From: a virus
Lineage: Duplodnaviria; Caudoviricetes
Reading direction: 5' to 3' (one strand)
IMG/VR virus record: IMGVR_UViG_2834917809_000007
Location: 21,360-85,359 of that record
Length of the DNA: 64,000 bases
Of this stretch, positions 1-64,000 are shown in pieces; the stretch's first letter is position 1; each line of letters opens with the position of its first letter. The notes beneath the pieces are model-generated. The model was not told where the DNA came from. It saw only the letters and a program-made list of their open reading frames with translations, and searched no databases. Both the position numbers and the translations under genes were made by a program.

Positions 1-4
1 TATT

Positions 5-667
5 TTGCCTGTGGCCGTGGCGGGCATCAGTCGCGTGGTCAATGAGGATGACTGGTTGACCACGCCGGGCGCGGATGAGGAGAGCGATGACGAGCTGCGC
101 GAACGCTGCCGAAACCAGTTTAACCTGGTGGGCAATTACCACACTGACGCGGTGTACCGCTCAATGATCGCCAGCGTGGCCGGGCTGAGCATCGACCGCA
201 TTTATTTTGAGCATGACGCACCACGGGGGCCGGGTACGGCAAACGCCTATCTGCTGCTTGATACGGGAGTGATTTCTCAGCCGTTTATTGACGCAGTGAA
301 TGACCATATCACCGGGCAAGGAAACCACGGGCATGGCGATGATATGCAGTGTTTCCCCATGCCAGAAACCCTGCATCAGCTGAATGTGACCGTGTATGTG
401 GAGAACCTGGCGAATCTTGCTGTGGATGAATACACCGCCCTGCAATCCGGCGTTGAAAACCTGATTCGCAGCGCGTTCCGGGAAAACAGTGATTTTGACG
501 TGAAGCGCACCAGGCCGTATGACCGGTTTTCATTTTCAAACCTCGGGCGCGAGCTGCACAAAGCCTACGCGGTAATCGACTCTCTGGCGTTTTCGCTGAC
601 CGATATCGTCAGCGATCTGAATGTCCCGCGTTTGTCCGATCTGACCGTGGAGCTGAAGGATGCCTGA
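5..667 (+). CDS. Baseplate J-like protein (5'-truncated by the window edge)
   Basis: GADEESDDELRER and RGPGTAN motifs typical of baseplate J; overlaps the next gene; true start is upstream of the window. Confidence 0.8.
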   Translation: MPVAVAGISRVVNEDDWLTTPGADEESDDELRERCRNQFNLVGNYHTDAVYRSMIASVAGLSIDRIYFEHDAPRGPGTANAYLLLDTGVISQPFIDAVNDHITGQGNHGHGDDMQCFPMPETLHQLNVTVYVENLANLAVDEYTALQSGVENLIRSAFRENSDFDVKRTRPYDRFSFSNLGRELHKAYAVIDSLAFSLTDIVSDLNVPRLSDLTVELKDA

Positions 668-1298
668 TTTTCTGAAAAAGCTGGCGTCAATGGCGCTGCC
701 GTTCTGGATGAACGAAGGGGAGCCGAAAAAGCTGCTTGCTGCCGCCCGGCGATTCTGGGCGCGGGTCTATGGCTGGATCACCTGGCCAGTTAACCAGTTT
801 GATCCGCTGACTTGCAATGAGGCGTTGCTGAACCTGCTGGCCTGGGATCGGGACATTGCCCGATTCAAGAGCGAGCCCCTGAGCCTGTTCCGTAAGCGCG
901 TGGCTTATGCCTTTGTCAATGCCCGGGATTCCGGGTCGGTTGCCGGGTTTATTGCCATTTTTGAGCGCCTGGGGATCGGCTATGTGGAGATGCTGGAGCG
1001 CCAGCCTGGCATTGACTGGGACATTATCACCGTGCGCGTCTCTGACAGTCAGTTAGCGGCCAACACGGAACTAATGATCCAGATTATTCGCCAGTACGGA
1101 CGAACCTGCCGTCGTTACCAGTATGAGGTGATGACGACGCTGAAACTTTTTATCAATGCCGGCTGGGATGAGGGGGAGCTGATCTGTTACAGCGCCCGCG
1201 AGCCTGTAAGCGGCACTGACCGGGAATACGGGGAATACATGACATTTCCCGCTGTATCACATAACGAAAATAACGCCGTGTTTGGCGCAAAATTATAG
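660..1298 (+). CDS. Phage tail protein, P2 gpI-like
   Basis: LLNLLAWDRDI...FRKRV motif; position between J and the fibre gene. Confidence 0.75.
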   Translation: MPDFLKKLASMALPFWMNEGEPKKLLAAARRFWARVYGWITWPVNQFDPLTCNEALLNLLAWDRDIARFKSEPLSLFRKRVAYAFVNARDSGSVAGFIAIFERLGIGYVEMLERQPGIDWDIITVRVSDSQLAANTELMIQIIRQYGRTCRRYQYEVMTTLKLFINAGWDEGELICYSAREPVSGTDREYGEYMTFPAVSHNENNAVFGAKL

Positions 1299-1306
1299 GT
1301 GCTTTT

Positions 1307-4300
1307 ATGAGTCAGACCGTTATCACCCAGGCCTTTGAGGCACTGAAAGCGCAGGAAGCAGCCAACCACGGCGTGGTTACGCTGGATGAATTTGTTTTTG
1401 CCAGTGTGCCGAACCTGAACATTACCGATCCCATCAGCCGCACCGAAACCCTGCCGCCCGCGGCGCAAATCGTGCACCGTCAGGCCGTCAGCAAGACGGG
1501 CATGGTGAACAGCAACGCCGTGGTGTATTCGGTAGTGCTGGGCGCGGACGTGGGCGATTTCGAATTTAACTGGGTAGGTCTGCTCAATAAAGCCAGCGGC
1601 GCGGTGGCCATGATTGTGCACGCACCGTCGCAGAAGAAAATTAAGACCGCCTCCGGCCAGCAGGGAAACGTGTTAACCCGTTCCTTCCTGATGGAATACA
1701 ACGGCGCGTCGACGCAGACGAATATCACCACGCCTGCTGACACCTGGCAGATTGATTTCACCGCGCGTCTGAATGGCGTGGATGAGCGTATCCGTCTTGA
1801 GAACATCGACACTTACGGCGCAGCCTCTTTCCTGAAAGACGGCTTTCTGGTGTCGGGTGCTAACGGTAACTATCAGGTTAAAAAGGGTGTTGCGTACATC
1901 GAAGGGTTGCGCGCTGAACTGCTGTTTGATCAGGCTGTGGCGGTTGCTAAAAGACCGTCAAAAATTTGGGTCGATGTTTGCTGGCGCGGAACGCTAACCA
2001 GCGTCTGGGCGACGGCTACTAAAATCACCGTGGCGGATACCCTGGCGAATTATGTTACCGGCGATGAGCAGCATTACGTTTTTGCTATCGCCAACATTCT
2101 CGCAGACGGTTCTGTTATTGATCTGCGTCAGGCGAGTGTGATGGCTCAGGTTATGGGGTGGTCCGCAATGCCGGATACCGTTCCTTACTTTGACAAAGAT
2201 TCGAAGCTCAAAACATCTGCGATAAGTGATTTTGGCCGCGAAATGCTCGCTGTTTCTGACGCTCAGGGTGCACTTTCAGGTCTTGGCCTTACTGACCCTG
2301 ATCAGGGTGATACAGGAGTAAGCGTGCGGCAACCGTTTACTGGAGCCGTTGCGCGCACGCAGCATGATAAGAATGCTGAAGCAATTACTCCGCAGGATGC
2401 AGGTGCAAAAGGTGACGGTAAAGCTGATGACACTGCGGCATTTGATGTGCTGGAAGCTGGCGTAACCGGTCAGTTAATTGATTTGGGTGGAAAAATTTAT
2501 AACGTGGCGAAACCATATTATAAGAATCAATACACAAACGGTTCATTTGTCATTGACGGCTCACTGCACCCGGCCAGCTTCGATCTCAATGCGCTACGCT
2601 ATAAGAAAATCTGCGCCACCTTCTACACTGGCGATGTCGATATCCCCGGGCAAACACCGATCTTCGACGGCGCTGCCGGGGTATTTCAGGCGTTCTGTCT
2701 CGTTCCGGCCAACGGGCAGGTGAAGATGTACGTCACCCAGCGCGCCACCGGCCCGCTGCCGTTTTTAGGTAACTTCCTCAAGAATGAGACTTACCGGATC
2801 GTCGAGTACACGTTCAAAGAAGATGGTTCGCAGATACTGTCCACGGCGTTCTCACAGCCACTGACCACATGCGGTCATGCGAACATGCTGGGGTATCGCT
2901 ACGAAGGGAGTGAGCTGTATTTCTATACGGGCGCGCCTAACGACTCGGAAACTGATACGACGCTTGGCGGCAAGGGCTTTACGCGCGTGCACTGGAAAGG
3001 TAGCGCCACAAGTGACTCTGACGTTACCCGCTATGAAATGTTTGATCAGCCGACCACTATAGGCGGCGTGTACAACACCCATTGCCGCACGAACGTTACC
3101 GTTTCCCCCGATGGCAAGTATCTGCTGCTGGTCACTGACGATACCATGACCGGCGACCACGCGGCGCTGATTTACGACCTTGATACGGTGCTGGCATCAA
3201 CGAATCTCAAATCGCTGGTTCCGTTACACGAATTCCGTGTGCCATCGTATTACAGCAGCCCACTGCAGGGCATTGCGATGAACGATAAGTACGTTTTCGT
3301 GTATTACGACTGGGAGGTAAACACATCCGCGCTAAAGATATTCGACTTTGCGGGCAATCTGGTTTCGGACATCGACAACATCGATTTTCTGCGGACCGTT
3401 CATACCCGCGATGAGTATCTGGGTGGCTTCGGTGTGCTCACGACTTTTGAGTCTGAGAACGTGACGCTGTTCGGTAATGATCTGTATGTCGGTTATCGGG
3501 AAATCTGGTACGAGATGGGCACCATCGTCAGCTACGATGGGAAATTCTATACCCCGCGCGCGGCCACCACAGGCAACCCACCGAACAACTCCGCATACTG
3601 GATGCCCGTTAATATCTCCACAGGTGCTGTGCCGTATTCTGCGACGGCGGCTTACACAGTTACCGGGGCGAAGAAAGCAAACCTGAAACGTGTAGTAAAG
3701 ATTGGAGCACTGAAAGAAAGCAGCTCTGTGCCGATTCAAGGTCGGCCGGGCAATCCCACCGGGCCGAAGTTGCGAGATCCTAATCTACGTTACATCGCTA
3801 ACTCAGGTTCATTTCAGTGGGAGCGCTGGGAAGAAAACACTAAACGGTTCCTGACTACGCTGCGCGTAAGTGAGGCCGGTAACTGGTATTTCCATGACTC
3901 ATCTCCTGGTGCAGCAGTTACACCAGGAGTCATGCTGTCATCACGAAGTAACGAAGTTGCTGGCGTGACCACTCGCTATGCACGTATTCGCGGTGGGGAT
4001 AACTACGGCGGTAATACCTTCTGGTATGCCGCTGATGATTCAAATAAGCCGGGCTCGATTGTTGAATATGTAGGAGCAAATAACACCACGTCGCGCGAAA
4101 CCAATCAGTATGGCGAGACGGTTATTAAATCGAATACTGATGCCTCAAAGGTCCCGCTACGCGCTGATGTGCAAGGCACTGGGGACTTTATCCGCGGCTC
4201 ACGCTATGACACGGTTTATTTCGGCATCCGCACATCGACCGTGAATACGATCATGACTTCGCGCAGCGGGAACTCGTTTATCTTAGGCGCGAGTTCATCA

Positions 4301-4936
4301 GTTGACGGGTTTACAAGCGACACCACTGCGCGCGTTAACATCAATATCACCGACATGGCTTTCCGCCCAGACGCCGATAACAACCTCGACAACGGCAAGG
4401 TTAACTACCGATGGAAACAGCTTTTCGCGACTAACAGTTCCATCGGTACGTCTGATGAAACCCACAAAACCAGACCGCGCAACATTGCCCTGGCGGAAGT
4501 TACAGCCTTCGCCGCCATCGCCCGCCTGCCGAGCGTGTGGCAATGGCTGAGTAAATACCAGGTTGAAGGTGATGATGCGCGACTCCACGCTGGGCCCACT
4601 GTACAGGCCGCTATCGCTATTATGGAAGCGAACGGACTAGACTGGAGCCGTTACAGCGCGTTCTGCTATGACGAGTGGGAAAACCAGTACGAGCCGGTGC
4701 TGGCCCTGCGGAAGGTTGAAAAGGAGATCATGGTAGAGCGTGAGGGGTTCGAATACCCTGAATGGGTGGAAGTGGACGAAGAGTATGACACTGGCGAAAA
4801 AGTTCTGATTAAACCGGCCGGATCGGTCTATTCCTTCCGCAAGGAGGAATTGCTCTGGTGGTGTTTGCGAGCCATGGTAAGCCAGTTTGATGATCTGGAC
4901 GCTCGTATGCTCCGTCTTGAAAGTGTGGCGGAGTAA
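1307..4936 (+). CDS. Tail fibre/tailspike with C-terminal intramolecular chaperone (peptidase S74-like)
   Basis: N-terminal tail-collar domain (GDFEFNWVGL); tailspike head motif PQDAGAKGDGKADDT; C-terminal GTSDETHKT...DARLHAGP...YSAFCYDEW resembling the endosialidase chaperone. Confidence 0.85.
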   Translation: MSQTVITQAFEALKAQEAANHGVVTLDEFVFASVPNLNITDPISRTETLPPAAQIVHRQAVSKTGMVNSNAVVYSVVLGADVGDFEFNWVGLLNKASGAVAMIVHAPSQKKIKTASGQQGNVLTRSFLMEYNGASTQTNITTPADTWQIDFTARLNGVDERIRLENIDTYGAASFLKDGFLVSGANGNYQVKKGVAYIEGLRAELLFDQAVAVAKRPSKIWVDVCWRGTLTSVWATATKITVADTLANYVTGDEQHYVFAIANILADGSVIDLRQASVMAQVMGWSAMPDTVPYFDKDSKLKTSAISDFGREMLAVSDAQGALSGLGLTDPDQGDTGVSVRQPFTGAVARTQHDKNAEAITPQDAGAKGDGKADDTAAFDVLEAGVTGQLIDLGGKIYNVAKPYYKNQYTNGSFVIDGSLHPASFDLNALRYKKICATFYTGDVDIPGQTPIFDGAAGVFQAFCLVPANGQVKMYVTQRATGPLPFLGNFLKNETYRIVEYTFKEDGSQILSTAFSQPLTTCGHANMLGYRYEGSELYFYTGAPNDSETDTTLGGKGFTRVHWKGSATSDSDVTRYEMFDQPTTIGGVYNTHCRTNVTVSPDGKYLLLVTDDTMTGDHAALIYDLDTVLASTNLKSLVPLHEFRVPSYYSSPLQGIAMNDKYVFVYYDWEVNTSALKIFDFAGNLVSDIDNIDFLRTVHTRDEYLGGFGVLTTFESENVTLFGNDLYVGYREIWYEMGTIVSYDGKFYTPRAATTGNPPNNSAYWMPVNISTGAVPYSATAAYTVTGAKKANLKRVVKIGALKESSSVPIQGRPGNPTGPKLRDPNLRYIANSGSFQWERWEENTKRFLTTLRVSEAGNWYFHDSSPGAAVTPGVMLSSRSNEVAGVTTRYARIRGGDNYGGNTFWYAADDSNKPGSIVEYVGANNTTSRETNQYGETVIKSNTDASKVPLRADVQGTGDFIRGSRYDTVYFGIRTSTVNTIMTSRSGNSFILGASSSVDGFTSDTTARVNINITDMAFRPDADNNLDNGKVNYRWKQLFATNSSIGTSDETHKTRPRNIALAEVTAFAAIARLPSVWQWLSKYQVEGDDARLHAGPTVQAAIAIMEANGLDWSRYSAFCYDEWENQYEPVLALRKVEKEIMVEREGFEYPEWVEVDEEYDTGEKVLIKPAGSVYSFRKEELLWWCLRAMVSQFDDLDARMLRLESVAE

Positions 4937-4940
4937 GGCT

Positions 4941-5654
4941 ATGTGGACGTTTAGTCAACTCAGGCTGAATGCGAACGCTTCCGGGATTTACCGCACCGCT
5001 GCCGCACATCCGTGGGTTTACGGGTTGGGGAAGATAACCGCAAACGGCGTTTATCTCAGCCCTGCGAACGCCGTGGCCTGGCTAGCTGAAAAGCTGGCCA
5101 GCCTGACAGACAGCGCGGATGTAGTAGTGTTCATGGTGACCGGGCAGAGCCACGATGAGTTTATGGCCAGTCTTGATCCGCTCACGGAGGTTTTCCCTGC
5201 ACCGGCTTTTAAACAGGTTTCACGCCTTGCCCGTTCGGCGGCGGAGCTGGACGCGGTAAAAATGCAGAAACCTGCAAAAGCCTTGAATGGCCTGCCTGAT
5301 CCTGTGCCGCTATCTGTACCGACGACGCGCACCATAGCAAGTGCAGCGGCGGTGGCCAGCGCAAGCGCACCGGGAGCGCTAAACCTTGCCGGGCTGAAAG
5401 CCAGCCTGGCAGATTTCACTGCGCACCGTGCCGGGCTGCTTTCCTGTATAGCGGATGTAGCGGGGGAGTTGGCGGCGAAACGTGCCCGCGCCTGGGTATT
5501 CACGTCAACCGGAGACGGCGCAACGCTGGCGCGGGAGCTGCTTAAAGATATTCCGGCAGTGTCGTCGATATACAGTGCGGCCATCATGCTGGTCGGTTCC
5601 GATCTCAGCGATATCAGGGGGATGATCCATGACAGCGATCACGCTGGCGCTTAA
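4941..5654 (+). CDS. HP1/K139-like hypothetical tail protein
   Basis: ATG at 4941 after AAGG; synteny with the end of HP1-like tail modules. Confidence 0.65.
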   Translation: MWTFSQLRLNANASGIYRTAAAHPWVYGLGKITANGVYLSPANAVAWLAEKLASLTDSADVVVFMVTGQSHDEFMASLDPLTEVFPAPAFKQVSRLARSAAELDAVKMQKPAKALNGLPDPVPLSVPTTRTIASAAAVASASAPGALNLAGLKASLADFTAHRAGLLSCIADVAGELAAKRARAWVFTSTGDGATLARELLKDIPAVSSIYSAAIMLVGSDLSDIRGMIHDSDHAGA

Positions 5655-6174
5655 CGGCGAAGCCATCCGGCTTAAAAATATGCGCGTCACAGTTTCCCAG
5701 CAGTTCCCGGATAAAGACCAGTCGGGCGGTACATCCTCCACGGCGAAATCCGAAGAGGGGGCGAAAGGGAAAGAGCTACGTGTGTCCGGTGAAATTCCGT
5801 TCAAGGATATCGCTATTCTCACCCGCCTGTTCCAGCTGGCCAACGCCACGGGATCAGGTGGCGCGCGTACAGTATACCGGGTGGCAAATAACGTTGCCCG
5901 AGCAGTCAATCTGCGTGAAGCCTCGTTTTCCGGGACGATTGATGCACCGCAGCAGGAAGGGCGCATGTCCTGGCTTGTAACGTTTACCCTGACAGAGTTC
6001 CTGAGCGTGGCAGAGAAAAAAGAAGCCGCTGCAACCTCCCGCGCAACCAGTAAAGCGCAGGGTGCTGGCGCTGCCGTTGGCGGCTCTGGAGCCGCAAACG
6101 CGGGTGAATCAGACGAAAAAATGACGTGGTTTGAACGCAAGGTGCTGAAACCCGTAAACGATGCCCTGGAGTGA
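5629..6174 (+). CDS. HP1/K139-like hypothetical tail protein
   Basis: 181-aa ORF overlapping the previous gene; tail-module position. Confidence 0.65.
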   Translation: MTAITLALNGEAIRLKNMRVTVSQQFPDKDQSGGTSSTAKSEEGAKGKELRVSGEIPFKDIAILTRLFQLANATGSGGARTVYRVANNVARAVNLREASFSGTIDAPQQEGRMSWLVTFTLTEFLSVAEKKEAAATSRATSKAQGAGAAVGGSGAANAGESDEKMTWFERKVLKPVNDALE

Positions 6175-6177
6175 TAA

Positions 6178-7875
6178 GTGAAACCAGTTAAACGCCTGTA
6201 TTTATCCACTGATGAAACCCATGTGGCCGATGTGAATCTTGTGCTGGAGCTGAACAGCTGCGGCCGGGGCTTTATTACTGCCCGGACCGATCAGGACTAT
6301 ACCGGAAAGATGGTGCGCCTTGATGTGGGCTATTCTGGTCAGCTGCTGCGCTGGTTTACCGGATACGTAGAGCGTGCGCAGCCAGCAGAAAAAGGGTTTA
6401 TGCGTCTGTTCGTGCGGGAGCTGGCTGGCGTTTTTGACAGGGCGTGGCCATGTTCCTTTCAGCATCCGACGCTGCGCGACGTCGCTGCCTGGCTGACGGA
6501 AAACAGCGGCATCACTGTGTCCGTCCCTGATGCCAGCTACAGCAGCACCCCGATCCCGCATTTCACCCATTCAGGTACGGGCTTCCAGCTGCTGAGCAAT
6601 CTGGGTAAGGCCTTTGGTATTAACGATTACGTCTGGTATCAGTTGCCTGACGGATCGATGTACGCAGGCGGTGCAGAGGCGGCGCTGTTCGCCGGGCGTC
6701 CGGTTGAAATCCCGCACGAGTTCAGCCAGGGCGCCGCGGGCGGCAATACGATGACGCTGCCGCTGATCCAGTCCCTGCGCCCAGGTGTGGAGGTGAACGG
6801 TGAACGCCTGACACGGGTTGCGCTGACCAATGACACAATGGCGATCACCTGGACGCCGCGCAACAAGGCTACGGGGAAACCACTGCAAAAAACACCAATG
6901 CAGCGACAGATTGAAAGCCATTACCCTGAGCTGGCCAGCGGCCTGCATGTGCCGAAGATGGCGCGGGTGATCGCAGCCAGTGAGTATGTTTCCAGCGGAA
7001 ACTTTGCCGATCCATTCCGCCCGCGTTATGCAGTGGACGTGCAGCTGCTTGATGCAGACGGCAACCCGGACAGTACAACCCCGGTTTACTCTGCCGTACC
7101 GCTGCCGGTTCCGATGGCCGGGAATGATTCGGGGATGTTTCAGTTTCCGCCCGCTGGCACGCTGGTTGAAGTCGGTTTTACGGGCGGGCGCCCGGATAAG
7201 CCGTTTGTACGCCAGAGCATGCCGGAGGGGACGAGCCTGCCGGATGTGAAGCCGGGCGAGCAGTTGCAACAGCAACGTGATGGTGTATCGCAGCGCGTTA
7301 CCCAGGGCGGCGACTGGGAGCGGCAGACCGATCAGGCTATCCGTGAAACGTCGATGACGCGTACCGTCACCGCCGATACGGAAACCCGTGAACTGGTGAC
7401 GCGGGAAACGACAATCAAAGCCACGGATAAAACAACGGTGATCGGCACGGCCACGCTGATGGCCGGAGTGATCCAGCGTATCACCACGGGCGATTATGCG
7501 ATGGCTGCAGGAGGTAACTATCTGGCCAGCATCAAAGGCGATGCTGAAACGGATGTTGAAGGCCGGCAGTCAAGCAAGGTGGCCGGGAATATTGATATTG
7601 AGTCGGGCGGCGCGCTGACAGAGAAGATTGCCGCCCTGCGTAAGAGCGTGGCCGCAGGTCAGCAGATTATTGGCGATACGGTGCATATTGGAACCGGGAG
7701 CACCAACACCCTCACCATGCTGCTGGATACCATCGATCTGCTGGCAGAACTGGCGCAGCAGTGCGCCGGACATACGCACCCGGGAACAGGCGCGCCAAAC
7801 CAGGCCAGCGCCTTTACGGAAACGGCCAGCAAGGCAGGCGTAACGCGACGAAAGTATGAACAGATAATTGCCTGA
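6178..7875 (+). CDS. HP1/K139-like last tail gene (hub/spike-like, orf35-type)
   Basis: 565 aa; C-terminal beta-rich repeats and an HTHP metal-binding tip motif as in phage spikes. Confidence 0.7.
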   Translation: MKPVKRLYLSTDETHVADVNLVLELNSCGRGFITARTDQDYTGKMVRLDVGYSGQLLRWFTGYVERAQPAEKGFMRLFVRELAGVFDRAWPCSFQHPTLRDVAAWLTENSGITVSVPDASYSSTPIPHFTHSGTGFQLLSNLGKAFGINDYVWYQLPDGSMYAGGAEAALFAGRPVEIPHEFSQGAAGGNTMTLPLIQSLRPGVEVNGERLTRVALTNDTMAITWTPRNKATGKPLQKTPMQRQIESHYPELASGLHVPKMARVIAASEYVSSGNFADPFRPRYAVDVQLLDADGNPDSTTPVYSAVPLPVPMAGNDSGMFQFPPAGTLVEVGFTGGRPDKPFVRQSMPEGTSLPDVKPGEQLQQQRDGVSQRVTQGGDWERQTDQAIRETSMTRTVTADTETRELVTRETTIKATDKTTVIGTATLMAGVIQRITTGDYAMAAGGNYLASIKGDAETDVEGRQSSKVAGNIDIESGGALTEKIAALRKSVAAGQQIIGDTVHIGTGSTNTLTMLLDTIDLLAELAQQCAGHTHPGTGAPNQASAFTETASKAGVTRRKYEQIIA

Positions 7876-7890
7876 ATGAATGCACCTTTT

Positions 7891-7914
7891 GCCCGCCAAT
7901 GCGCGGGCTTTTTT
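7891..7914 (+). terminator. Rho-independent terminator of the tail operon
   Basis: gcccgc-loop-gcgggc followed by T6. Confidence 0.75.
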
Positions 7915-8407
7915 ACGTCCTCTTACCAGACACACCAGAACGCGCCCTGAGCGCATCAGCAGACAACCCGCCCGCACGTAACACCCCGAAACGATCAGAG
8001 GCACGCTGTAGCGCTGGCGCAGCGGCGCAGCCACAAAATAAACGTGTCGCAGACAAAAACGGCACTACACCGCACCCGCCTGCGGTTTTTGGATCGTATA
8101 AATTTTTCAGTTTTATTTTTCTACAAACCAGACCGCCAGCCCGCGCCACGACTGGCGGCTTGCCGGAAAACCGAAACTGAAAACATTGAAAAGAATTTCA
8201 CTTTTTTTCAGTAAAAAGGATCTGCGGAGGATCGGTTAAATTTCATAACCGTCAGAAAAATAGAGGAAAAATAAATTTTACGTGGCTATGGGTAGATCGT
8301 TTGTGTGATAAGCGCCGGAGCAACGTTTACAGGCAAGGCCAGAGCTGGCGCGGCTTAGAGAGTTTCAGGTTAAAAACAGAGAACTGAAAAAGCCGCTTTA
8401 GAATATA

Positions 8408-8423
8408 CTGTGAAAATATACAG
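8408..8423 (+). promoter_or_regulatory. LexA (SOS) box
   Basis: CTGT-gaaaatat-ACAG fits CTG-N10-CAG; lies just downstream of a TAGAAT -10 element at 8399-8404. Confidence 0.7.
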
Positions 8424-8439
8424 CATCAAAGGAGGGTGC

Positions 8440-8763
8440 ATGCGGTACATATCCATCAACGGGGCGGTTTTCATTTTCCTGCAGCGGGGCGAAAAGTTGA
8501 AAGAGAACGAAGGGCTACCGCTGAACGGCTTTCCCGATCGTCGCTATGTTTTATGGCCACGCGGCGATTACTGGGACGTTCGGGAGAAAGTGTTTCAGTT
8601 CGGGGGAATGAGCTGGGAGCCTATTGCGAATGAACCCTTTCCCGATGAAAGTGCAGCCTGGCTAACAGCCTATGCTCACTGGATGGGAATTTCAGGAGTA
8701 CAGCCATCGCATAAATCAAAATATGCCTGCGACACTTTTGCGACACTCACGACGGTTAAATAA
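8440..8763 (+). CDS. Hypothetical 107-aa protein, probably SOS-inducible
   Basis: GGAGG RBS before ATG 8440; LexA box upstream. Confidence 0.65.
   Translation: MRYISINGAVFIFLQRGEKLKENEGLPLNGFPDRRYVLWPRGDYWDVREKVFQFGGMSWEPIANEPFPDESAAWLTAYAHWMGISGVQPSHKSKYACDTFATLTTVK
8728..8747. repeat. Integrase arm-type direct repeats of prophage 1
   Basis: TGCGACACT twice with 11-bp period, about 70 bp from the att core. Confidence 0.65.
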
Positions 8764-8789
8764 AAAAGCCACCCCGCGGAAGGTGGCTT
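8762..8789 (-). terminator. Terminator supplied by prophage 1 downstream of the tRNA 3' end
   Basis: aagccac...gtggctt hairpin plus T6 on the minus strand; near-identical hairpin at 61294-61319. Confidence 0.7.
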
Positions 8790-8815
8790 AATTGATTGAT
8801 TCTATTGTGAAAATT

Positions 8816-8862
8816 TGGTGGCCCCTGCTGGACTTGAACCAGCGACCAAGCGATTATGAGTC
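8816..8862 (-). repeat. att core, 3' 47 nt of tRNA-Ile(CAT), copy 1
   Basis: Reverse complement GACTCATAATCGCTTGGTCGCTGGTTCAAGTCCAGCAGGGGCCACCA is the ileX anticodon loop through CCA; the 5' half of the tRNA is absent. Confidence 0.95.
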
Positions 8863-8988
8863 ATGGAATTGCCATGTTTCCACATGTTCTCCATTGTCGC
8901 TATTTGTATTATTTATTAATTAAAATCAGTGTGTTGCGATGTTTGTTTTGTTTCTGTTTGGCTACGGAGGTTCACCGTTGTACTATCC

Positions 8989-9034
8989 TTACCTGACCCA
9001 TTACCTGACCCGAAATTGGCATTGGGTCAGGTAA
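8989..9034. repeat. Integrase arm-type sites of island A (left)
   Basis: TTACCTGACCC twice in tandem (12-bp period) plus an inverted copy TGGGTCAGGTAA at 9023-9034. Confidence 0.8.
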
Positions 9035-9059
9035 CACTTACCCTCAGAAAGGAAGATGT

Positions 9060-10376
9060 ATGGCCGCTAATCTTACCGAGACCGCTATACGTGGTTTGAA
9101 GACAAAGGACACTTCGTACTACGTATGGAGCAACAGTGCTCAACGTGGTACGGGCAGACTTGGCGTTAAGGTTCAGCCTTCTGGCAGCAAGGTGTTTTAC
9201 TTCCGCTATTACGTTGATAAAGGAAAGAAAGAGAAATTCATCCAGTTAGGCATCTGGCCTGAGATGAAGCTGGTGACAGCCAACGAGCTGGCGAAAAAGT
9301 ATGGAGCCTGGCTTGTTGAAGGAAAAAATCCTCAGCAAGAGCTTGAGCAACAACGGCTGGCCGAACAACACCTCATGCAGCTCCATCGGTCTCAGGGATC
9401 GTTTGAAGAACTGGTGCATGGCTACGTTAACAAGATGAAGCTCGACAGCAAGCGAACCTGGGCTGATGTACTGAAGCGTCTTGAAAAAGAGTGTTACTCG
9501 ATAATCCCTCGCGAAACTAAAGCGAAGGATGTGACGCCACTGCAGATCAAGACCATCCTCTCAGGTATTATCCAACGTGATGCGGTGGTCCATGCGAACC
9601 GAATTCGTTCATACCTGATGGCGGCATTTAACTACGGTCTGAAAGCCGATAACGATCCGATGAATACCAGCGTGGGTATTACGTTCGGTCTTGAGGTTAA
9701 CCCAGTATCGGCCATACCGAAGCAGTCTTCGGCGGAAAAAGTGGGTGATACATGGTTAACGCTGGAACAGCTTCGTTTTGTCATGGAGCATTTCGCAGAG
9801 GCAACCAACGTTGGTCCGCTGATGCAACATTTAATCCGTTTCTGCGTGTATGCTGGTGGGCAGCGTCCGTTCGAAATGATTGCCAGCCGGTGGAGTGCGA
9901 TTGACTGGCAGCAAAAAACACTGCTGGTTATTGCTGATGTATCGAAAAACAAGCGTGAGCATCTGGTCCCACTTACGGAATCGGCGCTAGCAGAGTTGAC
10001 CTTTGTAAAAGAGTTAATGAAGGAAAGTAGTAGTCCCTATATCTTCCCACTCTCGACAGACGGAGAGCGGCCAGTACGTACTGATAGCCTGGCGCGGTCC
10101 ATCATGTATTTCCGCGCGTTCAATCCGGAGTTTAAGGGTTTCACCGCTCGCGATTTGCGGCGCACCTGTAAGACTTTGATGGGGGAAGCAGGAATCAGCA
10201 AAGAGGTCCGTGACCGTATCCAGAATCATGCTTTGAATGATGTCAGCTCGAAACACTATGATCGCTATGATTATCTGACTGAAAAGCGTAGAGCGCTTGA
10301 GATCTGGGAAGACATGATTAACAACTATCAGCGGCAGCAAGAAAACAACGTTGTGAACCTGTTTGGGCGGAAGTAG
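9060..10376 (+). CDS. int: Tyrosine integrase, P4/IntA family
   Basis: N-terminal arm-binding motif LGVKVQPSGSKVFYFRY; catalytic motifs GQRP, SKNK, RDLRRT, IQNH, HYDRY. Confidence 0.95.
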   Translation: MAANLTETAIRGLKTKDTSYYVWSNSAQRGTGRLGVKVQPSGSKVFYFRYYVDKGKKEKFIQLGIWPEMKLVTANELAKKYGAWLVEGKNPQQELEQQRLAEQHLMQLHRSQGSFEELVHGYVNKMKLDSKRTWADVLKRLEKECYSIIPRETKAKDVTPLQIKTILSGIIQRDAVVHANRIRSYLMAAFNYGLKADNDPMNTSVGITFGLEVNPVSAIPKQSSAEKVGDTWLTLEQLRFVMEHFAEATNVGPLMQHLIRFCVYAGGQRPFEMIASRWSAIDWQQKTLLVIADVSKNKREHLVPLTESALAELTFVKELMKESSSPYIFPLSTDGERPVRTDSLARSIMYFRAFNPEFKGFTARDLRRTCKTLMGEAGISKEVRDRIQNHALNDVSSKHYDRYDYLTEKRRALEIWEDMINNYQRQQENNVVNLFGRK

Positions 10377-10542
10377 CATTTAGCTGCTAGGTAAGAAAGT
10401 GGTGAGGCTGGCGTTCCCAGCGGCATCAAAAAATAGACGATGCCGCCTGAGCTGTCACGTCTAACAAATGGCAGAAAACTGAATGGGGCACCGGCTCTTA
10501 CTTTTTGCGCAGGCACCCCGATTAATATCACGCCAGGTAATA

Positions 10543-11184
10543 CTATTTTTCTGGTAGCACGAACCGAACCTCAATGCGCCGCTGACGTGCATCTTCTGGC
10601 GCAACACCGGGAATAGGCTGTGAGTCACCGTATCCGGCAACAATTACCCGACGTGCAAAAGCCGGAGCAAGATCGCCAACGATAAATTTACGCGCCTCTC
10701 TTGCACGAGCTGCCGATAAGGTAAAATTATCGTCATAGACAGTGCAGAAAACTTCAAAGTTCGTCACTGGACGGGTAACAGGAAGATTATCCGTATACCC
10801 TTCGATATAAACTTGTCCGCTTGTAAATTCGCTCAAAAATCTGACAACCTGTGTTTCAATCGTCGCTAATGCCTGACTTGCCTGAGATGCAATACATGCA
10901 CTGCCACGGTTGAAAACCCCATCGCGCAACGTAATTTTTTGCGAGTTGACATCCAGCGCCACTAAGCCTTCATTCGCTGTCCCATCAAGGGTGTTTTTAA
11001 TACTTCCCAACATCTCACCCACCCTGGCCCGCTGGGTATTGATTCCCTGCTCCATTTCCTGCTTATGCTTAATATCCGACCATGTTTTCTGTAGTACCGA
11101 CATCACCAGCAGCAACATTACTACAGCCATCACTCCTGACATCAAGTCGGAGATCGAGACCCACTCATTAGGTTTATCTTTCAT
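10543..11184 (-). CDS. ZorB/MotB-like protein (single TM plus OmpA-like peptidoglycan-binding domain)
   Basis: WVSISDLM plug-Asp TM motif; EGYTD...NFTLSAARA...GYGDSQP...RRIEV OmpA-C signature. Confidence 0.9.
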   Translation of the reverse strand: MKDKPNEWVSISDLMSGVMAVVMLLLVMSVLQKTWSDIKHKQEMEQGINTQRARVGEMLGSIKNTLDGTANEGLVALDVNSQKITLRDGVFNRGSACIASQASQALATIETQVVRFLSEFTSGQVYIEGYTDNLPVTRPVTNFEVFCTVYDDNFTLSAARAREARKFIVGDLAPAFARRVIVAGYGDSQPIPGVAPEDARQRRIEVRFVLPEK

Positions 11185-11195
11185 AAGTGAGAGCC

Positions 11196-13148
11196 TCAGG
11201 CTGCATCATTAACAATGTTCATTGCCGATAGCGTTTGATCGATATGTTTCAATGTCACAGTAAGTGGTGTCAGGCTTTGTTCAATTTGCTGAACGACCAG
11301 GTTCCGTTCCGGTGATGACAGCGTTGTACGAATCCCCTCCAGCTCTTTCAGAGAACGGTTCAATCTGTCATCGAGCGAAGAAAGTGCGGTTGATGCATCT
11401 GCATTACTCAGCATTTCATTACGCAATGATTCAATACTGTGCACCAGTTTACCAACGCCCGCAGTGATAATGTCCATTTTTGGTTGAAGAGGGCTCTCCT
11501 TCTGCATGAGCTGAAGTTGATTCACTAGCGCTTCAATAGCATCTGCATTTCTTTCGCCTGATGTCGTCATTTCTGCATAACGGTTATTCAGACTAGCAAC
11601 CTGTCGATTGCTGCTGGACACAGCGGTTAGACCGTTAACGATTTGCTCGCGCAGGTCATCCACCAGTCTCGTCATAGCGATAACTTTTTCGTTCAAGGTT
11701 TCACTGGTGATCATAAATTCACGCTGTGCATCACGCTGAGTTTTCATCGATTGATCGATAGAAACTCGTACTTCACTCATTGTCGTGCCAACATTTTTAG
11801 ACAGGTCGGTAACCGCGCTGGAAATGCCGTCCGTAGCGTTTGCCATACTTGCGGAAATCGATTCCATATTCTGGCTAAAACTTTCGCCCATCTGGGAGAT
11901 GGTGGAACCAAGATCGGTTTTAACTGTGCCTAGCATGTCGGTAATGCCCGTACGGAAATCACCAATAACCTGTTGCAAATCACCTGCGGAATCACCCATT
12001 TCTTGTGCCGCCGATGACATTTTTTCGGCTGAATGTTGAATGGCGGACAGGTTGCTACTGTTGGTATCAATAAAGTGTTGTAACGATTCTCGGGTGGTCG
12101 TTAACTCTGCTACCTGTTGTTGCCCTTGCACTGACTGATCTTCGGCTGCCTTAGCAATATCGTTTTGAATTTCATGTAAGAGATCTTGCAGTTTTACCAA
12201 CTGCTTATTTTGGATAATACGCTGTTGTTCAGCGTCATCACCCTGATCAGCAATCTTCATATAGAATGCGGCTATCTCTACATGCTGCGAATGGTTAGCC
12301 TGCCGGGAGTTTTCGCTTTCCTCACGAATATTGCTGCTTAGGTGTTGCAATCCCTCCATCTGTTGCTGTTGAGTGCTGCGGGATATATCAGCCAATTGCA
12401 CCAGATGTGCTTCATGTAACTTGCTCTGCTGAGCAGCGGTTTTACCCTGATCAATCAAAGTTTGTAAAAACGACTCCATACCTGAAGAGAACTTGCTAAG
12501 TAACTGCCGTGTGGCTTCGCTTTCCACCTGCATTCTATCGTTCAAACCCTGTAATGCTGTCAGATACTGCAATTGGGTCTCTTCATGTTCAGCACGCTTT
12601 TGCTCTCGTGACTGGTCGAACACTTGTTTCATCTGCTGTGCGCACCAGCGCAAGCGCTTTTCGTCATATCCTAACCCAGCAGAACAGGCTTTAAGGATCA
12701 GATACGCCATGATCCCCCATGTGGACGTTTTAAATTTCGTCCCCAGCCCTTCCATCATCCCCATCAGATTCGACATGGCGTTATCCATGCCTGCTGAGTT
12801 AGCATCAATCAAAATATCCGATGCTTTATTAAGCGCAATTCCCAGACCGAGAAAGGTGCCTAGCAACCCTAAAATTAACAAAATGCCCGGCATAATGTCG
12901 GCCATTTTTTCTGCTGGACTGGCAACTGCTGCGCTGATTTCGTTGACTGAACCATGTTCAACATCGAGATGGTCTGCCCCATTATTCAGTGCATCACCTT
13001 GCCATTTTTTGTCCCAAAAGCGCTGATTTGCCTGCCAGAGCAATAAACCAATCGTCAGTAGAACCAAAAAAAGCATTGTGCCGCCAAACAGCATCTGTAT
13101 GACGTCGAATTCCGGCAGTATAAAGGCAAAAAACTCGTGAAACGTCAT
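11196..13148 (-). CDS. ZorA/MotA-like protein with about 490-aa helical tail
   Basis: Three hydrophobic segments including PGILLILGLLGTFLGL and GLGTKFKTSTWGI; long Gln/Ser-rich coiled-coil C-terminus. Confidence 0.88.
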   Translation of the reverse strand: MTFHEFFAFILPEFDVIQMLFGGTMLFLVLLTIGLLLWQANQRFWDKKWQGDALNNGADHLDVEHGSVNEISAAVASPAEKMADIMPGILLILGLLGTFLGLGIALNKASDILIDANSAGMDNAMSNLMGMMEGLGTKFKTSTWGIMAYLILKACSAGLGYDEKRLRWCAQQMKQVFDQSREQKRAEHEETQLQYLTALQGLNDRMQVESEATRQLLSKFSSGMESFLQTLIDQGKTAAQQSKLHEAHLVQLADISRSTQQQQMEGLQHLSSNIREESENSRQANHSQHVEIAAFYMKIADQGDDAEQQRIIQNKQLVKLQDLLHEIQNDIAKAAEDQSVQGQQQVAELTTTRESLQHFIDTNSSNLSAIQHSAEKMSSAAQEMGDSAGDLQQVIGDFRTGITDMLGTVKTDLGSTISQMGESFSQNMESISASMANATDGISSAVTDLSKNVGTTMSEVRVSIDQSMKTQRDAQREFMITSETLNEKVIAMTRLVDDLREQIVNGLTAVSSSNRQVASLNNRYAEMTTSGERNADAIEALVNQLQLMQKESPLQPKMDIITAGVGKLVHSIESLRNEMLSNADASTALSSLDDRLNRSLKELEGIRTTLSSPERNLVVQQIEQSLTPLTVTLKHIDQTLSAMNIVNDAA

Positions 13149-14416
13149 GCTGCCACCTCGACAAGCTGGCTTGCACGCGCGCGACTGGCTTTTTCAAAGA
13201 TATTGGCAAAATCGATAATTAAACTTTGTTGCTCGGAATTAAGTTCTTCCCAATGCTTACCAAACTGAGCACACTCAATAATAATCATTCCAACCGCATT
13301 GCTGTCTTCCATCAAATATTCCTGACCTGCAAACGCCTCTGGTTCCTTTTCCAGCATTTGCAGAAACCCTTCAGCGGCAAAAACATAGTTACGCATTTCA
13401 TTGGTGCGTTTGCGTTTTGCTTCCATCTCAGCCTGCTGCACTGGTAAACGAGCTTCTAACTCATTGAGCATTGGTACTTCATCTTCCTGAAGATCACCAA
13501 GGCGCTGGCCAATCTGTAGACGTCGCAGGAGTACTTGCTCTTTGGACAGACCGTCATTCAGCGATTTCCATTCATTTTCCATATCCTGCAGGTTATACCC
13601 CCAGGCCATTATCATTTCTTCGAACACGAAGGGGATGAGTTTCTTACCAAAACGCGCCATCACAACGCGATCCAGGCGTTGCGTTGCGTCATCGCTCAAC
13701 TGAGGGTTGGGCTTTAGCAATTCGTTCCCGGTTTCAATAAGAAACAGGTCGTCATCGGTGATCGTATCAATGTCCTGCGCACGCGTAAGATGTTGCTCAG
13801 TATCTTTTAATAACTTCTGCGACGCGCGTAACCGCAGATAATGTTCGAAATCATTGATCTGAATATTATCCAGAACGTCCTTAATACGCGTTGAGAGTTG
13901 GGCATATAAGGTAATCAGACTCGCCAGGTCAACAGCACTCGCTGCTTCTCCGCGCATCTGATTACGTGCTTCGCGTAGTACTTGCTCATGCTCTTTGGCT
14001 TCATCCATTTCTTCTGGGGTAAGAAACAACTCTTTAAGTTGTTTGGCTTTATTAATTGCCCACTCAATGGCCTTACCAATACGTTTCGCCAGGTCACTCT
14101 TATCCCATTCGACCAGCAGCCCCAACGCTTTATCCAGCGCTTTCAAAGCACCACCCACCCACGGGAATTGTGGCAACATCTTTTCAGCTAATTTTGCTGC
14201 GTTTTGCACAATAGGGCGAATCACATTACTGATAAATGGCTTCACCTTTTCCCAGACGCTCTTTACGCTTCCAACAAAGGTCTCCGCTTTCTCTGCCATC
14301 CAGGAAACAGTTTTAGCTGCTGTTTCTTTAACACCGTCCCATACCCGGCTGACTGTGCTTGTCACTGCACTTGCTACGCTGCTGCAAAAACTGCCGACAC
14401 TTGACCAGAAACCCAT
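13145..14416 (-). CDS. Hypothetical 423-aa all-helical protein with amphipathic N-terminus
   Basis: Stop overlaps the ZorA-like start by 4 nt (ATGA); GGAG RBS; no recognisable catalytic motif. Confidence 0.85.
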   Translation of the reverse strand: MGFWSSVGSFCSSVASAVTSTVSRVWDGVKETAAKTVSWMAEKAETFVGSVKSVWEKVKPFISNVIRPIVQNAAKLAEKMLPQFPWVGGALKALDKALGLLVEWDKSDLAKRIGKAIEWAINKAKQLKELFLTPEEMDEAKEHEQVLREARNQMRGEAASAVDLASLITLYAQLSTRIKDVLDNIQINDFEHYLRLRASQKLLKDTEQHLTRAQDIDTITDDDLFLIETGNELLKPNPQLSDDATQRLDRVVMARFGKKLIPFVFEEMIMAWGYNLQDMENEWKSLNDGLSKEQVLLRRLQIGQRLGDLQEDEVPMLNELEARLPVQQAEMEAKRKRTNEMRNYVFAAEGFLQMLEKEPEAFAGQEYLMEDSNAVGMIIIECAQFGKHWEELNSEQQSLIIDFANIFEKASRARASQLVEVAA

Positions 14417-14434
14417 AATCTTCTCCTGTTGTTT

Positions 14435-15382
14435 TTATTGGATACCTAATAATTTTTTTGCTGTGTTGACTTCACTGGCTGTACGTCCCGAATGATTGGC
14501 TACTGCTTGATGGGAGGCTAATACCTGTTCTATCGCACTCCGTAAGTGAGCGACGTTAAGTTGTGCAGCCTCTCCGGTGCGTTCCGCTTCTAGCAGCACT
14601 TTAGGCAGTGCCAGACGCATACAGGTACGGATCTCTCGTCCTGCCAGCCCTTCGGATAGTTCGCTTGCGGCGGTGAGAAGACTTTCTCTTTCTTCTGCGA
14701 GCGGTATTTCAGGGACCAGAAATTTGTTCCAGAGTTGGTAGCGTGCAGTCAGGTCAGGAAGCGTAAATTCAACGTGATAGCCAATGCGGCTGCGGAACGC
14801 CTCATCATAGTTACGTGCGAAATTAGTCGCGAAAACCACAATGCCGTCAAAACGCTCCAACTCGATCAGTAACGTAGAGCGCATCGCATTAACTTCATTA
14901 TCAACGCCTTGTGTGACAGAGGAGAGTCGTTTCCCCAGTAACGTGTCAGCTTCATCGAAAAAGAGCAGTGCTCCGGTATCCTTAGCCTGCGCGAAAGCAG
15001 CCTGGATATTTTTTGCCGTTTCTCCCATAAACTTGCTTTCTAGTTCTGCAATACCAAGAGCAATAAAGGGCATCCGTAACTGTCCAGCCAGTGCCTCGGC
15101 GCAAAGCGTTTTCCCGGTGCCGGGGGGGCCATAAAAATTCAATATCGCTGTCGATCCCATAGGGTCAACAACTGAAAAATTCCATTCCTGATAGATAGTT
15201 TTATGAAAACGCAGACGAGCCATACATTCATCAAGAGATGATCGGGTGCTCTTGGACAAAATGACATCGTTATCGAGAGTAAATCTTGGATCTTTCAGTA
15301 TATTTTTTTTTCCATCCTCGTCGCCATCTGACTGAGATAACGACGGTCTTATCGGTGCCGAACCATTACTGTGTGTTGACAT
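14435..15382 (-). CDS. Single-ring classic-clade AAA ATPase
   Basis: Walker A GPPGTGKT, pore loop SKFMGE, Walker B LLFFDEAD, sensor-1 ATN, FRSRI Arg finger; start taken at ATG 15382 (alternative 15397). Confidence 0.92.
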   Translation of the reverse strand: MSTHSNGSAPIRPSLSQSDGDEDGKKNILKDPRFTLDNDVILSKSTRSSLDECMARLRFHKTIYQEWNFSVVDPMGSTAILNFYGPPGTGKTLCAEALAGQLRMPFIALGIAELESKFMGETAKNIQAAFAQAKDTGALLFFDEADTLLGKRLSSVTQGVDNEVNAMRSTLLIELERFDGIVVFATNFARNYDEAFRSRIGYHVEFTLPDLTARYQLWNKFLVPEIPLAEERESLLTAASELSEGLAGREIRTCMRLALPKVLLEAERTGEAAQLNVAHLRSAIEQVLASHQAVANHSGRTASEVNTAKKLLGIQ

Positions 15383-15448
15383 AAAATCGTCATCCATATG
15401 GAGATATAAAATATCCGTTACAACCAGGGATAGTTTATCTCTGAAAAA

Positions 15449-15472
15449 ATTATCATATTGATAATCATTTAA
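15449..15472. promoter_or_regulatory. Palindromic operator, Fur-box-like, upstream of the ATPase-ZorAB operon
   Basis: Perfect ATTATCA-tat-TGATAAT inverted repeat; 15454-15472 matches GATAATGATAATCATTATC at 14/19; overlaps a minus-strand TATGAT -10. Confidence 0.4.
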
Positions 15473-15910
15473 AATATTCCTTTACGTGTTATCGGCCAGC
15501 GGGTTGGTCACTTGAGTAAAAATTTAAGAAAATGTAAAACTGCAGCGCTTAGACCAGTACGGCCTGCTAAGTTACGCTGGGAACGATAAGTTGGACGTAA
15601 AGACCAGACCTAGCAGCGCTGGTTTTGAGCTCATGAGTGCGTGGTAGCAGGGCATCATCAATGGCTGGGAGTAATGCCCCTTAGGGAGTCAACAGTTGGG
15701 GGCTGACTAATACAATCGCCCAGATCATTCGCAAAAAAATGCAACCGGTCGCGTCTTTCACATCCGGTGAAACGTGATCACTACGGCTAAAGCCAGTCAC
15801 AGCAAGGGCTGGCAGGTGGGGATCATTTTTTGTATTGGTTTTTCAGTGGGTTTTGATGATCATTTTGGCAAATGATCCGCTTGTTTTCGCTCAGTAATTT
15901 ACTTTCAACC

Positions 15911-16360
15911 CTATGATTTATTGGGCTTAAACATGGTTGCAGTAAGGCGTGACAGTGAGCGTTTATCCACTTTGATCTGCAGTAATTCGTAATCATTTTG
16001 CATTTTCAACCAGTGCTCGGGCGTTCCGCCTAATACATAGCTGAGCCGGACGGCGGTTTCTGCTGTGATCCGCGAGCTGCCGTACACCAGATAATGACAG
16101 GCTGAAAGGCTCATGTTCATCGCTCTGGCGAAAGTGGTCAGTGTGATTTCATTCAGGGCAAGAATTCCTCTGATTCTTTCTGCCGGGACAGGGCTTTGCA
16201 GATTTTCATAGCCTTGCATCCAGCGAGAGCAGGAGCGTAGTGCTCTGCGCTTAGCCTGGCGGGCCCGTTCGTAGGCATAATCAGTTGGCATGAAGAGGGT
16301 TCCATTTACAAGCGTGTTCTGGTGCCCAGCCTGGTCATCAGAAATGAGGTTTTGCGCCAT
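15911..16360 (-). CDS. HigA-family XRE HTH protein (orphan antitoxin-like regulator)
   Basis: ITAETAVRLSYVLGGTPEHWLKMQNDYEL matches the HigA C-terminal pattern; true start may be internal (about 16291). Confidence 0.7.
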   Translation of the reverse strand: MAQNLISDDQAGHQNTLVNGTLFMPTDYAYERARQAKRRALRSCSRWMQGYENLQSPVPAERIRGILALNEITLTTFARAMNMSLSACHYLVYGSSRITAETAVRLSYVLGGTPEHWLKMQNDYELLQIKVDKRSLSRLTATMFKPNKS

Positions 16361-16543
16361 TCTAACCTATAATCGAGGCGTACAGGGTGTGGGTAAAGCG
16401 CTCATTCAGCCCACCGTTCATTTCTTTGTCCTGTATCGTTTGCGATAGACCTCTTAGCGGGTATTATTTTGCGCACTGCATTCCAAAATTGAATTTTTGC
16501 CTCTGCACATTTGCAGTATGGCTGCGATCTCCCCGAGGGTTTC

Positions 16544-18904
16544 ATGACTAACACTAACTTTTCTCAAACGGCTGCGTTTATCTGGTCGGTGGCTGATTTG
16601 CTGCGCGGTGATTTCAGACAGTCTCAGTACGGGCGCGTGATCCTGCCCTTTACGCTGCTGCGTCGTCTTGAGTGCGTGTTGGCGGAGACCAAAGATGCGG
16701 TGGTGGCGAAATACGATGAATTAAAAACCAGCCCGCTGCCGGAAGATGCGAAAGAGAAGTTTCTGCTTCGCGCCAGCACATTTTCCTTCTTCAATACCTC
16801 GAAGATGGATCTGGGCAAGATGGGGCAGAACGACATCAAAGCCAACCTGGAAAGCTACGTACAGGCGTTTTCCCCGGACGCGCGTGAAATCTTCGAGCAC
16901 TTCAAATTCAGCGAGTTTGTCGGCCTGCTGGAAGATGCCAACCTGCTGTTCAAAGTGGTGAAGAAATTCGCCACCACCGATTTAAGCCCAAAAGCGATTT
17001 CCAACCATGATATGGGCCTGGTGTTTGAAGAGCTTATCCGTCGTTTTGCGGAAAGCTCCAACGATACTGCCGGTGAACACTTCACCCCACGTGATATCGT
17101 GCGCCTGACCACCTCGCTGGTGTTTATGGAAGATGATGAAGCCCTGACGCAGGACGGTATCATCCGCACCATTTATGATCCAACTGCCGGGACCGGCGGC
17201 TTCCTCTCTTCGGGCATGGAATATGTGCACGAGCTGAACCCTAACGCGGTCATGCGTGCCTTTGGCCAGGAGCTGAACCCGGAATCCTACGCTATCTGTA
17301 AAGCCGATATGCTGATCAAAGGTCAGGACGTCAGCCGCATTAAGCTGGGTAACACCCTCTCTAACGACCAGCTGCCACAGGACCAGTTCGACTACATGCT
17401 CTCTAACCCGCCGTTTGGCGTGGACTGGAAGAAGATTGAGGGCGAGATTAACGACGAACATACGCAGAAAGGCTTTAACGGTCGCTTTGGCCCGGGCCTG
17501 CCGCGTGTATCCGACGGCTCGCTGCTGTTCCTGATGCACTTGATCAGCAAAATGCGCGACAACCACAATGTGGATGGCAGCGTGAGCAACGGCGGGCGTA
17601 TCGGGATTATCCTTAACGGTTCCCCACTGTTTACCGGTGGCGCTGGTAGCGGTGAGAGCGAAATCCGTCGCTACATTCTGGAAGCCGATTTGCTGGAAGG
17701 CATTGTCGCGCTGCCAACGGACATGTTCTACAACACCGGCATTGCCACCTACGTCTGGATCCTCTCCAACAAGAAAGCGCCTGAGCGTAAAGGCAAAGTA
17801 CAGCTGATTGATGGCACCAATCTGTGTGGAAAAATGCGTAAATCGCTGGGTTCGAAGCGTAACCTGATGGGCGAAGACGATATCAAACTGATCACGCAGA
17901 CCTTCGGTGACTTTGAGGTTGTGGATGCCACAACCCTCGAAGAACTGGGTCTGGAAAAAGCCGCCGAGCAAAAATCCAGCCGTGGCCGTCAGCCTGCAAC
18001 CGCCAAAGCCGAAGCGCCGAAAACCTTCGCCAGTAAAATCTTTAACAGCACTGATTTTGGCTATCGCCGCCTGACCATTGAACGCCCACTGCGTTTATCT
18101 GCTCAAGTGACGGATGAGGCGATTGCGACTCTGCGCTTTGCGCCGAAGCCGTTTAATGTGCCGATGGAACGTCTGTATGAAGAGTTCGCAGCCCAATGGC
18201 AGGCGGGTAACTACGGTGATTTCTCCGAGCTGGATGCCGATGCGCGCGCCATCATTAAAGCTGAATTTGCCGAGCTGAAAGAGAAGCAGATTAAAGATCT
18301 GCTCGACAGCAAACTGTGGCTGGCGCAGCGCGGATTGATGGAAAAGGCACAGCAGATTCAGACGGCTCTGGGTACGCAGACTGGTGGTAAAACGCGGGTA
18401 AGCAATGACTTCAATCAGTTCCAGCTGACCCTGAAAGGGGCCATCAAAACCGCTGGTGTGAAGCTGGATGCGAAAGAGAACAAGCAGTTTATCGATGCCA
18501 TCACCACCAAAAACCCGGATGCCGAACCGGTGGTGAAGAAAGTGCTGAAAGAAGCCGCTCAGCCGCTGTACGGTGCGTTTGAATATAAAGGCAAGGTTGT
18601 TGAGTTTGAGCAGGACGGTGAGCTGCGTGATAACGAAAACGTACCGCTGAACCCAGCAGTCTCCACCAGCGACCTGATTGAAAACTATTTCGAGTCTGAA
18701 GTACTACCGCATGTGAATGACGCGTGGATCAACGCCGATAAGCGCGATGCGAAAGATGGCGAAGTAGGGATTGTCGGTTATGAGATCCCGTTTAACCGCC
18801 ATTTCTATGTCTATCAGCCGCCGCGCCCGCTGGAAGAAATTGATGCAGATCTGGATGCGGTCAGCGCCGAGATTATGAAGCTGCTGCAGGAGGTTCATTC
18901 CTGA
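16544..18904 (+). CDS. hsdM: Type I R-M methyltransferase subunit
   Basis: DPTAGTGGF (motif I) and NPPF (motif IV); [11 protein letters not shown]-terminus; ATG 16544 after GAGG. Confidence 0.97.
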
Positions 18905-20286
18905 TGGCTAAGTATAAGGCGTATCCGGAGTATAAGGATTCTGGAGTTGAGTGGTTGGGGGAACTTCCAGCTCATTGGACAACGCTAGCAATAAAACATG
19001 TTGCTCAATTAAATCCTTCTAAATCATGCATTAGCATAGAAAAAATGAAAGGGATGTGTAGCTTTATTCCGATGGAAAAGCTCAAATTCAATTCCTTATG
19101 TTTAGATGAAATAAAAGATGTTACCGATGTATATAATGGATATACATATTTTGAAAATGAAGACATCCTAATTGCAAAAGTCACACCATGCTTCGAAAAT
19201 AAAAACATGGTCGTTGCGCGTGATTTGAACAATGGCGTAGGATTTGGTTCTTCTGAAATTTATGTTTTACGTTGCAATGATATTATAAACAATGATTTTT
19301 TATTTTATCGTCTTCAGGAAGATAGCTTCATGTTCATAGCTGAAGGTGCTATGACCGGTGCCGGTGGATTGAAGAGGGTACCTTCAGAAGTTCTAAATAA
19401 TTTTAAATTTGGGCTTCCAAGTAAAAAAGAGCAATCAATAATAGTAGATTTCCTCAAGCACGAAACCGCAAAAATCGACAACCTGATCGAGAAACAACAG
19501 CAACTGATTGAACTGCTGAAAGAAAAACGTCAGTCAGTGATTAGCCATGCCGTCACCAAAGGGCTAAACCCTGATGTGCCGATGAAAGATTCCGGTGTTG
19601 AGTGGTTAGGGGAAGTGCCGGATCATTGGGAACTCGTACCACTTAAATACTTGTGCAATTTTAGTGGGGGTGGGACTCCGACAAAAGATAACTTATCTTA
19701 TTGGCAAGGGGGGACTGTTCCATGGGTTTCTCCGAAAGATATGAAGTCTTTTTGGATTTCAGAAACTCAAGATTATGTTACACCAAAAGCAGTAAGTGAA
19801 TCTTCAACAAACTATATTGAAGAAGGTTCATTGCTCATGGTAGTTCGTTCTGGAATTCTTCAGCGAAATATTCCTGTGGCTATAAATATCGTAAAGGTTA
19901 CGATGAATCAGGATATGAAAGCGTTAAGATTTAATGAAAGAATGAAGGCCCATTATGCAGCGTATTTTATCAACGGGAATGTCAATTCTTTGTTGTTAGA
20001 ATGGACAAAAGAAGGGGCTACTGTCGAAAGCATTGAGCATGAGTATCTTGCAAATGGATTGATCCCTGTTCCACCGATAGATGAGCAACATTCGATAATT
20101 AAGAGCATCTCAGGCCAAATGATACGCTTTGAGTTATTGGAAGAAAAAGCATTAACAGGTATCCTACTTCTCCAGGAACGCCGCACCGCCCTTATCTCAG
20201 CCGCCGTCACCGGAAAAATCGACGTCCGCGACTGGGTTGCCCCTGACGCGCAGGATGTTGAGGCATCACAGGAGGCTACCGCATGA
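18904..20286 (+). CDS. hsdS: Type I R-M specificity subunit
   Basis: Two AT-rich TRDs, each preceded by KDSGVEWLGE; conserved spacer helices (LKEKRQSVISHAVTKG, LQERRTALISAAVTG). Confidence 0.95.
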   Translation: MAKYKAYPEYKDSGVEWLGELPAHWTTLAIKHVAQLNPSKSCISIEKMKGMCSFIPMEKLKFNSLCLDEIKDVTDVYNGYTYFENEDILIAKVTPCFENKNMVVARDLNNGVGFGSSEIYVLRCNDIINNDFLFYRLQEDSFMFIAEGAMTGAGGLKRVPSEVLNNFKFGLPSKKEQSIIVDFLKHETAKIDNLIEKQQQLIELLKEKRQSVISHAVTKGLNPDVPMKDSGVEWLGEVPDHWELVPLKYLCNFSGGGTPTKDNLSYWQGGTVPWVSPKDMKSFWISETQDYVTPKAVSESSTNYIEEGSLLMVVRSGILQRNIPVAINIVKVTMNQDMKALRFNERMKAHYAAYFINGNVNSLLLEWTKEGATVESIEHEYLANGLIPVPPIDEQHSIIKSISGQMIRFELLEEKALTGILLLQERRTALISAAVTGKIDVRDWVAPDAQDVEASQEATA

Positions 20287-23200
20287 GCATGGACAGCACC
20301 AAAGAGCTGATCTTCCAGAATGAGATGATTGCTCAGATGATCGACCGAGGCTGGATTCTCGGCAAAACTGACGGCTACGATCGCGAACGTGCGCTGTACT
20401 CGCAGGATACGCTGACCTTTGTGCAGACCACGCAGCCGCAGGAGTGGGAGAAGTTTGCCAAAGTTTATCCTTCCAATACCGAGCGTCATTTCCTCGATGC
20501 GCTGGTGGCGCAGCTGAAAAAAGCGGATATCAATGCCACCGATGTTTTGTCTCGCACTTACGGCACGCTCGGCGTACTGCGTCATGGCATAAAAAGCCAT
20601 AATGCGCGTTTTTCGCTGTGTCAGTTTAAGCCGGAACATAGCCTCAACCCGGAAACCCTGACGCGCTACAAACAGAATATCTGCCGCATCGTGCCGGAGC
20701 TGGTTTACAGCCCGCATGCGTCGAACGCCGCATTTGAAGAAACGGGCGTGAAGGCAAAGAAATGGCGTATCGACCTGGTGTTGTTCGTCAATGGCCTGCC
20801 GATAGCAACCCTCGAACTGAAGTCTGAATTTAAGCAGACGGTGCAAAACGCCATTACGCAATATAAGAAAACGCGTTTGCCGAAGGACCCTGGTACCAAT
20901 AAACCCGAGCCGCTGCTGACCTTTAAACGCGGCACGCTGGTGCACTTTGCCGTCAGTCAGTACGAAGTGTTTATGGCGACCAAACTCGAGGGAGATAAAA
21001 CCTTCTTCCTGCCGTTTAACAAAGGCACTCATGACGGTGGCGCAGGGAACGATATCCCGGAAGATGCCAACGACTACGCTACCAGCTACCTGTGGAATGA
21101 GGTGCTGCTGCCGGACAACCTGCTGAAAATTCTCGCCAGCTTCGTGCATCTGCAAATCGTCGAAAAAGAAAATGCCATTGGCCTGAAGTACAAAAGCGAG
21201 AGCCTGATTTTTCCGCGCTATCACCAGTGGGACGTGGTGAACAAACTGATCACTGCCGCTACGATGGAAGGGACTGGCAATAAATACCTGATTCAGCATA
21301 GCGCCGGATCGGGCAAATCGAACTCTATCGCCTGGACGGCCCATCAGCTTTCCCGCCTGTATGATGAAAATGGCGAGAAGCAGTTCCATTCGGTAATTGT
21401 GGTGACGGACCGCACCGTGCTTGACGATCAGCTGCAGGACACCATCTATCAGTTTGAACATCAGGATGGTGTGGTCGGGCGTATTAATAACAAAGAAGGA
21501 GAAGGTTCTAAATCGGACAAGCTGGCCTTCGCGCTGGAAAATTCGCAGCCGATTATCATCGTCACCATCCAGACATTCCCGTTTGTCCTGAAGGCGATTG
21601 AAAACAGCGTCAGCCTCAAGCAGCGCAAATACGCGGTTATTGCCGATGAAGCGCACTCCTCCCAGAGCGGCTCTACGGCGCGTCAGCTGAAAGAAGTGCT
21701 GATGACCGAAGAGGTGGATGACGATGTGGAGATGTCTTCAGAAGATATTCTGGATGCCACCGTCGCCGCGCGTAAAGGCAGCAACAACCTGAACTATTAC
21801 GCCTTTACCGCTACGCCGAAAGCCAAAACGCTGGAGCTGTTTGGCCGTCGTCCTAATCCGCAGGAACCCGCATCGAAAACGAACAAACCGGAAGCGTTCC
21901 ACGTTTACTCCATGCGTCAGGCCATCGAAGAGGGCTTTATTCTTGATGTGCTGAAGAACTACACCAATTACAAGGTGGCGTATAAGCTGCTGCAAAAGCT
22001 GGACGATCCTGATCGGGAAGTGGACAGCAAGAAAGCGAAGATCAAACTGAACCAGTGGGTCTCGCTGCACGATCATAATGTGTCGCAGAAAGTGAAGGTG
22101 ATTGTTGAGCACTTCCGTAAGCATGTGATGCATTTACTGGCCGGCCAGGCGAAAGCGATGGTGGTGACCAGTTCGCGTAAAGCGGCGGTGCGCTACAAGC
22201 TGGCGTTCGATAAATACATCGCCGAGCACAAGTACGACAAGATAAGTGCAATGGTGGCGTTCTCCGGGGAAGTGGAATTCAATGAAGATGACCACAACAG
22301 CCTTGCGCTGCTTCACCAGAAGTTCACCGAAATCAATATGAACCCAGGCCTCAAAGGCCGGGATATGCGCAAAGCGTTTGATACCGACGACTACCAGGTG
22401 ATGCTGGTGGCTAACAAATTCCAGACCGGCTTTGACCAGCCTAAGCTCTGTGCCATGTATGTGGATAAAAAGCTCGGCGGCGTGGAGTGCGTACAGACGT
22501 TGTCGCGCCTGAACCGGACATATCCTGGGAAGGCCCAGTCCGGCACCTTTGTGCTCGATTTCTACAACGAACCCGATGAGATTTTGGGTGCTTTCCAGCC
22601 GTACTACCAAACAGCAGAACTGACGGATGTTAGCGATCCGCAACAGGTCTTTGAACTGTTTGAAAAGCTGCGCACCAGCGGCATTTTCCTGTGGAACGAA
22701 GTGGAGCAGTTCTGCGAGGCGTTCTTCAGCAAAAACAAATCCAATGCGGCGATTAGCAATATCTGCAAACCTGCAGTGGAGCGCTGGAAGCATCGCTACA
22801 CCTCAGCGATTGATGCCTATGTGCTGGCCAAAGAGATGTTTGAACGCACCAAAAAGACCGGCGATGTTGTGCTGATCACTAATGCGGAAAACACCTTCAA
22901 AGAGTGCGAAAAAGAAAAAAGTAAGCTGGATATCTTCAAGAAGGATCTCGGCAGCTTTGTCCGCTTTTACGAGTTCATGTCGCAAATCGTCGATTATGAT
23001 GACAAGAACCTGGAAAAGCTGAGCCTGTTTGCTCGTCACTTGCGTCCGCTGCTGCATGAACAGCGTATCGAAGAAGACGAGATTGACTTAAGCAACGTCG
23101 AGATGAGCCATTACCGCTTGTCGAAGCTCCACGAGCAGCATCTGAAGCTACAAGAAGATGCTGAAGACTACAAAATCAAACCGGGGAATGATGTTGGTAC

Positions 23201-23531
23201 GGCAAAGCCGAAGGACAAGAAAGAAGAGTTTCTGTCGAATATCCTGGCGCGTCTTAACGAGCTGTTCGTTACCGATAATCTGACCGATAAAGACATGATC
23301 AACTATGCCTTCGCGGTGCGTGACAAGCTGTCAGAAAACCAGGCGGTGATGACCCAGATTGCCAACAATACGCGTGAACAGGCGATGCTGGGCGATTTTC
23401 CGAAAGCCATTGATGATGCCGTGATGGACAGCAACGACGCCCAGCAGGAGATGATGGTGCAATACCTCTCTAACCCTGAACTGGCGAAGGGCTTTGCTCG
23501 TGTAGTGTTTGATATGTTGAAAGGGGCTTAA
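20283..23531 (+). CDS. hsdR: Type I R-M restriction subunit
   Basis: D...ELK nuclease motif, SAGSGKS Walker A, DEAH box, TGFDQP. Confidence 0.97.
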   Translation: MSMDSTKELIFQNEMIAQMIDRGWILGKTDGYDRERALYSQDTLTFVQTTQPQEWEKFAKVYPSNTERHFLDALVAQLKKADINATDVLSRTYGTLGVLRHGIKSHNARFSLCQFKPEHSLNPETLTRYKQNICRIVPELVYSPHASNAAFEETGVKAKKWRIDLVLFVNGLPIATLELKSEFKQTVQNAITQYKKTRLPKDPGTNKPEPLLTFKRGTLVHFAVSQYEVFMATKLEGDKTFFLPFNKGTHDGGAGNDIPEDANDYATSYLWNEVLLPDNLLKILASFVHLQIVEKENAIGLKYKSESLIFPRYHQWDVVNKLITAATMEGTGNKYLIQHSAGSGKSNSIAWTAHQLSRLYDENGEKQFHSVIVVTDRTVLDDQLQDTIYQFEHQDGVVGRINNKEGEGSKSDKLAFALENSQPIIIVTIQTFPFVLKAIENSVSLKQRKYAVIADEAHSSQSGSTARQLKEVLMTEEVDDDVEMSSEDILDATVAARKGSNNLNYYAFTATPKAKTLELFGRRPNPQEPASKTNKPEAFHVYSMRQAIEEGFILDVLKNYTNYKVAYKLLQKLDDPDREVDSKKAKIKLNQWVSLHDHNVSQKVKVIVEHFRKHVMHLLAGQAKAMVVTSSRKAAVRYKLAFDKYIAEHKYDKISAMVAFSGEVEFNEDDHNSLALLHQKFTEINMNPGLKGRDMRKAFDTDDYQVMLVANKFQTGFDQPKLCAMYVDKKLGGVECVQTLSRLNRTYPGKAQSGTFVLDFYNEPDEILGAFQPYYQTAELTDVSDPQQVFELFEKLRTSGIFLWNEVEQFCEAFFSKNKSNAAISNICKPAVERWKHRYTSAIDAYVLAKEMFERTKKTGDVVLITNAENTFKECEKEKSKLDIFKKDLGSFVRFYEFMSQIVDYDDKNLEKLSLFARHLRPLLHEQRIEEDEIDLSNVEMSHYRLSKLHEQHLKLQEDAEDYKIKPGNDVGTAKPKDKKEEFLSNILARLNELFVTDNLTDKDMINYAFAVRDKLSENQAVMTQIANNTREQAMLGDFPKAIDDAVMDSNDAQQEMMVQYLSNPELAKGFARVVFDMLKGA

Positions 23532-23753
23532 GATTTATTAGCCAAGGTATGTATATCATCAAAATGATGAGTATTCTGTTCAATAACACAAGCGGGTTTT
23601 GTGAAGTGTTAAAACCTTTTAAGGCTTTTTTAGGGAACCTTTTCCCCATAAGAAAAGCTAAATCACACTGTTAATGCTTGATTAAGCATAGAGGTATTTA
23701 GGTTCAAAAATGTGAGCTAAAAAATTTACTGGCCGCAAATGCGGCCATGTCTA

Positions 23754-24221
23754 TCAAAAAAGAATTTTTTTATCTCTTTTATATAATGTTCTCAAATCTG
23801 CGCATGTATTAAATATCTCTGTAATACGATTATCGCTATGAGGTAATTCTCGTTGTAAAAAATCCACATTGTCCTGATGGTATTTTTCAGTCGTGACTGA
23901 GCGCCTTAATTGTATAAATAAATGTTTAGGATAGTTAGGTCCACCATAGTCCTTGATTTCCAAGGCTAACGTGGTAATTTCCTTGACTTTTCTTCTTAGT
24001 TTTTTTAATTCTAATAACTCGCTATCGTCGTTAGCACTCATCCAAAAAATCAAGGCAGAATCTTCTAATTCGGTAAGTGCCTTTTTAAGATCTCCCGCCC
24101 AAGTATTTCTAGCATTTTTCCGCAGAACAACCCAAGCAACGAACATGGTTATACCCCAACCAACTACTGTAATGCTCCAAGTGATATATAGAGCACAAGA
24201 TATTCCATTTTCAGCAGTCAT
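23754..24221 (-). CDS. Hypothetical protein with N-terminal TM helix
   Basis: Hydrophobic residues about 9-33; AT-rich; 10 bp downstream of the STAS-like gene. Confidence 0.7.
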   Translation of the reverse strand: MTAENGISCALYITWSITVVGWGITMFVAWVVLRKNARNTWAGDLKKALTELEDSALIFWMSANDDSELLELKKLRRKVKEITTLALEIKDYGGPNYPKHLFIQLRRSVTTEKYHQDNVDFLQRELPHSDNRITEIFNTCADLRTLYKRDKKILF

Positions 24222-24231
24222 AATTGCCCCG

Positions 24232-24573
24232 TTATTTTAATTTCAAATATTCATCATATATATATTCTTTTATTTCATCTGCTAGCTCAGGCTCTTCGTC
24301 TGTTTTTATCTTTAACGATTTAAGTAATTCGTAAGGAACGCCTTCGCGTATTAACCCACCAAAGCCTTCTTCTAAGAAAGAAGATCCGTACCCTGGCGTG
24401 CCATCTAAATCAATCATGATGGTTATGTTATTGTTTTTTTTGTAATCAAGTCCATATGTATCTTTGAGGATTTTAAGCATATAACTTTTAAATTCCTCTC
24501 CAGACTGGGGCCCAAGACGTTTGAATCTTGGGCCAGGATAGGGAAAACGCTCAGATATTTTTACAATTTTCAT
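24232..24573 (-). CDS. STAS-like (DUF4325-type) protein
   Basis: GPRF...SGEEF and IDLDGTPGYGSSFLEEGFGGL patterns; GGAG RBS. Confidence 0.8.
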   Translation of the reverse strand: MKIVKISERFPYPGPRFKRLGPQSGEEFKSYMLKILKDTYGLDYKKNNNITIMIDLDGTPGYGSSFLEEGFGGLIREGVPYELLKSLKIKTDEEPELADEIKEYIYDEYLKLK

Positions 24574-24585
24574 TTGTTAACTCTC

Positions 24586-24725
24586 CTACTCATCTGCCGT
24601 TAACGGGATAGCCCATTCAACAATTGTACCACAAACACTTGATTTTTGATCTTTTCTGAAATCATCAAGTTTTTTGTTATTTCTAAAATATCTATAATAG
24701 CCTTTATTACTATATATAGTTAGAT
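24586..24725 (-). pseudogene. C-terminal remnant of a histidine-kinase-like (GHKL) ATPase, cut by the IS
   Basis: Open frame up to the IS edge reads LTIYSNKGYY...SVCGTIVEWAIPL*, a typical HATPase last strand; such genes usually precede DUF4325 genes. Confidence 0.6.
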
Positions 24726-24754
24726 TGACCTGCCCCCACGATTAGATACAACAC

Positions 24755-25588
24755 TCAGTTAGTAACGTCGGAATCTTCATTCTCAGAATGACCCTTTCTC
24801 CAGCCCGCTGCAAATTCAGACGGTGTCTGATAATTCAGCGTGGAGTGCGGGCGGCATTCGTTATAATCCTGCCGCCAGTCATTAATAATTTTCCTAGCAT
24901 GAACGATATCGCTGAACCAGTGCTCATTCAAACATTCATCGCGAAATCGTCCGTTAAAGCTCTCAATAAATCCGTTCTGCGTTGGCTTGCCCGGCTGGAT
25001 TAAGCGCAACTCAACACCATGCTCAAAGGCCCATTGATCCAGTGCACGGCAAGTGAACTCCGGCCCCTGGTCAGTTCTTATCGTCGCCGGATAGCCTCGA
25101 AACAGTGCAATGCTGTCCAGAATACGCGTGACCTGAACGCCTGAAATCCCAAAGGCAACAGTGACCGTCAGGCATTCCTTTGTGAAATCATCGACGCAGG
25201 TAAGACACTTGATCCTGCGACCGGTGGAAAGTGCGTCCATGACGAAATCCATCGACCAGGTCAGATTGGGCGCCGCCGGACGGAGCAGCGGCAGACGTTC
25301 TGTTGCCAGCCCTTTACGACGTCTTCTGCGTTTTACGCCCAGGCCACTGAGGTGATAAAGCCGGTACACGCGCTTATGATTAACATGAAGCCCTTCACGG
25401 CGCAGCAACTGCCAAATACGACGGTAGCCAAAACGCCTGCGCTCCAGTGCCAGCTCAGTGATGCGCCCTGATAAATGCGCATCAGCAGCCGGACGGTGAG
25501 CCTCATAGCGGCAGGTCGACAGGGATAAACCTGTAAGCCTGCAGGCACGACGTTGCGACAGACCGGTCGCATCACACATCAACATCAC
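24755..25588 (-). CDS. IS3-family transposase OrfB (DDE)
   Basis: [22 protein letters not shown] motifs. Confidence 0.93.
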
Positions 25589-25611
25589 GGCTTCCCGCTT
25601 CTGGTCTGTCG

Positions 25612-25875
25612 TCAGTACTTTCGCCCAAGAGCCACCTGAAGCGCCTCTTTATCCAGCATGGCTTCGGCAAGCAGCTTCTTGAGTCTGGCGTTCTCTTCCT
25701 CAAGCGACTTCAGGCGCTTAACTTCAGGCACCTCCATACCGCCATACTTCTTACGCCAGGTGTAAAACGTGGCATCGGAAATGGCATGCTTGCGGCAGAG
25801 TTCACGGGCGGGTACCCCAGCTTCGGCTTCGCGGAGAATACTGATGATCTGTTCGTCGGAAAAACGCTTCTTCAT
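25612..25875 (-). CDS. IS3-family OrfA
   Basis: HTH plus leucine zipper, [11 protein letters not shown]... Confidence 0.93.
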
Positions 25876-25946
25876 GGGGATGTCCTCATGTGGCTTATGA
25901 AGACATTACTAACATCGGGGTGTACTAATCAACGGGGAGCAGGTCA

Positions 25947-26437
25947 CACTTATCTGCTGCGGATTTAACCAATTCATACCCTCTTTTAACTTGTTTACGA
26001 ATTTCTCGCGTTATCAGAGCTAAAAAAGGCATATATATTGTTTTATCATGAGCACCGAAAGTGCTTTCGTCGCCATAAATTGCCTGATTTTCCCTCACTT
26101 CCGAGGCGAAATCGTCATGTATCTCATACGCGACCTCTGTAGCAGGAAGCTTAATTTCTAATGGTTGCCGATAAAGAACTTCACGAACCAAACGGCAGAT
26201 TAGGCTTAAGCGAAATTTTGCTCGGTTTTTTGAGGCAAGCCCACCTCGGCTGCCAGCTTCAGCGAAAAACCTAAAATGAGAATTCTTGTTTTTGAGCGGA
26301 TCATGAGCATCGCTCCTCATAGAAGTCCTGTTTAGGTAGTCATGACCTACATAATCTCCTAATAACAAATCATAGGCGTTATGACGCTGGAGGGATAGGG
26401 AGTCAGAATCAACCAGAACAAAATGGTCAAAAGACAT
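25947..26437 (-). pseudogene. Hypothetical gene truncated at its 3' end by the IS
   Basis: GAGG RBS and ATG at 26437; frame runs into the IS end, and the final residues of the listed ORF are IS-derived. Confidence 0.55.
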
Positions 26438-26530
26438 TGAGTTTCCTCGATTATTCATTGATAGCCATAGATAGAATTTGGCTAAGTTCATAGGGTTATC
26501 AAGAGGGCATCTATAACGATGTTAGAATCG

Positions 26531-26554
26531 TTACCTGACCCATTACCTGACCCA
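26531..26554. repeat. Integrase arm-type sites of island A (right)
   Basis: TTACCTGACCCA twice in tandem, same motif as 8989-9012. Confidence 0.85.
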
Positions 26555-26564
26555 AATTCGACGC

Positions 26565-26603
26565 AAAGAAAAAGGAGTCAGACGATTTCTCATCTAACTC
26601 CTT
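26565..26603 (-). terminator. Terminator supplied by island A downstream of the tRNA 3' end
   Basis: ggagttaga...tctgactcc stem followed by TTTTTCTTT on the minus strand. Confidence 0.65.
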
Positions 26604-26611
26604 GTTTTATT

Positions 26612-26658
26612 TGGTGGCCCCTGCTGGGCTTGAACCAGCGACCAAGCGATTATGAGTC
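26612..26658 (-). repeat. att core, tRNA-Ile(CAT) 3' 47 nt, copy 2 (one variant base)
   Basis: Identical to copy 1 except G for A at 26628. Confidence 0.95.
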
Positions 26659-26697
26659 CGAACCGTATTTCATTAAAAACAATGATTTACAGTAAAT

Positions 26698-27783
26698 TCA
26701 AGCGCATAGGATTTCGTATATTGTCGAAAAGTATTGCATAGTGCTGCGCTGTGCTGCCATTTTGCTGCCACCAATTAGGTTTAAGGGGTTAAGTTGAACC
26801 GCTTCTGTTAGATGGTCGGGGGCAAAGTGAGCATACCGCATTGTAACTTTAATATCCGTATGTCCAAGGATGCGTTGTAAGACCAGAATATTGCCGCCGC
26901 CCATCATGAAATGGCTGGCAAAAGTATGTCGTAGAACGTGCGACAGCTGGCCGTCTGGTAACTCTATTCCCGCGCGCTTTATCGCGCTCCTGAATGCAGA
27001 ATAACATCCGGTAAAGAGTGGCTTTGAGGTTCGGCTTTTGGGTAGCAATTCGTAAAGCTCATCACTGATTGGAACTGCACGGTTTTTCTTACCTTTCGTT
27101 TTGATAAAGGTTATTTTGCCGGGGCTTATCTGCTTGCCGGTTAAGCTTTCAGCCTCTCCCCATCTTGCGCCGGTCGCAAGGCAGATTTTGACAATCGTGG
27201 TTAAATCACCTGCTTTGCTTTTCTCGCATTCCTCAAGCAAGCGCGTCGCTTCCTCAACCGTAAGCCAAGCTAGCTCAACTTCTGCAATCTTAAACTCTCT
27301 GACGTTTTCGAGAGGGTTTGGTGCTGTCCAATCATCAAGTCTTTTCAGCTCATTGAACATAGCCCGAAAGTAAGCCAGTTCAAGGTTTACCGTGCGAGGA
27401 GTTACGGACTTAACGCGATCCGAGCGGGTTATTTTCCCGCTTAAACGCTGCTCTCTATACGTTGAGAATAATTTTGCGTTGAATTCAGTTGCGAGGGGAT
27501 CGCCCATAGCGAGACAGGCAAACTCCATTGCGCCTTTACGCTTCTCGCCATCAGCGAGTGTTACACCATGTGCGTTATACCAAGCTGTAACCAAATCACG
27601 AACGCGGCGTTTATCTGTTTTCTCACCCAGCCATGGCTTATCTTGGGCTTGTTCCTTTACATGACGCTCGAATGCCAGGGCCTCTCCCTTAGTGGCAAAC
27701 TGTCGCCGGATGCGTTTACCATCGCGCCCGTTTGGGAATACCTGGGCTTGCCATTTACCGTTAGGTAATTTTGATACGGCCAT
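26698..27783 (-). CDS. int: Phage integrase (186/HP1 type)
   Basis: TGARWGE, KTKG, HVLRHT, LGH, MRYAH motifs. Confidence 0.95.
   Translation of the reverse strand: MAVSKLPNGKWQAQVFPNGRDGKRIRRQFATKGEALAFERHVKEQAQDKPWLGEKTDKRRVRDLVTAWYNAHGVTLADGEKRKGAMEFACLAMGDPLATEFNAKLFSTYREQRLSGKITRSDRVKSVTPRTVNLELAYFRAMFNELKRLDDWTAPNPLENVREFKIAEVELAWLTVEEATRLLEECEKSKAGDLTTIVKICLATGARWGEAESLTGKQISPGKITFIKTKGKKNRAVPISDELYELLPKSRTSKPLFTGCYSAFRSAIKRAGIELPDGQLSHVLRHTFASHFMMGGGNILVLQRILGHTDIKVTMRYAHFAPDHLTEAVQLNPLNLIGGSKMAAQRSTMQYFSTIYEILCA
26752..26770. repeat. Arm-type repeats of prophage 2 (left)
   Basis: TGCTGCCATTTTGCTGCCA, identical at 61257-61275. Confidence 0.8.
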
Positions 27784-27784
27784 A

Positions 27785-28432
27785 TCAAATTTGCTCAGTT
27801 CGGGTAAGGGCTTTACCTATAACCTTTACGTCCTGTGCCATGCACTCAAATGAATGTTTACCATTTTCAACTTTGATACGTCCCCCCGGCAGGCGGTAAA
27901 GCTCACGAATCATTGCCACGCCATCCATTTCTATCAACCAGAAACCATCAACAAGCTCTCCAGCAAACTCATCAACTATCCAAAACAGACCTTCTGTTGC
28001 TATTAGCTGCGGGGAAGAAGCATCAGCAGGAATCATGTCTGAGGCAATGAATACCTGTTTTTGAGATTTCACAATCCCATTTTGGATGTTTAGGTAATCA
28101 ATTTGTGTTGATAAGGGCTGTTTGATTTCCATTGCGGGCTTTTCTTTTATCTCAGGCTGAGCCGGTGCTTCCCCGTGTCCATAGACAAGCCATTCAAGAG
28201 AGGCGCCCGTTTCCATTGCACAAATCAACACCCAATCTGCAGGGAAGTTACCACGTGAAACCCTATTGGCCATGGTGCTCTGTGAAATGTTCAGGTGGCG
28301 GCAAAGTGCTTGTCTCGATGTGAAACCGTAAGCAATGCAAATCCGCTCTATAGGGTCTTTCCCCCCAACAGGTAGCTCTAGGCTTTTACGATTCGTAAAA
28401 TCTTTTTGTTGACCGTTCCAATTTTGGATCAT
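27785..28432 (-). CDS. cI: 186-type CI repressor
   Basis: AYGFTSRQALCRHL...RGNFPADWV HTH domain; directly upstream of int; start codon uncertain. Confidence 0.88.
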   Translation of the reverse strand: MIQNWNGQQKDFTNRKSLELPVGGKDPIERICIAYGFTSRQALCRHLNISQSTMANRVSRGNFPADWVLICAMETGASLEWLVYGHGEAPAQPEIKEKPAMEIKQPLSTQIDYLNIQNGIVKSQKQVFIASDMIPADASSPQLIATEGLFWIVDEFAGELVDGFWLIEMDGVAMIRELYRLPGGRIKVENGKHSFECMAQDVKVIGKALTRTEQI

Positions 28433-28443
28433 AGTATTTACGC

Positions 28444-28512
28444 ATAGTGAGTTGTTGAATAGTGTTAAACAGTGCCGAATAGTGAGTTTGGCGCTCCAAC
28501 TGAGGAATAGTG
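28444..28512. promoter_or_regulatory. Lysis/lysogeny switch region with repeated (GA)ATAGTG boxes
   Basis: Four copies (28444, 28457, 28477, 28505) between divergent cI and apl/cox. Confidence 0.45.
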
Positions 28513-28516
28513 CATC

Positions 28517-28753
28517 ATGAAACGACAATTATCAATGCGTCCCAGCATCAACCTCGTGGTGTCGGAACCGTACATCACTCTCGATGAGTTCTGCCGCCGC
28601 ACTGGTTACAAGCTTAGCTATGCCCGCCAGATGGTCCGTGAGGGCCGCCTTCCTATCCGCAAAAAAGAAGGTGCGAACAGCCTGGTAGAAGTGAACATGT
28701 TCGCGTTGACGATGGAAGCCGCCCAGGGCTGCGAAATCGCAATGCAAGCCTGA
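28517..28753 (+). CDS. Apl/Cox excisionase-repressor
   Basis: ITLDEFCRRTG winged-HTH; divergent from cI. Confidence 0.8.
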   Translation: MKRQLSMRPSINLVVSEPYITLDEFCRRTGYKLSYARQMVREGRLPIRKKEGANSLVEVNMFALTMEAAQGCEIAMQA

Positions 28754-28787
28754 TAGTTCCATTTTGGGATAGAAAAGGACTCACAGC

Positions 28788-29297
28788 ATGTTTGATTATC
28801 GCGTTTCCAAACATCCTCACTTTGATGAAGCTTGCCGCGTTTTCGCACTGCGTCACAACATGGCGAAGCTGGCAGACCGCGCAGGAATAAAGGTCCAGAC
28901 GCTGCGCAACAAGCTTAACCCTGAGCAGCCCCATCAGCTCACGCCGCCGGAAATCTGGTTACTGACGGATATCACTGAGGACTCCACGCTGGTTGATGGT
29001 TTCTTGGCTCAAATTCATTGCCTGCCGTGCGTTCCTACGAACGAAGTGGCAAAAGAAAAACTTCCGCATTACGTCATGAGCGCGACAGCTGAAATTGGTC
29101 GTGTGGCTGCAGGTGCTGTTTCCGGTGAAGTAGGGACTACAGCTGGCCGCCGTGATGTGATCAGCAGCATCAACTCTGTCACCCGCCTTATGGCGTTGGC
29201 TGCGATCTCCATGCAGGCACGTCTGCAGGCTAACCCAGCTATGGCTAGCACTATTGATACGGTTACAGGTATCAGTGCGACTTTCGGGTTTATGTGA
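28788..29297 (+). CDS. cII: CII activator (186 type)
   Basis: MFDYRVSKHPHFDEAC...LRNKLNPEQPHQLT. Confidence 0.9.
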   Translation: MFDYRVSKHPHFDEACRVFALRHNMAKLADRAGIKVQTLRNKLNPEQPHQLTPPEIWLLTDITEDSTLVDGFLAQIHCLPCVPTNEVAKEKLPHYVMSATAEIGRVAAGAVSGEVGTTAGRRDVISSINSVTRLMALAAISMQARLQANPAMASTIDTVTGISATFGFM

Positions 29298-29304
29298 GGT
29301 GGTC

Positions 29305-29529
29305 ATGCTGAAAAATGAACCTTCTTTTGCCTCGCTGCTGAAAAAGCAAAGTCCGGCAATGCACTACGGCCACGGCTGGATTGCAGGAGATAACGGCAAG
29401 CGCTGGCACCCATGCCGCGATCAGTCCGAATTATTAAACGGGCTGAAAACAAAAACGGCGAAGCCGTTAGCTTTTTTAATTATTCGCATTTTTCGCTTGG
29501 TTATGAAAGGAGTGAAACATGTCTCGTAA
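29305..29529 (+). CDS. Early protein, Fil-like
   Basis: EPSFASLL...HYGHGWI pattern common in 186-like early operons. Confidence 0.7.
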   Translation: MLKNEPSFASLLKKQSPAMHYGHGWIAGDNGKRWHPCRDQSELLNGLKTKTAKPLAFLIIRIFRLVMKGVKHVS

Positions 29530-29719
29530 TGACCTGAGAATTATTCTAGGCGTAATCATCCCAAATATGGCTGATGGTTTTGAAATTAAAACCCGTGACG
29601 GTGCTGTTTTGCGTGTCGATCCTGAATGGGATTGCTGCAAGGCATTTAAAGAAGGGTTGCAGACTGAAATCATTAACCAGCTTAAAAGTATGCCGGTCCC
29701 TGTTTCTGGATATATCTAA
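29519..29719 (+). CDS. Early hypothetical protein
   Basis: 66-aa ORF with RBS, overlapping the previous gene. Confidence 0.6.
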   Translation: MSRNDLRIILGVIIPNMADGFEIKTRDGAVLRVDPEWDCCKAFKEGLQTEIINQLKSMPVPVSGYI

Positions 29720-29788
29720 GTAATTAATCCGTTTTTTATGGCGTAAACCCGCCGGGCATTTTTTTGCCCGAATTCTGAGGAAATAAAT

Positions 29789-30022
29789 ATGAAAAATACC
29801 AAAACCCACTCAACGAAAACAGGCCCAGACGATGCTGGCCTGTTCGCTTTATTGAATGAAACGCGCCTGGATGAGCGCCGTTGCCGCGCTGATGCAATGG
29901 CGGCTCGTCTGGATAGTCTGGCCGTGCGCATCGTTTCCCGTCAGTTGAGCCATATCGAGGCGGCCGAACTGCTTCGTGTTGAAGCGGTACGCATCCAGAA
30001 CGAAGCGCAGGAGCTGCATTAA
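29789..30022 (+). CDS. Early protein (DUF2732-like)
   Basis: LLNETRLDERR...AAELLR pattern. Confidence 0.7.
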   Translation: MKNTKTHSTKTGPDDAGLFALLNETRLDERRCRADAMAARLDSLAVRIVSRQLSHIEAAELLRVEAVRIQNEAQELH

Positions 30023-30249
30023 TGGCTGATTCAATGGACCTCGCCCAGTTGCGCGAACAGGAAGATCGTGAGCGCCATATCAACAATGCCCGCGCCAAAG
30101 CGCCGGGCGTTTCCCGTGTTCTCTGTGCGGAGTGTGATGCTCCGATCCCGCCAGCTCGCCGCCGCGCTATTCCGGGCGTGCAGTGCTGTGTGACCTGTCA
30201 GGAAATCGCAGAGCTAAAAAGCAAACATTACAACGGAGGTGCGTTATGA
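30022..30249 (+). CDS. TraR/DksA C4 zinc-finger protein
   Basis: CAEC...IPPARRRA...CVTCQ. Confidence 0.9.
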
Positions 30250-30560
30250 CCACGCGCGTTCACCAGGTAAAAATCGCTCCGGCTTATTTCAATGCCGTTG
30301 TTACGGGCGAAAAACGTGCAGAGCTTAGGAAGGATGACCGGGGCTATAAAGTCGGTGACGTTCTTTCTTTGTGCGAATGGGACCACGACGGCAAATATAC
30401 CGGCAGAGAATGCGCCGCGATTATTACCCATATTCTGCCAGTAAATGACGTTCTTCCTATGCCGGGAAACTGGATTCCGGGTAGTTGGGTGATGCTTTCA
30501 ATTCGCCCGTTCACAACCGTAGAGGCGCTGGTTCACTTATTCACAGGGAGTCTCAAATGA
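30246..30560 (+). CDS. ASCH/DUF3850-like protein
   Basis: KIAPAYF...[20 protein letters not shown]. Confidence 0.8.
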
Positions 30561-31354
30561 GCACTATCCTGAAATGGGCGGGAAACAAAACCGCCATCAT
30601 GTCCGAACTGAAAAAACACCTCCCAGCTGGCCCGCGATTGGTTGAACCTTTCGCGGGTTCCTGTGCTGTGATGATGGCAACAGACTATCCTCATTATCTT
30701 GTCGCGGATATTAACCCTGATTTAATAAATCTATATCGGGATATAGCAACAGACGCATCTGCTTTTATTGAGCGGGCCAAACATCTGTTTAAAATCTTTA
30801 ATAGTGAAGATGGTTATTATGATAGCCGTGATTCATTCAATAACGATAAAGAACCTGAATGGCGCGCGCCGCTTTTTTTATTCTTAAATCGTCACTGTTA
30901 CCGAGGGCTTTGCCGTTATAACAAAAAGGGGGAGTTTAACGTCCCATATGGTAATTATAAAAAACCTTATTTCCCGGAAAGCGAAATCCGCGCTTTTGCA
31001 GAGAAAGCCATTCGTGCAACGTTCATTTGTGCCAGCTATAACGAAACGTTGGGTTTATTGGTGCCTGGCGATGTTGTTTATTGCGATCCGCCTTATGACG
31101 AAACATTTAATGACTATCACACGGAGGGTTTCACCGAATGTGACCAGTATCGTCTGGCCTCAATTCTTGAGCGTCGGTCATCAGAAGGTTATCAGGTGGT
31201 GGTTTCGAACAGCAGCACGTTGCTGACTCGTTCTCTTTATCGTGATTTTAAGCACCACAAAATCACAGCTCCGCGCAACATGGGAGTTAAGGGAGGTGCA
31301 GGAAAGTCTGCGCCAGAAATTATCGCTGTATCGAAGCCGTCCAGAAATGTCTGA
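30557..31354 (+). CDS. dam: Dam-family adenine methyltransferase
   Basis: LKWAGNK, EPFAGS, DPPY motifs. Confidence 0.92.
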
Positions 31355-33650
31355 TACAGTTTTCCCCTACGCATGGAATGCCCCGCGTCCTGCAATTGGC
31401 GGTTTTAAGCAAGCCGATGCGGCGCCAGGGATCATGTATCTGACGCCGGACGGCAATCGCAAGCATTTGTCGATTGCGGAACTGGCAGAAGCGGATGAAG
31501 CACCAGATCGGGGCCGGGCGGTTCGTCGTCGCCTGGCTTCGCTGCCTCATTTTGTCCGCCGTATGTATGCTCAAAAGCTTGAACAGGTAGACCGTAAAGG
31601 CAAACAAGCGGCTGATGCCTGGCTTATCAATACCTTTGAGCGATTCGTTCTGAGTCGTATAGATCAGGTCAATGAGCAGTATCTGCCGCAGGGGGTGATG
31701 CCTGCGGCTTTGTTGCCTTTGCGTGAACAATTCTGGCGCCTGCTTTGGGCTGGAAAAAAAGAGCTGAAACGGCTGGCGCATAATCTTGCTGACCTGTTGG
31801 GTAGCGAGTTTAACCGCGAGTTTGATTTCCAGATGGCCCGCACGTCCGATCCTCATTTCGCCACCCTGTCAGGTTATGGCCGCATGGGGTTTCTTGCCAA
31901 TCACCTTAAAACACCGGTTCCGTGCTGGACGGCCTACTGCAAAGAAGAGCTGGAGGCGGAAGACGCACTGAAAGCAGTGGCCCGCCTGCAGTCTCCGCAG
32001 TGGTGGCTTAATCGTCTGCGCCGTATGCATGCTCGCTGGCGTGAGCATCTGATGGTTGCCGCCGGGTATGTACACAAAAAATCCGCACCGTACTGCAGTG
32101 ATCCATGCTTGCAGGAATGGACGGCGCAAAAGAAAGCCAACCGCGAATTTCTGAAAGCGATGGAGCTGGAAGATGAGGACACCGGAGAGCGCGTATCGCT
32201 GATTGATAAAGTGGCCGGCAGCGTTGCCAACCCAGCTAACCGTCGTCGTGAGCTGATGGCGCGCATGCGTGGGTTCGAAGATTTAGCGAATGAGGCCGGG
32301 CTGGCCGGGGCGTTCTTCACGCTTACCGCTCCATCCAGATATCACTCAATGCAGTACGACGGGCGCCGGAACAACAAATACAGCGGCGCGTCACCGCGTG
32401 AAACGCAGAAATATCTTTGCAAAGTATGGGCGCGCACGCGTGCGGCCTGGCTGCGCAATGGTATTCGCGTGTTTGGCTTTCGCGTTGTTGAGCCTCACCA
32501 CGACGAAACCCCGCATTGGCACCTCCTGCTTTTCATGCTCCCGGAGCATATCGAACCGGCAACAGCAATCTTTCGCAAGCACGCCATGCGTGAGGATGGG
32601 AATGAGCCTGGCGCCGCTGAAAACCGTTTCGAAATGAAACCCATCGAGAAAGAGAAGGGCAGCGCAACGGGCTATATCGCCAAATACATTTCAAAAAATA
32701 TTGATGGCTATCAGCTTGATGACGATCTGGATGATGAAACCGGCAAGCCTCTGAAAGAAATGGCCCGCCGCGTAAGTGCTTGGGCGTCTCGCTGGGCGAT
32801 CCGTCAGTTCCAGCAAATAGGCGGCGCACCGGTAACTGTGTGGCGTGAATTACGTCGCCTCGGTGATCGTGAGCTGGTCCTGCACCCCGAAATTGAGCCA
32901 GTGCGTCAGGCCGCCGACAGCAGTGCTTGGGATTTGTACGTGAGTGCACAGGGTGGCCCGCTGGTTCCCCGTGATCTCCTGCGCGTGCGCCTCAGCTATG
33001 AAGTCACCGAAAACGGCAACCTTTACGGGGATGACGTCTCCAAAATTTCCGGCGTTTACTCCCCGAGCCGTGGGCCGGAATCGCTGATTCATACGCGCAC
33101 TACCAAATACAAAATTGTGCCGAAACGTCAGGCCGACGGCGTTTCAGGTTTTGACCTTGATTTTTCAGGCGGCCCCGCCGCCCCTCGGAGTTCTGTCAAT
33201 AACTGTACGCGGGAGCCGCGGGAGGTTGAAAAATGCGCCGATCCTGGCGGCACGGTCATGAATGACTGTGCCAGCTGGGCGGATATTGGCTCTTTATCCC
33301 GAAAAGAAAAACGGGTGATAGCGCAGCGGCTGAGCGAAGCGGCAAGGGTAACTAACAAGCGCATAAAAGTGAGGCCAAAGACCAGCTCCATGACAGAGCA
33401 GGAAAAGCAAATTATTGAGCTGCTGGCTCTGCGTGGAGTGGATGCCAGCGCCGGAATGGTCCGTTCGTTGATTTCCGGCGCGGTGGTTGCCTTTGGCGAT
33501 CAGGTGTTAACGGTTGATGAAGGGCGCCTTACTGTCCGTAACCGTACTGCGGCAGGTGTTCAGCGTCTGCCGTCCCAGATTGTGGAGATTAAACAGCAGG
33601 CGGATGAACTTTTGAACCGAATGAAGCGTGCATTTACAGCGCGGAAATAG
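31347..33650 (+). CDS. A: Replication initiation protein A (HUH endonuclease)
   Basis: EPHHDETPHWH and YIAKYISK motifs. Confidence 0.95.
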   Translation: MSDTVFPYAWNAPRPAIGGFKQADAAPGIMYLTPDGNRKHLSIAELAEADEAPDRGRAVRRRLASLPHFVRRMYAQKLEQVDRKGKQAADAWLINTFERFVLSRIDQVNEQYLPQGVMPAALLPLREQFWRLLWAGKKELKRLAHNLADLLGSEFNREFDFQMARTSDPHFATLSGYGRMGFLANHLKTPVPCWTAYCKEELEAEDALKAVARLQSPQWWLNRLRRMHARWREHLMVAAGYVHKKSAPYCSDPCLQEWTAQKKANREFLKAMELEDEDTGERVSLIDKVAGSVANPANRRRELMARMRGFEDLANEAGLAGAFFTLTAPSRYHSMQYDGRRNNKYSGASPRETQKYLCKVWARTRAAWLRNGIRVFGFRVVEPHHDETPHWHLLLFMLPEHIEPATAIFRKHAMREDGNEPGAAENRFEMKPIEKEKGSATGYIAKYISKNIDGYQLDDDLDDETGKPLKEMARRVSAWASRWAIRQFQQIGGAPVTVWRELRRLGDRELVLHPEIEPVRQAADSSAWDLYVSAQGGPLVPRDLLRVRLSYEVTENGNLYGDDVSKISGVYSPSRGPESLIHTRTTKYKIVPKRQADGVSGFDLDFSGGPAAPRSSVNNCTREPREVEKCADPGGTVMNDCASWADIGSLSRKEKRVIAQRLSEAARVTNKRIKVRPKTSSMTEQEKQIIELLALRGVDASAGMVRSLISGAVVAFGDQVLTVDEGRLTVRNRTAAGVQRLPSQIVEIKQQADELLNRMKRAFTARK
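33177..33206 (+). other. Rolling-circle origin inside gene A (nick predicted between 33187 and 33188)
   Basis: GCCGCCCCTCG/GAGTTCTGTCAATAACTGT closely matches the P2 ori. Confidence 0.8.
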
Positions 33651-33801
33651 CCCGTGATCAACATGGTCAGGTCTGACGGTGTGGTACCGAATTGAGCGCT
33701 TCACCGTCAGAAATGACAGTACTGGCCATTCATCGAGTAACGTCATTTTCGACTGTGCTGCAGGTGAATTAAAACGAAATCATGAGTTGAGGAAAACAGA
33801 A

Positions 33802-34497
33802 ATGACCTATCTGGGAAGCAAGGCCGCAAGCGGTGTTTTTCAAAAGATTATTGCGGAAATGCCGCCGCATGATACCTACATTGAGACGCACCTGGGCGGT
33901 GGCGCTGTCATGTTACGTAAGCCACCGGCCCGCCGCAATTGGGGCATTGATATTGATCCCCTGACGGTTGAGGCGTTCTGCCAGGGTAATGCTGATTTCC
34001 TTGATACCGTGGGCGATAGCCTTTTTATCGATGTTGCCGATGCGGTGCAATTTTTAAGGGGCTTCGATTTTGCCTCCGCCGGTCGTGTGCTGATTTACGC
34101 AGACCCCCCCTATTTGCATGAAACGCGCACAAGTGCCGCGCGTTATCGCAATGAATATACCGTTGCCGATCATGAGCGGTTGCTGGCCTGCCTTAAAAGC
34201 CTGCCAAAAAATGCCAGTGTGATTTTGTCCGGCTATCCATCAGCGCTTTATGACGAACTATTAACGGGCTGGCGCCAGAAAGAATTTCAGGCCATGACGC
34301 GTGGCGGTGTGCGCACTGAGAAAATCTGGATGAATTACCCGGAGGGGAGAGCCTACTCGCACACTTTTGCGGGTAAGGATTACAACGACAGGGAGCGCAT
34401 CAAACGTAAGGCGAAGCGCTGGCGCGAAAAGTTCGCAGCTTTGCCCCCCGCTGAGCGACTGGCAATAATGACGGCGCTGAGCGAAGTTAATGATTAG
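33802..34497 (+). CDS. Second adenine methyltransferase (Dam-like class)
   Basis: YLGSK, ETHLGGG, YADPPY motifs; GAGG RBS before ATG 33802. Confidence 0.85.
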   Translation: MTYLGSKAASGVFQKIIAEMPPHDTYIETHLGGGAVMLRKPPARRNWGIDIDPLTVEAFCQGNADFLDTVGDSLFIDVADAVQFLRGFDFASAGRVLIYADPPYLHETRTSAARYRNEYTVADHERLLACLKSLPKNASVILSGYPSALYDELLTGWRQKEFQAMTRGGVRTEKIWMNYPEGRAYSHTFAGKDYNDRERIKRKAKRWREKFAALPPAERLAIMTALSEVND

Positions 34498-34563
34498 CCT
34501 CAGCAAACAGACTCATCTGATTGATTGACAGAAAGTATTTTACAACCTCAATATCATCCTATA

Positions 34564-34579
34564 CTGTATATATAAACAG
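34564..34579 (+). promoter_or_regulatory. LexA box controlling the tum operon
   Basis: CTGTATATATAAACAG, near-perfect consensus. Confidence 0.9.
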
Positions 34580-34657
34580 TGGATATATATACAGCGCGTC
34601 AATATCCCTTCCTGGGGATATTGGCTGGTTTATCCCGTAGTGAGGATAGGAGGGAAA

Positions 34658-34846
34658 ATGCAGGACTATCTTTTGGAGTCGTTGAAGCTCCAGCGTATTG
34701 ATTTCTTTATCAAGCTTGTAGCGGCTAGTGATTGCAGCGAAGAAGAGAAACGGCTTGCAATTCAGTGGGTGTCGGAATTGACAGACGAACTGATGGCAAA
34801 AATTCGTAACCACGAATACAGCCGGACGATGGACGTTATCAATTAA
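34658..34846 (+). CDS. tum: Tum-like SOS antirepressor
   Basis: LLESLKLQRIDFF...LAIQW pattern; LexA box upstream as in phage 186. Confidence 0.8.
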   Translation: MQDYLLESLKLQRIDFFIKLVAASDCSEEEKRLAIQWVSELTDELMAKIRNHEYSRTMDVIN

Positions 34847-34858
34847 AAGGGGGTCTCT

Positions 34859-35092
34859 ATGCGCATTGAAATAATGATCGATAAAGAGCAAAAGATAAGC
34901 CAGACTACACTGGAGGCCCTTGAATCCGAACTGTACCGAAATTTGCGCCCTCTTTATCCAAAAACGGCAATCCGCATACGTAAGGGAAGCGCTAATGGCC
35001 TGGAGCTGAGCGGCTTAAAACTGGACGAAGATAAGAAGCAAGTAATGGAGATTTTGCAGCAGGTTTGGGAAGACGACAGCTGGCTGCATTAA
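34859..35092 (+). CDS. DinI-like protein
   Basis: MRIEIMIDK...QQVWEDDSW. Confidence 0.85.
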   Translation: MRIEIMIDKEQKISQTTLEALESELYRNLRPLYPKTAIRIRKGSANGLELSGLKLDEDKKQVMEILQQVWEDDSWLH

Positions 35093-35097
35093 GGAAC

Positions 35098-35133
35098 GTT
35101 GCTGGCGTCAGGGCCTGAGTCTGACGTCAGCAA
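35098..35133 (+). terminator. Stem-loop after the dinI-like gene
   Basis: ttgctggcgtcag...ctgacgtcagcaa. Confidence 0.5.
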
Positions 35134-35222
35134 GGTTTAACAACGAGCAGGGCGAGGCGTTAGCCAATGGCTAGTGAGGCATTAATCAACAATAGAGTGG
35201 AAATGGCTTCAAGTTTTAAATA

Positions 35223-35954
35223 CTAACTTAGGAGAGAGAAATCTAAAGAGTATTTAGCAGTGGATTTTTCTGCTTTATACCATTTAACATGCGACCATTC
35301 TTTTCCTGAAAGTAAAGAACGTATTTCTTCTTTGCTTTCTTCGCTTGTTCTCAAGCCAAAAGCGATAGAGTTTATTGCTTTTGGTTCAAATTTTAATGCC
35401 CCGGATTCTAACTTTATAAGGCGTCGCTCACGCTCATATTTCCAGCCGGAATATTTGGTTCCTAAGATTGAGTGGATTATATCACCAGCAATCTTTTGTA
35501 AGCTATTTTCGCTTGGATGGCTTTCAAAGAATTCAAGTCTATCAATAATACCTTGATAAGGGTAGTTGCTTTGATATTTAATGTTTATGGCATGTATTCT
35601 TGAGCCTTCACCTCTTAATTCCTTTTCTTTAAACCCAATGCAGAACCCTCTATGTTCATCAGCATAATGAGACCACATTAATTGGTTCTTACGTGCTCGG
35701 CTTAAAGCACAAACACCATATGTGCTAATTGACTCTTTTAGGGCTTTCTGAAATTTCAACTTCAAATTCAGCGGTAGTTCTTTCCGGGCCCATACTGCAG
35801 CTAAAACATCAGGAAAGGAGGTTTCAGCTTCGAAGGGGTCATTAAACGTATTCGCAGTGGCGAACCATAATTCACGCTCGCGAAGAACACGTAATCCATC
35901 ATCTTTGCAGTTTCGATATTTAAATAAAACTCTATTGTTTGCCATGCTATTCAT
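35223..35954 (-). CDS. DUF2971-like protein (AT-rich cargo)
   Basis: LFKYR, FNDPFE, LMWSHYA, WKYERERR motifs. Confidence 0.8.
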   Translation of the reverse strand: MNSMANNRVLFKYRNCKDDGLRVLRERELWFATANTFNDPFEAETSFPDVLAAVWARKELPLNLKLKFQKALKESISTYGVCALSRARKNQLMWSHYADEHRGFCIGFKEKELRGEGSRIHAINIKYQSNYPYQGIIDRLEFFESHPSENSLQKIAGDIIHSILGTKYSGWKYERERRLIKLESGALKFEPKAINSIAFGLRTSEESKEEIRSLLSGKEWSHVKWYKAEKSTAKYSLDFSLLS

Positions 35955-36010
35955 TTTGATTTAGCACCCTTTTCAAACTGAATGAATGTACTTTCTCATG
36001 TCTAAAGATC

Positions 36011-36112
36011 TATACTCAAGTAACTTCAAGATGCAGGATGTGAGCACATAAACAAGTTAGTGCAACTGGGTTCTGGGTTCATGCTCCTGCAACTTGAAGT
36101 ATGATGGGTATA
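36011..36112. repeat. ERIC/IRU element (shortened)
   Basis: Imperfect palindrome TATACTCAAGTAACTTCAAGATGCAGG...CCTGCAACTTGAAGTATGATGGGTATA with ERIC-type termini. Confidence 0.7.
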
Positions 36113-36117
36113 AATGT

Positions 36118-36474
36118 TCAGGGCTTACATTCATAAATCACCCCATCTTCATAGTCATTGTTACCAGTTTTTCTTGTGACAAATATTTCCGCGTCTCTGT
36201 CTCTTAGCGTCAGAAAAAGCACGCGACTTTCCTTCTGCCTCTCTTCTTGTTGAGTAGAAAACAAGGTTTTCAAATTCCCAGATTCTATTTTTGACTCCAC
36301 CTTCGTAAAAATGGCGCTGTCAAACTCGAGCAATCCTTTATTTGACGGGCTGCTGAAAACATACGCCACTCTTACCGTGCCATCCTTTCGGCTGACACAC
36401 TCCAGCTTTGGTGGTTGTGCTGCGGCAGAAAATGACAGAAAAAGTATTACTGAAAAAATTTTTTTGAATATCAT
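36118..36474 (-). CDS. Small secreted protein (signal peptide, two Cys)
   Basis: MIFKKIFSVILFLSFSAAA/Q signal peptide; one Cys near each end of the mature chain. Confidence 0.7.
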   Translation of the reverse strand: MIFKKIFSVILFLSFSAAAQPPKLECVSRKDGTVRVAYVFSSPSNKGLLEFDSAIFTKVESKIESGNLKTLFSTQQEERQKESRVLFLTLRDRDAEIFVTRKTGNNDYEDGVIYECKP

Positions 36475-36511
36475 ATATGCGGCCTAAAAAATACAGTTGT
36501 TGGAATTCAAT

Positions 36512-36541
36512 CATCCAGCATCTTGAAGTTACTTGGGTATA
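36512..36541. repeat. Solo ERIC terminus
   Basis: Inverted copy of 36011-36040 (28/30 identical), ending GGGTATA. Confidence 0.65.
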
Positions 36542-36815
36542 GTACGGCATTTATACACCAAATGTGCAGCGATGGCACTATTCCAGTATAACAATCCTTC
36601 TATAACCAATTTTAAAGAGGTCCAAAAAGTAAACACAACATTGATTGCTTTAAATGCTTGGACGTAAGGCGTTTTTTGTTTTGGAGAGTACTGCATGTCT
36701 ATGCTGCATGAATTTGCATGATCGTTTAAGGATCGTTCTAGTCGAGGCCCACCAGTTCTGGCGGGCTTTTGCTTATATCGTGCAGGTGCATGAAAACCAC
36801 TGCGTAAAGCAGGCA

Positions 36816-36834
36816 GGCGTGGCGGGGCTACGAG
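36816..36834 (+). other. cos site (predicted 19-nt cohesive end)
   Basis: GGCGTGGCGGGGCTACGAG; the first 12 nt match the 186/P2 cos pattern; located between cargo and portal. Confidence 0.75.
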
Positions 36835-37030
36835 CGCGCGGTTTTGGTGTTAATCGTGGTTTTGGCGCCTCAATGTTTGGCGGGCATGGTCATTTTTTGG
36901 GGGCTGGTCGTGCGCGCCTGCGCCGTGGTGAGGCGCTGCGTTTAATCGTGAGGCGTCATGTGAGTGAAGGGCAAGAGCGCGCAGCGAGGCGCTGAGACGC
37001 TCTGGTGGTGTGAGTGTATGTAAGGGAATA

Positions 37031-37056
37031 AAAAACCGCCCGGAGAAGGGCGGTTG
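37031..37056 (-). terminator. Terminator of the terminase-portal transcript
   Basis: aaccgccc...gggcggtt hairpin with a T run on the minus strand. Confidence 0.6.
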
Positions 37057-37081
37057 TTATCAAAGGTTGACCAGCTGAGCG

Positions 37082-38131
37082 TCAGTCTTCATCGGTCAGG
37101 TATGGATTAAAGCGTATCACTTCATCACCCAGCCACTCGTTAACTTCTGTAATGCGGCCCTGCAATGGTGTCAGCTCGTTGCGTACGAAAACGCGCGCCG
37201 CTTTTTCAACATCGCCGAACCCGCCGGTATTCGTTGGTATAATCCCCATCAGCTGCGGCGGCACGCGGTGAGCTGCCAGCATGTCATCACGGCTCACATT
37301 CTTGATGTTTAAAAACTCATCTTTCGCGGCGACCTCTGACAGTGGGATGATCTGAATGCCGTCTTTCTTGCCGTTCGGGCTGTACATAAACAGGTTGCGG
37401 AAGTTGCCCGGTCCTTTCGATTTTTTAAGTGCTTCGCGTATGTTGTCCACGTCTTTCTGATCGGCGGCGGGGTCGCTCATGTACATGATGAAACCAGCAT
37501 GGCTACCGTTGAGGTAATACTTACGGCGAAACAGCGTGGCCGATTCATTCAGCAGGGCGGAAGGAATGGCGGAGAGGTATTCCGGCATTCCGTAAAGCTC
37601 CTGGTTAACGTCAGGTTCCATCAGATGGAACACGCTTCCCTCATCGAACTGATAGGGCTGTGAGTTGTGACCATACTGCGCAAACCAGTATGTGTCCGGG
37701 TCGATGCCACGGCGGGTATATTTGGCAAGCGAGGCGCGCAACTCCATGATCTGGCCTAACCGATTTAATCGTTTTTCAAGGTAGGCGTTACCAAATACCA
37801 GAAAGTCCTGGGCGAACCGGGAAAAGGCTTGTTTAGACAGCCAGCGGTGAGGGATGAAGGTACTGGTAAGAATATTGCGTTTTACCTGAATGGCGCTGGA
37901 GTGATGCACGGCGGCGCGGTAAGTTCGCGCCAGGCCATCCATGCTGATCGGTGGTTCGTACCAGCGGTCCACCTGCACGCACTCCAGGTAATCAAACAAC
38001 TCCCGGCGGTCCATGACGGGGATCGGATCGCCAAACGTAAACGCCTCCGCATGTGCATTACTGACCATATTGGTCGTATCGGCGGCGGTCTTGCCGCGCG
38101 GTGCCTTGCTGCGTTTTTTGCGGTTAGCCAT
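37082..38131 (-). CDS. Q: Portal protein
   Basis: P2 gpQ motifs (WYEPPIS, HRVPPQLMG). Confidence 0.95.
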   Translation of the reverse strand: MANRKKRSKAPRGKTAADTTNMVSNAHAEAFTFGDPIPVMDRRELFDYLECVQVDRWYEPPISMDGLARTYRAAVHHSSAIQVKRNILTSTFIPHRWLSKQAFSRFAQDFLVFGNAYLEKRLNRLGQIMELRASLAKYTRRGIDPDTYWFAQYGHNSQPYQFDEGSVFHLMEPDVNQELYGMPEYLSAIPSALLNESATLFRRKYYLNGSHAGFIMYMSDPAADQKDVDNIREALKKSKGPGNFRNLFMYSPNGKKDGIQIIPLSEVAAKDEFLNIKNVSRDDMLAAHRVPPQLMGIIPTNTGGFGDVEKAARVFVRNELTPLQGRITEVNEWLGDEVIRFNPYLTDED

Positions 38132-39894
38132 TAAAAAATCTCCACGATGTTGCTGGTACTGGCGGAAGCTCCTGCCAGTGGTTCGTTATAAAGTGCGTGC
38201 ATGGTTGCCCAGGCTAAATCCGCGTGGCTGGCTTCCTCTGTGCGGGCTGCTTCGTAGGTTGGCCGGTTACCGCTGGCGGTGGTTGAGCGGCGAATGGACA
38301 TAAAGGACTGCGCGATATCCAGCATCCCCGCGTCAAACTCCAGACGGCGGCCGCTGATGATGTCGTAGGCTTTAAGCACCAGGGCATTTTTAACGGTCGG
38401 GTTGTAGACAAACTCACGCGCGGCAGGGAAGAACTGCTTAACCGTTTTGTAAACGCCATCGCCAACGCCGGTCGAGTCAATGCCGATGTAGGTCACGTTG
38501 TAGCGTCTGGTTATTTCCTCAATCGCTGAGGCCTGGGCGCGAAAGTCCATCCCGCGCCACTGGTGACGCTCAAGGATGCGGAATTTACCGCCGGGGACGA
38601 CGGGAGGCGCAATGACAACGCAACCGGCGCTGTCACCGTTCTGCGTTCCTTTTGCCGGGTCATAGCCGATCCAGACCGGGTGGTATGCAAACGGACGCAG
38701 TAAAAGCGGTTCGAAATCGTCCCACACATCCCAGCTGTCAACCATGCAGGACTGCAGCAACGCCAGCGGGAACACGGACGCTAGGTCGTCAACAAACTGA
38801 CACATCAGCAGGTTGTTGTATTCGTCCGGGCTGTACTCCAGGCGCAGCTGGTCCAGGTCGAAAAGGTTACAACCGCCGTTTACTGCGTCTTCGATGGTGA
38901 CTATCTGGCGGTACTGGCCGTCAGGACATAAAACGCCGTGCGCCAGGCTACTGTGAGAAAGGTCAAATTCTACCCTGTCGGCTTTCGGGCGCCCTTTATT
39001 GAATAGGGCACCAGACCAGAACGGGTAGGCGCTGTGCGTCAGGCTGGAAGGTGTTGAGAAATAGGTCTGGCGCCATTTTTTGTGCAGCGCCATACCGGAG
39101 GCCACCTTGCGCAGCTCCTGGAATTTCGGTATCCAGAAATACTCATCAAGATACAGATTGCCGTGATAGCTCTGCGCGGTACGGGCATTTGTACCGAGGA
39201 AGTAAAGACACGCGCCGTTAGGCAGCACCATCGGATCGCCTTTCAGTTCAACGTCCACCTCTTTTGCGAAGTCGATGATGTACTGTTTAAAAACGTGCGC
39301 CTGCGCTTTACTCGCTGACAGAAATATTTGATTTCGCCCCGTGGTGAGCGCGTCTATCAACGCTTCGCGGGCGAAATAGTAGGTTGCACCGATCTGGCGT
39401 GACTTTAAGAGGTTGCGAATACGGTGCTTGATGCCAGCGTCCCACCAGTGGCGCTGGTACTCGAACATACCGGCGCGGAAAATCTCTTCCAGCTTTTCGA
39501 TCTGCTCGTCGGTAAACAGGTTTTTTTCCGGCGGCTTGCGCGGACCTTTATTGCGGTTCGCCACGTTCGGATTCAGGTCTGCTTCATTCCCGCCATTGTT
39601 AAATTTGCCGATTCTGGCCTGTCGTTCGGACTGACGCGCCAGCAGGTCAATTTCTTTAAAGTCCTTTCCTTCCTTCTGCTCCTTCATGACGAGCTGGCAG
39701 TAACGTGCGGCGGTGGTGAGCTGCATCTGATCCAGTGGGCCATATTCGCCCCACTTATCGCGTTTTTTCCAGCTGTGAACGGTTGCAACTTTTTCGCCCA
39801 GCATTTCAGCAATGCGGGCTACGCGGTATCCCTGAAAGTACATCAGCATTGCCTGACGACGGGGATCGAGGTCTGCGGGGGTCAGTGTTGTCAT
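38131..39894 (-). CDS. P: Terminase ATPase subunit
   Basis: KSRQIGAT, YLDEYFW, GYDP motifs; start at MTTLTPADLD. Confidence 0.95.
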   Translation of the reverse strand: MTTLTPADLDPRRQAMLMYFQGYRVARIAEMLGEKVATVHSWKKRDKWGEYGPLDQMQLTTAARYCQLVMKEQKEGKDFKEIDLLARQSERQARIGKFNNGGNEADLNPNVANRNKGPRKPPEKNLFTDEQIEKLEEIFRAGMFEYQRHWWDAGIKHRIRNLLKSRQIGATYYFAREALIDALTTGRNQIFLSASKAQAHVFKQYIIDFAKEVDVELKGDPMVLPNGACLYFLGTNARTAQSYHGNLYLDEYFWIPKFQELRKVASGMALHKKWRQTYFSTPSSLTHSAYPFWSGALFNKGRPKADRVEFDLSHSSLAHGVLCPDGQYRQIVTIEDAVNGGCNLFDLDQLRLEYSPDEYNNLLMCQFVDDLASVFPLALLQSCMVDSWDVWDDFEPLLLRPFAYHPVWIGYDPAKGTQNGDSAGCVVIAPPVVPGGKFRILERHQWRGMDFRAQASAIEEITRRYNVTYIGIDSTGVGDGVYKTVKQFFPAAREFVYNPTVKNALVLKAYDIISGRRLEFDAGMLDIAQSFMSIRRSTTASGNRPTYEAARTEEASHADLAWATMHALYNEPLAGASASTSNIVEIF

Positions 39895-39940
39895 GGCACA
39901 AACATACGGCCTCAAATCAGCACTTTCCCCGGCTTCGCAT

Positions 39941-39958
39941 TGTGTGGGAGTTCGCACA
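39941..39958. promoter_or_regulatory. Ogr-type activator site between divergent P and O
   Basis: TGT-N12-ACA. Confidence 0.7.
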
Positions 39959-40043
39959 AGCCCAACGCGTTGTTTACACGCGCCCATCACCGCAAACATA
40001 AGGCTCTGAACGTGTTACGAACTAACTAACCGGAGCCGGACCG

Positions 40044-40871
40044 ATGGCAAAAAAATCTAAGCGTTTTCGCATTGGGGTCGAAGGGGCCACCACTGACGGG
40101 CGCGTTATTGAGCGTGAATGGCTCACCCAGATGGCAGCGAGCTATAACCCGCAGGTATACACCGCGCTGATCAATATGGAACACATCAAGGGCTTCACCC
40201 CTGATGGGCCTTTCCGTCGTTTTGGCATGGTGGAAAAGCTTGAAGCGGAAGAAATCACCGAGGGGGCATTGTCCGGGAAAATGGCGCTGTATGGCTGGAT
40301 TGCCCCGACTGACGATTTGGTCACGATGACAAGCAACTGGCAGAAGCTTTTCACCTCAATGGAAGTTAACACCAGTTTTGCCGATACCGGCTCCGCTTAT
40401 CTGGTTGGCCTGGCGATTACTGACGATCCGGCAAGCCTCGGCACTGAAATGCTGCAGTTCAGCGCCAGCGCAGAACATAACCCCCTGGCGCGCCGCAAGC
40501 TGGACAAAGAAAACCTGTTTACCGCTGCTGTTGAAACACTGATCGAGTTTGAGGACGTGCCGGAAAAAACCAGCCTGTTTACCCTCGTAAAAGAGCTGCT
40601 GTCCCGCAAAGGCGCCGATGATAACGCCCGCTTTGCTGATGTGAATCAGGCTGTTGAAACCATCGCGCGTGAGCATCAGACGCTGGCGGAGCAGGTCAGC
40701 ACCTATCAAATCGATTTCAGCAACAAGCTGAGCGATTTGCAAAAGGTTGTTGATGAGACAACCAGCGCACTCTCCACCCTGCGTGAGCAGCTTTCCACTC
40801 AGGACAGCCGCAGCGAGCGCCGCCCTAATGCGACCGGTAATAACGGCGCAGAACAAACCACCGATTGCTGA
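40044..40871 (+). CDS. O: Capsid scaffolding protein/protease
   Basis: EGATTDGRVI, GLAITDDPASLGTE. Confidence 0.95.
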   Translation: MAKKSKRFRIGVEGATTDGRVIEREWLTQMAASYNPQVYTALINMEHIKGFTPDGPFRRFGMVEKLEAEEITEGALSGKMALYGWIAPTDDLVTMTSNWQKLFTSMEVNTSFADTGSAYLVGLAITDDPASLGTEMLQFSASAEHNPLARRKLDKENLFTAAVETLIEFEDVPEKTSLFTLVKELLSRKGADDNARFADVNQAVETIAREHQTLAEQVSTYQIDFSNKLSDLQKVVDETTSALSTLREQLSTQDSRSERRPNATGNNGAEQTTDC

Positions 40872-40886
40872 CGGAGCAAAAGCACA

Positions 40887-42035
40887 ATGAAAAAAGAGAC
40901 TCGCTTTAAATTTAACGGCTATCTGACGCAGCTCGCCAAACTCAACGGCGTATCTGTGAGCGATATCGCCTCGAAATATACGGCTGAGCCGTCAGTGGCG
41001 CAGACGCTGGAAACGAAAATACAGGAGTCGTCCTCGTTCCTGCAGAAAATCAACATTGTCCCGGTTGATGAGCAGTCCGGCGAGCGTCTGGGGCTGGGTA
41101 TTGGTTCCAGTATTGCCGGAAATACTGATACCACCCAGAAAGACCGTGAACCCGTTGATCCGACTTACATCGACGGTGAAGGGTACAAGTGTACCCAGAC
41201 TAACTCTGATACGGCGTTGCCTTACGCGAAGCTGGATTTATGGGCTAAATTCCAGGACTTTCAGACGCGCATCCGTGACGCCATCATTACCCGCCAGGCG
41301 CTTGACCGCATCATGATCGGCTTCAACGGCGTGAAGCGTGAGAAAACGTCAGACCGCAAGACCTATCCGCTGTTGCAGGATGTGAATATCGGCTGGCTGG
41401 AAAAAATCCGCCAGGAGAAGCCCATTCAGGTTATGGACAAAATCGTGTCCGAAGGCGAGGTGATTTCTCAGACTATCCGTGTCGGCAAAGGCGGCGATTT
41501 CCTGAATCTGGACGCGCTGGTTATGGGCGCCGTGAATGAGAAAATTGCGCCGTGGTATCAGGAAGACACGGAGCTTGTTGTAATCGTCGGGCGCCAGTTA
41601 CTGGCGGATAAATATTTCCCGATAATCAACCGTGACCAGCCAAACAGCGAAGCGCTGGCGGCAGATCTGATCATCAGCCAGAAGCGTATCGGCAACCTCC
41701 CGGCCGTTCGCGCGCCTTTCTTCCCGGCGAATGCCATGCTGATCACCCGTCTGGATAACCTGTCTATTTACTGGCAGGCCGGTACCCGTCGTCGTTCAGT
41801 TATCGACAATCCGAAGCGTGACCGCGTGGAGAACTACGAATCCGTTAACGAGGCGTATGTTGTTGAAGATTACGACGGCGCTTGCCTGGTTGAGAACATC
41901 GAGTTGTTACCAGAGCAGGCAGACGGCAATCCGGGCGCTGCGCTTACGGCTGAAAATATTCAGACCATCGTTGCTGCAGCAGTGCAGGGCGCGCTTGATG
42001 CTCAGAATGCGGGCGGCACTGGCGCCGGGGCGTGA
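40887..42035 (+). CDS. N: Major capsid protein
   Basis: P2 gpN motifs; Ala/Gly-rich C-terminal extension. Confidence 0.95.
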   Translation: MKKETRFKFNGYLTQLAKLNGVSVSDIASKYTAEPSVAQTLETKIQESSSFLQKINIVPVDEQSGERLGLGIGSSIAGNTDTTQKDREPVDPTYIDGEGYKCTQTNSDTALPYAKLDLWAKFQDFQTRIRDAIITRQALDRIMIGFNGVKREKTSDRKTYPLLQDVNIGWLEKIRQEKPIQVMDKIVSEGEVISQTIRVGKGGDFLNLDALVMGAVNEKIAPWYQEDTELVVIVGRQLLADKYFPIINRDQPNSEALAADLIISQKRIGNLPAVRAPFFPANAMLITRLDNLSIYWQAGTRRRSVIDNPKRDRVENYESVNEAYVVEDYDGACLVENIELLPEQADGNPGAALTAENIQTIVAAAVQGALDAQNAGGTGAGA

Positions 42036-42038
42036 TAA

Positions 42039-42692
42039 ATGAATCCGTTCCGTGCTCACACTCAGTATGTACAGGCACAGGATGCCGCCCGGCAGGGCGG
42101 CAGTCATGCCAGTATGACGGGTTACAACCAGATGCTGTTACAGCTGACTGAACACCGCAGGCGCCTTAAAACCGTCCAGTCAAATGAGCGCAAGGCTCAG
42201 CTCAAACGTGAGTTTCTTCCCGCTTATGCCTCATGGATTGCAGGTTTACTGGATGCTGACGCGTCAGGCCAGGACGACGTGGCGATGTACGTCATGATCT
42301 GGCGCATTGATGCCGGAGACTATACCGGCGCGCTGGACATTGCCCGCCATGCCATTAAACACGGCTGGGTCCTGCCGCAGCGATTCAACCGGACCTGCGG
42401 GACCGCAGTTGCGGAAGAGTTTGCCGACGCGGCAATGCGTGCTTTTTCGGCGGGTGAATCATTCAGTGCCGCCATTCTTACCCAGGTGCTCGATATCGTT
42501 GAGAGTCAGGATATGCCGGATCAGTCCCGCGCCCGACTCCATAAGGCAATGGGCTATGCGCTGCGGGATAACGATCAGGCAGTGGCAGCACTTAACCATC
42601 TGAAGCGTGCCCTGCAACTGGATAACAGTTCTGGCGTCAAAACCGAAATCAACAAGCTTGAAAGCCGATTGCGACAGGCAATGTCGGCTTAA
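42039..42692 (+). CDS. M: Terminase endonuclease subunit
   Basis: WRIDAGDY, MPDQSRARLHKA. Confidence 0.92.
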   Translation: MNPFRAHTQYVQAQDAARQGGSHASMTGYNQMLLQLTEHRRRLKTVQSNERKAQLKREFLPAYASWIAGLLDADASGQDDVAMYVMIWRIDAGDYTGALDIARHAIKHGWVLPQRFNRTCGTAVAEEFADAAMRAFSAGESFSAAILTQVLDIVESQDMPDQSRARLHKAMGYALRDNDQAVAALNHLKRALQLDNSSGVKTEINKLESRLRQAMSA

Positions 42693-42790
42693 CGAATCGT
42701 GCCAACGCGCGGGGCGGCACGGGGTGGCGACAGGCTTCATGCCGCGTCAAAACCCCGTCCACCGCCCAACTATTTGGGAGTGCCAGAAAT

Positions 42791-43258
42791 ATGCAATTCG
42801 TTTCGCCGGAACAGGCCGGGGAAAGTACCCAGGACGTTATTAAAAACACCAGTTTCTGGCCTGATGTCAGGGTTTCAGAGTTCCGCCGTGATATGCGCAT
42901 GGATGGGAGTGTCACCGATCCACGCCTGCGTCTGGCGTTGCTGACAGCGATTGCTGAAGTTAACGCCGATCTTTATGAGTTCCGCGAGAAACAACGGGCG
43001 CAGGGGTATGCAAGCCTGGCCGACGTCCCTGCTGATGTGATCGACGGCGAAAGCCAGCGGCTCATGCTGTATCGCCGTGCGGTGTTTTGCTGGGCAAAAG
43101 CAAACCTGGTTGAGCGCTATCGCGATTTTGACGCAACCGGCGACGGAAGCAAGAAAGCCGAAGATATCGAAACAACCTTAGGCGAGCTGTGGCGCGATGT
43201 GCGCTGGGCGGAGTCCCGCCTGCGCGATATGCCACATATGACGGTGGAGCTGATTTGA
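42791..43258 (+). CDS. L: Head completion protein
   Basis: FWPDV, YRRAVFC. Confidence 0.9.
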   Translation: MQFVSPEQAGESTQDVIKNTSFWPDVRVSEFRRDMRMDGSVTDPRLRLALLTAIAEVNADLYEFREKQRAQGYASLADVPADVIDGESQRLMLYRRAVFCWAKANLVERYRDFDATGDGSKKAEDIETTLGELWRDVRWAESRLRDMPHMTVELI

Positions 43259-43461
43259 TGAAAGTGCGTGCGCATCAGTATGACACGGTGGACGCACTCT
43301 GCTGGCGCCATTACGGGCGCACGCAGGGAGTCACTGAACAGGTGCTGCAGGCGAATCCGGGGCTGGCTGAGTATGGCCCCTTTTTACCGCACGGGCTGCA
43401 GGTGGAGCTGCCTGACATTACGGCGTCAACCACTGCGCAGACTGTCCAGTTATGGGACTGA
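43258..43461 (+). CDS. X: Tail protein X
   Basis: DTVDALCWRHYG...ANPGLA. Confidence 0.92.
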   Translation: MKVRAHQYDTVDALCWRHYGRTQGVTEQVLQANPGLAEYGPFLPHGLQVELPDITASTTAQTVQLWD

Positions 43462-43464
43462 ACT

Positions 43465-43680
43465 ATGACGCTTGAACGAATCAGCGCCTTTATGACTTAC
43501 TGCGTTGCCCTGCTTCTGGCATGGCTCGGCGATTTGTCTCTTAAAGATGTATCGACCATTACCGGTCTTGCGCTGGGGATTATTACTGCAGCGGTGACCT
43601 GTTATTTACGCTGGAAAGCCTACCAGCTGCTGCGGGACGGCAGAATATCCAGGGGGGAATATGAGTCCTTCAATCGTTAA
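43465..43680 (+). CDS. Holin (HP1-type)
   Basis: Small membrane protein directly before the endolysin. Confidence 0.8.
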   Translation: MTLERISAFMTYCVALLLAWLGDLSLKDVSTITGLALGIITAAVTCYLRWKAYQLLRDGRISRGEYESFNR

Positions 43681-44176
43681 GCGTTGCATGGTCGGCGCGG
43701 TGCTGGCGATTGCCGCCACTCTGCCGGGCTTTCAGTCGCTTCATACCTCTGTTGAGGGGCTGAAACTGATTGCTGATTTCGAAGGGTGCCGCCTGCAGCC
43801 ATACCAGTGCAGCGCCGGGGTCTGGACTGACGGGATCGGCAATACGTCCGGGGTTGTGCCGGGCAAAACCATAACGGAGCGACAGGCCGCGAAGGGGCTG
43901 ATTAATAACGTGTTGCTGACGGAAAAAAGGATTGAAGCCTGCCTTCAGGTTAAGCCACCTCAGCATGTTTACGATGCCTTGATCAGCATCGGTTTCAATG
44001 TCGGAACGGGGGCAATCTGCCGGTCAACATTGGTTTCTTATATCAATCGCCAGCAATGGTGGCAGGCGTGCAACCAGTTCCCCCGCTGGGTTTATGTAAA
44101 TGGTCAACGGAATAAAGGGCTGGAAAACCGGCGCGCCCGTGAGCTTGCCTGGTGTCTTAAAGGGGCAGGGGCATGA
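43661..44176 (+). CDS. SAR endolysin (GH24, P1 Lyz-type disulphide switch)
   Basis: SAR segment with C9; catalytic E41/C50/T56 plus C43, the same spacing as P1 Lyz E42/C44/C51/T57. Confidence 0.88.
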   Translation: MSPSIVKRCMVGAVLAIAATLPGFQSLHTSVEGLKLIADFEGCRLQPYQCSAGVWTDGIGNTSGVVPGKTITERQAAKGLINNVLLTEKRIEACLQVKPPQHVYDALISIGFNVGTGAICRSTLVSYINRQQWWQACNQFPRWVYVNGQRNKGLENRRARELAWCLKGAGA

Positions 44177-44601
44177 CGCGCGCGCTGGCGGTGATCCTGG
44201 CTCTGGTGCTGGCACTGCTGGGCTGGCAGTCATGGCGGCTTAACAATGCCGGTCACACCATCGGGACGCAGGCAGAGGCGCTTAAAAAGAACAAGCAGGA
44301 GCTGGCGAAGAAAAATAGCCAGCTCATCAGCCTGTCCATTCTTACCGAAACCAACAGCCGGGCGCAGATGCATCTATATGCAGCAGCGGAGCAGACTTCC
44401 GCGTTGTTGCGGAGTCGCCAGCGCCGGATCGAGGAGCTAAAACGTGAAAACGAGGATTTACGCCGCTGGGCTGACACTCCTTTGCCTGCTGACATTATCC
44501 GGCTGCGGGACCGCCCGGCCCTCGCCGGAGGTGCAGCTTACCGTGAGTGGTTGTCCAAAAGTGACGCAGTGCCGCCTGGACAGGTCAGCGCCGCGCAGTA
44601 A
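44173..44601 (+). CDS. lysB: i-spanin
   Basis: N-terminal TM, coiled coil, WADTPLPADIIRL. Confidence 0.9.
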   Translation: MTRALAVILALVLALLGWQSWRLNNAGHTIGTQAEALKKNKQELAKKNSQLISLSILTETNSRAQMHLYAAAEQTSALLRSRQRRIEELKRENEDLRRWADTPLPADIIRLRDRPALAGGAAYREWLSKSDAVPPGQVSAAQ

Positions 44602-44734
44602 TGGGGATCTGAATCAGGTGCTGGATGAGACTGAGGCCGCTTGGGCGGCATGTGCCGACAAAGTGGACACAATCATTGCGTGTCAGGAGCGAGACAGTGA
44701 ACAAGCCGCAGTCCTTACGCAACGCCCTGAATAA
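44444..44734 (+). CDS. lysC: o-spanin lipoprotein
   Basis: GTG start after GAGGAG; lipobox LSGC; overlaps lysB. Confidence 0.85.
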   Translation: MKTRIYAAGLTLLCLLTLSGCGTARPSPEVQLTVSGCPKVTQCRLDRSAPRSNGDLNQVLDETEAAWAACADKVDTIIACQERDSEQAAVLTQRPE

Positions 44735-45128
44735 ATCTGTGGCGTATGTCCGTGACAACCCGGACAAACTGCACCTTTTTGTTGATAACGGTTCGCTGGT
44801 TGCAACTGGCGCCCGTTCAATGTCATGGGAATACCGCTACACCCTGAACGTGGTGATTGAAGATTTTAGCGGTAATCAGAATTTAGTGATGGCGCCCGTG
44901 CTGCTCTGGTTAATGACCAATCAACCGGACGCTATCAACAACCCGGAGCTGCGCGAAAAACTTTTTACCTTTGACGTCGATATCCTGAGCAACGATCTGT
45001 GTGATATCAGCCTCAATCTGCAACTCACGGAGCGCGTGATTGTCAGCACAGACGGCACCGTATCGAGCGTTGAAGCGGTGCCGGAACCCGACGTACCCGA
45101 AGAAATGTGGACGGTGAAGCGTGGATGA
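44697..45128 (+). CDS. R: Tail completion protein R
   Basis: GTG start; KPQSLR...FEYRYTL-like pattern. Confidence 0.9.
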   Translation: MNKPQSLRNALNKSVAYVRDNPDKLHLFVDNGSLVATGARSMSWEYRYTLNVVIEDFSGNQNLVMAPVLLWLMTNQPDAINNPELREKLFTFDVDILSNDLCDISLNLQLTERVIVSTDGTVSSVEAVPEPDVPEEMWTVKRG

Positions 45129-45567
45129 CCTGCAGAGGGTGGATGACTGGCTGGCGGCCCTGCTGGCGAATCTGGAACCGGCAGCCCGCAACCGTATGAT
45201 GCGACAACTGGCGCAGGAGCTGCGCCAGTCGCAACAGCAAAATATCAGGCTGCAGCGCAATCCAGACGGCACCACCTTTGAGCCGCGCCGGGTGACGGCC
45301 AGAAGTAAAAAGGGGCGCATCAAGCGCCAGATGTTCGCCAAATTGCGCACCACTAAATACCTGAAAACCGCAGCCACTGCGGACTCTGCCAGCGTGCAGT
45401 TTGATGGGAAAGTCCAGCGCATCGCCCGTGTTCACCATTATGGTCTGCGTGATCGAGTCAGACGCAACGGCCCGGAGGCACGGTACCCAGCACGCCGTCT
45501 TTTGGGCGTAAATGATGAACTGGAAACAGCCACCCGTGACATGCTTTTGCGTTGGCTGTCTGGGTGA
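45121..45567 (+). CDS. S: Tail completion protein S
   Basis: QRNPDG...ARVHHYGL...RRLLG. Confidence 0.92.
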   Translation: MDDLQRVDDWLAALLANLEPAARNRMMRQLAQELRQSQQQNIRLQRNPDGTTFEPRRVTARSKKGRIKRQMFAKLRTTKYLKTAATADSASVQFDGKVQRIARVHHYGLRDRVRRNGPEARYPARRLLGVNDELETATRDMLLRWLSG

Positions 45568-45599
45568 CGTTATCTCCAATTCGGTTTGGCCTGTGAGTA

Positions 45600-46898
45600 T
45601 TAATGCGAGCCGTTGGTTATAATTTGACCTGGCTCACCAAAGCTATCTCTTGCCTCATTAATCAAATCTTCCCAAGGCCATTTAATAGTTATATATTTTC
45701 TATAAATCAATATTGTTCTATCTATTGCCGTTACTTCATCAGTTGCATCATTGTATGATAGAACCAATCCTCTATCGTCACTATCAACTTGCAACTCTTC
45801 AATTTTTTGTAGGACAGTGCGTAAATTTCCTTTTAAAATTCTACTTTGTCTTTTGGATGCTATTTTGAAAATTGTGTCTAATTCGAGGCCTTGGATAAGT
45901 TCATCATCAGATGAGTCCATAATTACAGCCATGGCATGAGCATAAATACCAGTTGTCTCTGTTCTACGTCTTATTCCTGATGAAATGTCTTTTGCGAATT
46001 TATGATAGCGTGAATTTAATTGTTCAGCATATTTCATCGCTGCATCAATAAATTTTTCCCGGTTATCAATAATTGTTAAATTTTGACACTCTTCTTCAAT
46101 ATCAGTTTCATCAAGGATATTTAAAGCTAATTGTTGTAGAATTCCAACGTTACCATAGCAATCATCCAATATGCATCTGGTTATATGGTCTGAAAACTTT
46201 ACATTCAAAGTATTCGAGCCGCTTTCAATAACTTGTTCCAAATCTTTTCTTGACCATGAGATGGGTATTTCTTCTATGCGAGAGGATAGGTCTGTATTCA
46301 AGAAGATAAGGAGGTTTGTTTTGGTCCAAACTCCAATTATCACAAAAAAGCATCTGTAGTCCCATAATGCTTTTAAATCGTAAGCGAAAGTTTGTCTTTC
46401 GTGTGTTTTTAAATAATGAAAATCTTCAATGACCACTTTCCTACCTGATTCATTTATTATCTCAGCAATAAATCTTAGGTCATTAATGTCTTGGCCTACG
46501 TTACCTTTTTTTATAACCTCTTCTTCAGAGGTTTCGAGGCCAAGTTTAACTTTTAATTTTGCCAAAAGACCAATGCCACCTTCGGCTGAGCCTTCCATGA
46601 CACCTTTTATAGTGTCTTTTTCTGTTCTTTCTAATATAAGGTTGATGCCAAGTTGAGAAAGAATATCAATATAAATATCTAAGACTGTGGTTTTCAATCG
46701 ACACTGAACTACAATTGCATCTGGAATATTTCTTTGCCTTAACCATGATTTGCCGCACTTAGATTCTCCCCTAAGCGCAAGATGAATTGGTCTGCGTAAT
46801 TTCTTACTGATTTCCCTATCCAAGTTCCCTCTGTCTACATACGAATCAGCAAGAATTGTTGGCGAAATCCCAAAAACTTCGTGTGTCTGTTTTTTCAT
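45600..46898 (-). CDS. AT-rich moron: P-loop ATPase (STAND/AAA-like), 432 aa
   Basis: Walker A GESKCGKS, Walker B VVIEDFH; antisense, in the slot between S and V. Confidence 0.85.
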   Translation of the reverse strand: MKKQTHEVFGISPTILADSYVDRGNLDREISKKLRRPIHLALRGESKCGKSWLRQRNIPDAIVVQCRLKTTVLDIYIDILSQLGINLILERTEKDTIKGVMEGSAEGGIGLLAKLKVKLGLETSEEEVIKKGNVGQDINDLRFIAEIINESGRKVVIEDFHYLKTHERQTFAYDLKALWDYRCFFVIIGVWTKTNLLIFLNTDLSSRIEEIPISWSRKDLEQVIESGSNTLNVKFSDHITRCILDDCYGNVGILQQLALNILDETDIEEECQNLTIIDNREKFIDAAMKYAEQLNSRYHKFAKDISSGIRRRTETTGIYAHAMAVIMDSSDDELIQGLELDTIFKIASKRQSRILKGNLRTVLQKIEELQVDSDDRGLVLSYNDATDEVTAIDRTILIYRKYITIKWPWEDLINEARDSFGEPGQIITNGSH

Positions 46899-46919
46899 GT
46901 TTAACCCCAATATCCGTTT

Positions 46920-46937
46920 TGTACTATGTATCACACA
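46920..46937 (+). promoter_or_regulatory. Ogr-type activator site of the V promoter
   Basis: TGT-N12-ACA ending 47 bp upstream of the V start. Confidence 0.7.
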
Positions 46938-46983
46938 ATCCTTTCCGAAGGAAAGCTGCATTCTTTTAATTAACTATCTTCCT

Positions 46984-47562
46984 ATGAACGCACAACTAAC
47001 CGAAATCATGCGCCTTATCACCAACCTGATCCGCACCGGCACCGTAACCGAAGTGGACCGGGAAAACTGGCTGTGCCGGGTGAAAGTGGGCGAGCTTGAA
47101 ACCAACTGGATTAACTGGCTGACACTGCGCGCAGGCGGTGCCCGTACATGGTGGTGCCCGTCGCCGGATGAGCAGGTGGTGGTGCTGAGTATGGGCGGCA
47201 ATCTGGAAACCGCTTTTGCCTTACCTGCGATCTATTCCAACCAGTTTGCCCCGCCGTCGGACTCTGTGGACGGCTGCGTAACGGAATACCCGGACGGTGG
47301 CTGGTTTGAATATGAACCCGCGACCGGCCGCTGGCATGTGCGGGGCATCAAATCCATGGTGATCGAGGCTGCAGATAACATAACCCTGAAAACGGGGGAA
47401 TTTGTGGTGGAAGCAAGCAACACGCGCATAAACAGCGAAGTGGTGATCAATGGTGGCGTCACCCAGGGCGGCGGCGCCATGAGTTCTAACGGGATCGTAG
47501 TCGATAAACACGGTCATACCGGCGTTAAATCCGGCGGTGATACATCGGGAGGTCCGGTATGA
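46984..47562 (+). CDS. V: Baseplate spike V
   Basis: RLITNLIRTG, HGHTGV tip. Confidence 0.95.
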   Translation: MNAQLTEIMRLITNLIRTGTVTEVDRENWLCRVKVGELETNWINWLTLRAGGARTWWCPSPDEQVVVLSMGGNLETAFALPAIYSNQFAPPSDSVDGCVTEYPDGGWFEYEPATGRWHVRGIKSMVIEAADNITLKTGEFVVEASNTRINSEVVINGGVTQGGGAMSSNGIVVDKHGHTGVKSGGDTSGGPV

Positions 47563-47918
47563 CGCTGTATATCGGCATGAGTCAGGGCAACGGCAGGGCC
47601 ATTACCGACACGGACCACCTGCGCCAGTCGGTCCGGGATATTCTGCTGACCCCGCAGGGGAGCCGCATTGCCCGGCGGGAATATGGCTCGCTTCTGTCTG
47701 AACTGATAGACCAGCCGCAGAACCCGGCGCTGCGCCTGCAGGTTATGTCTGCGGTCTATGTGGCTCTGAGTCGCTGGGAGCCACGGCTTACCCTGGATTC
47801 CATCACCATAAACAGCAGTTTTGATGGTTCGATGGTGGTTGAGCTTACCGGGCAGCGTGATAACGGCGCGCCTGTTTCTCTTTCGGTATCAACAGGAGCA
47901 GACAATGGCAGTCATTGA
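47559..47918 (+). CDS. W: Baseplate W
   Basis: TPQGSRIARREYGS, RWEPR. Confidence 0.95.
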   Translation: MTLYIGMSQGNGRAITDTDHLRQSVRDILLTPQGSRIARREYGSLLSELIDQPQNPALRLQVMSAVYVALSRWEPRLTLDSITINSSFDGSMVVELTGQRDNGAPVSLSVSTGADNGSH

Positions 47919-48813
47919 CCTTTCCCAGCTGCCCGCCCCGCAGATAGTGGATGTGCCGGATTTTGAAATGCTGCTAAACGAACGGAAAGCCGCGTTTATG
48001 GCCCTTTATCCGGCAGACGAGCAGGACGCGGTAAGGCGCACGCTTGAGCTGGAGTCTGAACCCGTGACCAAGCTCCTGCAGGAAAATGCGTATCGTGAAA
48101 TCCTTCTGCGCCAGCGCATTAACGAGGCGGCGCAGGCGGTCATGGTGGCTTATGCCATTGGCGGCGATCTCGATCAGATGGCAGCCAACTACAACGTGAA
48201 GCGGCTGACGGTTACACCTGCGGATAACGAAGCGGTGCCGCCGGTCGCAGCGTTAATGGAAAGTGATGAGGCGCTGCGCCTGCGTGTTCCTGCAGCATTT
48301 GAGGGGCTGTCCGTTGCGGGGCCGACGGCGGCCTACGAGTTTCACGCTAAAAGCGCTGACGGGCGAGTGGCTGACGCCAGCGCAACCAGCCCGTCACCGG
48401 CGGAGGTGGTGCTTACCGTGCTGAGCCGTGAGGGCGACGGAACGGCAGCGGCGGATCTGCTGGCAGTGGTTGAACAGGCGCTTAACAGTGAGAACGTGCG
48501 GCCGGTTGCTGACCGTCTGACGGTGCGCAGCGCTGAAATTATTCCGTACAGCGTGGATGCGACGATCTTTCTTTACCCGGGGCCAGAAGCTGAGCCGGTG
48601 ATGGAGGCGGCAAAAGCCAGCCTGCAGAAATATATCGCCAGCCAGACGAGGCTAGGGCGTGATATTCGCCGCAGTGCTATTTATGCCGCGCTGCATGTTG
48701 AAGGTGTGCAGCGTGTTGAACTGGCCTCGCCGCTCGCTGATGTGGTGCTGGATAAGACACAAGCCGCTTCATGTACGGAATGGAGCGTAACCAACGGGGG
48801 AACGGATGAATAG
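47905..48813 (+). CDS. J: Baseplate J
   Basis: IDLSQLPAP, SVAGPTAAY. Confidence 0.95.
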   Translation: MAVIDLSQLPAPQIVDVPDFEMLLNERKAAFMALYPADEQDAVRRTLELESEPVTKLLQENAYREILLRQRINEAAQAVMVAYAIGGDLDQMAANYNVKRLTVTPADNEAVPPVAALMESDEALRLRVPAAFEGLSVAGPTAAYEFHAKSADGRVADASATSPSPAEVVLTVLSREGDGTAAADLLAVVEQALNSENVRPVADRLTVRSAEIIPYSVDATIFLYPGPEAEPVMEAAKASLQKYIASQTRLGRDIRRSAIYAALHVEGVQRVELASPLADVVLDKTQAASCTEWSVTNGGTDE

Positions 48814-49411
48814 TCTGCTTCCTCCTGGTTCATCGCCGCTTGAGCGCCGACTAGCTCAGACCTGCGGCGGAATTTCCGATCTGCAGGTGCCGCTGCGGGA
48901 TTTATGGAACCCGGCAACATGCCCGGTCAAGTTTCTGCCGTATCTGGCGTGGGCCTTTTCGGTTGATCGCTGGGACGAAGGATGGGCGGAGAGCGTGAAG
49001 CGCCGTGTGGTGCAGGATGCGTTCTATATCCATCAGCACAAGGGCACAACGAGCGCGGTGCGGCGTGTGGTGGAGCCGTTCGGCTTTCTGATCCGAATCA
49101 TTGAATGGTGGCAGACCGGCGAGGCGCCGGGCACGTTTCGCCTGGATATTGGGGTGCAGGACCAGGGTATAACAGAGGAAACCTATCTGGAGCTGGAGCG
49201 CCTGATTGGTGACGCCAAACCCTGCAGTCGGCATCTGATCGGCATGTCCATAAATCTGCAGACGAGCGGGCCATATTTTGTGGGGGCTGCCACGTACACC
49301 GGCGAAGAAATCACGATTTACCCGTATATCAACGAAACCATCATTTCCGGTGGCACTGCCTACGAGGGCGGCGCCGTCCATGTTATCGACACTATGAGAG
49401 TGAACCCATGA
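48806..49411 (+). CDS. I: Tail protein I
   Basis: LPYLAWAFSVDRW, HQHKGT. Confidence 0.95.
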   Translation: MNSLLPPGSSPLERRLAQTCGGISDLQVPLRDLWNPATCPVKFLPYLAWAFSVDRWDEGWAESVKRRVVQDAFYIHQHKGTTSAVRRVVEPFGFLIRIIEWWQTGEAPGTFRLDIGVQDQGITEETYLELERLIGDAKPCSRHLIGMSINLQTSGPYFVGAATYTGEEITIYPYINETIISGGTAYEGGAVHVIDTMRVNP

Positions 49412-50583
49412 GCGCAAAATTTTATACCCTGCTGACGGATATTGGCGCGGCGAAACTGGCAAGCGCTGCCGCGCTCGGTGTGCCGCTGAAAATTACCCAG
49501 ATGGCGGTGGGGGATGGCGGCGGAGTGCTTCCAACTCCCAGCGCACAACAGACGAAGCTGGTTTCCGAAAAGCGGCGCGCTGACCTGAACATGCTTTACA
49601 TCGATCCGCAAAACAGCAGCCAGATTATTGCTGAGCAGGTGATTCCTGAAACTGAGGGCGGTTGGTGGATTCGTGAGGTTGGGCTGTTTGATGAAACGGG
49701 CGCGCTGATCGCAGTGGGGAACTGCCCGGAGAGCTATAAGCCGCAGCTGGCAGAGGGCAGCGGCCGCACGCAGACAGTGCGCATGGTATTGATTACCAGC
49801 AGCACCGATAACATTACGCTGAAAATTGATCCGTCCGTAGTGCTGGCTACCCGAAAATATGTGGATGACAAGGTGCTGGAACTAAAGGTGTATGTAGATG
49901 AGCTGATGGCGGCGCATCTTGCAGCAGCTGATCCACATACGCAATATGCAACAAAAGCCAGCCCGACGTTTACCGGCACCCCAAAAGCCCCGACTGCAAC
50001 TGCAGGTAACAATACCACTCAGCTTGCCACAACTGCGTTTGTGCAGGCGGCTCTGATCGCCCTGGTGAATGGTGCCCCGGCTACGCTGGACACACTGAAA
50101 GAAATTGCTGCGGCTATCAACAACGATCCTAATTTCAGCACCACCATTAATAACGCGCTTGCACTCAAAGCCCCACTGGCAAGCCCGGCCCTGACCGGAA
50201 CGCCGACAGCCCCCACGGCTGCGCAGACTGTCAACAATACGCAAATTGCCACTACTGCTTTCGTCAAATCAGCTCTGGCTGCGCTTGTTGGCTCATCACC
50301 TGCGGCGCTTGATACCCTGAACGAGCTGGCGGCGGCGTTAGGAAACGATCCTAACTTTGCAACCACCATGACAAATGCACTGGCAGGCAAGCAGCCGCTG
50401 GATAGCACGCTAACAACTTTGTCTGGAAAAACCGCAGATGGGATTATCGAATACCTTCGTTTGGGAGAAGCGGCAAAAATGGAGGCGGCCACCGCACAGA
50501 TCGGTGCTAATGGCTGGATATATATTCCCGTTACTGGCGGCAAAAAAACTGCTGCTGCAGTGGGCTTTAACCGGTGCGAGTAA
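49408..50583 (+). CDS. H: Tail fibre H; constant part to about 50455, then a variable cassette that is frameshifted as sequenced
   Basis: P2 gpH N-terminus; SP-x-(F/L)TGTP repeats; A7 run at 50542-50548 shifts out of the LLLQW frame; the natural end YWFAVGY* is at 50792. Confidence 0.85.
   Translation: MSAKFYTLLTDIGAAKLASAAALGVPLKITQMAVGDGGGVLPTPSAQQTKLVSEKRRADLNMLYIDPQNSSQIIAEQVIPETEGGWWIREVGLFDETGALIAVGNCPESYKPQLAEGSGRTQTVRMVLITSSTDNITLKIDPSVVLATRKYVDDKVLELKVYVDELMAAHLAAADPHTQYATKASPTFTGTPKAPTATAGNNTTQLATTAFVQAALIALVNGAPATLDTLKEIAAAINNDPNFSTTINNALALKAPLASPALTGTPTAPTAAQTVNNTQIATTAFVKSALAALVGSSPAALDTLNELAAALGNDPNFATTMTNALAGKQPLDSTLTTLSGKTADGIIEYLRLGEAAKMEAATAQIGANGWIYIPVTGGKKTAAAVGFNRCE
50444..50469 (+). 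repeat. Invertase crossover site 1 (hix/gix-like)
   Basis: TTATCGAATACC-TT-CGTTTGGGAGAA. Confidence 0.85.
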
Positions 50584-50885
50584 TTATTCTTTAAATTCCA
50601 ATTGCATTTCCCGTAGGTGGTTTATGCCTGGTTGCTATGGCCATACAACTGATTCCGCTGATGTGAGCATGGTAACTATGACTAATGGATTCATCAGGAT
50701 AAAACCAGCGCGTTTGCTTTGTGCGCCAGAACAGTGAACGGCGTGCAGCAACCTTTGAACGTAGCGTTTACTGGTTCGCTGTCGGCTACTGACGTCAAAA
50801 TATTGTGTTATTACTCACACAAAGTAGCCAGATGATTTTTTACGAAACCGCACTTACGATCTGAATTTCAACTAAGGAGTGCGTT

Positions 50886-51348
50886 ATGAACTATTGGTTT
50901 AGCCTGCAAACAATGCCTTTTACCCTGTAGCCTTAAAGGAGTCTTATGTAAATGCCGGAGCCTACCTAATGACTTAATTGAAGTTGAAGACACTATTTCA
51001 ATGAATTTCCGCGACTCCGCCGGACGGAAAAATGCGTGGTGTAGGGACAGCGGCCTGCCGATCTGGGTAGATATTCTCGTTGTGGAAGAAAGCCGGAACA
51101 AATCAAGGCACGCGCCGCGTTTTACGTGATGAATTCATAGTCAGCACGGATAGAATGCTTGTTTCTGATTTCACTATTAACAATATTCCATTGACCGCAG
51201 AACAGCAGGCGAACTTTTGGACGTGAGGCAAAATTTTAAAGTTTGGCCTGAGAGTGAGGTTGGCCTAAGGTTGAACTTCCTGAGATACCTCAATGGATTC
51301 TTATTGAGGCAGTAAACAACGGTTACATAGTCAAGAATTGGCCTGAGT
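50886..51348 (+). pseudogene. Tail fibre assembly (Tfa-like) gene, broken by multiple 1-bp deletions as sequenced
   Basis: TAAGGAG RBS; reconstructed NAFYPVAL...LPNDLIEV...PPDGKMR...GLPIWVD. Confidence 0.7.
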
Positions 51349-51350
51349 GA

Positions 51351-51376
51351 AATAAAGCCCGCAAGGGCTTTATTTT
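51351..51376. terminator. Bidirectional terminator inside the invertible segment
   Basis: AAATAAAGCCC-GCAA-GGGCTTTATTT. Confidence 0.85.
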
Positions 51377-51377
51377 T

Positions 51378-51731
51378 TAATAACCAAAACAATCCAGTAA
51401 ATTGTATTAGTAGTGGCGTGACGTAAGTGAAATTTATCACTCCGCGAGAGGATTTTGCCGTATCAAAGCCAACAAACGAGTCGAGGATCTTGCGTACTGA
51501 ACATTGCATTAACCATCAGAAGCGAGGAAGGAAAGGCAACAGGTAAAGTAACCGACAAGCTGTTTACAACACCGTTAGTTGTAGTAACTGCAAAACTTCC
51601 CCACTGAATAATTAAACCACTAGGTAATTTTGCATAGCCGTTGCCTGCAATGCTATTAGCGAAATAAGCCATGTCAGGTAGTTGATTGGCGCTATTTCCA
51701 ACCGTCCTTTTTGCCGCTTCTCCCAAACGAA
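51378..51731 (-). pseudogene. Silent fibre C-terminal cassette 2 (frameshifted as sequenced)
   Basis: LGEAAK...GYAKLPSGLIIQWG...LPVAFP; reconstructed end YWIVFGY*. Confidence 0.75.
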
Positions 51732-51743
51732 CGTTTAATAACC
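51718..51743 (-). repeat. Invertase crossover site 2 (inverted; outer half degenerate)
   Basis: TTCGTTTGGGAGAAGCGGCAAAA, an inverted copy of 50456-50478. Confidence 0.8.
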
Positions 51744-52114
51744 GAGTATAAACACAGTTGCCTGCAAGTCAGCGGTAACGGAAGGATCTGCTTTGATGGC
51801 TACACCTCCAACTCGTACAGTAGCCGTAGCTTTTCCATTTATATTTGCTGTTGCAGTTTCAACAAGAGTTTCTCCCGAATCCATAGGAGTGGCGTTTATT
51901 ACCAGCGCCGCGTTTGGGAAAGCTATTGGGTAACTGAAAGAAGTAACTCCATCGTAGCCTTTGACGGCAGAACCGCTATTCAGAGGTGCAGATACGGATA
52001 CTTTTCCCCATTGCATAATGAGCACAGCTCCGCCAGAAAGTGGAAATTTAGCCCACCCGGAATTCCCTATCGAACCAGACGAGGCAGCAAGTTTTGCCGC
52101 TTCCCCCAAACGAA
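51735..52114 (-). CDS. Silent fibre C-terminal cassette 3 (intact frame, no own start)
   Basis: LGEAAK...LIMQWG...YPIAFP...VFILGY*. Confidence 0.8.
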
Positions 52115-52126
52115 GGTTTTTTATCC
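52101..52126 (-). repeat. Invertase crossover site 3 (inverted)
   Basis: Reverse complement GGATAAAAAACC-TT-CGTTTGGGGGAA. Confidence 0.85.
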
Positions 52127-52234
52127 ACCACGGTCATGATTGTCCGTGTTGGCCATTCTCCGCATTACAGTCAGAAATGACCATGCTCGATAAAATGGTG
52201 ACATCATTCACCACTTTTTTATGGGCGAAAAATC

Positions 52235-52822
52235 ATGCAAATCGGTTACGTAAGGGTGTCAACAAATGACCAAAACACAGCGTTACAACGAAATGCGCTG
52301 GAGTGCGCAGGATGTGAGCTGATATTTGAGGATAAAATGAGCGGGAAAACCTCTGATCGTCCGGGGCTAAAGAAGGTCCTGCGCACGCTCTCCGAAGGGG
52401 ACACGCTGGTAGTCTGGAAGCTGGACAGGTTGGGCAGGAGTATGCGGCATCTTGTTACTCTGATTGAAGACCTGCGAGGGAGGGGAGTAAATTTCCGCAG
52501 CCTGACAGACAGCATTGATACATCAACTCCGATGGGGCGTTTCTTTTTCCATGTTATGGGTGCCCTGGCAGAAATGGAGCGAGAGCTGATCGTAGAGCGA
52601 ACCCGTGCCGGGCTGGCTGTAGCGCGTGCGCAAGGGCGGATTGGTGGCCGACGGCCAAAGCTATCAGAGAATGAGTGGGCGCAAATTGGCCGGTTGCTGG
52701 CTGCCGGAGAAACGCGAAAACGCGTGTCGATAATTTTTGATGTTGGCATATCTACCATTTACAAAAGATTCCCCGCGTCGGGCTTAACTGAATTGTCTGA
52801 ATGCTCAGACATTACTGTATAA
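52235..52822 (+). CDS. Serine DNA invertase (Gin/Cin/Pin/Hin family)
   Basis: GYVRVST, VWKLDRLGRS, GRIGGRRPKL. Confidence 0.95.
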   Translation: MQIGYVRVSTNDQNTALQRNALECAGCELIFEDKMSGKTSDRPGLKKVLRTLSEGDTLVVWKLDRLGRSMRHLVTLIEDLRGRGVNFRSLTDSIDTSTPMGRFFFHVMGALAEMERELIVERTRAGLAVARAQGRIGGRRPKLSENEWAQIGRLLAAGETRKRVSIIFDVGISTIYKRFPASGLTELSECSDITV

Positions 52823-52880
52823 ATGAACATGCTTTCTCATTTATGTAACCTGAAATCAGGCACATAAGAGAGGCAAGGCT

Positions 52881-53633
52881 ATGCAAAAAGCAGTTATTGG
52901 GGCGGCAACTATTTACTGTGGTGACAGCTTGGAAATTTTACGCGAACTCACTGGCGAATTTGATGCAGTAATTACTGATCCGCCTTATTCCAGCGGTGGT
53001 ATGACGCGCAGTGATCGGCAGGCCAAACCCTCCGGGAAGTATGTAGGAAATAACAACTACCATGAGTTTTTCGGCGATAACAGAGACGTGCGCTCCTGGG
53101 CGTTCTGGATGACGCAGTGGATGAGTCAGGTTAACCGCCTGGTTAAGTCAGGCGGCTATGCCATGGTTTTCACTGACTGGCGGCAGCTTCCAACGCTTAC
53201 TGACGTTTTCCAGGCTGGCGGTTTTGTGTGGCGGGGGCTGATTCCGTGGGATAAAACGCTTTCAACCCGTGCGCCTCATACCGGTTATTTTCGTCATCAG
53301 TGCGAATACGTGGTTTGGGGAAGTAACGGACCATTGCCTAAAAGTCTGCATGGTGGACCCTGGCCGGGTATGGTGACTCGTCGGGTTATTCCGTCTCAAA
53401 AACTCCATATGACCGGCAAACCGATTGAGCTTATGGAGAGCCTGATTGCTCCCGTTCCCCCTGGCGGCCATATTCTTGATCCATTTATGGGGAGTGCATC
53501 AACTGGCGTTGCCGCGTTGAGGAAGGGATATAAATTTACCGGGATTGAAATGAGCCAGCAGTATTTTGATATCTCATGCGAACGCCTGGAAAAAGAAAAC
53601 GCAGATATCCGCGCGGGCGTATTGTGTGATTAA
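52881..53633 (+). CDS. Third DNA methyltransferase (N6A/N4C, beta-class motif order)
   Basis: DPPY precedes DPFMGS; H-x-T-x-KP motif. Confidence 0.9.
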
Positions 53634-53640
53634 GGGAACA
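53623..53640 (+). promoter_or_regulatory. Ogr-type activator site of the F promoter
   Basis: TGT-N12-ACA upstream of FI. Confidence 0.7.
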
Positions 53641-53713
53641 ATGCCGCGTAGCTGTCTGCGCGGCCCATTCAATTCACCATAGGGCGAAACCTAAACACCG
53701 GAGGGTTCGCCGT

Positions 53714-54886
53714 ATGGCTCAGGATTATCACCACGGTGTGCGCGTCGTTGAGGTCAACGATGGCACCCGCCCCATTTCAACAGTAAGCACGGCAATTGTC
53801 GGTATGGTCTGTACCGGCGATGATGCAGATGCGTCCGTGTTCCCCCTCAATAAACCGGTCCTGCTTACCGACGTGCTGACCGCCAGCGGTAAAGCAGGCG
53901 AGTCCGGCACGCTGGCCCGCTCACTGGATGCAATTGCCGACCAGGCTAAACCCGTGACTGTCGTTGTGCGCGTTGCACAGGGTGAAACCGAAGCGGAGAC
54001 AACCTCCAACATTATCGGCGGCGTGACAGCTGACGGTAAAAAAACGGGAATGAAAGCGCTGTTATCTGCGCAGTCCCAGCTCGGCATTAAGCCGCGCATT
54101 CTGGGCGTGCCGGGGCACGACACGCAGGCGGTTGCCACTGAGCTGCTGAGCGTGGCGCAGAGTCTGCGAGGCTTCGCCTATCTGTCAGCCTACGGCTGCA
54201 AAACGGTAGAGGAGGCCATTGCCTACCGCGCTAATTTCAGCCAGCGCGAGGGAATGCTGATCTGGCCTGATTTCATCAGTTTTGACACCGTGCTGAATGC
54301 TGACGCAACGGCTTACGCCTCAGCCCGTGCGCTTGGCCTGCGTGCCAAAATTGACGAACAGACCGGCTGGCACAAATCCCTGTCCAACGTGGGCGTGAAT
54401 GGCGTCACCGGCATTTCTGCTGATGTGTTCTGGGATCTGCAGGACCCGGCAACCGATGCGGGGCTGCTGAACCAGAACGATGTCACCACGCTGATCCGCA
54501 AAGAAGGTTTCCGTTTCTGGGGTTCCCGCTGCCTGAGTGACGATCCTCTGTTTGCCTTTGAAAACTACACCCGCACCGCGCAGGTACTTGCTGACACCAT
54601 CGCAGAAGCGCACATGTGGGCGGTGGATGGCGTGCTTAACCCGTCGCTGGCCCGCGACATTATCGAAGGTATTCGCGCCAAACTGCGTAACCTGAAAACA
54701 CAGGGCTACATCATCGGCGCTGACTGCTGGCTGGATGAGTCCGTAAACGATAAAGATTCCCTGAAAGCCGGGAAGCTCACTATCGATTACGACTATACGC
54801 CGGTACCGCCTCTGGAAAACCTGATGCTGCGTCAGCGCATCACCGATCAGTATCTGCTGGATTTCTCCAGCCAGGTCAGCGCGTAA
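53714..54886 (+). CDS. FI: Tail sheath
   Basis: [18 protein letters not shown]. Confidence 0.96.
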
Positions 54887-54895
54887 GGGGACAAA

Positions 54896-55411
54896 ATGGC
54901 TTTACCACGCAAGTTAAAACACCTGAACCTGTTTAACGACGGGAATAACTATCAGGGGATTGTTGAGTCCCTGACCCTGCCTAAATTCGGCCGCAAGTTT
55001 GAAAAGTATCGCGGCGGCGGTATGCCCGGTTCGGCTGATGTTGATCTGGGGCTTGATGATGGCGCGCTGGACACGGAATTTTCAATCGGTGGCACCGAAC
55101 TACTGTTATTCAAGCAGATGGGTAAAGCCACCGTTGACGGCATCCAGCTGCGTTTCACCGGCTCCATTCAGCGTGATGATACCGGCGAAGTGCAGGCCGT
55201 TGAGCTGGTTGTGCGCGGGCGACATAAAGAAGTCGATTCCGGCGAATGGAAAACCGGCGAGAGCAACACCACAAAAGTCAGCAGCACCAACAGCTACGCG
55301 AAGCTGACCATTAACGGCGAGGTGCTCTATGAGGTTGATGTGATCAACATGATTGAAATCGTTGATGGCGTGGACCTGATGGAAGAACACCGCAACGCCC
55401 TGGGCCTCTGA
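54896..55411 (+). CDS. FII: Tail tube
   Basis: MALPRKLK, YRGGGM. Confidence 0.96.
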   Translation: MALPRKLKHLNLFNDGNNYQGIVESLTLPKFGRKFEKYRGGGMPGSADVDLGLDDGALDTEFSIGGTELLLFKQMGKATVDGIQLRFTGSIQRDDTGEVQAVELVVRGRHKEVDSGEWKTGESNTTKVSSTNSYAKLTINGEVLYEVDVINMIEIVDGVDLMEEHRNALGL

Positions 55412-55465
55412 TCTACTTTAAAGGCGCGGGCAGCCGCGCCAGTACTTTATTAACAGGAAATGACA

Positions 55466-55768
55466 ATGAGCGAACAACTGACTGAAAAAACCGTACCGCT
55501 GGACACCCCAATCAAACGCGGTAAAACCGAAATTGCCGAAATTGTGCTGCGCAAGCCGCAGTCCGGCGCGCTGCGTGGCACCCGTCTGCAGGCGATCATG
55601 GATATGGACGTCGGCGCGATGATGACGATTATTCCCCGCATCTCCATGCCCGCGCTGACCGCTCAGGAAATGGCTGAAATGGACCCCGCCGATCTCACCG
55701 CGCTGTCGGTTGAGGTGGTCACTTTTTTGTTGAAGAAATCGGTGCTTGCCGGTTTGCCGACAGCCTGA
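55466..55768 (+). CDS. E: Tail assembly chaperone E
   Basis: LRKPQSGALRG; slippery site near the 3' end. Confidence 0.92.
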   Translation: MSEQLTEKTVPLDTPIKRGKTEIAEIVLRKPQSGALRGTRLQAIMDMDVGAMMTIIPRISMPALTAQEMAEMDPADLTALSVEVVTFLLKKSVLAGLPTA

Positions 55769-55902
55769 CGGTAGAAGACCTGGTGGCTGATATTGCCACC
55801 ATTTTTCACTGGCCGCCGTCCGTCACTGACGTTATGCCGCTGACCGAAGTGCTGGAGTGGCGGCATAAAGCGATTCAGAGAAGCGGGGCCAGCGATGAGT
55901 GA
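55723..55902 (+). other. Programmed -1 frameshift site and E+E' extension
   Basis: TTTTTTG at 55723-55729; shifted frame ...DIATIFHWPP...LEWR* as in P2 E'. Confidence 0.85.
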
Positions 55903-58900
55903 CACTAACCTGCGTTTGCAGGTAATTCTAAATGCGGTTGATAAGCTCACCCGCCCATTCCGATCAGCGCAGGCCAGCTCTAAAGAGCTGGCTACCGCCA
56001 TTCAGCAAAGCCGCGCAAGATTAAAAGAACTGGACGCCCAGGCGGGCCGTATTGACGGTTTCCGCAAGGCAAGCGCGCAGCTCGCCGTCACCGGCAACAG
56101 TCTTAAAGCCGCACGCGAAGAAGCGGCGAAACTTGCCACGCAGTTCTCGGCCACTAACCGCCCGACGGCGGCGCAGGCTCGTCTGCTTGAGCAGGCAAAA
56201 AACCGCGTTAACGAGCTGCAAAGTAAATACAACGGCCTGCGTCAGTCGGTGCAGCGTCAGCGTCTTGCGCTCAATGAGGCCGGGCTGGACACCAAAAAGC
56301 TGAGCAGTGCACAGCGGGAGCTGCGGCAGAATGCCGACGAAACCCGGCAGGCGCTGGACCGACAGCAGAAATCCCTTAAACGCCTGGGCAAGCAGCAGGC
56401 CCGAATGAACGCCGTCCGCGATCAGTATTCCCGGCGACTTGAGGTGCGGGATCGTATCGCGGGCGCCGGAGCAACGACTACTGCCGCCGGGCTGGCGATG
56501 GGCGCGCCGGTGATGGCAGCCGTTAAAAGCTATGCCAGCATGGAAGATGCGATGAAAGGCGTGGCAAAGCAGGTTAACGGGCTTCGGGACGACAACGGAA
56601 ACCGCACAAAACAGTTTTACGATATGCAGGATGCCATCAAAGCCGCCAGTGAACAGCTGCCGATGGAGAATGGCGCTATTGACTATGCCGCGCTGGTTGA
56701 AGGTGGCGCCCGAATGGGCGTGACAAACCAGAACGATTCTTACGAAGACCAGAAGCGTGACCTGCTGGCCTTTGCATCCACTGCAGCAAAGGCCGCAACG
56801 GCATTCGAGCTGCCCGCTGATGAGCTGGCGGAGGGGCTGGGGAAAATCGCGCAGCTGTATAAAGTGCCGACCCGAAATATTGAACAGCTTGGCGATGCCC
56901 TGAACTACCTGGACGATAACGCCATGTCTAAGGGCGGCGATATCATCAATGTACTGCAGCGCATGGGCGGCGTGGCTGACCGGCTTGATTTCCGCAAGGC
57001 GGCCGCGCTGGGTTCCACCTTCCTGTCTCTGGGCGCCGCGCCTGAAATTGCCGCCAGCGCATCAAATGCGATGGTGCGCGAACTGTCGATTGCAACCATG
57101 CAGAGCAAGCGGTTCATGGAAGGTATGGATCTGCTGAAGCTCAATCCAGAAGAGATTGAAAAGCAGATGACAAAGGACGCAATGGGGACCATTCAGCGCG
57201 TGCTGGAGAAGGTCAACAAACTACCGCAGGACAAGCGCCTGTCCGCCATGACGATGATATTTGGCAAGGAGTTTGGCGATGATGCGGCGAAGCTTGCAAA
57301 CAACCTGCCGGAGCTGCAGAGACAGTTGAAACTCACCTCAGGCACTGAGGCTAACGGCTCCATGCAGAAAGAATCCGATATCAATAAGGATTCACTTTCC
57401 GCGCAGTGGTTGCTTGTTAAAACGGGCGCGCAGAACGCTTTCAGTAGCCTAGGTGAAACCCTGCGCCAGCCGCTGATGGATATCATGGGGTACGTCAAAA
57501 GCGTTACCGGGGCACTGCGTCGTTGGGTTGAGGCTAACCCGCAGCTGGCGGGCACGCTGATGAAAGTGGCGGCTGCCACTGCTGCGATAACCGTTGTACT
57601 CGGCACGCTGGCGGTGGCCGTGGCTGCCGTGCTGGGGCCGCTGGCGGTGATCCGTTTAGGCCTGTCCGTGCTGGGTGTAAAAACACTCCCATCCGTTATG
57701 TCTGCAGTGACCCGCACCGGCGGTGCGCTGTCCTGGCTGGCAAATGCGCCACTTTCCCTGTTGCGCCGTGGCATGGCGGCATCCGGTAGCAGCACCGGAT
57801 TGCTGACGACTCCCCTTAACTCCCTGCGACGTTCTGCCGGGCTGGCTGGCAATGCGCTGAAAGCGCTGGCCGGTGCACCGCTTGCTGTTCTTCGCAGCGG
57901 AATGTCTGGTATTCGCAACATTATCGGCATGGTAATGAATCCACTGACCGCGCTGCGCGGGGGATTATCCGCAGCCGGTGGCGTGGTGCGTTTTCTGGCA
58001 TCCGGCCCGCTGGCCCTCCTTCGCGTCGCGCTGTACGGGATTTCTGGATTGCTGGGCGCCCTGCTTAGTCCGATAGGGCTGGTCGTGGCGGCCCTGGCTG
58101 GCGTGGCGCTGGTTGTCTGGAAATACTGGCAGCCGATAAGCGCATTTTTAGGCGGAGTGGTTGAAGGATTCAAAGCTGCTGCTGCGCCTATCAGTGCGGC
58201 GTTTGAGCCACTGCAGCCTGTTTTCCAGTGGATAGGTGATAAGGTCCAGGCGTTGTGGGGCTGGTTTACTGATCTGCTTACGCCTGTTAAATCCACCTCT
58301 GCAGAACTGCAAAACGCGGCGTCGATGGGGCGGCAGTTTGGCGAAGCGCTGGCGTCAGGGTTGAACATGGTCATGCACCCGCTGGATTCGCTTAAATCGG
58401 GCGTGTCCTGGCTGCTTGAAAAACTCGGCATTGTCAGCAAGGAGGCAGCCAAAGCGAAGCTTCCTGAGCAGGTCACGCGGCAGCAGCCAGCCACGGTAAA
58501 CACAGACGGTAAAGTGGTGCTGCCGCCTGGCGGATTCCCGACGATGGGTTTTGCGGGCATGTACGACAGCGGCGGTACCATTCCGCGCGGCCAGTTCGGC
58601 ATCGTGGGCGAGAATGGCCCTGAGATTGTTAACGGACCCGCCAATGTCACCGGAAGGAAACGGACTGCTGATCTGGCGAGGGTAGCGGCAACGCTCAATC
58701 CTTCCCGGACGGAACCGGCCAGCGCTAAACAACGTCCTGAACGCGGGATAGTTCTGCCGCCTGATAGTGTGAATGGTCCGGCAAATCTTCCGATAATCAA
58801 TCGCACTACTGAACTGGTAAAACTAGCGGCAACGGTAAGCCCGGTTCGTGATGTAACAGCCAGCCCGGAGCAACGGCCTGAAAGCAGGTTAATACTGCCT

Positions 58901-59338
58901 CCTGAGATTGTTAACGCCCCGGTAAATCGTCCTGGTCGGGATCGTGCTGCGGAGCTGGCTGAAATCGCTGCGGCTGTCATGCCAGCACCGGCCATTACGC
59001 AAATCACGGATAAGAGGGCTGACCCGGTGGCTATACGCCAGAAGATGTTCGCTTCCGTCGTCGCTGGGGTAATGGGCCTGGCAGCTGCCCCGGCAGAAGC
59101 CGCACCACTTCATCCGTACAGTGTACCTGTCAGGACTCAACCGGCGCCGTCGGCAAAGACAGAGAGACAGCCGCAGGTCATTAAGTACGAGATAAGCGCG
59201 CCAATTCATATTGTCGCCCAGCCAGGGCAAAGCGCACAGGATATCGCCCGCGAGGTGGCCCGGCAGCTTGATGAGCGAGAGCGCAGGGCCAGGGCCAAAA
59301 CACGCAGTAATTTCAGTGATCGAGGGGGTTACGAATAA
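55895..59338 (+). CDS. T: Tape measure protein (1147 aa)
   Basis: P2 gpT N-terminus; TP901-like core; internal repeat expansions. Confidence 0.95.
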   Translation: MSDTNLRLQVILNAVDKLTRPFRSAQASSKELATAIQQSRARLKELDAQAGRIDGFRKASAQLAVTGNSLKAAREEAAKLATQFSATNRPTAAQARLLEQAKNRVNELQSKYNGLRQSVQRQRLALNEAGLDTKKLSSAQRELRQNADETRQALDRQQKSLKRLGKQQARMNAVRDQYSRRLEVRDRIAGAGATTTAAGLAMGAPVMAAVKSYASMEDAMKGVAKQVNGLRDDNGNRTKQFYDMQDAIKAASEQLPMENGAIDYAALVEGGARMGVTNQNDSYEDQKRDLLAFASTAAKAATAFELPADELAEGLGKIAQLYKVPTRNIEQLGDALNYLDDNAMSKGGDIINVLQRMGGVADRLDFRKAAALGSTFLSLGAAPEIAASASNAMVRELSIATMQSKRFMEGMDLLKLNPEEIEKQMTKDAMGTIQRVLEKVNKLPQDKRLSAMTMIFGKEFGDDAAKLANNLPELQRQLKLTSGTEANGSMQKESDINKDSLSAQWLLVKTGAQNAFSSLGETLRQPLMDIMGYVKSVTGALRRWVEANPQLAGTLMKVAAATAAITVVLGTLAVAVAAVLGPLAVIRLGLSVLGVKTLPSVMSAVTRTGGALSWLANAPLSLLRRGMAASGSSTGLLTTPLNSLRRSAGLAGNALKALAGAPLAVLRSGMSGIRNIIGMVMNPLTALRGGLSAAGGVVRFLASGPLALLRVALYGISGLLGALLSPIGLVVAALAGVALVVWKYWQPISAFLGGVVEGFKAAAAPISAAFEPLQPVFQWIGDKVQALWGWFTDLLTPVKSTSAELQNAASMGRQFGEALASGLNMVMHPLDSLKSGVSWLLEKLGIVSKEAAKAKLPEQVTRQQPATVNTDGKVVLPPGGFPTMGFAGMYDSGGTIPRGQFGIVGENGPEIVNGPANVTGRKRTADLARVAATLNPSRTEPASAKQRPERGIVLPPDSVNGPANLPIINRTTELVKLAATVSPVRDVTASPEQRPESRLILPPEIVNAPVNRPGRDRAAELAEIAAAVMPAPAITQITDKRADPVAIRQKMFASVVAGVMGLAAAPAEAAPLHPYSVPVRTQPAPSAKTERQPQVIKYEISAPIHIVAQPGQSAQDIAREVARQLDERERRARAKTRSNFSDRGGYE

Positions 59339-59823
59339 TGATGATGGTGCTGGGGTTGTACGTATTCATGCTGCGAACCGTGCCCTATCAGGAGCTGCAG
59401 TATCAGCGCAGCTGGCGGCACGCAGCAAACAGCCGGGTTAACCGGCGCCCGTCAACGCAGTTTCTTGGGCCGGATAATGATTCGCTTACTCTGTCCGGCG
59501 TCCTGCTGCCGGAGATAACCGGCGGCAGACTGTCTTTGCTGGCGCTGGAGCAGATGGCGGAGCTGGGGAAAGCCTGGCCTTTGATTGAGGGGAGCGGGAC
59601 GATTTACGGCATGTTTGTGATCGAGAGTCTGAGCCAGACAAAAACAGAATTTTTTGAGAGCGGTATGCCCCGGCGCATCGAATTTTCGCTGAGCCTGAAA
59701 CGGGTGGATGAATCGCTGTCTGATATGTTTGGCAGCCTCAGCGATCAGCTCAGTAATTTGCAGGACTCCGCCACTGCTGCGATAGGCAATATGAAAAATA
59801 CGGTTGGGGGGTTACTACAGTGA
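59338..59823 (+). CDS. U: Tail protein U
   Basis: MMMVLGLYVF, QFLGP. Confidence 0.95.
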   Translation: MMMVLGLYVFMLRTVPYQELQYQRSWRHAANSRVNRRPSTQFLGPDNDSLTLSGVLLPEITGGRLSLLALEQMAELGKAWPLIEGSGTIYGMFVIESLSQTKTEFFESGMPRRIEFSLSLKRVDESLSDMFGSLSDQLSNLQDSATAAIGNMKNTVGGLLQ

Positions 59824-60920
59824 ATTTCAGCTCTGATCTCCTGAACCTGAACAGCAATACCCCCGGTTTCAGCATCAACATTGAGGGTAAAGATGTGACT
59901 ACCGTGCTGGATGCGCGCCTGGTGAGTCTGACGCTGACGGATAACCGGGGCTTTGAAGCGGACCAGCTTGATCTGGAACTGGACGACTCGGACGGTCAAA
60001 TCGTTCTGCCGCGTCGGGGGGCCATTATTCAGTTTGCGCTGGGGTGGAGAGGTCAGCCGCTTTTTCCGAAAGGGGCCTTTACTGTCGATGAGATTGAGCA
60101 CAGCGGCGCGCCTGACCGTCTCACAATTCGCGCGCGTAGTGCAGATTTCCGTGAAACCCTGAACACGCGGCGTGAAAAGTCCTGGCATCAGACAACGGTG
60201 GGCGAAGTCGTGAAGGAAATCGCCGCCAGGCATAAATTACAAATGGCGCTGGGGCAGGACCTGATGGACAAGCCTGTGGATCATCTTGACCAGACCAACG
60301 AGAGCGATGCGAGTTTCCTGATGAAGCTGGCGCGACAGTATGGGGCGATAGCCTCAGTTAAGGACGGCAATCTGTTGTTTATCCGCCAGGGGCAGGGCAG
60401 AACGGCAAGCGGTAAGCCGCTGCCGGTGATCACCATAACCCGCCAGGCCGGTGACGGCCATCGTTTTACCCTGGCAGATCGCGATGCCTATACGGGGGTG
60501 ATTGCCAGCTGGCTACATACCCGTGAGCCAAAGAAAAAAGAGACAGCAAAGGTTAAGCGCCGTCGAAAGAAAACCACCGCGGTAAAGGAGCCGGAAGCTA
60601 AACAGGGAGATTACCTGGTTGGAACGGATGAAAACGTGCTGGTACTCAACAGAACTTATGCAAACCGAAGCAACGCAGAGCGAGCGGCAAAGATGCAGTG
60701 GGAGCGCCTGCAACGCGGGGTTGCAACATTCTCCCTGCAGCTCGCAGAGGGAAGGGCTGATCTGTATACCGAAATGCCGGTGAAGGTGAGCGGCTTTAAA
60801 CAGCCTATTGATGATGCCGAATGGACCATTACCACGCTGACGCATAGTGTCAGTGCAGATAATGGTTTCACTACGACGCTGGAGCTTGAGGTAAAGATAG
60901 ATGATTTAGAAATGGAATGA
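59820..60920 (+). CDS. D: Tail protein D
   Basis: DNRGFEADQL, QTNESDASFL. Confidence 0.95.
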   Translation: MNFSSDLLNLNSNTPGFSINIEGKDVTTVLDARLVSLTLTDNRGFEADQLDLELDDSDGQIVLPRRGAIIQFALGWRGQPLFPKGAFTVDEIEHSGAPDRLTIRARSADFRETLNTRREKSWHQTTVGEVVKEIAARHKLQMALGQDLMDKPVDHLDQTNESDASFLMKLARQYGAIASVKDGNLLFIRQGQGRTASGKPLPVITITRQAGDGHRFTLADRDAYTGVIASWLHTREPKKKETAKVKRRRKKTTAVKEPEAKQGDYLVGTDENVLVLNRTYANRSNAERAAKMQWERLQRGVATFSLQLAEGRADLYTEMPVKVSGFKQPIDDAEWTITTLTHSVSADNGFTTTLELEVKIDDLEME

Positions 60921-60989
60921 TAGTGTTCACAAAATGGATGTTCGTGTATCATTATGGGATTGCGGGTAATGACTTGGGGAGAAACGGAT

Positions 60990-61208
60990 ATGATGAATTG
61001 TCCGAAATGCGGACATGCTGCACATACTCGCAGTAGCTTTCGTGTATCAGATAATACGAAAGAGCGTTATTGCCAGTGCCAAAACATTAACTGTGGAACC
61101 ACTTTTGTTACTCATGAAACCGTAGTGCGCTTTATCGTAACACCCGGACTGGTCGATCATGTGCCTCCGCACCCTTTAAACAGTGGTCAGGGACATATGA
61201 ATTTTTGA
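60990..61208 (+). CDS. ogr: Late transcription activator (Ogr/Delta zinc finger)
   Basis: CPKC...CQNINC. Confidence 0.93.
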   Translation: MMNCPKCGHAAHTRSSFRVSDNTKERYCQCQNINCGTTFVTHETVVRFIVTPGLVDHVPPHPLNSGQGHMNF

Positions 61209-61214
61209 CAAACT

Positions 61215-61237
61215 AACCCGCTTCGGCGGGTTTTTTA
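61215..61237 (+). terminator. Terminator after ogr
   Basis: AACCCGC-TTCG-GCGGGTT followed by a T run. Confidence 0.85.
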
Positions 61238-61256
61238 TTGCTGGCAGCTTATTTCC

Positions 61257-61275
61257 TGCTGCCATTTTGCTGCCA
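61257..61275. repeat. Arm-type repeats of prophage 2 (right)
   Basis: TGCTGCCATTTTGCTGCCA. Confidence 0.8.
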
Positions 61276-61344
61276 ACGATGAAACCATAAACAAAAAAGC
61301 CACTCGCGAGAGTGGCTTAATTATATGATTCTAAAGCTAAAATT

Positions 61345-61391
61345 TGGTGGCCCCTGCTGGACTTGAACCAGCGACCAAGCGATTATGAGTC
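61345..61391 (-). repeat. att core, tRNA-Ile(CAT) 3' 47 nt, copy 3
   Basis: Identical to copy 1. Confidence 0.95.
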
Positions 61392-61516
61392 ATATGGATT
61401 TGATGTTTCATGATTTTTCATATTTTTGCAATTAGACTTAATGGATATAAATAACAATAGTTTATTTTATGATTGCTGTTTCATGTTGTTCTGCTTTTTA
61501 TCCTTCAGTATCATCA

Positions 61517-61560
61517 TTACGTCACCCACTACATCACCCAGAATCAGCTAGGTGATGTAA
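61517..61560. repeat. Arm-type sites of island B
   Basis: TTACGTCACCCA and CTACATCACCCA in tandem plus inverted TAGGTGATGTAA; same geometry as 8989-9034. Confidence 0.75.
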
Positions 61561-61582
61561 CGAAGGAAGAACAGAAAACGCT

Positions 61583-62890
61583 ATGTCTGATAATTTAACT
61601 GTCTCGATGATTAGCGGCTTAAAGCCGAAAACAACTGCTTACTACATCTGGGACAAAAGCGGTGAGCGTGGGGCTGGGCGTTTAGGGGTGAAAGTCGAGC
61701 CATCAGGCCAGCGAGTTTTTTACTATCGCTATTTTTGGCAGGGTAAACGGCAATTCATTCTGCTTGGCCGCTTTCCTGAGTTGTCACTCGCTCAGGCAAG
61801 GCTGCAATGTAAGGAACATGCGGGCCTTCTTAAAGAAGGAAAATCTCCTAAAGCTGAAATCGCAGAACAACTCTTTACTGCCGAACAACAACAGCGCGAA
61901 GACCAGCTCAAAGGCAGCATTGAGCAACTCATTTTGGGTTACACCACCAAAATGCGTGAAGACGGCAAACGTACCTGGCAACAGGTCCTGTACCGGCTGG
62001 AAAAAGAAACCTACCTATTTATACCTAAAGTGACGAAAGCGCGTGACGTTACACCCGCTCATATCAAACAAATTCTGGCGGCTATTATCAAACGTGGAGC
62101 CTCGGTTGAAGCAAACCGTGTCCGCTCTTATCTAATGGCAGCCTTCAATTATGGATTGAAGGCAGACAACGACCCGGCAAACCACCTGCAGAATGTTATG
62201 TTTGGGCTCCTGATGAACCCAGTCAGTGTCATTCCTAAACAATCAGCAGCGGAAAAACCGGGTACAAACTGGCTGAAATTAGATGAGTTGCTGCAATTGA
62301 TGGGGGATTTCCCCAAAGCGCCAAAAGTGGGCTTGTTAATCAGTCAATTGCTTAACTTATGTGTCTACACGGGCGGCCAGAGGCCACATGAACTGGTTTC
62401 CAGCCGTTGGGGTGCGATTAACTGGGAAGAGAAGACGTTATTGATAGTGGCGGATGTTTCGAAAAATAAAAGAGACCATCTGGTACCGTTGACTGAGTCA
62501 GCCATTGGGATACTCGAAAAGTTGAAAGCTGAGAATCTTAATCAGAGCCCTTACATCTTCCCGCAGCGCATCAAATCTGAACAGCATCTGCGCACAGACA
62601 GCTTCGCGCAAGCCATCATCTATTATCGGGAACACTTTTCGTTGAGCCCGTCATTTATTGCTCGTGATATTCGCCGTACCTGTAAGACTCTGATGGGGGA
62701 AGCGGGTATCGCTAAAGACCTGCGTGACCGTATTCAGAACCATGCCCTACAGGATGTAAGTTCTAAACACTATGATCGTTACGATTACTTGGTTGAAAAG
62801 CGTAAGGCACTCGAAATCTGGGAGTCGCGGGTGAACAACCACCAGCAACAGCAAGAAAACAACGTAGTGAATCTTTTTCGGCAGAAATGA
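61583..62890 (+). CDS. int: Tyrosine integrase, P4/IntA family (paralogue of 9060-10376)
   Basis: Shared RSYLMAAFNYGLKADNDP, DVSSKHYDRYDY and QQQENNVVNLF; catalytic motif RDIRRT. Confidence 0.95.
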   Translation: MSDNLTVSMISGLKPKTTAYYIWDKSGERGAGRLGVKVEPSGQRVFYYRYFWQGKRQFILLGRFPELSLAQARLQCKEHAGLLKEGKSPKAEIAEQLFTAEQQQREDQLKGSIEQLILGYTTKMREDGKRTWQQVLYRLEKETYLFIPKVTKARDVTPAHIKQILAAIIKRGASVEANRVRSYLMAAFNYGLKADNDPANHLQNVMFGLLMNPVSVIPKQSAAEKPGTNWLKLDELLQLMGDFPKAPKVGLLISQLLNLCVYTGGQRPHELVSSRWGAINWEEKTLLIVADVSKNKRDHLVPLTESAIGILEKLKAENLNQSPYIFPQRIKSEQHLRTDSFAQAIIYYREHFSLSPSFIARDIRRTCKTLMGEAGIAKDLRDRIQNHALQDVSSKHYDRYDYLVEKRKALEIWESRVNNHQQQQENNVVNLFRQK

Positions 62891-63027
62891 AGGCTACTTA
62901 AATCGGAACTCTGGATTTGCTGGCGAGACCAACGGTTTTCGCCAGTTTTCGGTTGTGTTTAAGTTGTTGCTCAATTTACTTTCTACCAACAGGTCCTTGT
63001 TTCTTAAGATCAATGTGGCCTTTTACG

Positions 63028-63594
63028 GGTAATGGTTCCAACTTACTGATAGTGGTTTATGTTCAGAAAATGCCCGATGACTTTGTCATGCAGCCCCACC
63101 GATTTTGAGAACGACAGTGACTTCCTTCCCAGCCTGGCTAGAGGCTGTCTCACATTCATGTTATGCAGTTTAATGCGCTGCGTGTAACGTTTGCTGATAA
63201 TGTGCAGCTTTCCCTTCAGGCGTGACTCATACAGCGGCCAGCCATCCGTCATCCATACCACGACCACGACATCAAAGGGCGACAGCAGGCTCAGAAGAAG
63301 CTCCAGCGTGGCCATAGTGCGTTCATTGAAGACGTGTGCTACGACCGTCCTGCGTATCCTGTCATACGCTAAAACAGCCAGCGCTGGCGTGATTTAGCAC
63401 CGCCGCAGCCCCACTGTTCGTCCATTTCAGCGCAGACAATAACGTCACTGCCCGGTTGTATGCGGGAGGTTACCTGCTGTGGCCTGAGTATTTAAGTGCC
63501 GTAAAATCGTGTTGAGGCCAACGCCCATAATGCGGGCGGTTGCCCGGCATCCGACGCCATTCATGGTCATATCAACGATTTTCTGGTGTGTACC
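63028..63594 (-). mobile_element. Degenerate, truncated IS1
   Basis: IS1 terminal IR GGTAATG..TCCAACTTA.TGATAGTG; InsB-like residues [13 protein letters not shown]...KRYTQRI; insA end missing. Confidence 0.85.
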
Positions 63595-64000
63595 CGTCCA
63601 GATATAGGTCACATCACCACGCATGGTTGGGCTCCGTTACGGCAAACTGTCGCTCAAGATTATTCGAGATAACGACGTGCTCATGACCGCCACGTTTATA
63701 CCGGTGAGTCGACTGCTGGCCACTAATCAGTCCCAGCTCTTTCATAAGCCTGCCAGTAAGCCAGCGCCCCATCTGGTAGCCTCTCCGGGTTGCCATTGTG
63801 GTGATTTTCGATTTTTTTGGTGTCATCGGAGAGACTTTTGGTGTTTTGCCCTGACGCTCATTACGCAGTTGTTTGACCCCTCTTGTCATTGTGGAAAGGC
63901 CGACATTCGTAGCTTTGGCGGCATCTGCCACCGTGTAGTTCTGGTCAACAACTAGTTGAGCGGATTCGCGTTTGAACTCTGTACTGAAATTTTTTTTCAT
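63595..64000 (-). pseudogene. Degenerate IS3-family (IS911-like) remnant
   Basis: OrfA start [18 protein letters not shown] fused through deletions to OrfB pieces ([19 protein letters not shown]). Confidence 0.8.

Follow-up and report, generated by a model that had tools for sequence, protein, structure and literature searches.

We describe a four-gene operon that encodes an AAA+ ATPase, a helical protein hereafter called X, and two subunits resembling the ZorA and ZorB motor proteins of the Zorya immune system. Because the four genes always occur together in the defence islands of many bacteria, the operon probably represents a new anti-phage system of a non-nuclease kind, for which we found no earlier description: a search of open-access papers and bioRxiv did not find any published system combining ZorAB with an AAA protein. 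We lean, with little more than even confidence, towards a Zorya-type sensor motor equipped with a different output module, in which the AAA+ unfoldase would remodel X and infection would be blocked at the level of proteins or of the membrane.

Operon layout, linkage and genomic surroundings

The window, a stretch of 64,000 nucleotides from a viral record of IMG/VR, carries the operon as four ORFs on the minus strand (10543-15397 in the ORF listing of the window), arranged in the order AAA-X-ZorA-ZorB (Table 1). An 18-bp gap separates the AAA gene from X, the X and zorA reading frames overlap by 4 bp, and 11 bp lie between zorA and zorB; the listing thus bears out the four co-oriented genes with tight junctions that had been predicted from the sequence. 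The longest ORF of the AAA gene starts at 15397, and the start used in the original prediction is an alternative Met at 15382. The blastn block common to the E. coli, Erwinia, Rahnella and Citrobacter loci ends upstream of this gene, at 15545-15669, and no strong sigma-70 promoter consensus was seen in the leader.

Downstream of the operon lies a tyrosine integrase convergent with zorB, and upstream there is a type I restriction-modification (R-M) system; both neighbours had been noted from the sequence, and both were confirmed in the window. The integrase and the operon travel together in five other genera at a DNA identity of 85-89%. Each copy of the 55-bp direct repeat is followed by an integrase, the two enzymes being paralogous (58% identity). 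The repeat resembles the 3′ half of a tRNA. The window is located between two P2-like prophages, and the “provirus” call of the record merges the island with both of them.

Table 1. Positions of the operon, of neighbouring features and of the AAA+ ATPase motifs (nucleotide positions in the window unless given as residues)
Feature	Position	Strand	Basis or remark
AAA+ ATPase, classical clade, 320 aa	14435..15397	-	PF00004
Protein X, 423 aa, all-helical	13145..14416	-	no match to any known family
ZorA-like motor subunit, 650 aa	11196..13148	-	PADLOC ZorA models, fold match
ZorB-like subunit, 213 aa	10543..11184	-	PF00691 and PADLOC ZorB models
Non-coding leader/promoter region upstream of operon	15398..15669	-	conserved with operon in close relatives
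Tyrosine integrase, P4-type, of the operon-carrying island	9060..10376	+	Arm-DNA-bind_3, Phage_int_M and Phage_integrase domains
55-bp direct repeat, putative att site	8810..8864 and 61339-61393	.	exact repeat
Type I R-M, hsdM/S/R	16511-23531		upstream of operon
AAA Walker A	residues G90-T97		GPPGTGKT
AAA pore loop	residues K122-F-M-G125
AAA Walker B	residues D148/E149		FFDEAD
AAA sensor-1	residue N192		ATN
AAA Arg finger	residue R204		SRI
AAA C-terminal residues	residues L317-G318		invariant

A neighbourhood survey, which had been proposed together with the original prediction, showed that the four genes travel together: the order AAA-X-ZorA-ZorB was kept in 57 of the 57 X-encoding loci of GTDB species representatives, wherever the contig has room for it. 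It recurs on a plasmid, in E. coli and in a putative phage record, and even those metagenomic members that diverge most (22-24% identity) keep it. The reading frames of X and zorA overlap by 4 or 1 bp in 42 of 53 loci. Together the four genes make up an obligate unit, in which the ZorAB-like motor is inseparable from the AAA+ ATPase and X.

This unit is present in four proteobacterial classes and in Cloacimonadota, the hosts of the clade being Enterobacterales, Pseudomonas, Burkholderiales, Shewanella, Vibrio, Moraxella, Haemophilus and Cloacimonadota. Its proteins are more than 94% identical across Citrobacter, Cronobacter, Enterobacter, Pantoea, Yersinia and Escherichia; the operon occurs in one of 5426 complete E. 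coli genomes, and elsewhere in IMG/VR the X gene was found on one other contig only. The distribution of the unit is patchy, and the unit is horizontally transferred and mobile.

The operon is flanked by defence islands. A WYL-WCX regulator stands directly upstream of it in about 25 of the 57 loci, the PADLOC matches in the flanks comprise WYL, SoFic, type I R-M, ZorA1, ZacB, Leo and mad, and in one Shewanella locus (L037) a canonical type I Zorya adjoins the new system. The island setting noted for the operon is upheld by the R-M genes and the integrase of the window and by the WYL regulators and flank matches of the other loci. A NERD-UvrD helicase was considered as a fifth component; since it appeared in 6 of the 57 loci only, and its position and orientation varied, it was counted as a neighbour and not as part of the operon.

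The motor subunits, the ATPase and protein X

The ZorA-like protein has three hydrophobic segments (~17-39, 85-107 and 142-162) followed by a tail of ~485 residues, and it matched the PADLOC models of ZorA1, ZorA2 and ZorA3 (best, ZorA1, 1.1e-11), in agreement with the predicted MotA/ZorA pattern of three transmembrane (TM) segments and a long tail. Residues P87 and G94-L-L-G-T-F99 (GLLGT in TM2) are invariant. The tail is variable at 175-350 and 525-650 and conserved at ~350-525; across the family the length of the protein ranges from 378 to 865 aa, and the conserved segment is kept even in the shortest, 378-aa homologue. The tail length of 70 nm given in the original prediction is arithmetic only. 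The PDB sequence matches were to ZorA only, and in a Foldseek search with the model of the N-terminal part the type I ZorA structure 8vvn came first (prob 1.0, TM 0.43, E 0.019), followed by TolQ/ExbB; the Pfam family MotA_ExbB (PF01618) did not match.

The ZorB-like protein bears Asp13 inside its sole TM helix and a C-terminal OmpA-type peptidoglycan-binding domain (PF00691, 9.7e-9), with Asp13 and the OmpA motif DDNFTLSAARA invariant in 54 homologues. Among the PADLOC models it matched ZorB1 over nearly the full length (1.3e-17) and ZorB3 (2.1e-14), and NCBIfam models of the MotB family matched at up to 1e-13. Asp13, PF00691 and the ZorB1 match confirm the MotB/ZorB-type architecture that had been proposed. 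Judged by sequence, the two subunits have the residues that mark 5:2 proton motors, and their likeness to ZorA and ZorB is remote, falling below the curated NCBIfam cut-offs: with the set NF033914, NF033915 and NF041788, the ZorA-like protein scored 33.1 bits against ZorA_2 (cut-off 100) and 24.5 bits against ZorA_1 (cut-off 190), and the ZorB-like protein scored 23.1 bits against NCBIfam ZorB1 (cut-off 400). In the comparison with type III Zorya the motor proteins reach just 24-70 bits against the family HMMs. The motor stands at about equal distance from type I and type III Zorya, and its L037 homologue gives a near-full-length alignment with the PADLOC ZorA3 model.

The predicted product of the first gene possesses the full motif set of a substrate-threading classical AAA+ protein (PF00004, E 3e-26), and these motifs (Table 1) are invariant or nearly so across 34 homologues. 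Its closest relatives in the PDB are VAT/Cdc48/Rix7, with VAT/Cdc48 at 1e-34. It matched the PADLOC IetA model (9.6e-30) and the NCBIfam IteA model (NF042959; 98.1 bits, 5.7e-28, the equivalog cut-off of 510 not being reached), the IetA/IteA model being merely the best among several AAA matches, and also the PADLOC TRIP13 models (6.8e-15).

Protein X begins with a disordered tip rich in Ser, Gly, Ala and Val (1-37), continues with long helices to ~106 and contains a conserved core (~165-420) with the motifs FxHYLRLRA, PFVFEEM, AAEGFLQ and DFANIF; no catalytic motif was seen. The AF2 model is entirely helical (pLDDT 82.8), and beyond the N-terminal part X is modelled as a soluble helical bundle, the helices having a moderate hydrophobic moment (muH 0.3-0.6). 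The family comprises ~130 clusters at 50% identity. X matched no family in Pfam, PADLOC or NCBIfam, and a Pfam scan of 66 homologues gave no recurring family, PspA and Snf7 included. In a metagenomic protein of 558 aa (P0228), which the search of representatives brought up, the C-terminal core of X is fused behind a TIR domain, which stands in place of X residues 1-106; hhalign relates this protein to the X core at 98.5%, for a single protein on a 4.4-kb metagenomic contig. Longer fused forms of X (880-2510 aa) were not found, which is weak evidence. X may be amphipathic and membrane-active, a reading based only on the disordered tip, the moderate hydrophobic moments and the replacement of residues 1-106 by TIR.

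Structural comparisons gave no fold for X. Foldseek found no match in the PDB at E<=0.001, and a likeness to the pore-forming toxins ClyA/AhlC (E 0.18-0.65, TM 0.11-0.18) was rejected as noise. In a wide VIA search the top score, Z 9.3, belonged to generic three-helix bundles or hairpins, and PspA (Z 7.5) and LIP5/Vta1 (Z 7.7-7.8) lay inside the noise range for helical proteins. Since even the best Z falls under the noise level of helical proteins, ESCRT-III/PspA, MIT and spectrin folds are unsupported for X. A shape search of the Atlas returned unnamed relatives only, and its feature search gave no match.

Relation to the Zorya types

[quoted passage not shown] DUF3348 (ZorF) and DUF2894 (ZorG) were absent from the Pfam scans of the operon proteins and the X homologues. 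In hhalign comparisons with ZorC, ZorF and ZorG, based on small reference alignments, X reached probabilities of 0.2%, 0.08% and 0.2%, respectively. X as a remote homologue of these proteins, which would have undermined the claim of novelty, was rejected by the HMM and profile comparisons within the limits of such small alignments.

Type III Zorya has the composition ZorF-ZorA-ZorB-ZorG (Payne et al. 2021, PMC8565338). The new operon resembles it in the long-tailed ZorA-like subunit, in the ZorB-like subunit, which has both a TM Asp and a domain that binds peptidoglycan, and in the placement of a partner gene directly before zorA with an overlapping junction; neither has a nuclease or helicase, and the best PADLOC models for one homologue are ZorA3 and ZorB3. 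Unlike type III, it contains an AAA+ ATPase and neither ZorF nor ZorG. As zorF precedes zorA in type III, zorAB are not always first in the operon, and the earlier statement on their usual place at its start is wrong for this type.

Type I Zorya was reportedly described by Doron in 2018 as ZorABCD. With this type, later studied by Hu et al. 2024 (PMC11946911), the new operon has in common the motor architecture, with ZorA as the best match in both fold and PDB sequence, and presumably the way in which the envelope is sensed and the tail signals. It differs by the absence of ZorC (EH-signature) and ZorD (helicase/nuclease) and by its gene order. In the Shewanella locus where the two systems adjoin, the proteins of the canonical type I Zorya score 190-340 bits and those of the new system 50-60.

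Possible mode of action, rival explanations and implications

We infer that the motor is coupled to a remodelling ATPase and that the output acts on proteins or on the membrane. If the motor works as in type I Zorya (PMC11946911), damage to the envelope when a phage enters would cause the ZorB-like subunit to anchor to peptidoglycan, and proton flow via Asp13 would rotate the ZorA pentamer together with its tail. X probably docks on the tail segment ~350-525, since this is retained even in the shortest homologue, and translation of the X gene may be coupled to that of zorA. The AAA+ hexamer would then grip X by its pore loops, probably from the disordered N-terminal tip, and ATP-driven remodelling would release or assemble the N-terminal module of ~106 residues as the effector, its most likely target being the inner membrane near the entry site. 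The same part is replaced by TIR in the related protein. With such an effector, infection would be halted at the level of proteins or of the membrane, and no nuclease would be needed. A more far-reaching version, which we put forward tentatively and regard as possible rather than probable, would make the operon a fourth Zorya type, where a proton-driven envelope sensor triggers the unfoldase, in place of a nuclease, to turn latent X into an effector; the N-terminal module of this effector and TIR would be interchangeable.

The same sensor motor might instead direct the AAA+ ATPase and X against phage proteins and not the host membrane, with X as a tail adaptor delivering to the unfoldase either ejected phage proteins or the DNA-entry channel, thereby giving direct, non-abortive immunity at the entry site. 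The intact threading pore loop of an ATPase closest to Cdc48/VAT unfoldases, the scaffold-like X without an enzymatic motif, and the local, direct action of type I Zorya at the entry site (PMC11946911) speak in its favour; however, there is no recognisable substrate-binding domain, and the TIR swap of the X N-terminus suits an effector better than an adaptor, so that we consider this rather unlikely. It is less probable still that the ATPase is a negative regulator or resetting factor, which dismantles activated X-tail complexes and leaves X alone as effector or signal transducer. TRIP13/Cap6 resets HORMA proteins in CBASS, and the new operon likewise places a single-domain AAA+ remodeller beside a small non-enzymatic partner without an assigned fold, with a weak match to TRIP13 HMMs. 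Yet the IetA and Cdc48-type models score far above TRIP13, the all-helical AF2 model of X has no HORMA fold, and the operon has no cyclase or effector genes as in CBASS.

A non-immune role, with a Tol/Exb-like motor and an ATPase serving as a mobile envelope-maintenance or stress module that aids the island or a neighbouring prophage, would fit the place of the window between the two P2-like prophages and the many functions of 5:2 motors (PMC12505986). We nevertheless judge it very improbable: the flanks are those of defence islands with WYL regulators, the operon has spread patchily and by horizontal transfer, the core of X is linked to TIR, the operon recurs on one other IMG/VR contig only, and the motor is nearer ZorA than MotA/ExbB and does not match PF01618. 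With MotAB and TolQR/ExbBD the new motor has in common the GLLGT motif, the TM Asp and the OmpA-like anchor; it differs from them by its long coiled tail and by a defence-island neighbourhood in which genes for flagella or for Tol/Ton are lacking. Finally, defence genes in islands cluster by chance, and the ATPases of the IetA type have one partner in IetAS, a system reportedly described by Gao et al. in 2020, whose IetA/IteA models are the most similar to the operon AAA+. An IetA-like two-gene module (AAA and X) might accordingly lie beside an orphan ZorAB pair, but this we find barely credible given the 100% co-occurrence in fixed order over five taxonomic classes and the conserved start/stop overlap of X and zorA. 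Moreover, no IetS subtilisin-like (subtilase) protease or other peptidase was matched in the operon by Pfam or PADLOC, and ZorAB alone is insufficient in the known Zorya types (PMC8565338). The ATPase itself is under the IetA equivalog cut-off and, unlike IetA, is coupled to a membrane motor.

If the more far-reaching version, a fourth Zorya type with AAA+ and X as its output module, is true, it would be the first link of a 5:2 rotary motor to an AAA+ machine and would give Zorya-type immunity a protein- or membrane-level output. To our knowledge, Zorya is the sole immune system with a rotary ion motor as sensor, and the effectors of all the studied types that we know of are DNA-directed or of unknown kind. 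The system is small (4.9 kb), present in E. coli relatives and easily cloned and tested; the AAA+ ATPase and X would provide a simpler, soluble partner pair for studies of tail signalling. The immune repertoire would gain X as a new protein family, together with the relatives fused to TIR, and a widespread clade of motor, AAA+ and X would identify the motor as a general sensing module that can be exchanged.

The operon and its island

The ORF listing and a domain scan bore out every structural detail of the original prediction, i.e., four co-oriented genes with tight junctions (an overlap of 4 bp, preceded by a gap of 18 bp and followed by one of 11 bp), a convergent integrase and a type I restriction-modification (R-M) operon nearby. 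The four genes span 10543-15397 and encode an AAA+ ATPase, protein X, a ZorA-like and a ZorB-like protein, in this order. The G+C content is 46-48% in the operon region vs. 58-59% in the prophage genes on its left. The source record, an 85-kb IMG/VR "provirus", lumps together two P2/HP1-like prophages and the defence island of ~18 kb (8810-26500) that they flank on either side; the operon is the integrase-proximal cargo of this island and not a phage gene. X is encoded on just one further IMG/VR contig.

On its opposite strand, the 55-bp repeat reads like the 3′ half of a tRNA that has a CAU anticodon loop and a CCA end, presumably resembling ileX (tRNA-Ile2); ARAGORN found no intact tRNA in the window. 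Each repeat copy is followed by an integrase gene (9060-10376 and 61583-62890), the two products being P4-type paralogues with 58% identity. This arrangement at both sites suggests tandem islands at a single att site. The DNA block 8813-15545, comprising the integrase and the operon, is common to five other genera at 85-89% identity, while the right-hand cargo differs. As to that cargo, the R-M methylase ORF (16511-18904, 797 aa) has HsdM_N and N6_Mtase domains that stop near residue 472, and its C-terminal ~325 aa beyond N6_Mtase gave no Pfam match; the IS3-family transposase (24755-25645) bears a programmed-frameshift element of the IS1222 type (Rfam RF00383, 157 bits).

Features of the island and the adjoining prophages
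Feature	Position	Strand	Remarks
Prophage 1	1-7875		tail fibre and baseplate genes
Direct repeat, 55 bp, perfect	8810-8864 and 61339-61393		left copy is the island's left boundary
P4-type tyrosine integrase	9060-10376	convergent with operon	downstream of operon
ZorB-like gene, 213 aa	10543-11184	-	ORF listing
ZorA-like gene, 650 aa	11196-13148	-	ORF listing
X gene, 423 aa	13145-14416	-	ORF listing
AAA+ ATPase gene, 320 aa	14435-15397	-	ORF listing
Small ORF, 149 aa	15911-16360		upstream of operon; weak HTH_3 signal
Type I R-M operon	16511-23531		upstream of the four genes
IS3-family transposase	24755-25645		between R-M genes and prophage 2
Prophage 2	26698-61300		integrase, CI, CII, GPA, two Dam-like methylases, portal, terminase

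Conservation of the gene order and defence neighbours

Each GTDB species, represented by one genome, was scanned with a degenerate pattern, and 57 X-encoding loci were revealed in Gamma-, Beta- and Alphaproteobacteria and Cloacimonadota. At every locus with enough flank, the order AAA-X-ZorA-ZorB was found on a single strand; two loci end just past X, and two more have a split zorA. The same order was present on an E. coli chromosome (the sole carrier among 5426 complete genomes), on a Paraburkholderia megaplasmid, in an unverified phage record, and in metagenomic contigs with the most divergent X relatives (22-24% identity). Since this order is kept throughout, the zorAB genes of this clade do not occur mostly without the upstream genes, and the four genes travel together. 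X and zorA overlap by 4 bp in 30 of 53 loci and by 1 bp in 12, which indicates translational coupling. The proteins are >94% identical in Citrobacter, Cronobacter, Enterobacter, Pantoea, Yersinia and Escherichia. Taken together, the data show that the four-gene system is real, conserved and mobile. The split genes (216 + 440 aa in Haemophilus haemolyticus, survey locus L027; 132 + 492 aa with ~1.2 kb between the pieces in Alishewanella jeotgali, L051) look like decaying or interrupted copies in which the other three genes are intact.

Directly upstream, ~100-190 bp from the operon, a co-oriented gene for an HTH-WYL-WCX regulator was found at roughly 25 of these 57 loci (L013, L016, L019, L027, L029, L055 and L056 among them). 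It is of the BrxR/CapW type, a common controller of defence operons; the window locus is devoid of it and has the 149-aa ORF (15911-16360) instead. PADLOC analysis of 91 flanking ORFs detected WYL regulators (8), SoFic (3), type I R-M, ZacB, LeoA/LeoBC, mad genes, NERD-UvrD and a genuine ZorA1. The NERD-UvrD helicase (PADLOC C3a187-like) occurs close to the operon at six loci (L022, L023, L036, L038, L048, L049) and is probably an independent neighbour, as its position and orientation vary. At L066, a 453-aa ORF (G015:C2:1211789-1212199) gave a sub-threshold DUF3348 (ZorF) signal of 23.6 bits and resembles none of the operon's four proteins.

In Shewanella algidipiscicola (L037), a canonical type I Zorya (12351-17326; ZorA1, ZorB1, ZorC1 and a following ORF) is located 348 bp downstream of the new operon, co-oriented with it. 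Its ZorA1, ZorB1 and ZorC1 score 5e-56, 2e-82 and 5e-102, while the new proteins reach only 50-60 bits with the same models; therefore, the two systems are clearly different, and two different Zorya-type motors stand side by side at this locus.

The motor, the ATPase and protein X

The ZorA-like protein has three TM segments, and its P87, G94-L-L-G-T-F99 and GTKFKTSTWG motifs are invariant. It matches the PADLOC models ZorA1, ZorA2 and ZorA3 (best 1.1e-11), Pfam MotA_ExbB gave no match to it, and its PDB sequence matches are ZorA chains only. For the AlphaFold2 model of residues 1-240 (pLDDT 86), the top Foldseek match was type I ZorA 8vvn (probability 1.0, TM 0.43, E 0.019), followed by TolQ, ExbB and E. 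coli ZorA. The tail is conserved at ~350-525 and variable at 175-350 and 525-650. Across loci, the AAA, X and ZorB lengths are near-constant, while the ZorA-like protein varies from 378 to 865 aa, the shortest homologue comprising only the motor and the conserved tail segment. The sole TM helix of the ZorB-like protein contains the invariant Asp13, its OmpA-type domain has DDNFTLSAARA as an invariant motif, and the protein matches PADLOC ZorB1, ZorB3 and ZorB2 over almost its full length (1e-17 to 2e-11). In its motifs, the pair corresponds to an ion-driven motor of the 5:2 type.

The ATPase (PF00004, E 3e-26) belongs to the classical-clade AAA+ proteins and has a short N-terminal region. Walker A (GPPGTGKT, 90-97), the pore loop (K122-F-M-G125), Walker B (FFDEAD, 146-151), sensor-1 (ATN, 190-192), the Arg finger R204 and the sensor-2 region are fully or almost fully conserved among 34 homologues. 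The closest solved structures are VAT/Cdc48/Rix7 (~1e-34), and the top named family, IetA/IteA, scores 98 bits vs. a curated cut-off of 510. At the extreme C-terminus (14435-14460), after a variable linker, Leu-Leu-Gly is invariant, which suggests a putative docking tail; this end recalls the docking tails of proteasomal ATPases.

Protein X gave no matches in Pfam, PADLOC or NCBIfam, and no recurrent weak Pfam family emerged across 66 diverse members. When 1.84 billion cluster representatives were searched exhaustively with HMMER, a family of 130 clusters emerged, nearly all of ~420 aa. The AlphaFold2 model, built on a 66-sequence alignment, is all-helical and confident (pLDDT 82.8): residues 1-37 are disordered, 26-104 form long helices and ~107-185 a three-helix bundle, and a 47-residue hairpin spanning 260-356 is followed by a compact C-terminal domain. 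Foldseek against the PDB returned no specific match, the exhaustive VIA search nothing specific (its top Z, 9.3, lies under the noise level of helical folds), and in Atlas the shape search found unnamed relatives only and the feature search nothing specific. Residues 1-25, with a conserved Met-Gly-Phe start, are rich in Ser/Gly/Ala/Val, and the helices behind them have moderate hydrophobic moments (0.3-0.6). Family-wide, only L194, F225, W272, A347, E349, G350, L392 and R414 are near-invariant, which makes an enzymatic active site unlikely.

A relative of X, the 558-aa protein P0228 from a metagenome contig (ERR4592245), carries a TIR domain at 5-104 (PF13676, 7e-15), and the region behind it is homologous to the X core (hhalign 98.5%, E 3.6e-15, 245 columns, X 165-418; the phmmer alignment covers X 107-421). 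This fusion points to the C-terminal core of X as a portable module. The N-terminal ~106 residues of X hold the position taken in P0228 by TIR, an immune effector domain; the swap supports, without proving, a defence role and an effector function of the N-terminal module of X. P0228 adjoins a second TIR protein (629 aa) on a short contig where AAA/ZorAB genes are absent, and may represent a separate, undescribed TIR-based system reusing the X core.

Possible mechanism and relation to described Zorya types

The AAA+ is an intact threading ATPase, the motor motifs are in place, and the four genes form an obligate unit in a defence-island context. By analogy with type I Zorya, the ZorB-like protein would anchor to peptidoglycan after envelope perturbation, and proton flux via Asp13 would turn ZorA with its tail. 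The conserved tail segment might bind X, and the AAA hexamer would engage X, probably at the disordered tip, and remodel it; the N-terminal module of X would then act, its most likely target being the inner membrane close to where entry occurs. Alternatively, the unfoldase may target phage proteins handed over by X, or the ATPase may serve as a resetting factor, like the AAA regulator TRIP13. The context and the strict coupling of the genes speak against two further readings, a non-immune envelope function of the module and two independent neighbouring systems, both of which we disfavour.

Type I Zorya is defined by ZorC and ZorD, type II by ZorE, and type III by ZorF (DUF3348) and ZorG (DUF2894) (PMC11946911, PMC8565338). 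The PADLOC ZorC-G models match neither X nor the ATPase, and profile comparison of X with ZorF, ZorG and ZorC (0.08%, 0.2% and 0.2%) showed no similarity. Hence, the predicted lack of ZorC/D/E holds, and the upstream genes are not detectable ZorC/F/G homologues. The view that zorAB normally come first fails for type III: the five operons compared read zorF-zorA-zorB-zorG with overlapping junctions, so that having a partner gene immediately before zorA, as the new operon does, has a precedent. HMMs of the new families scored about equally and weakly against type I and III motors (ZorA 24-70 bits, ZorB 42-57 bits), and the new proteins missed all curated NCBIfam ZorA/ZorB cut-offs. The motor therefore forms a deep branch of its own among Zorya-type motors and has a new set of partners. 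In the open-access papers and bioRxiv preprints searched, we found no description of a ZorAB-type motor combined with an AAA+ ATPase. Compared with types I-III, the Zorya-type motor is kept and the effector genes are new; judging from the sequences, the four genes are best filed as a novel Zorya variant outside these types, in which a motor of the Zorya kind would work with new effectors.
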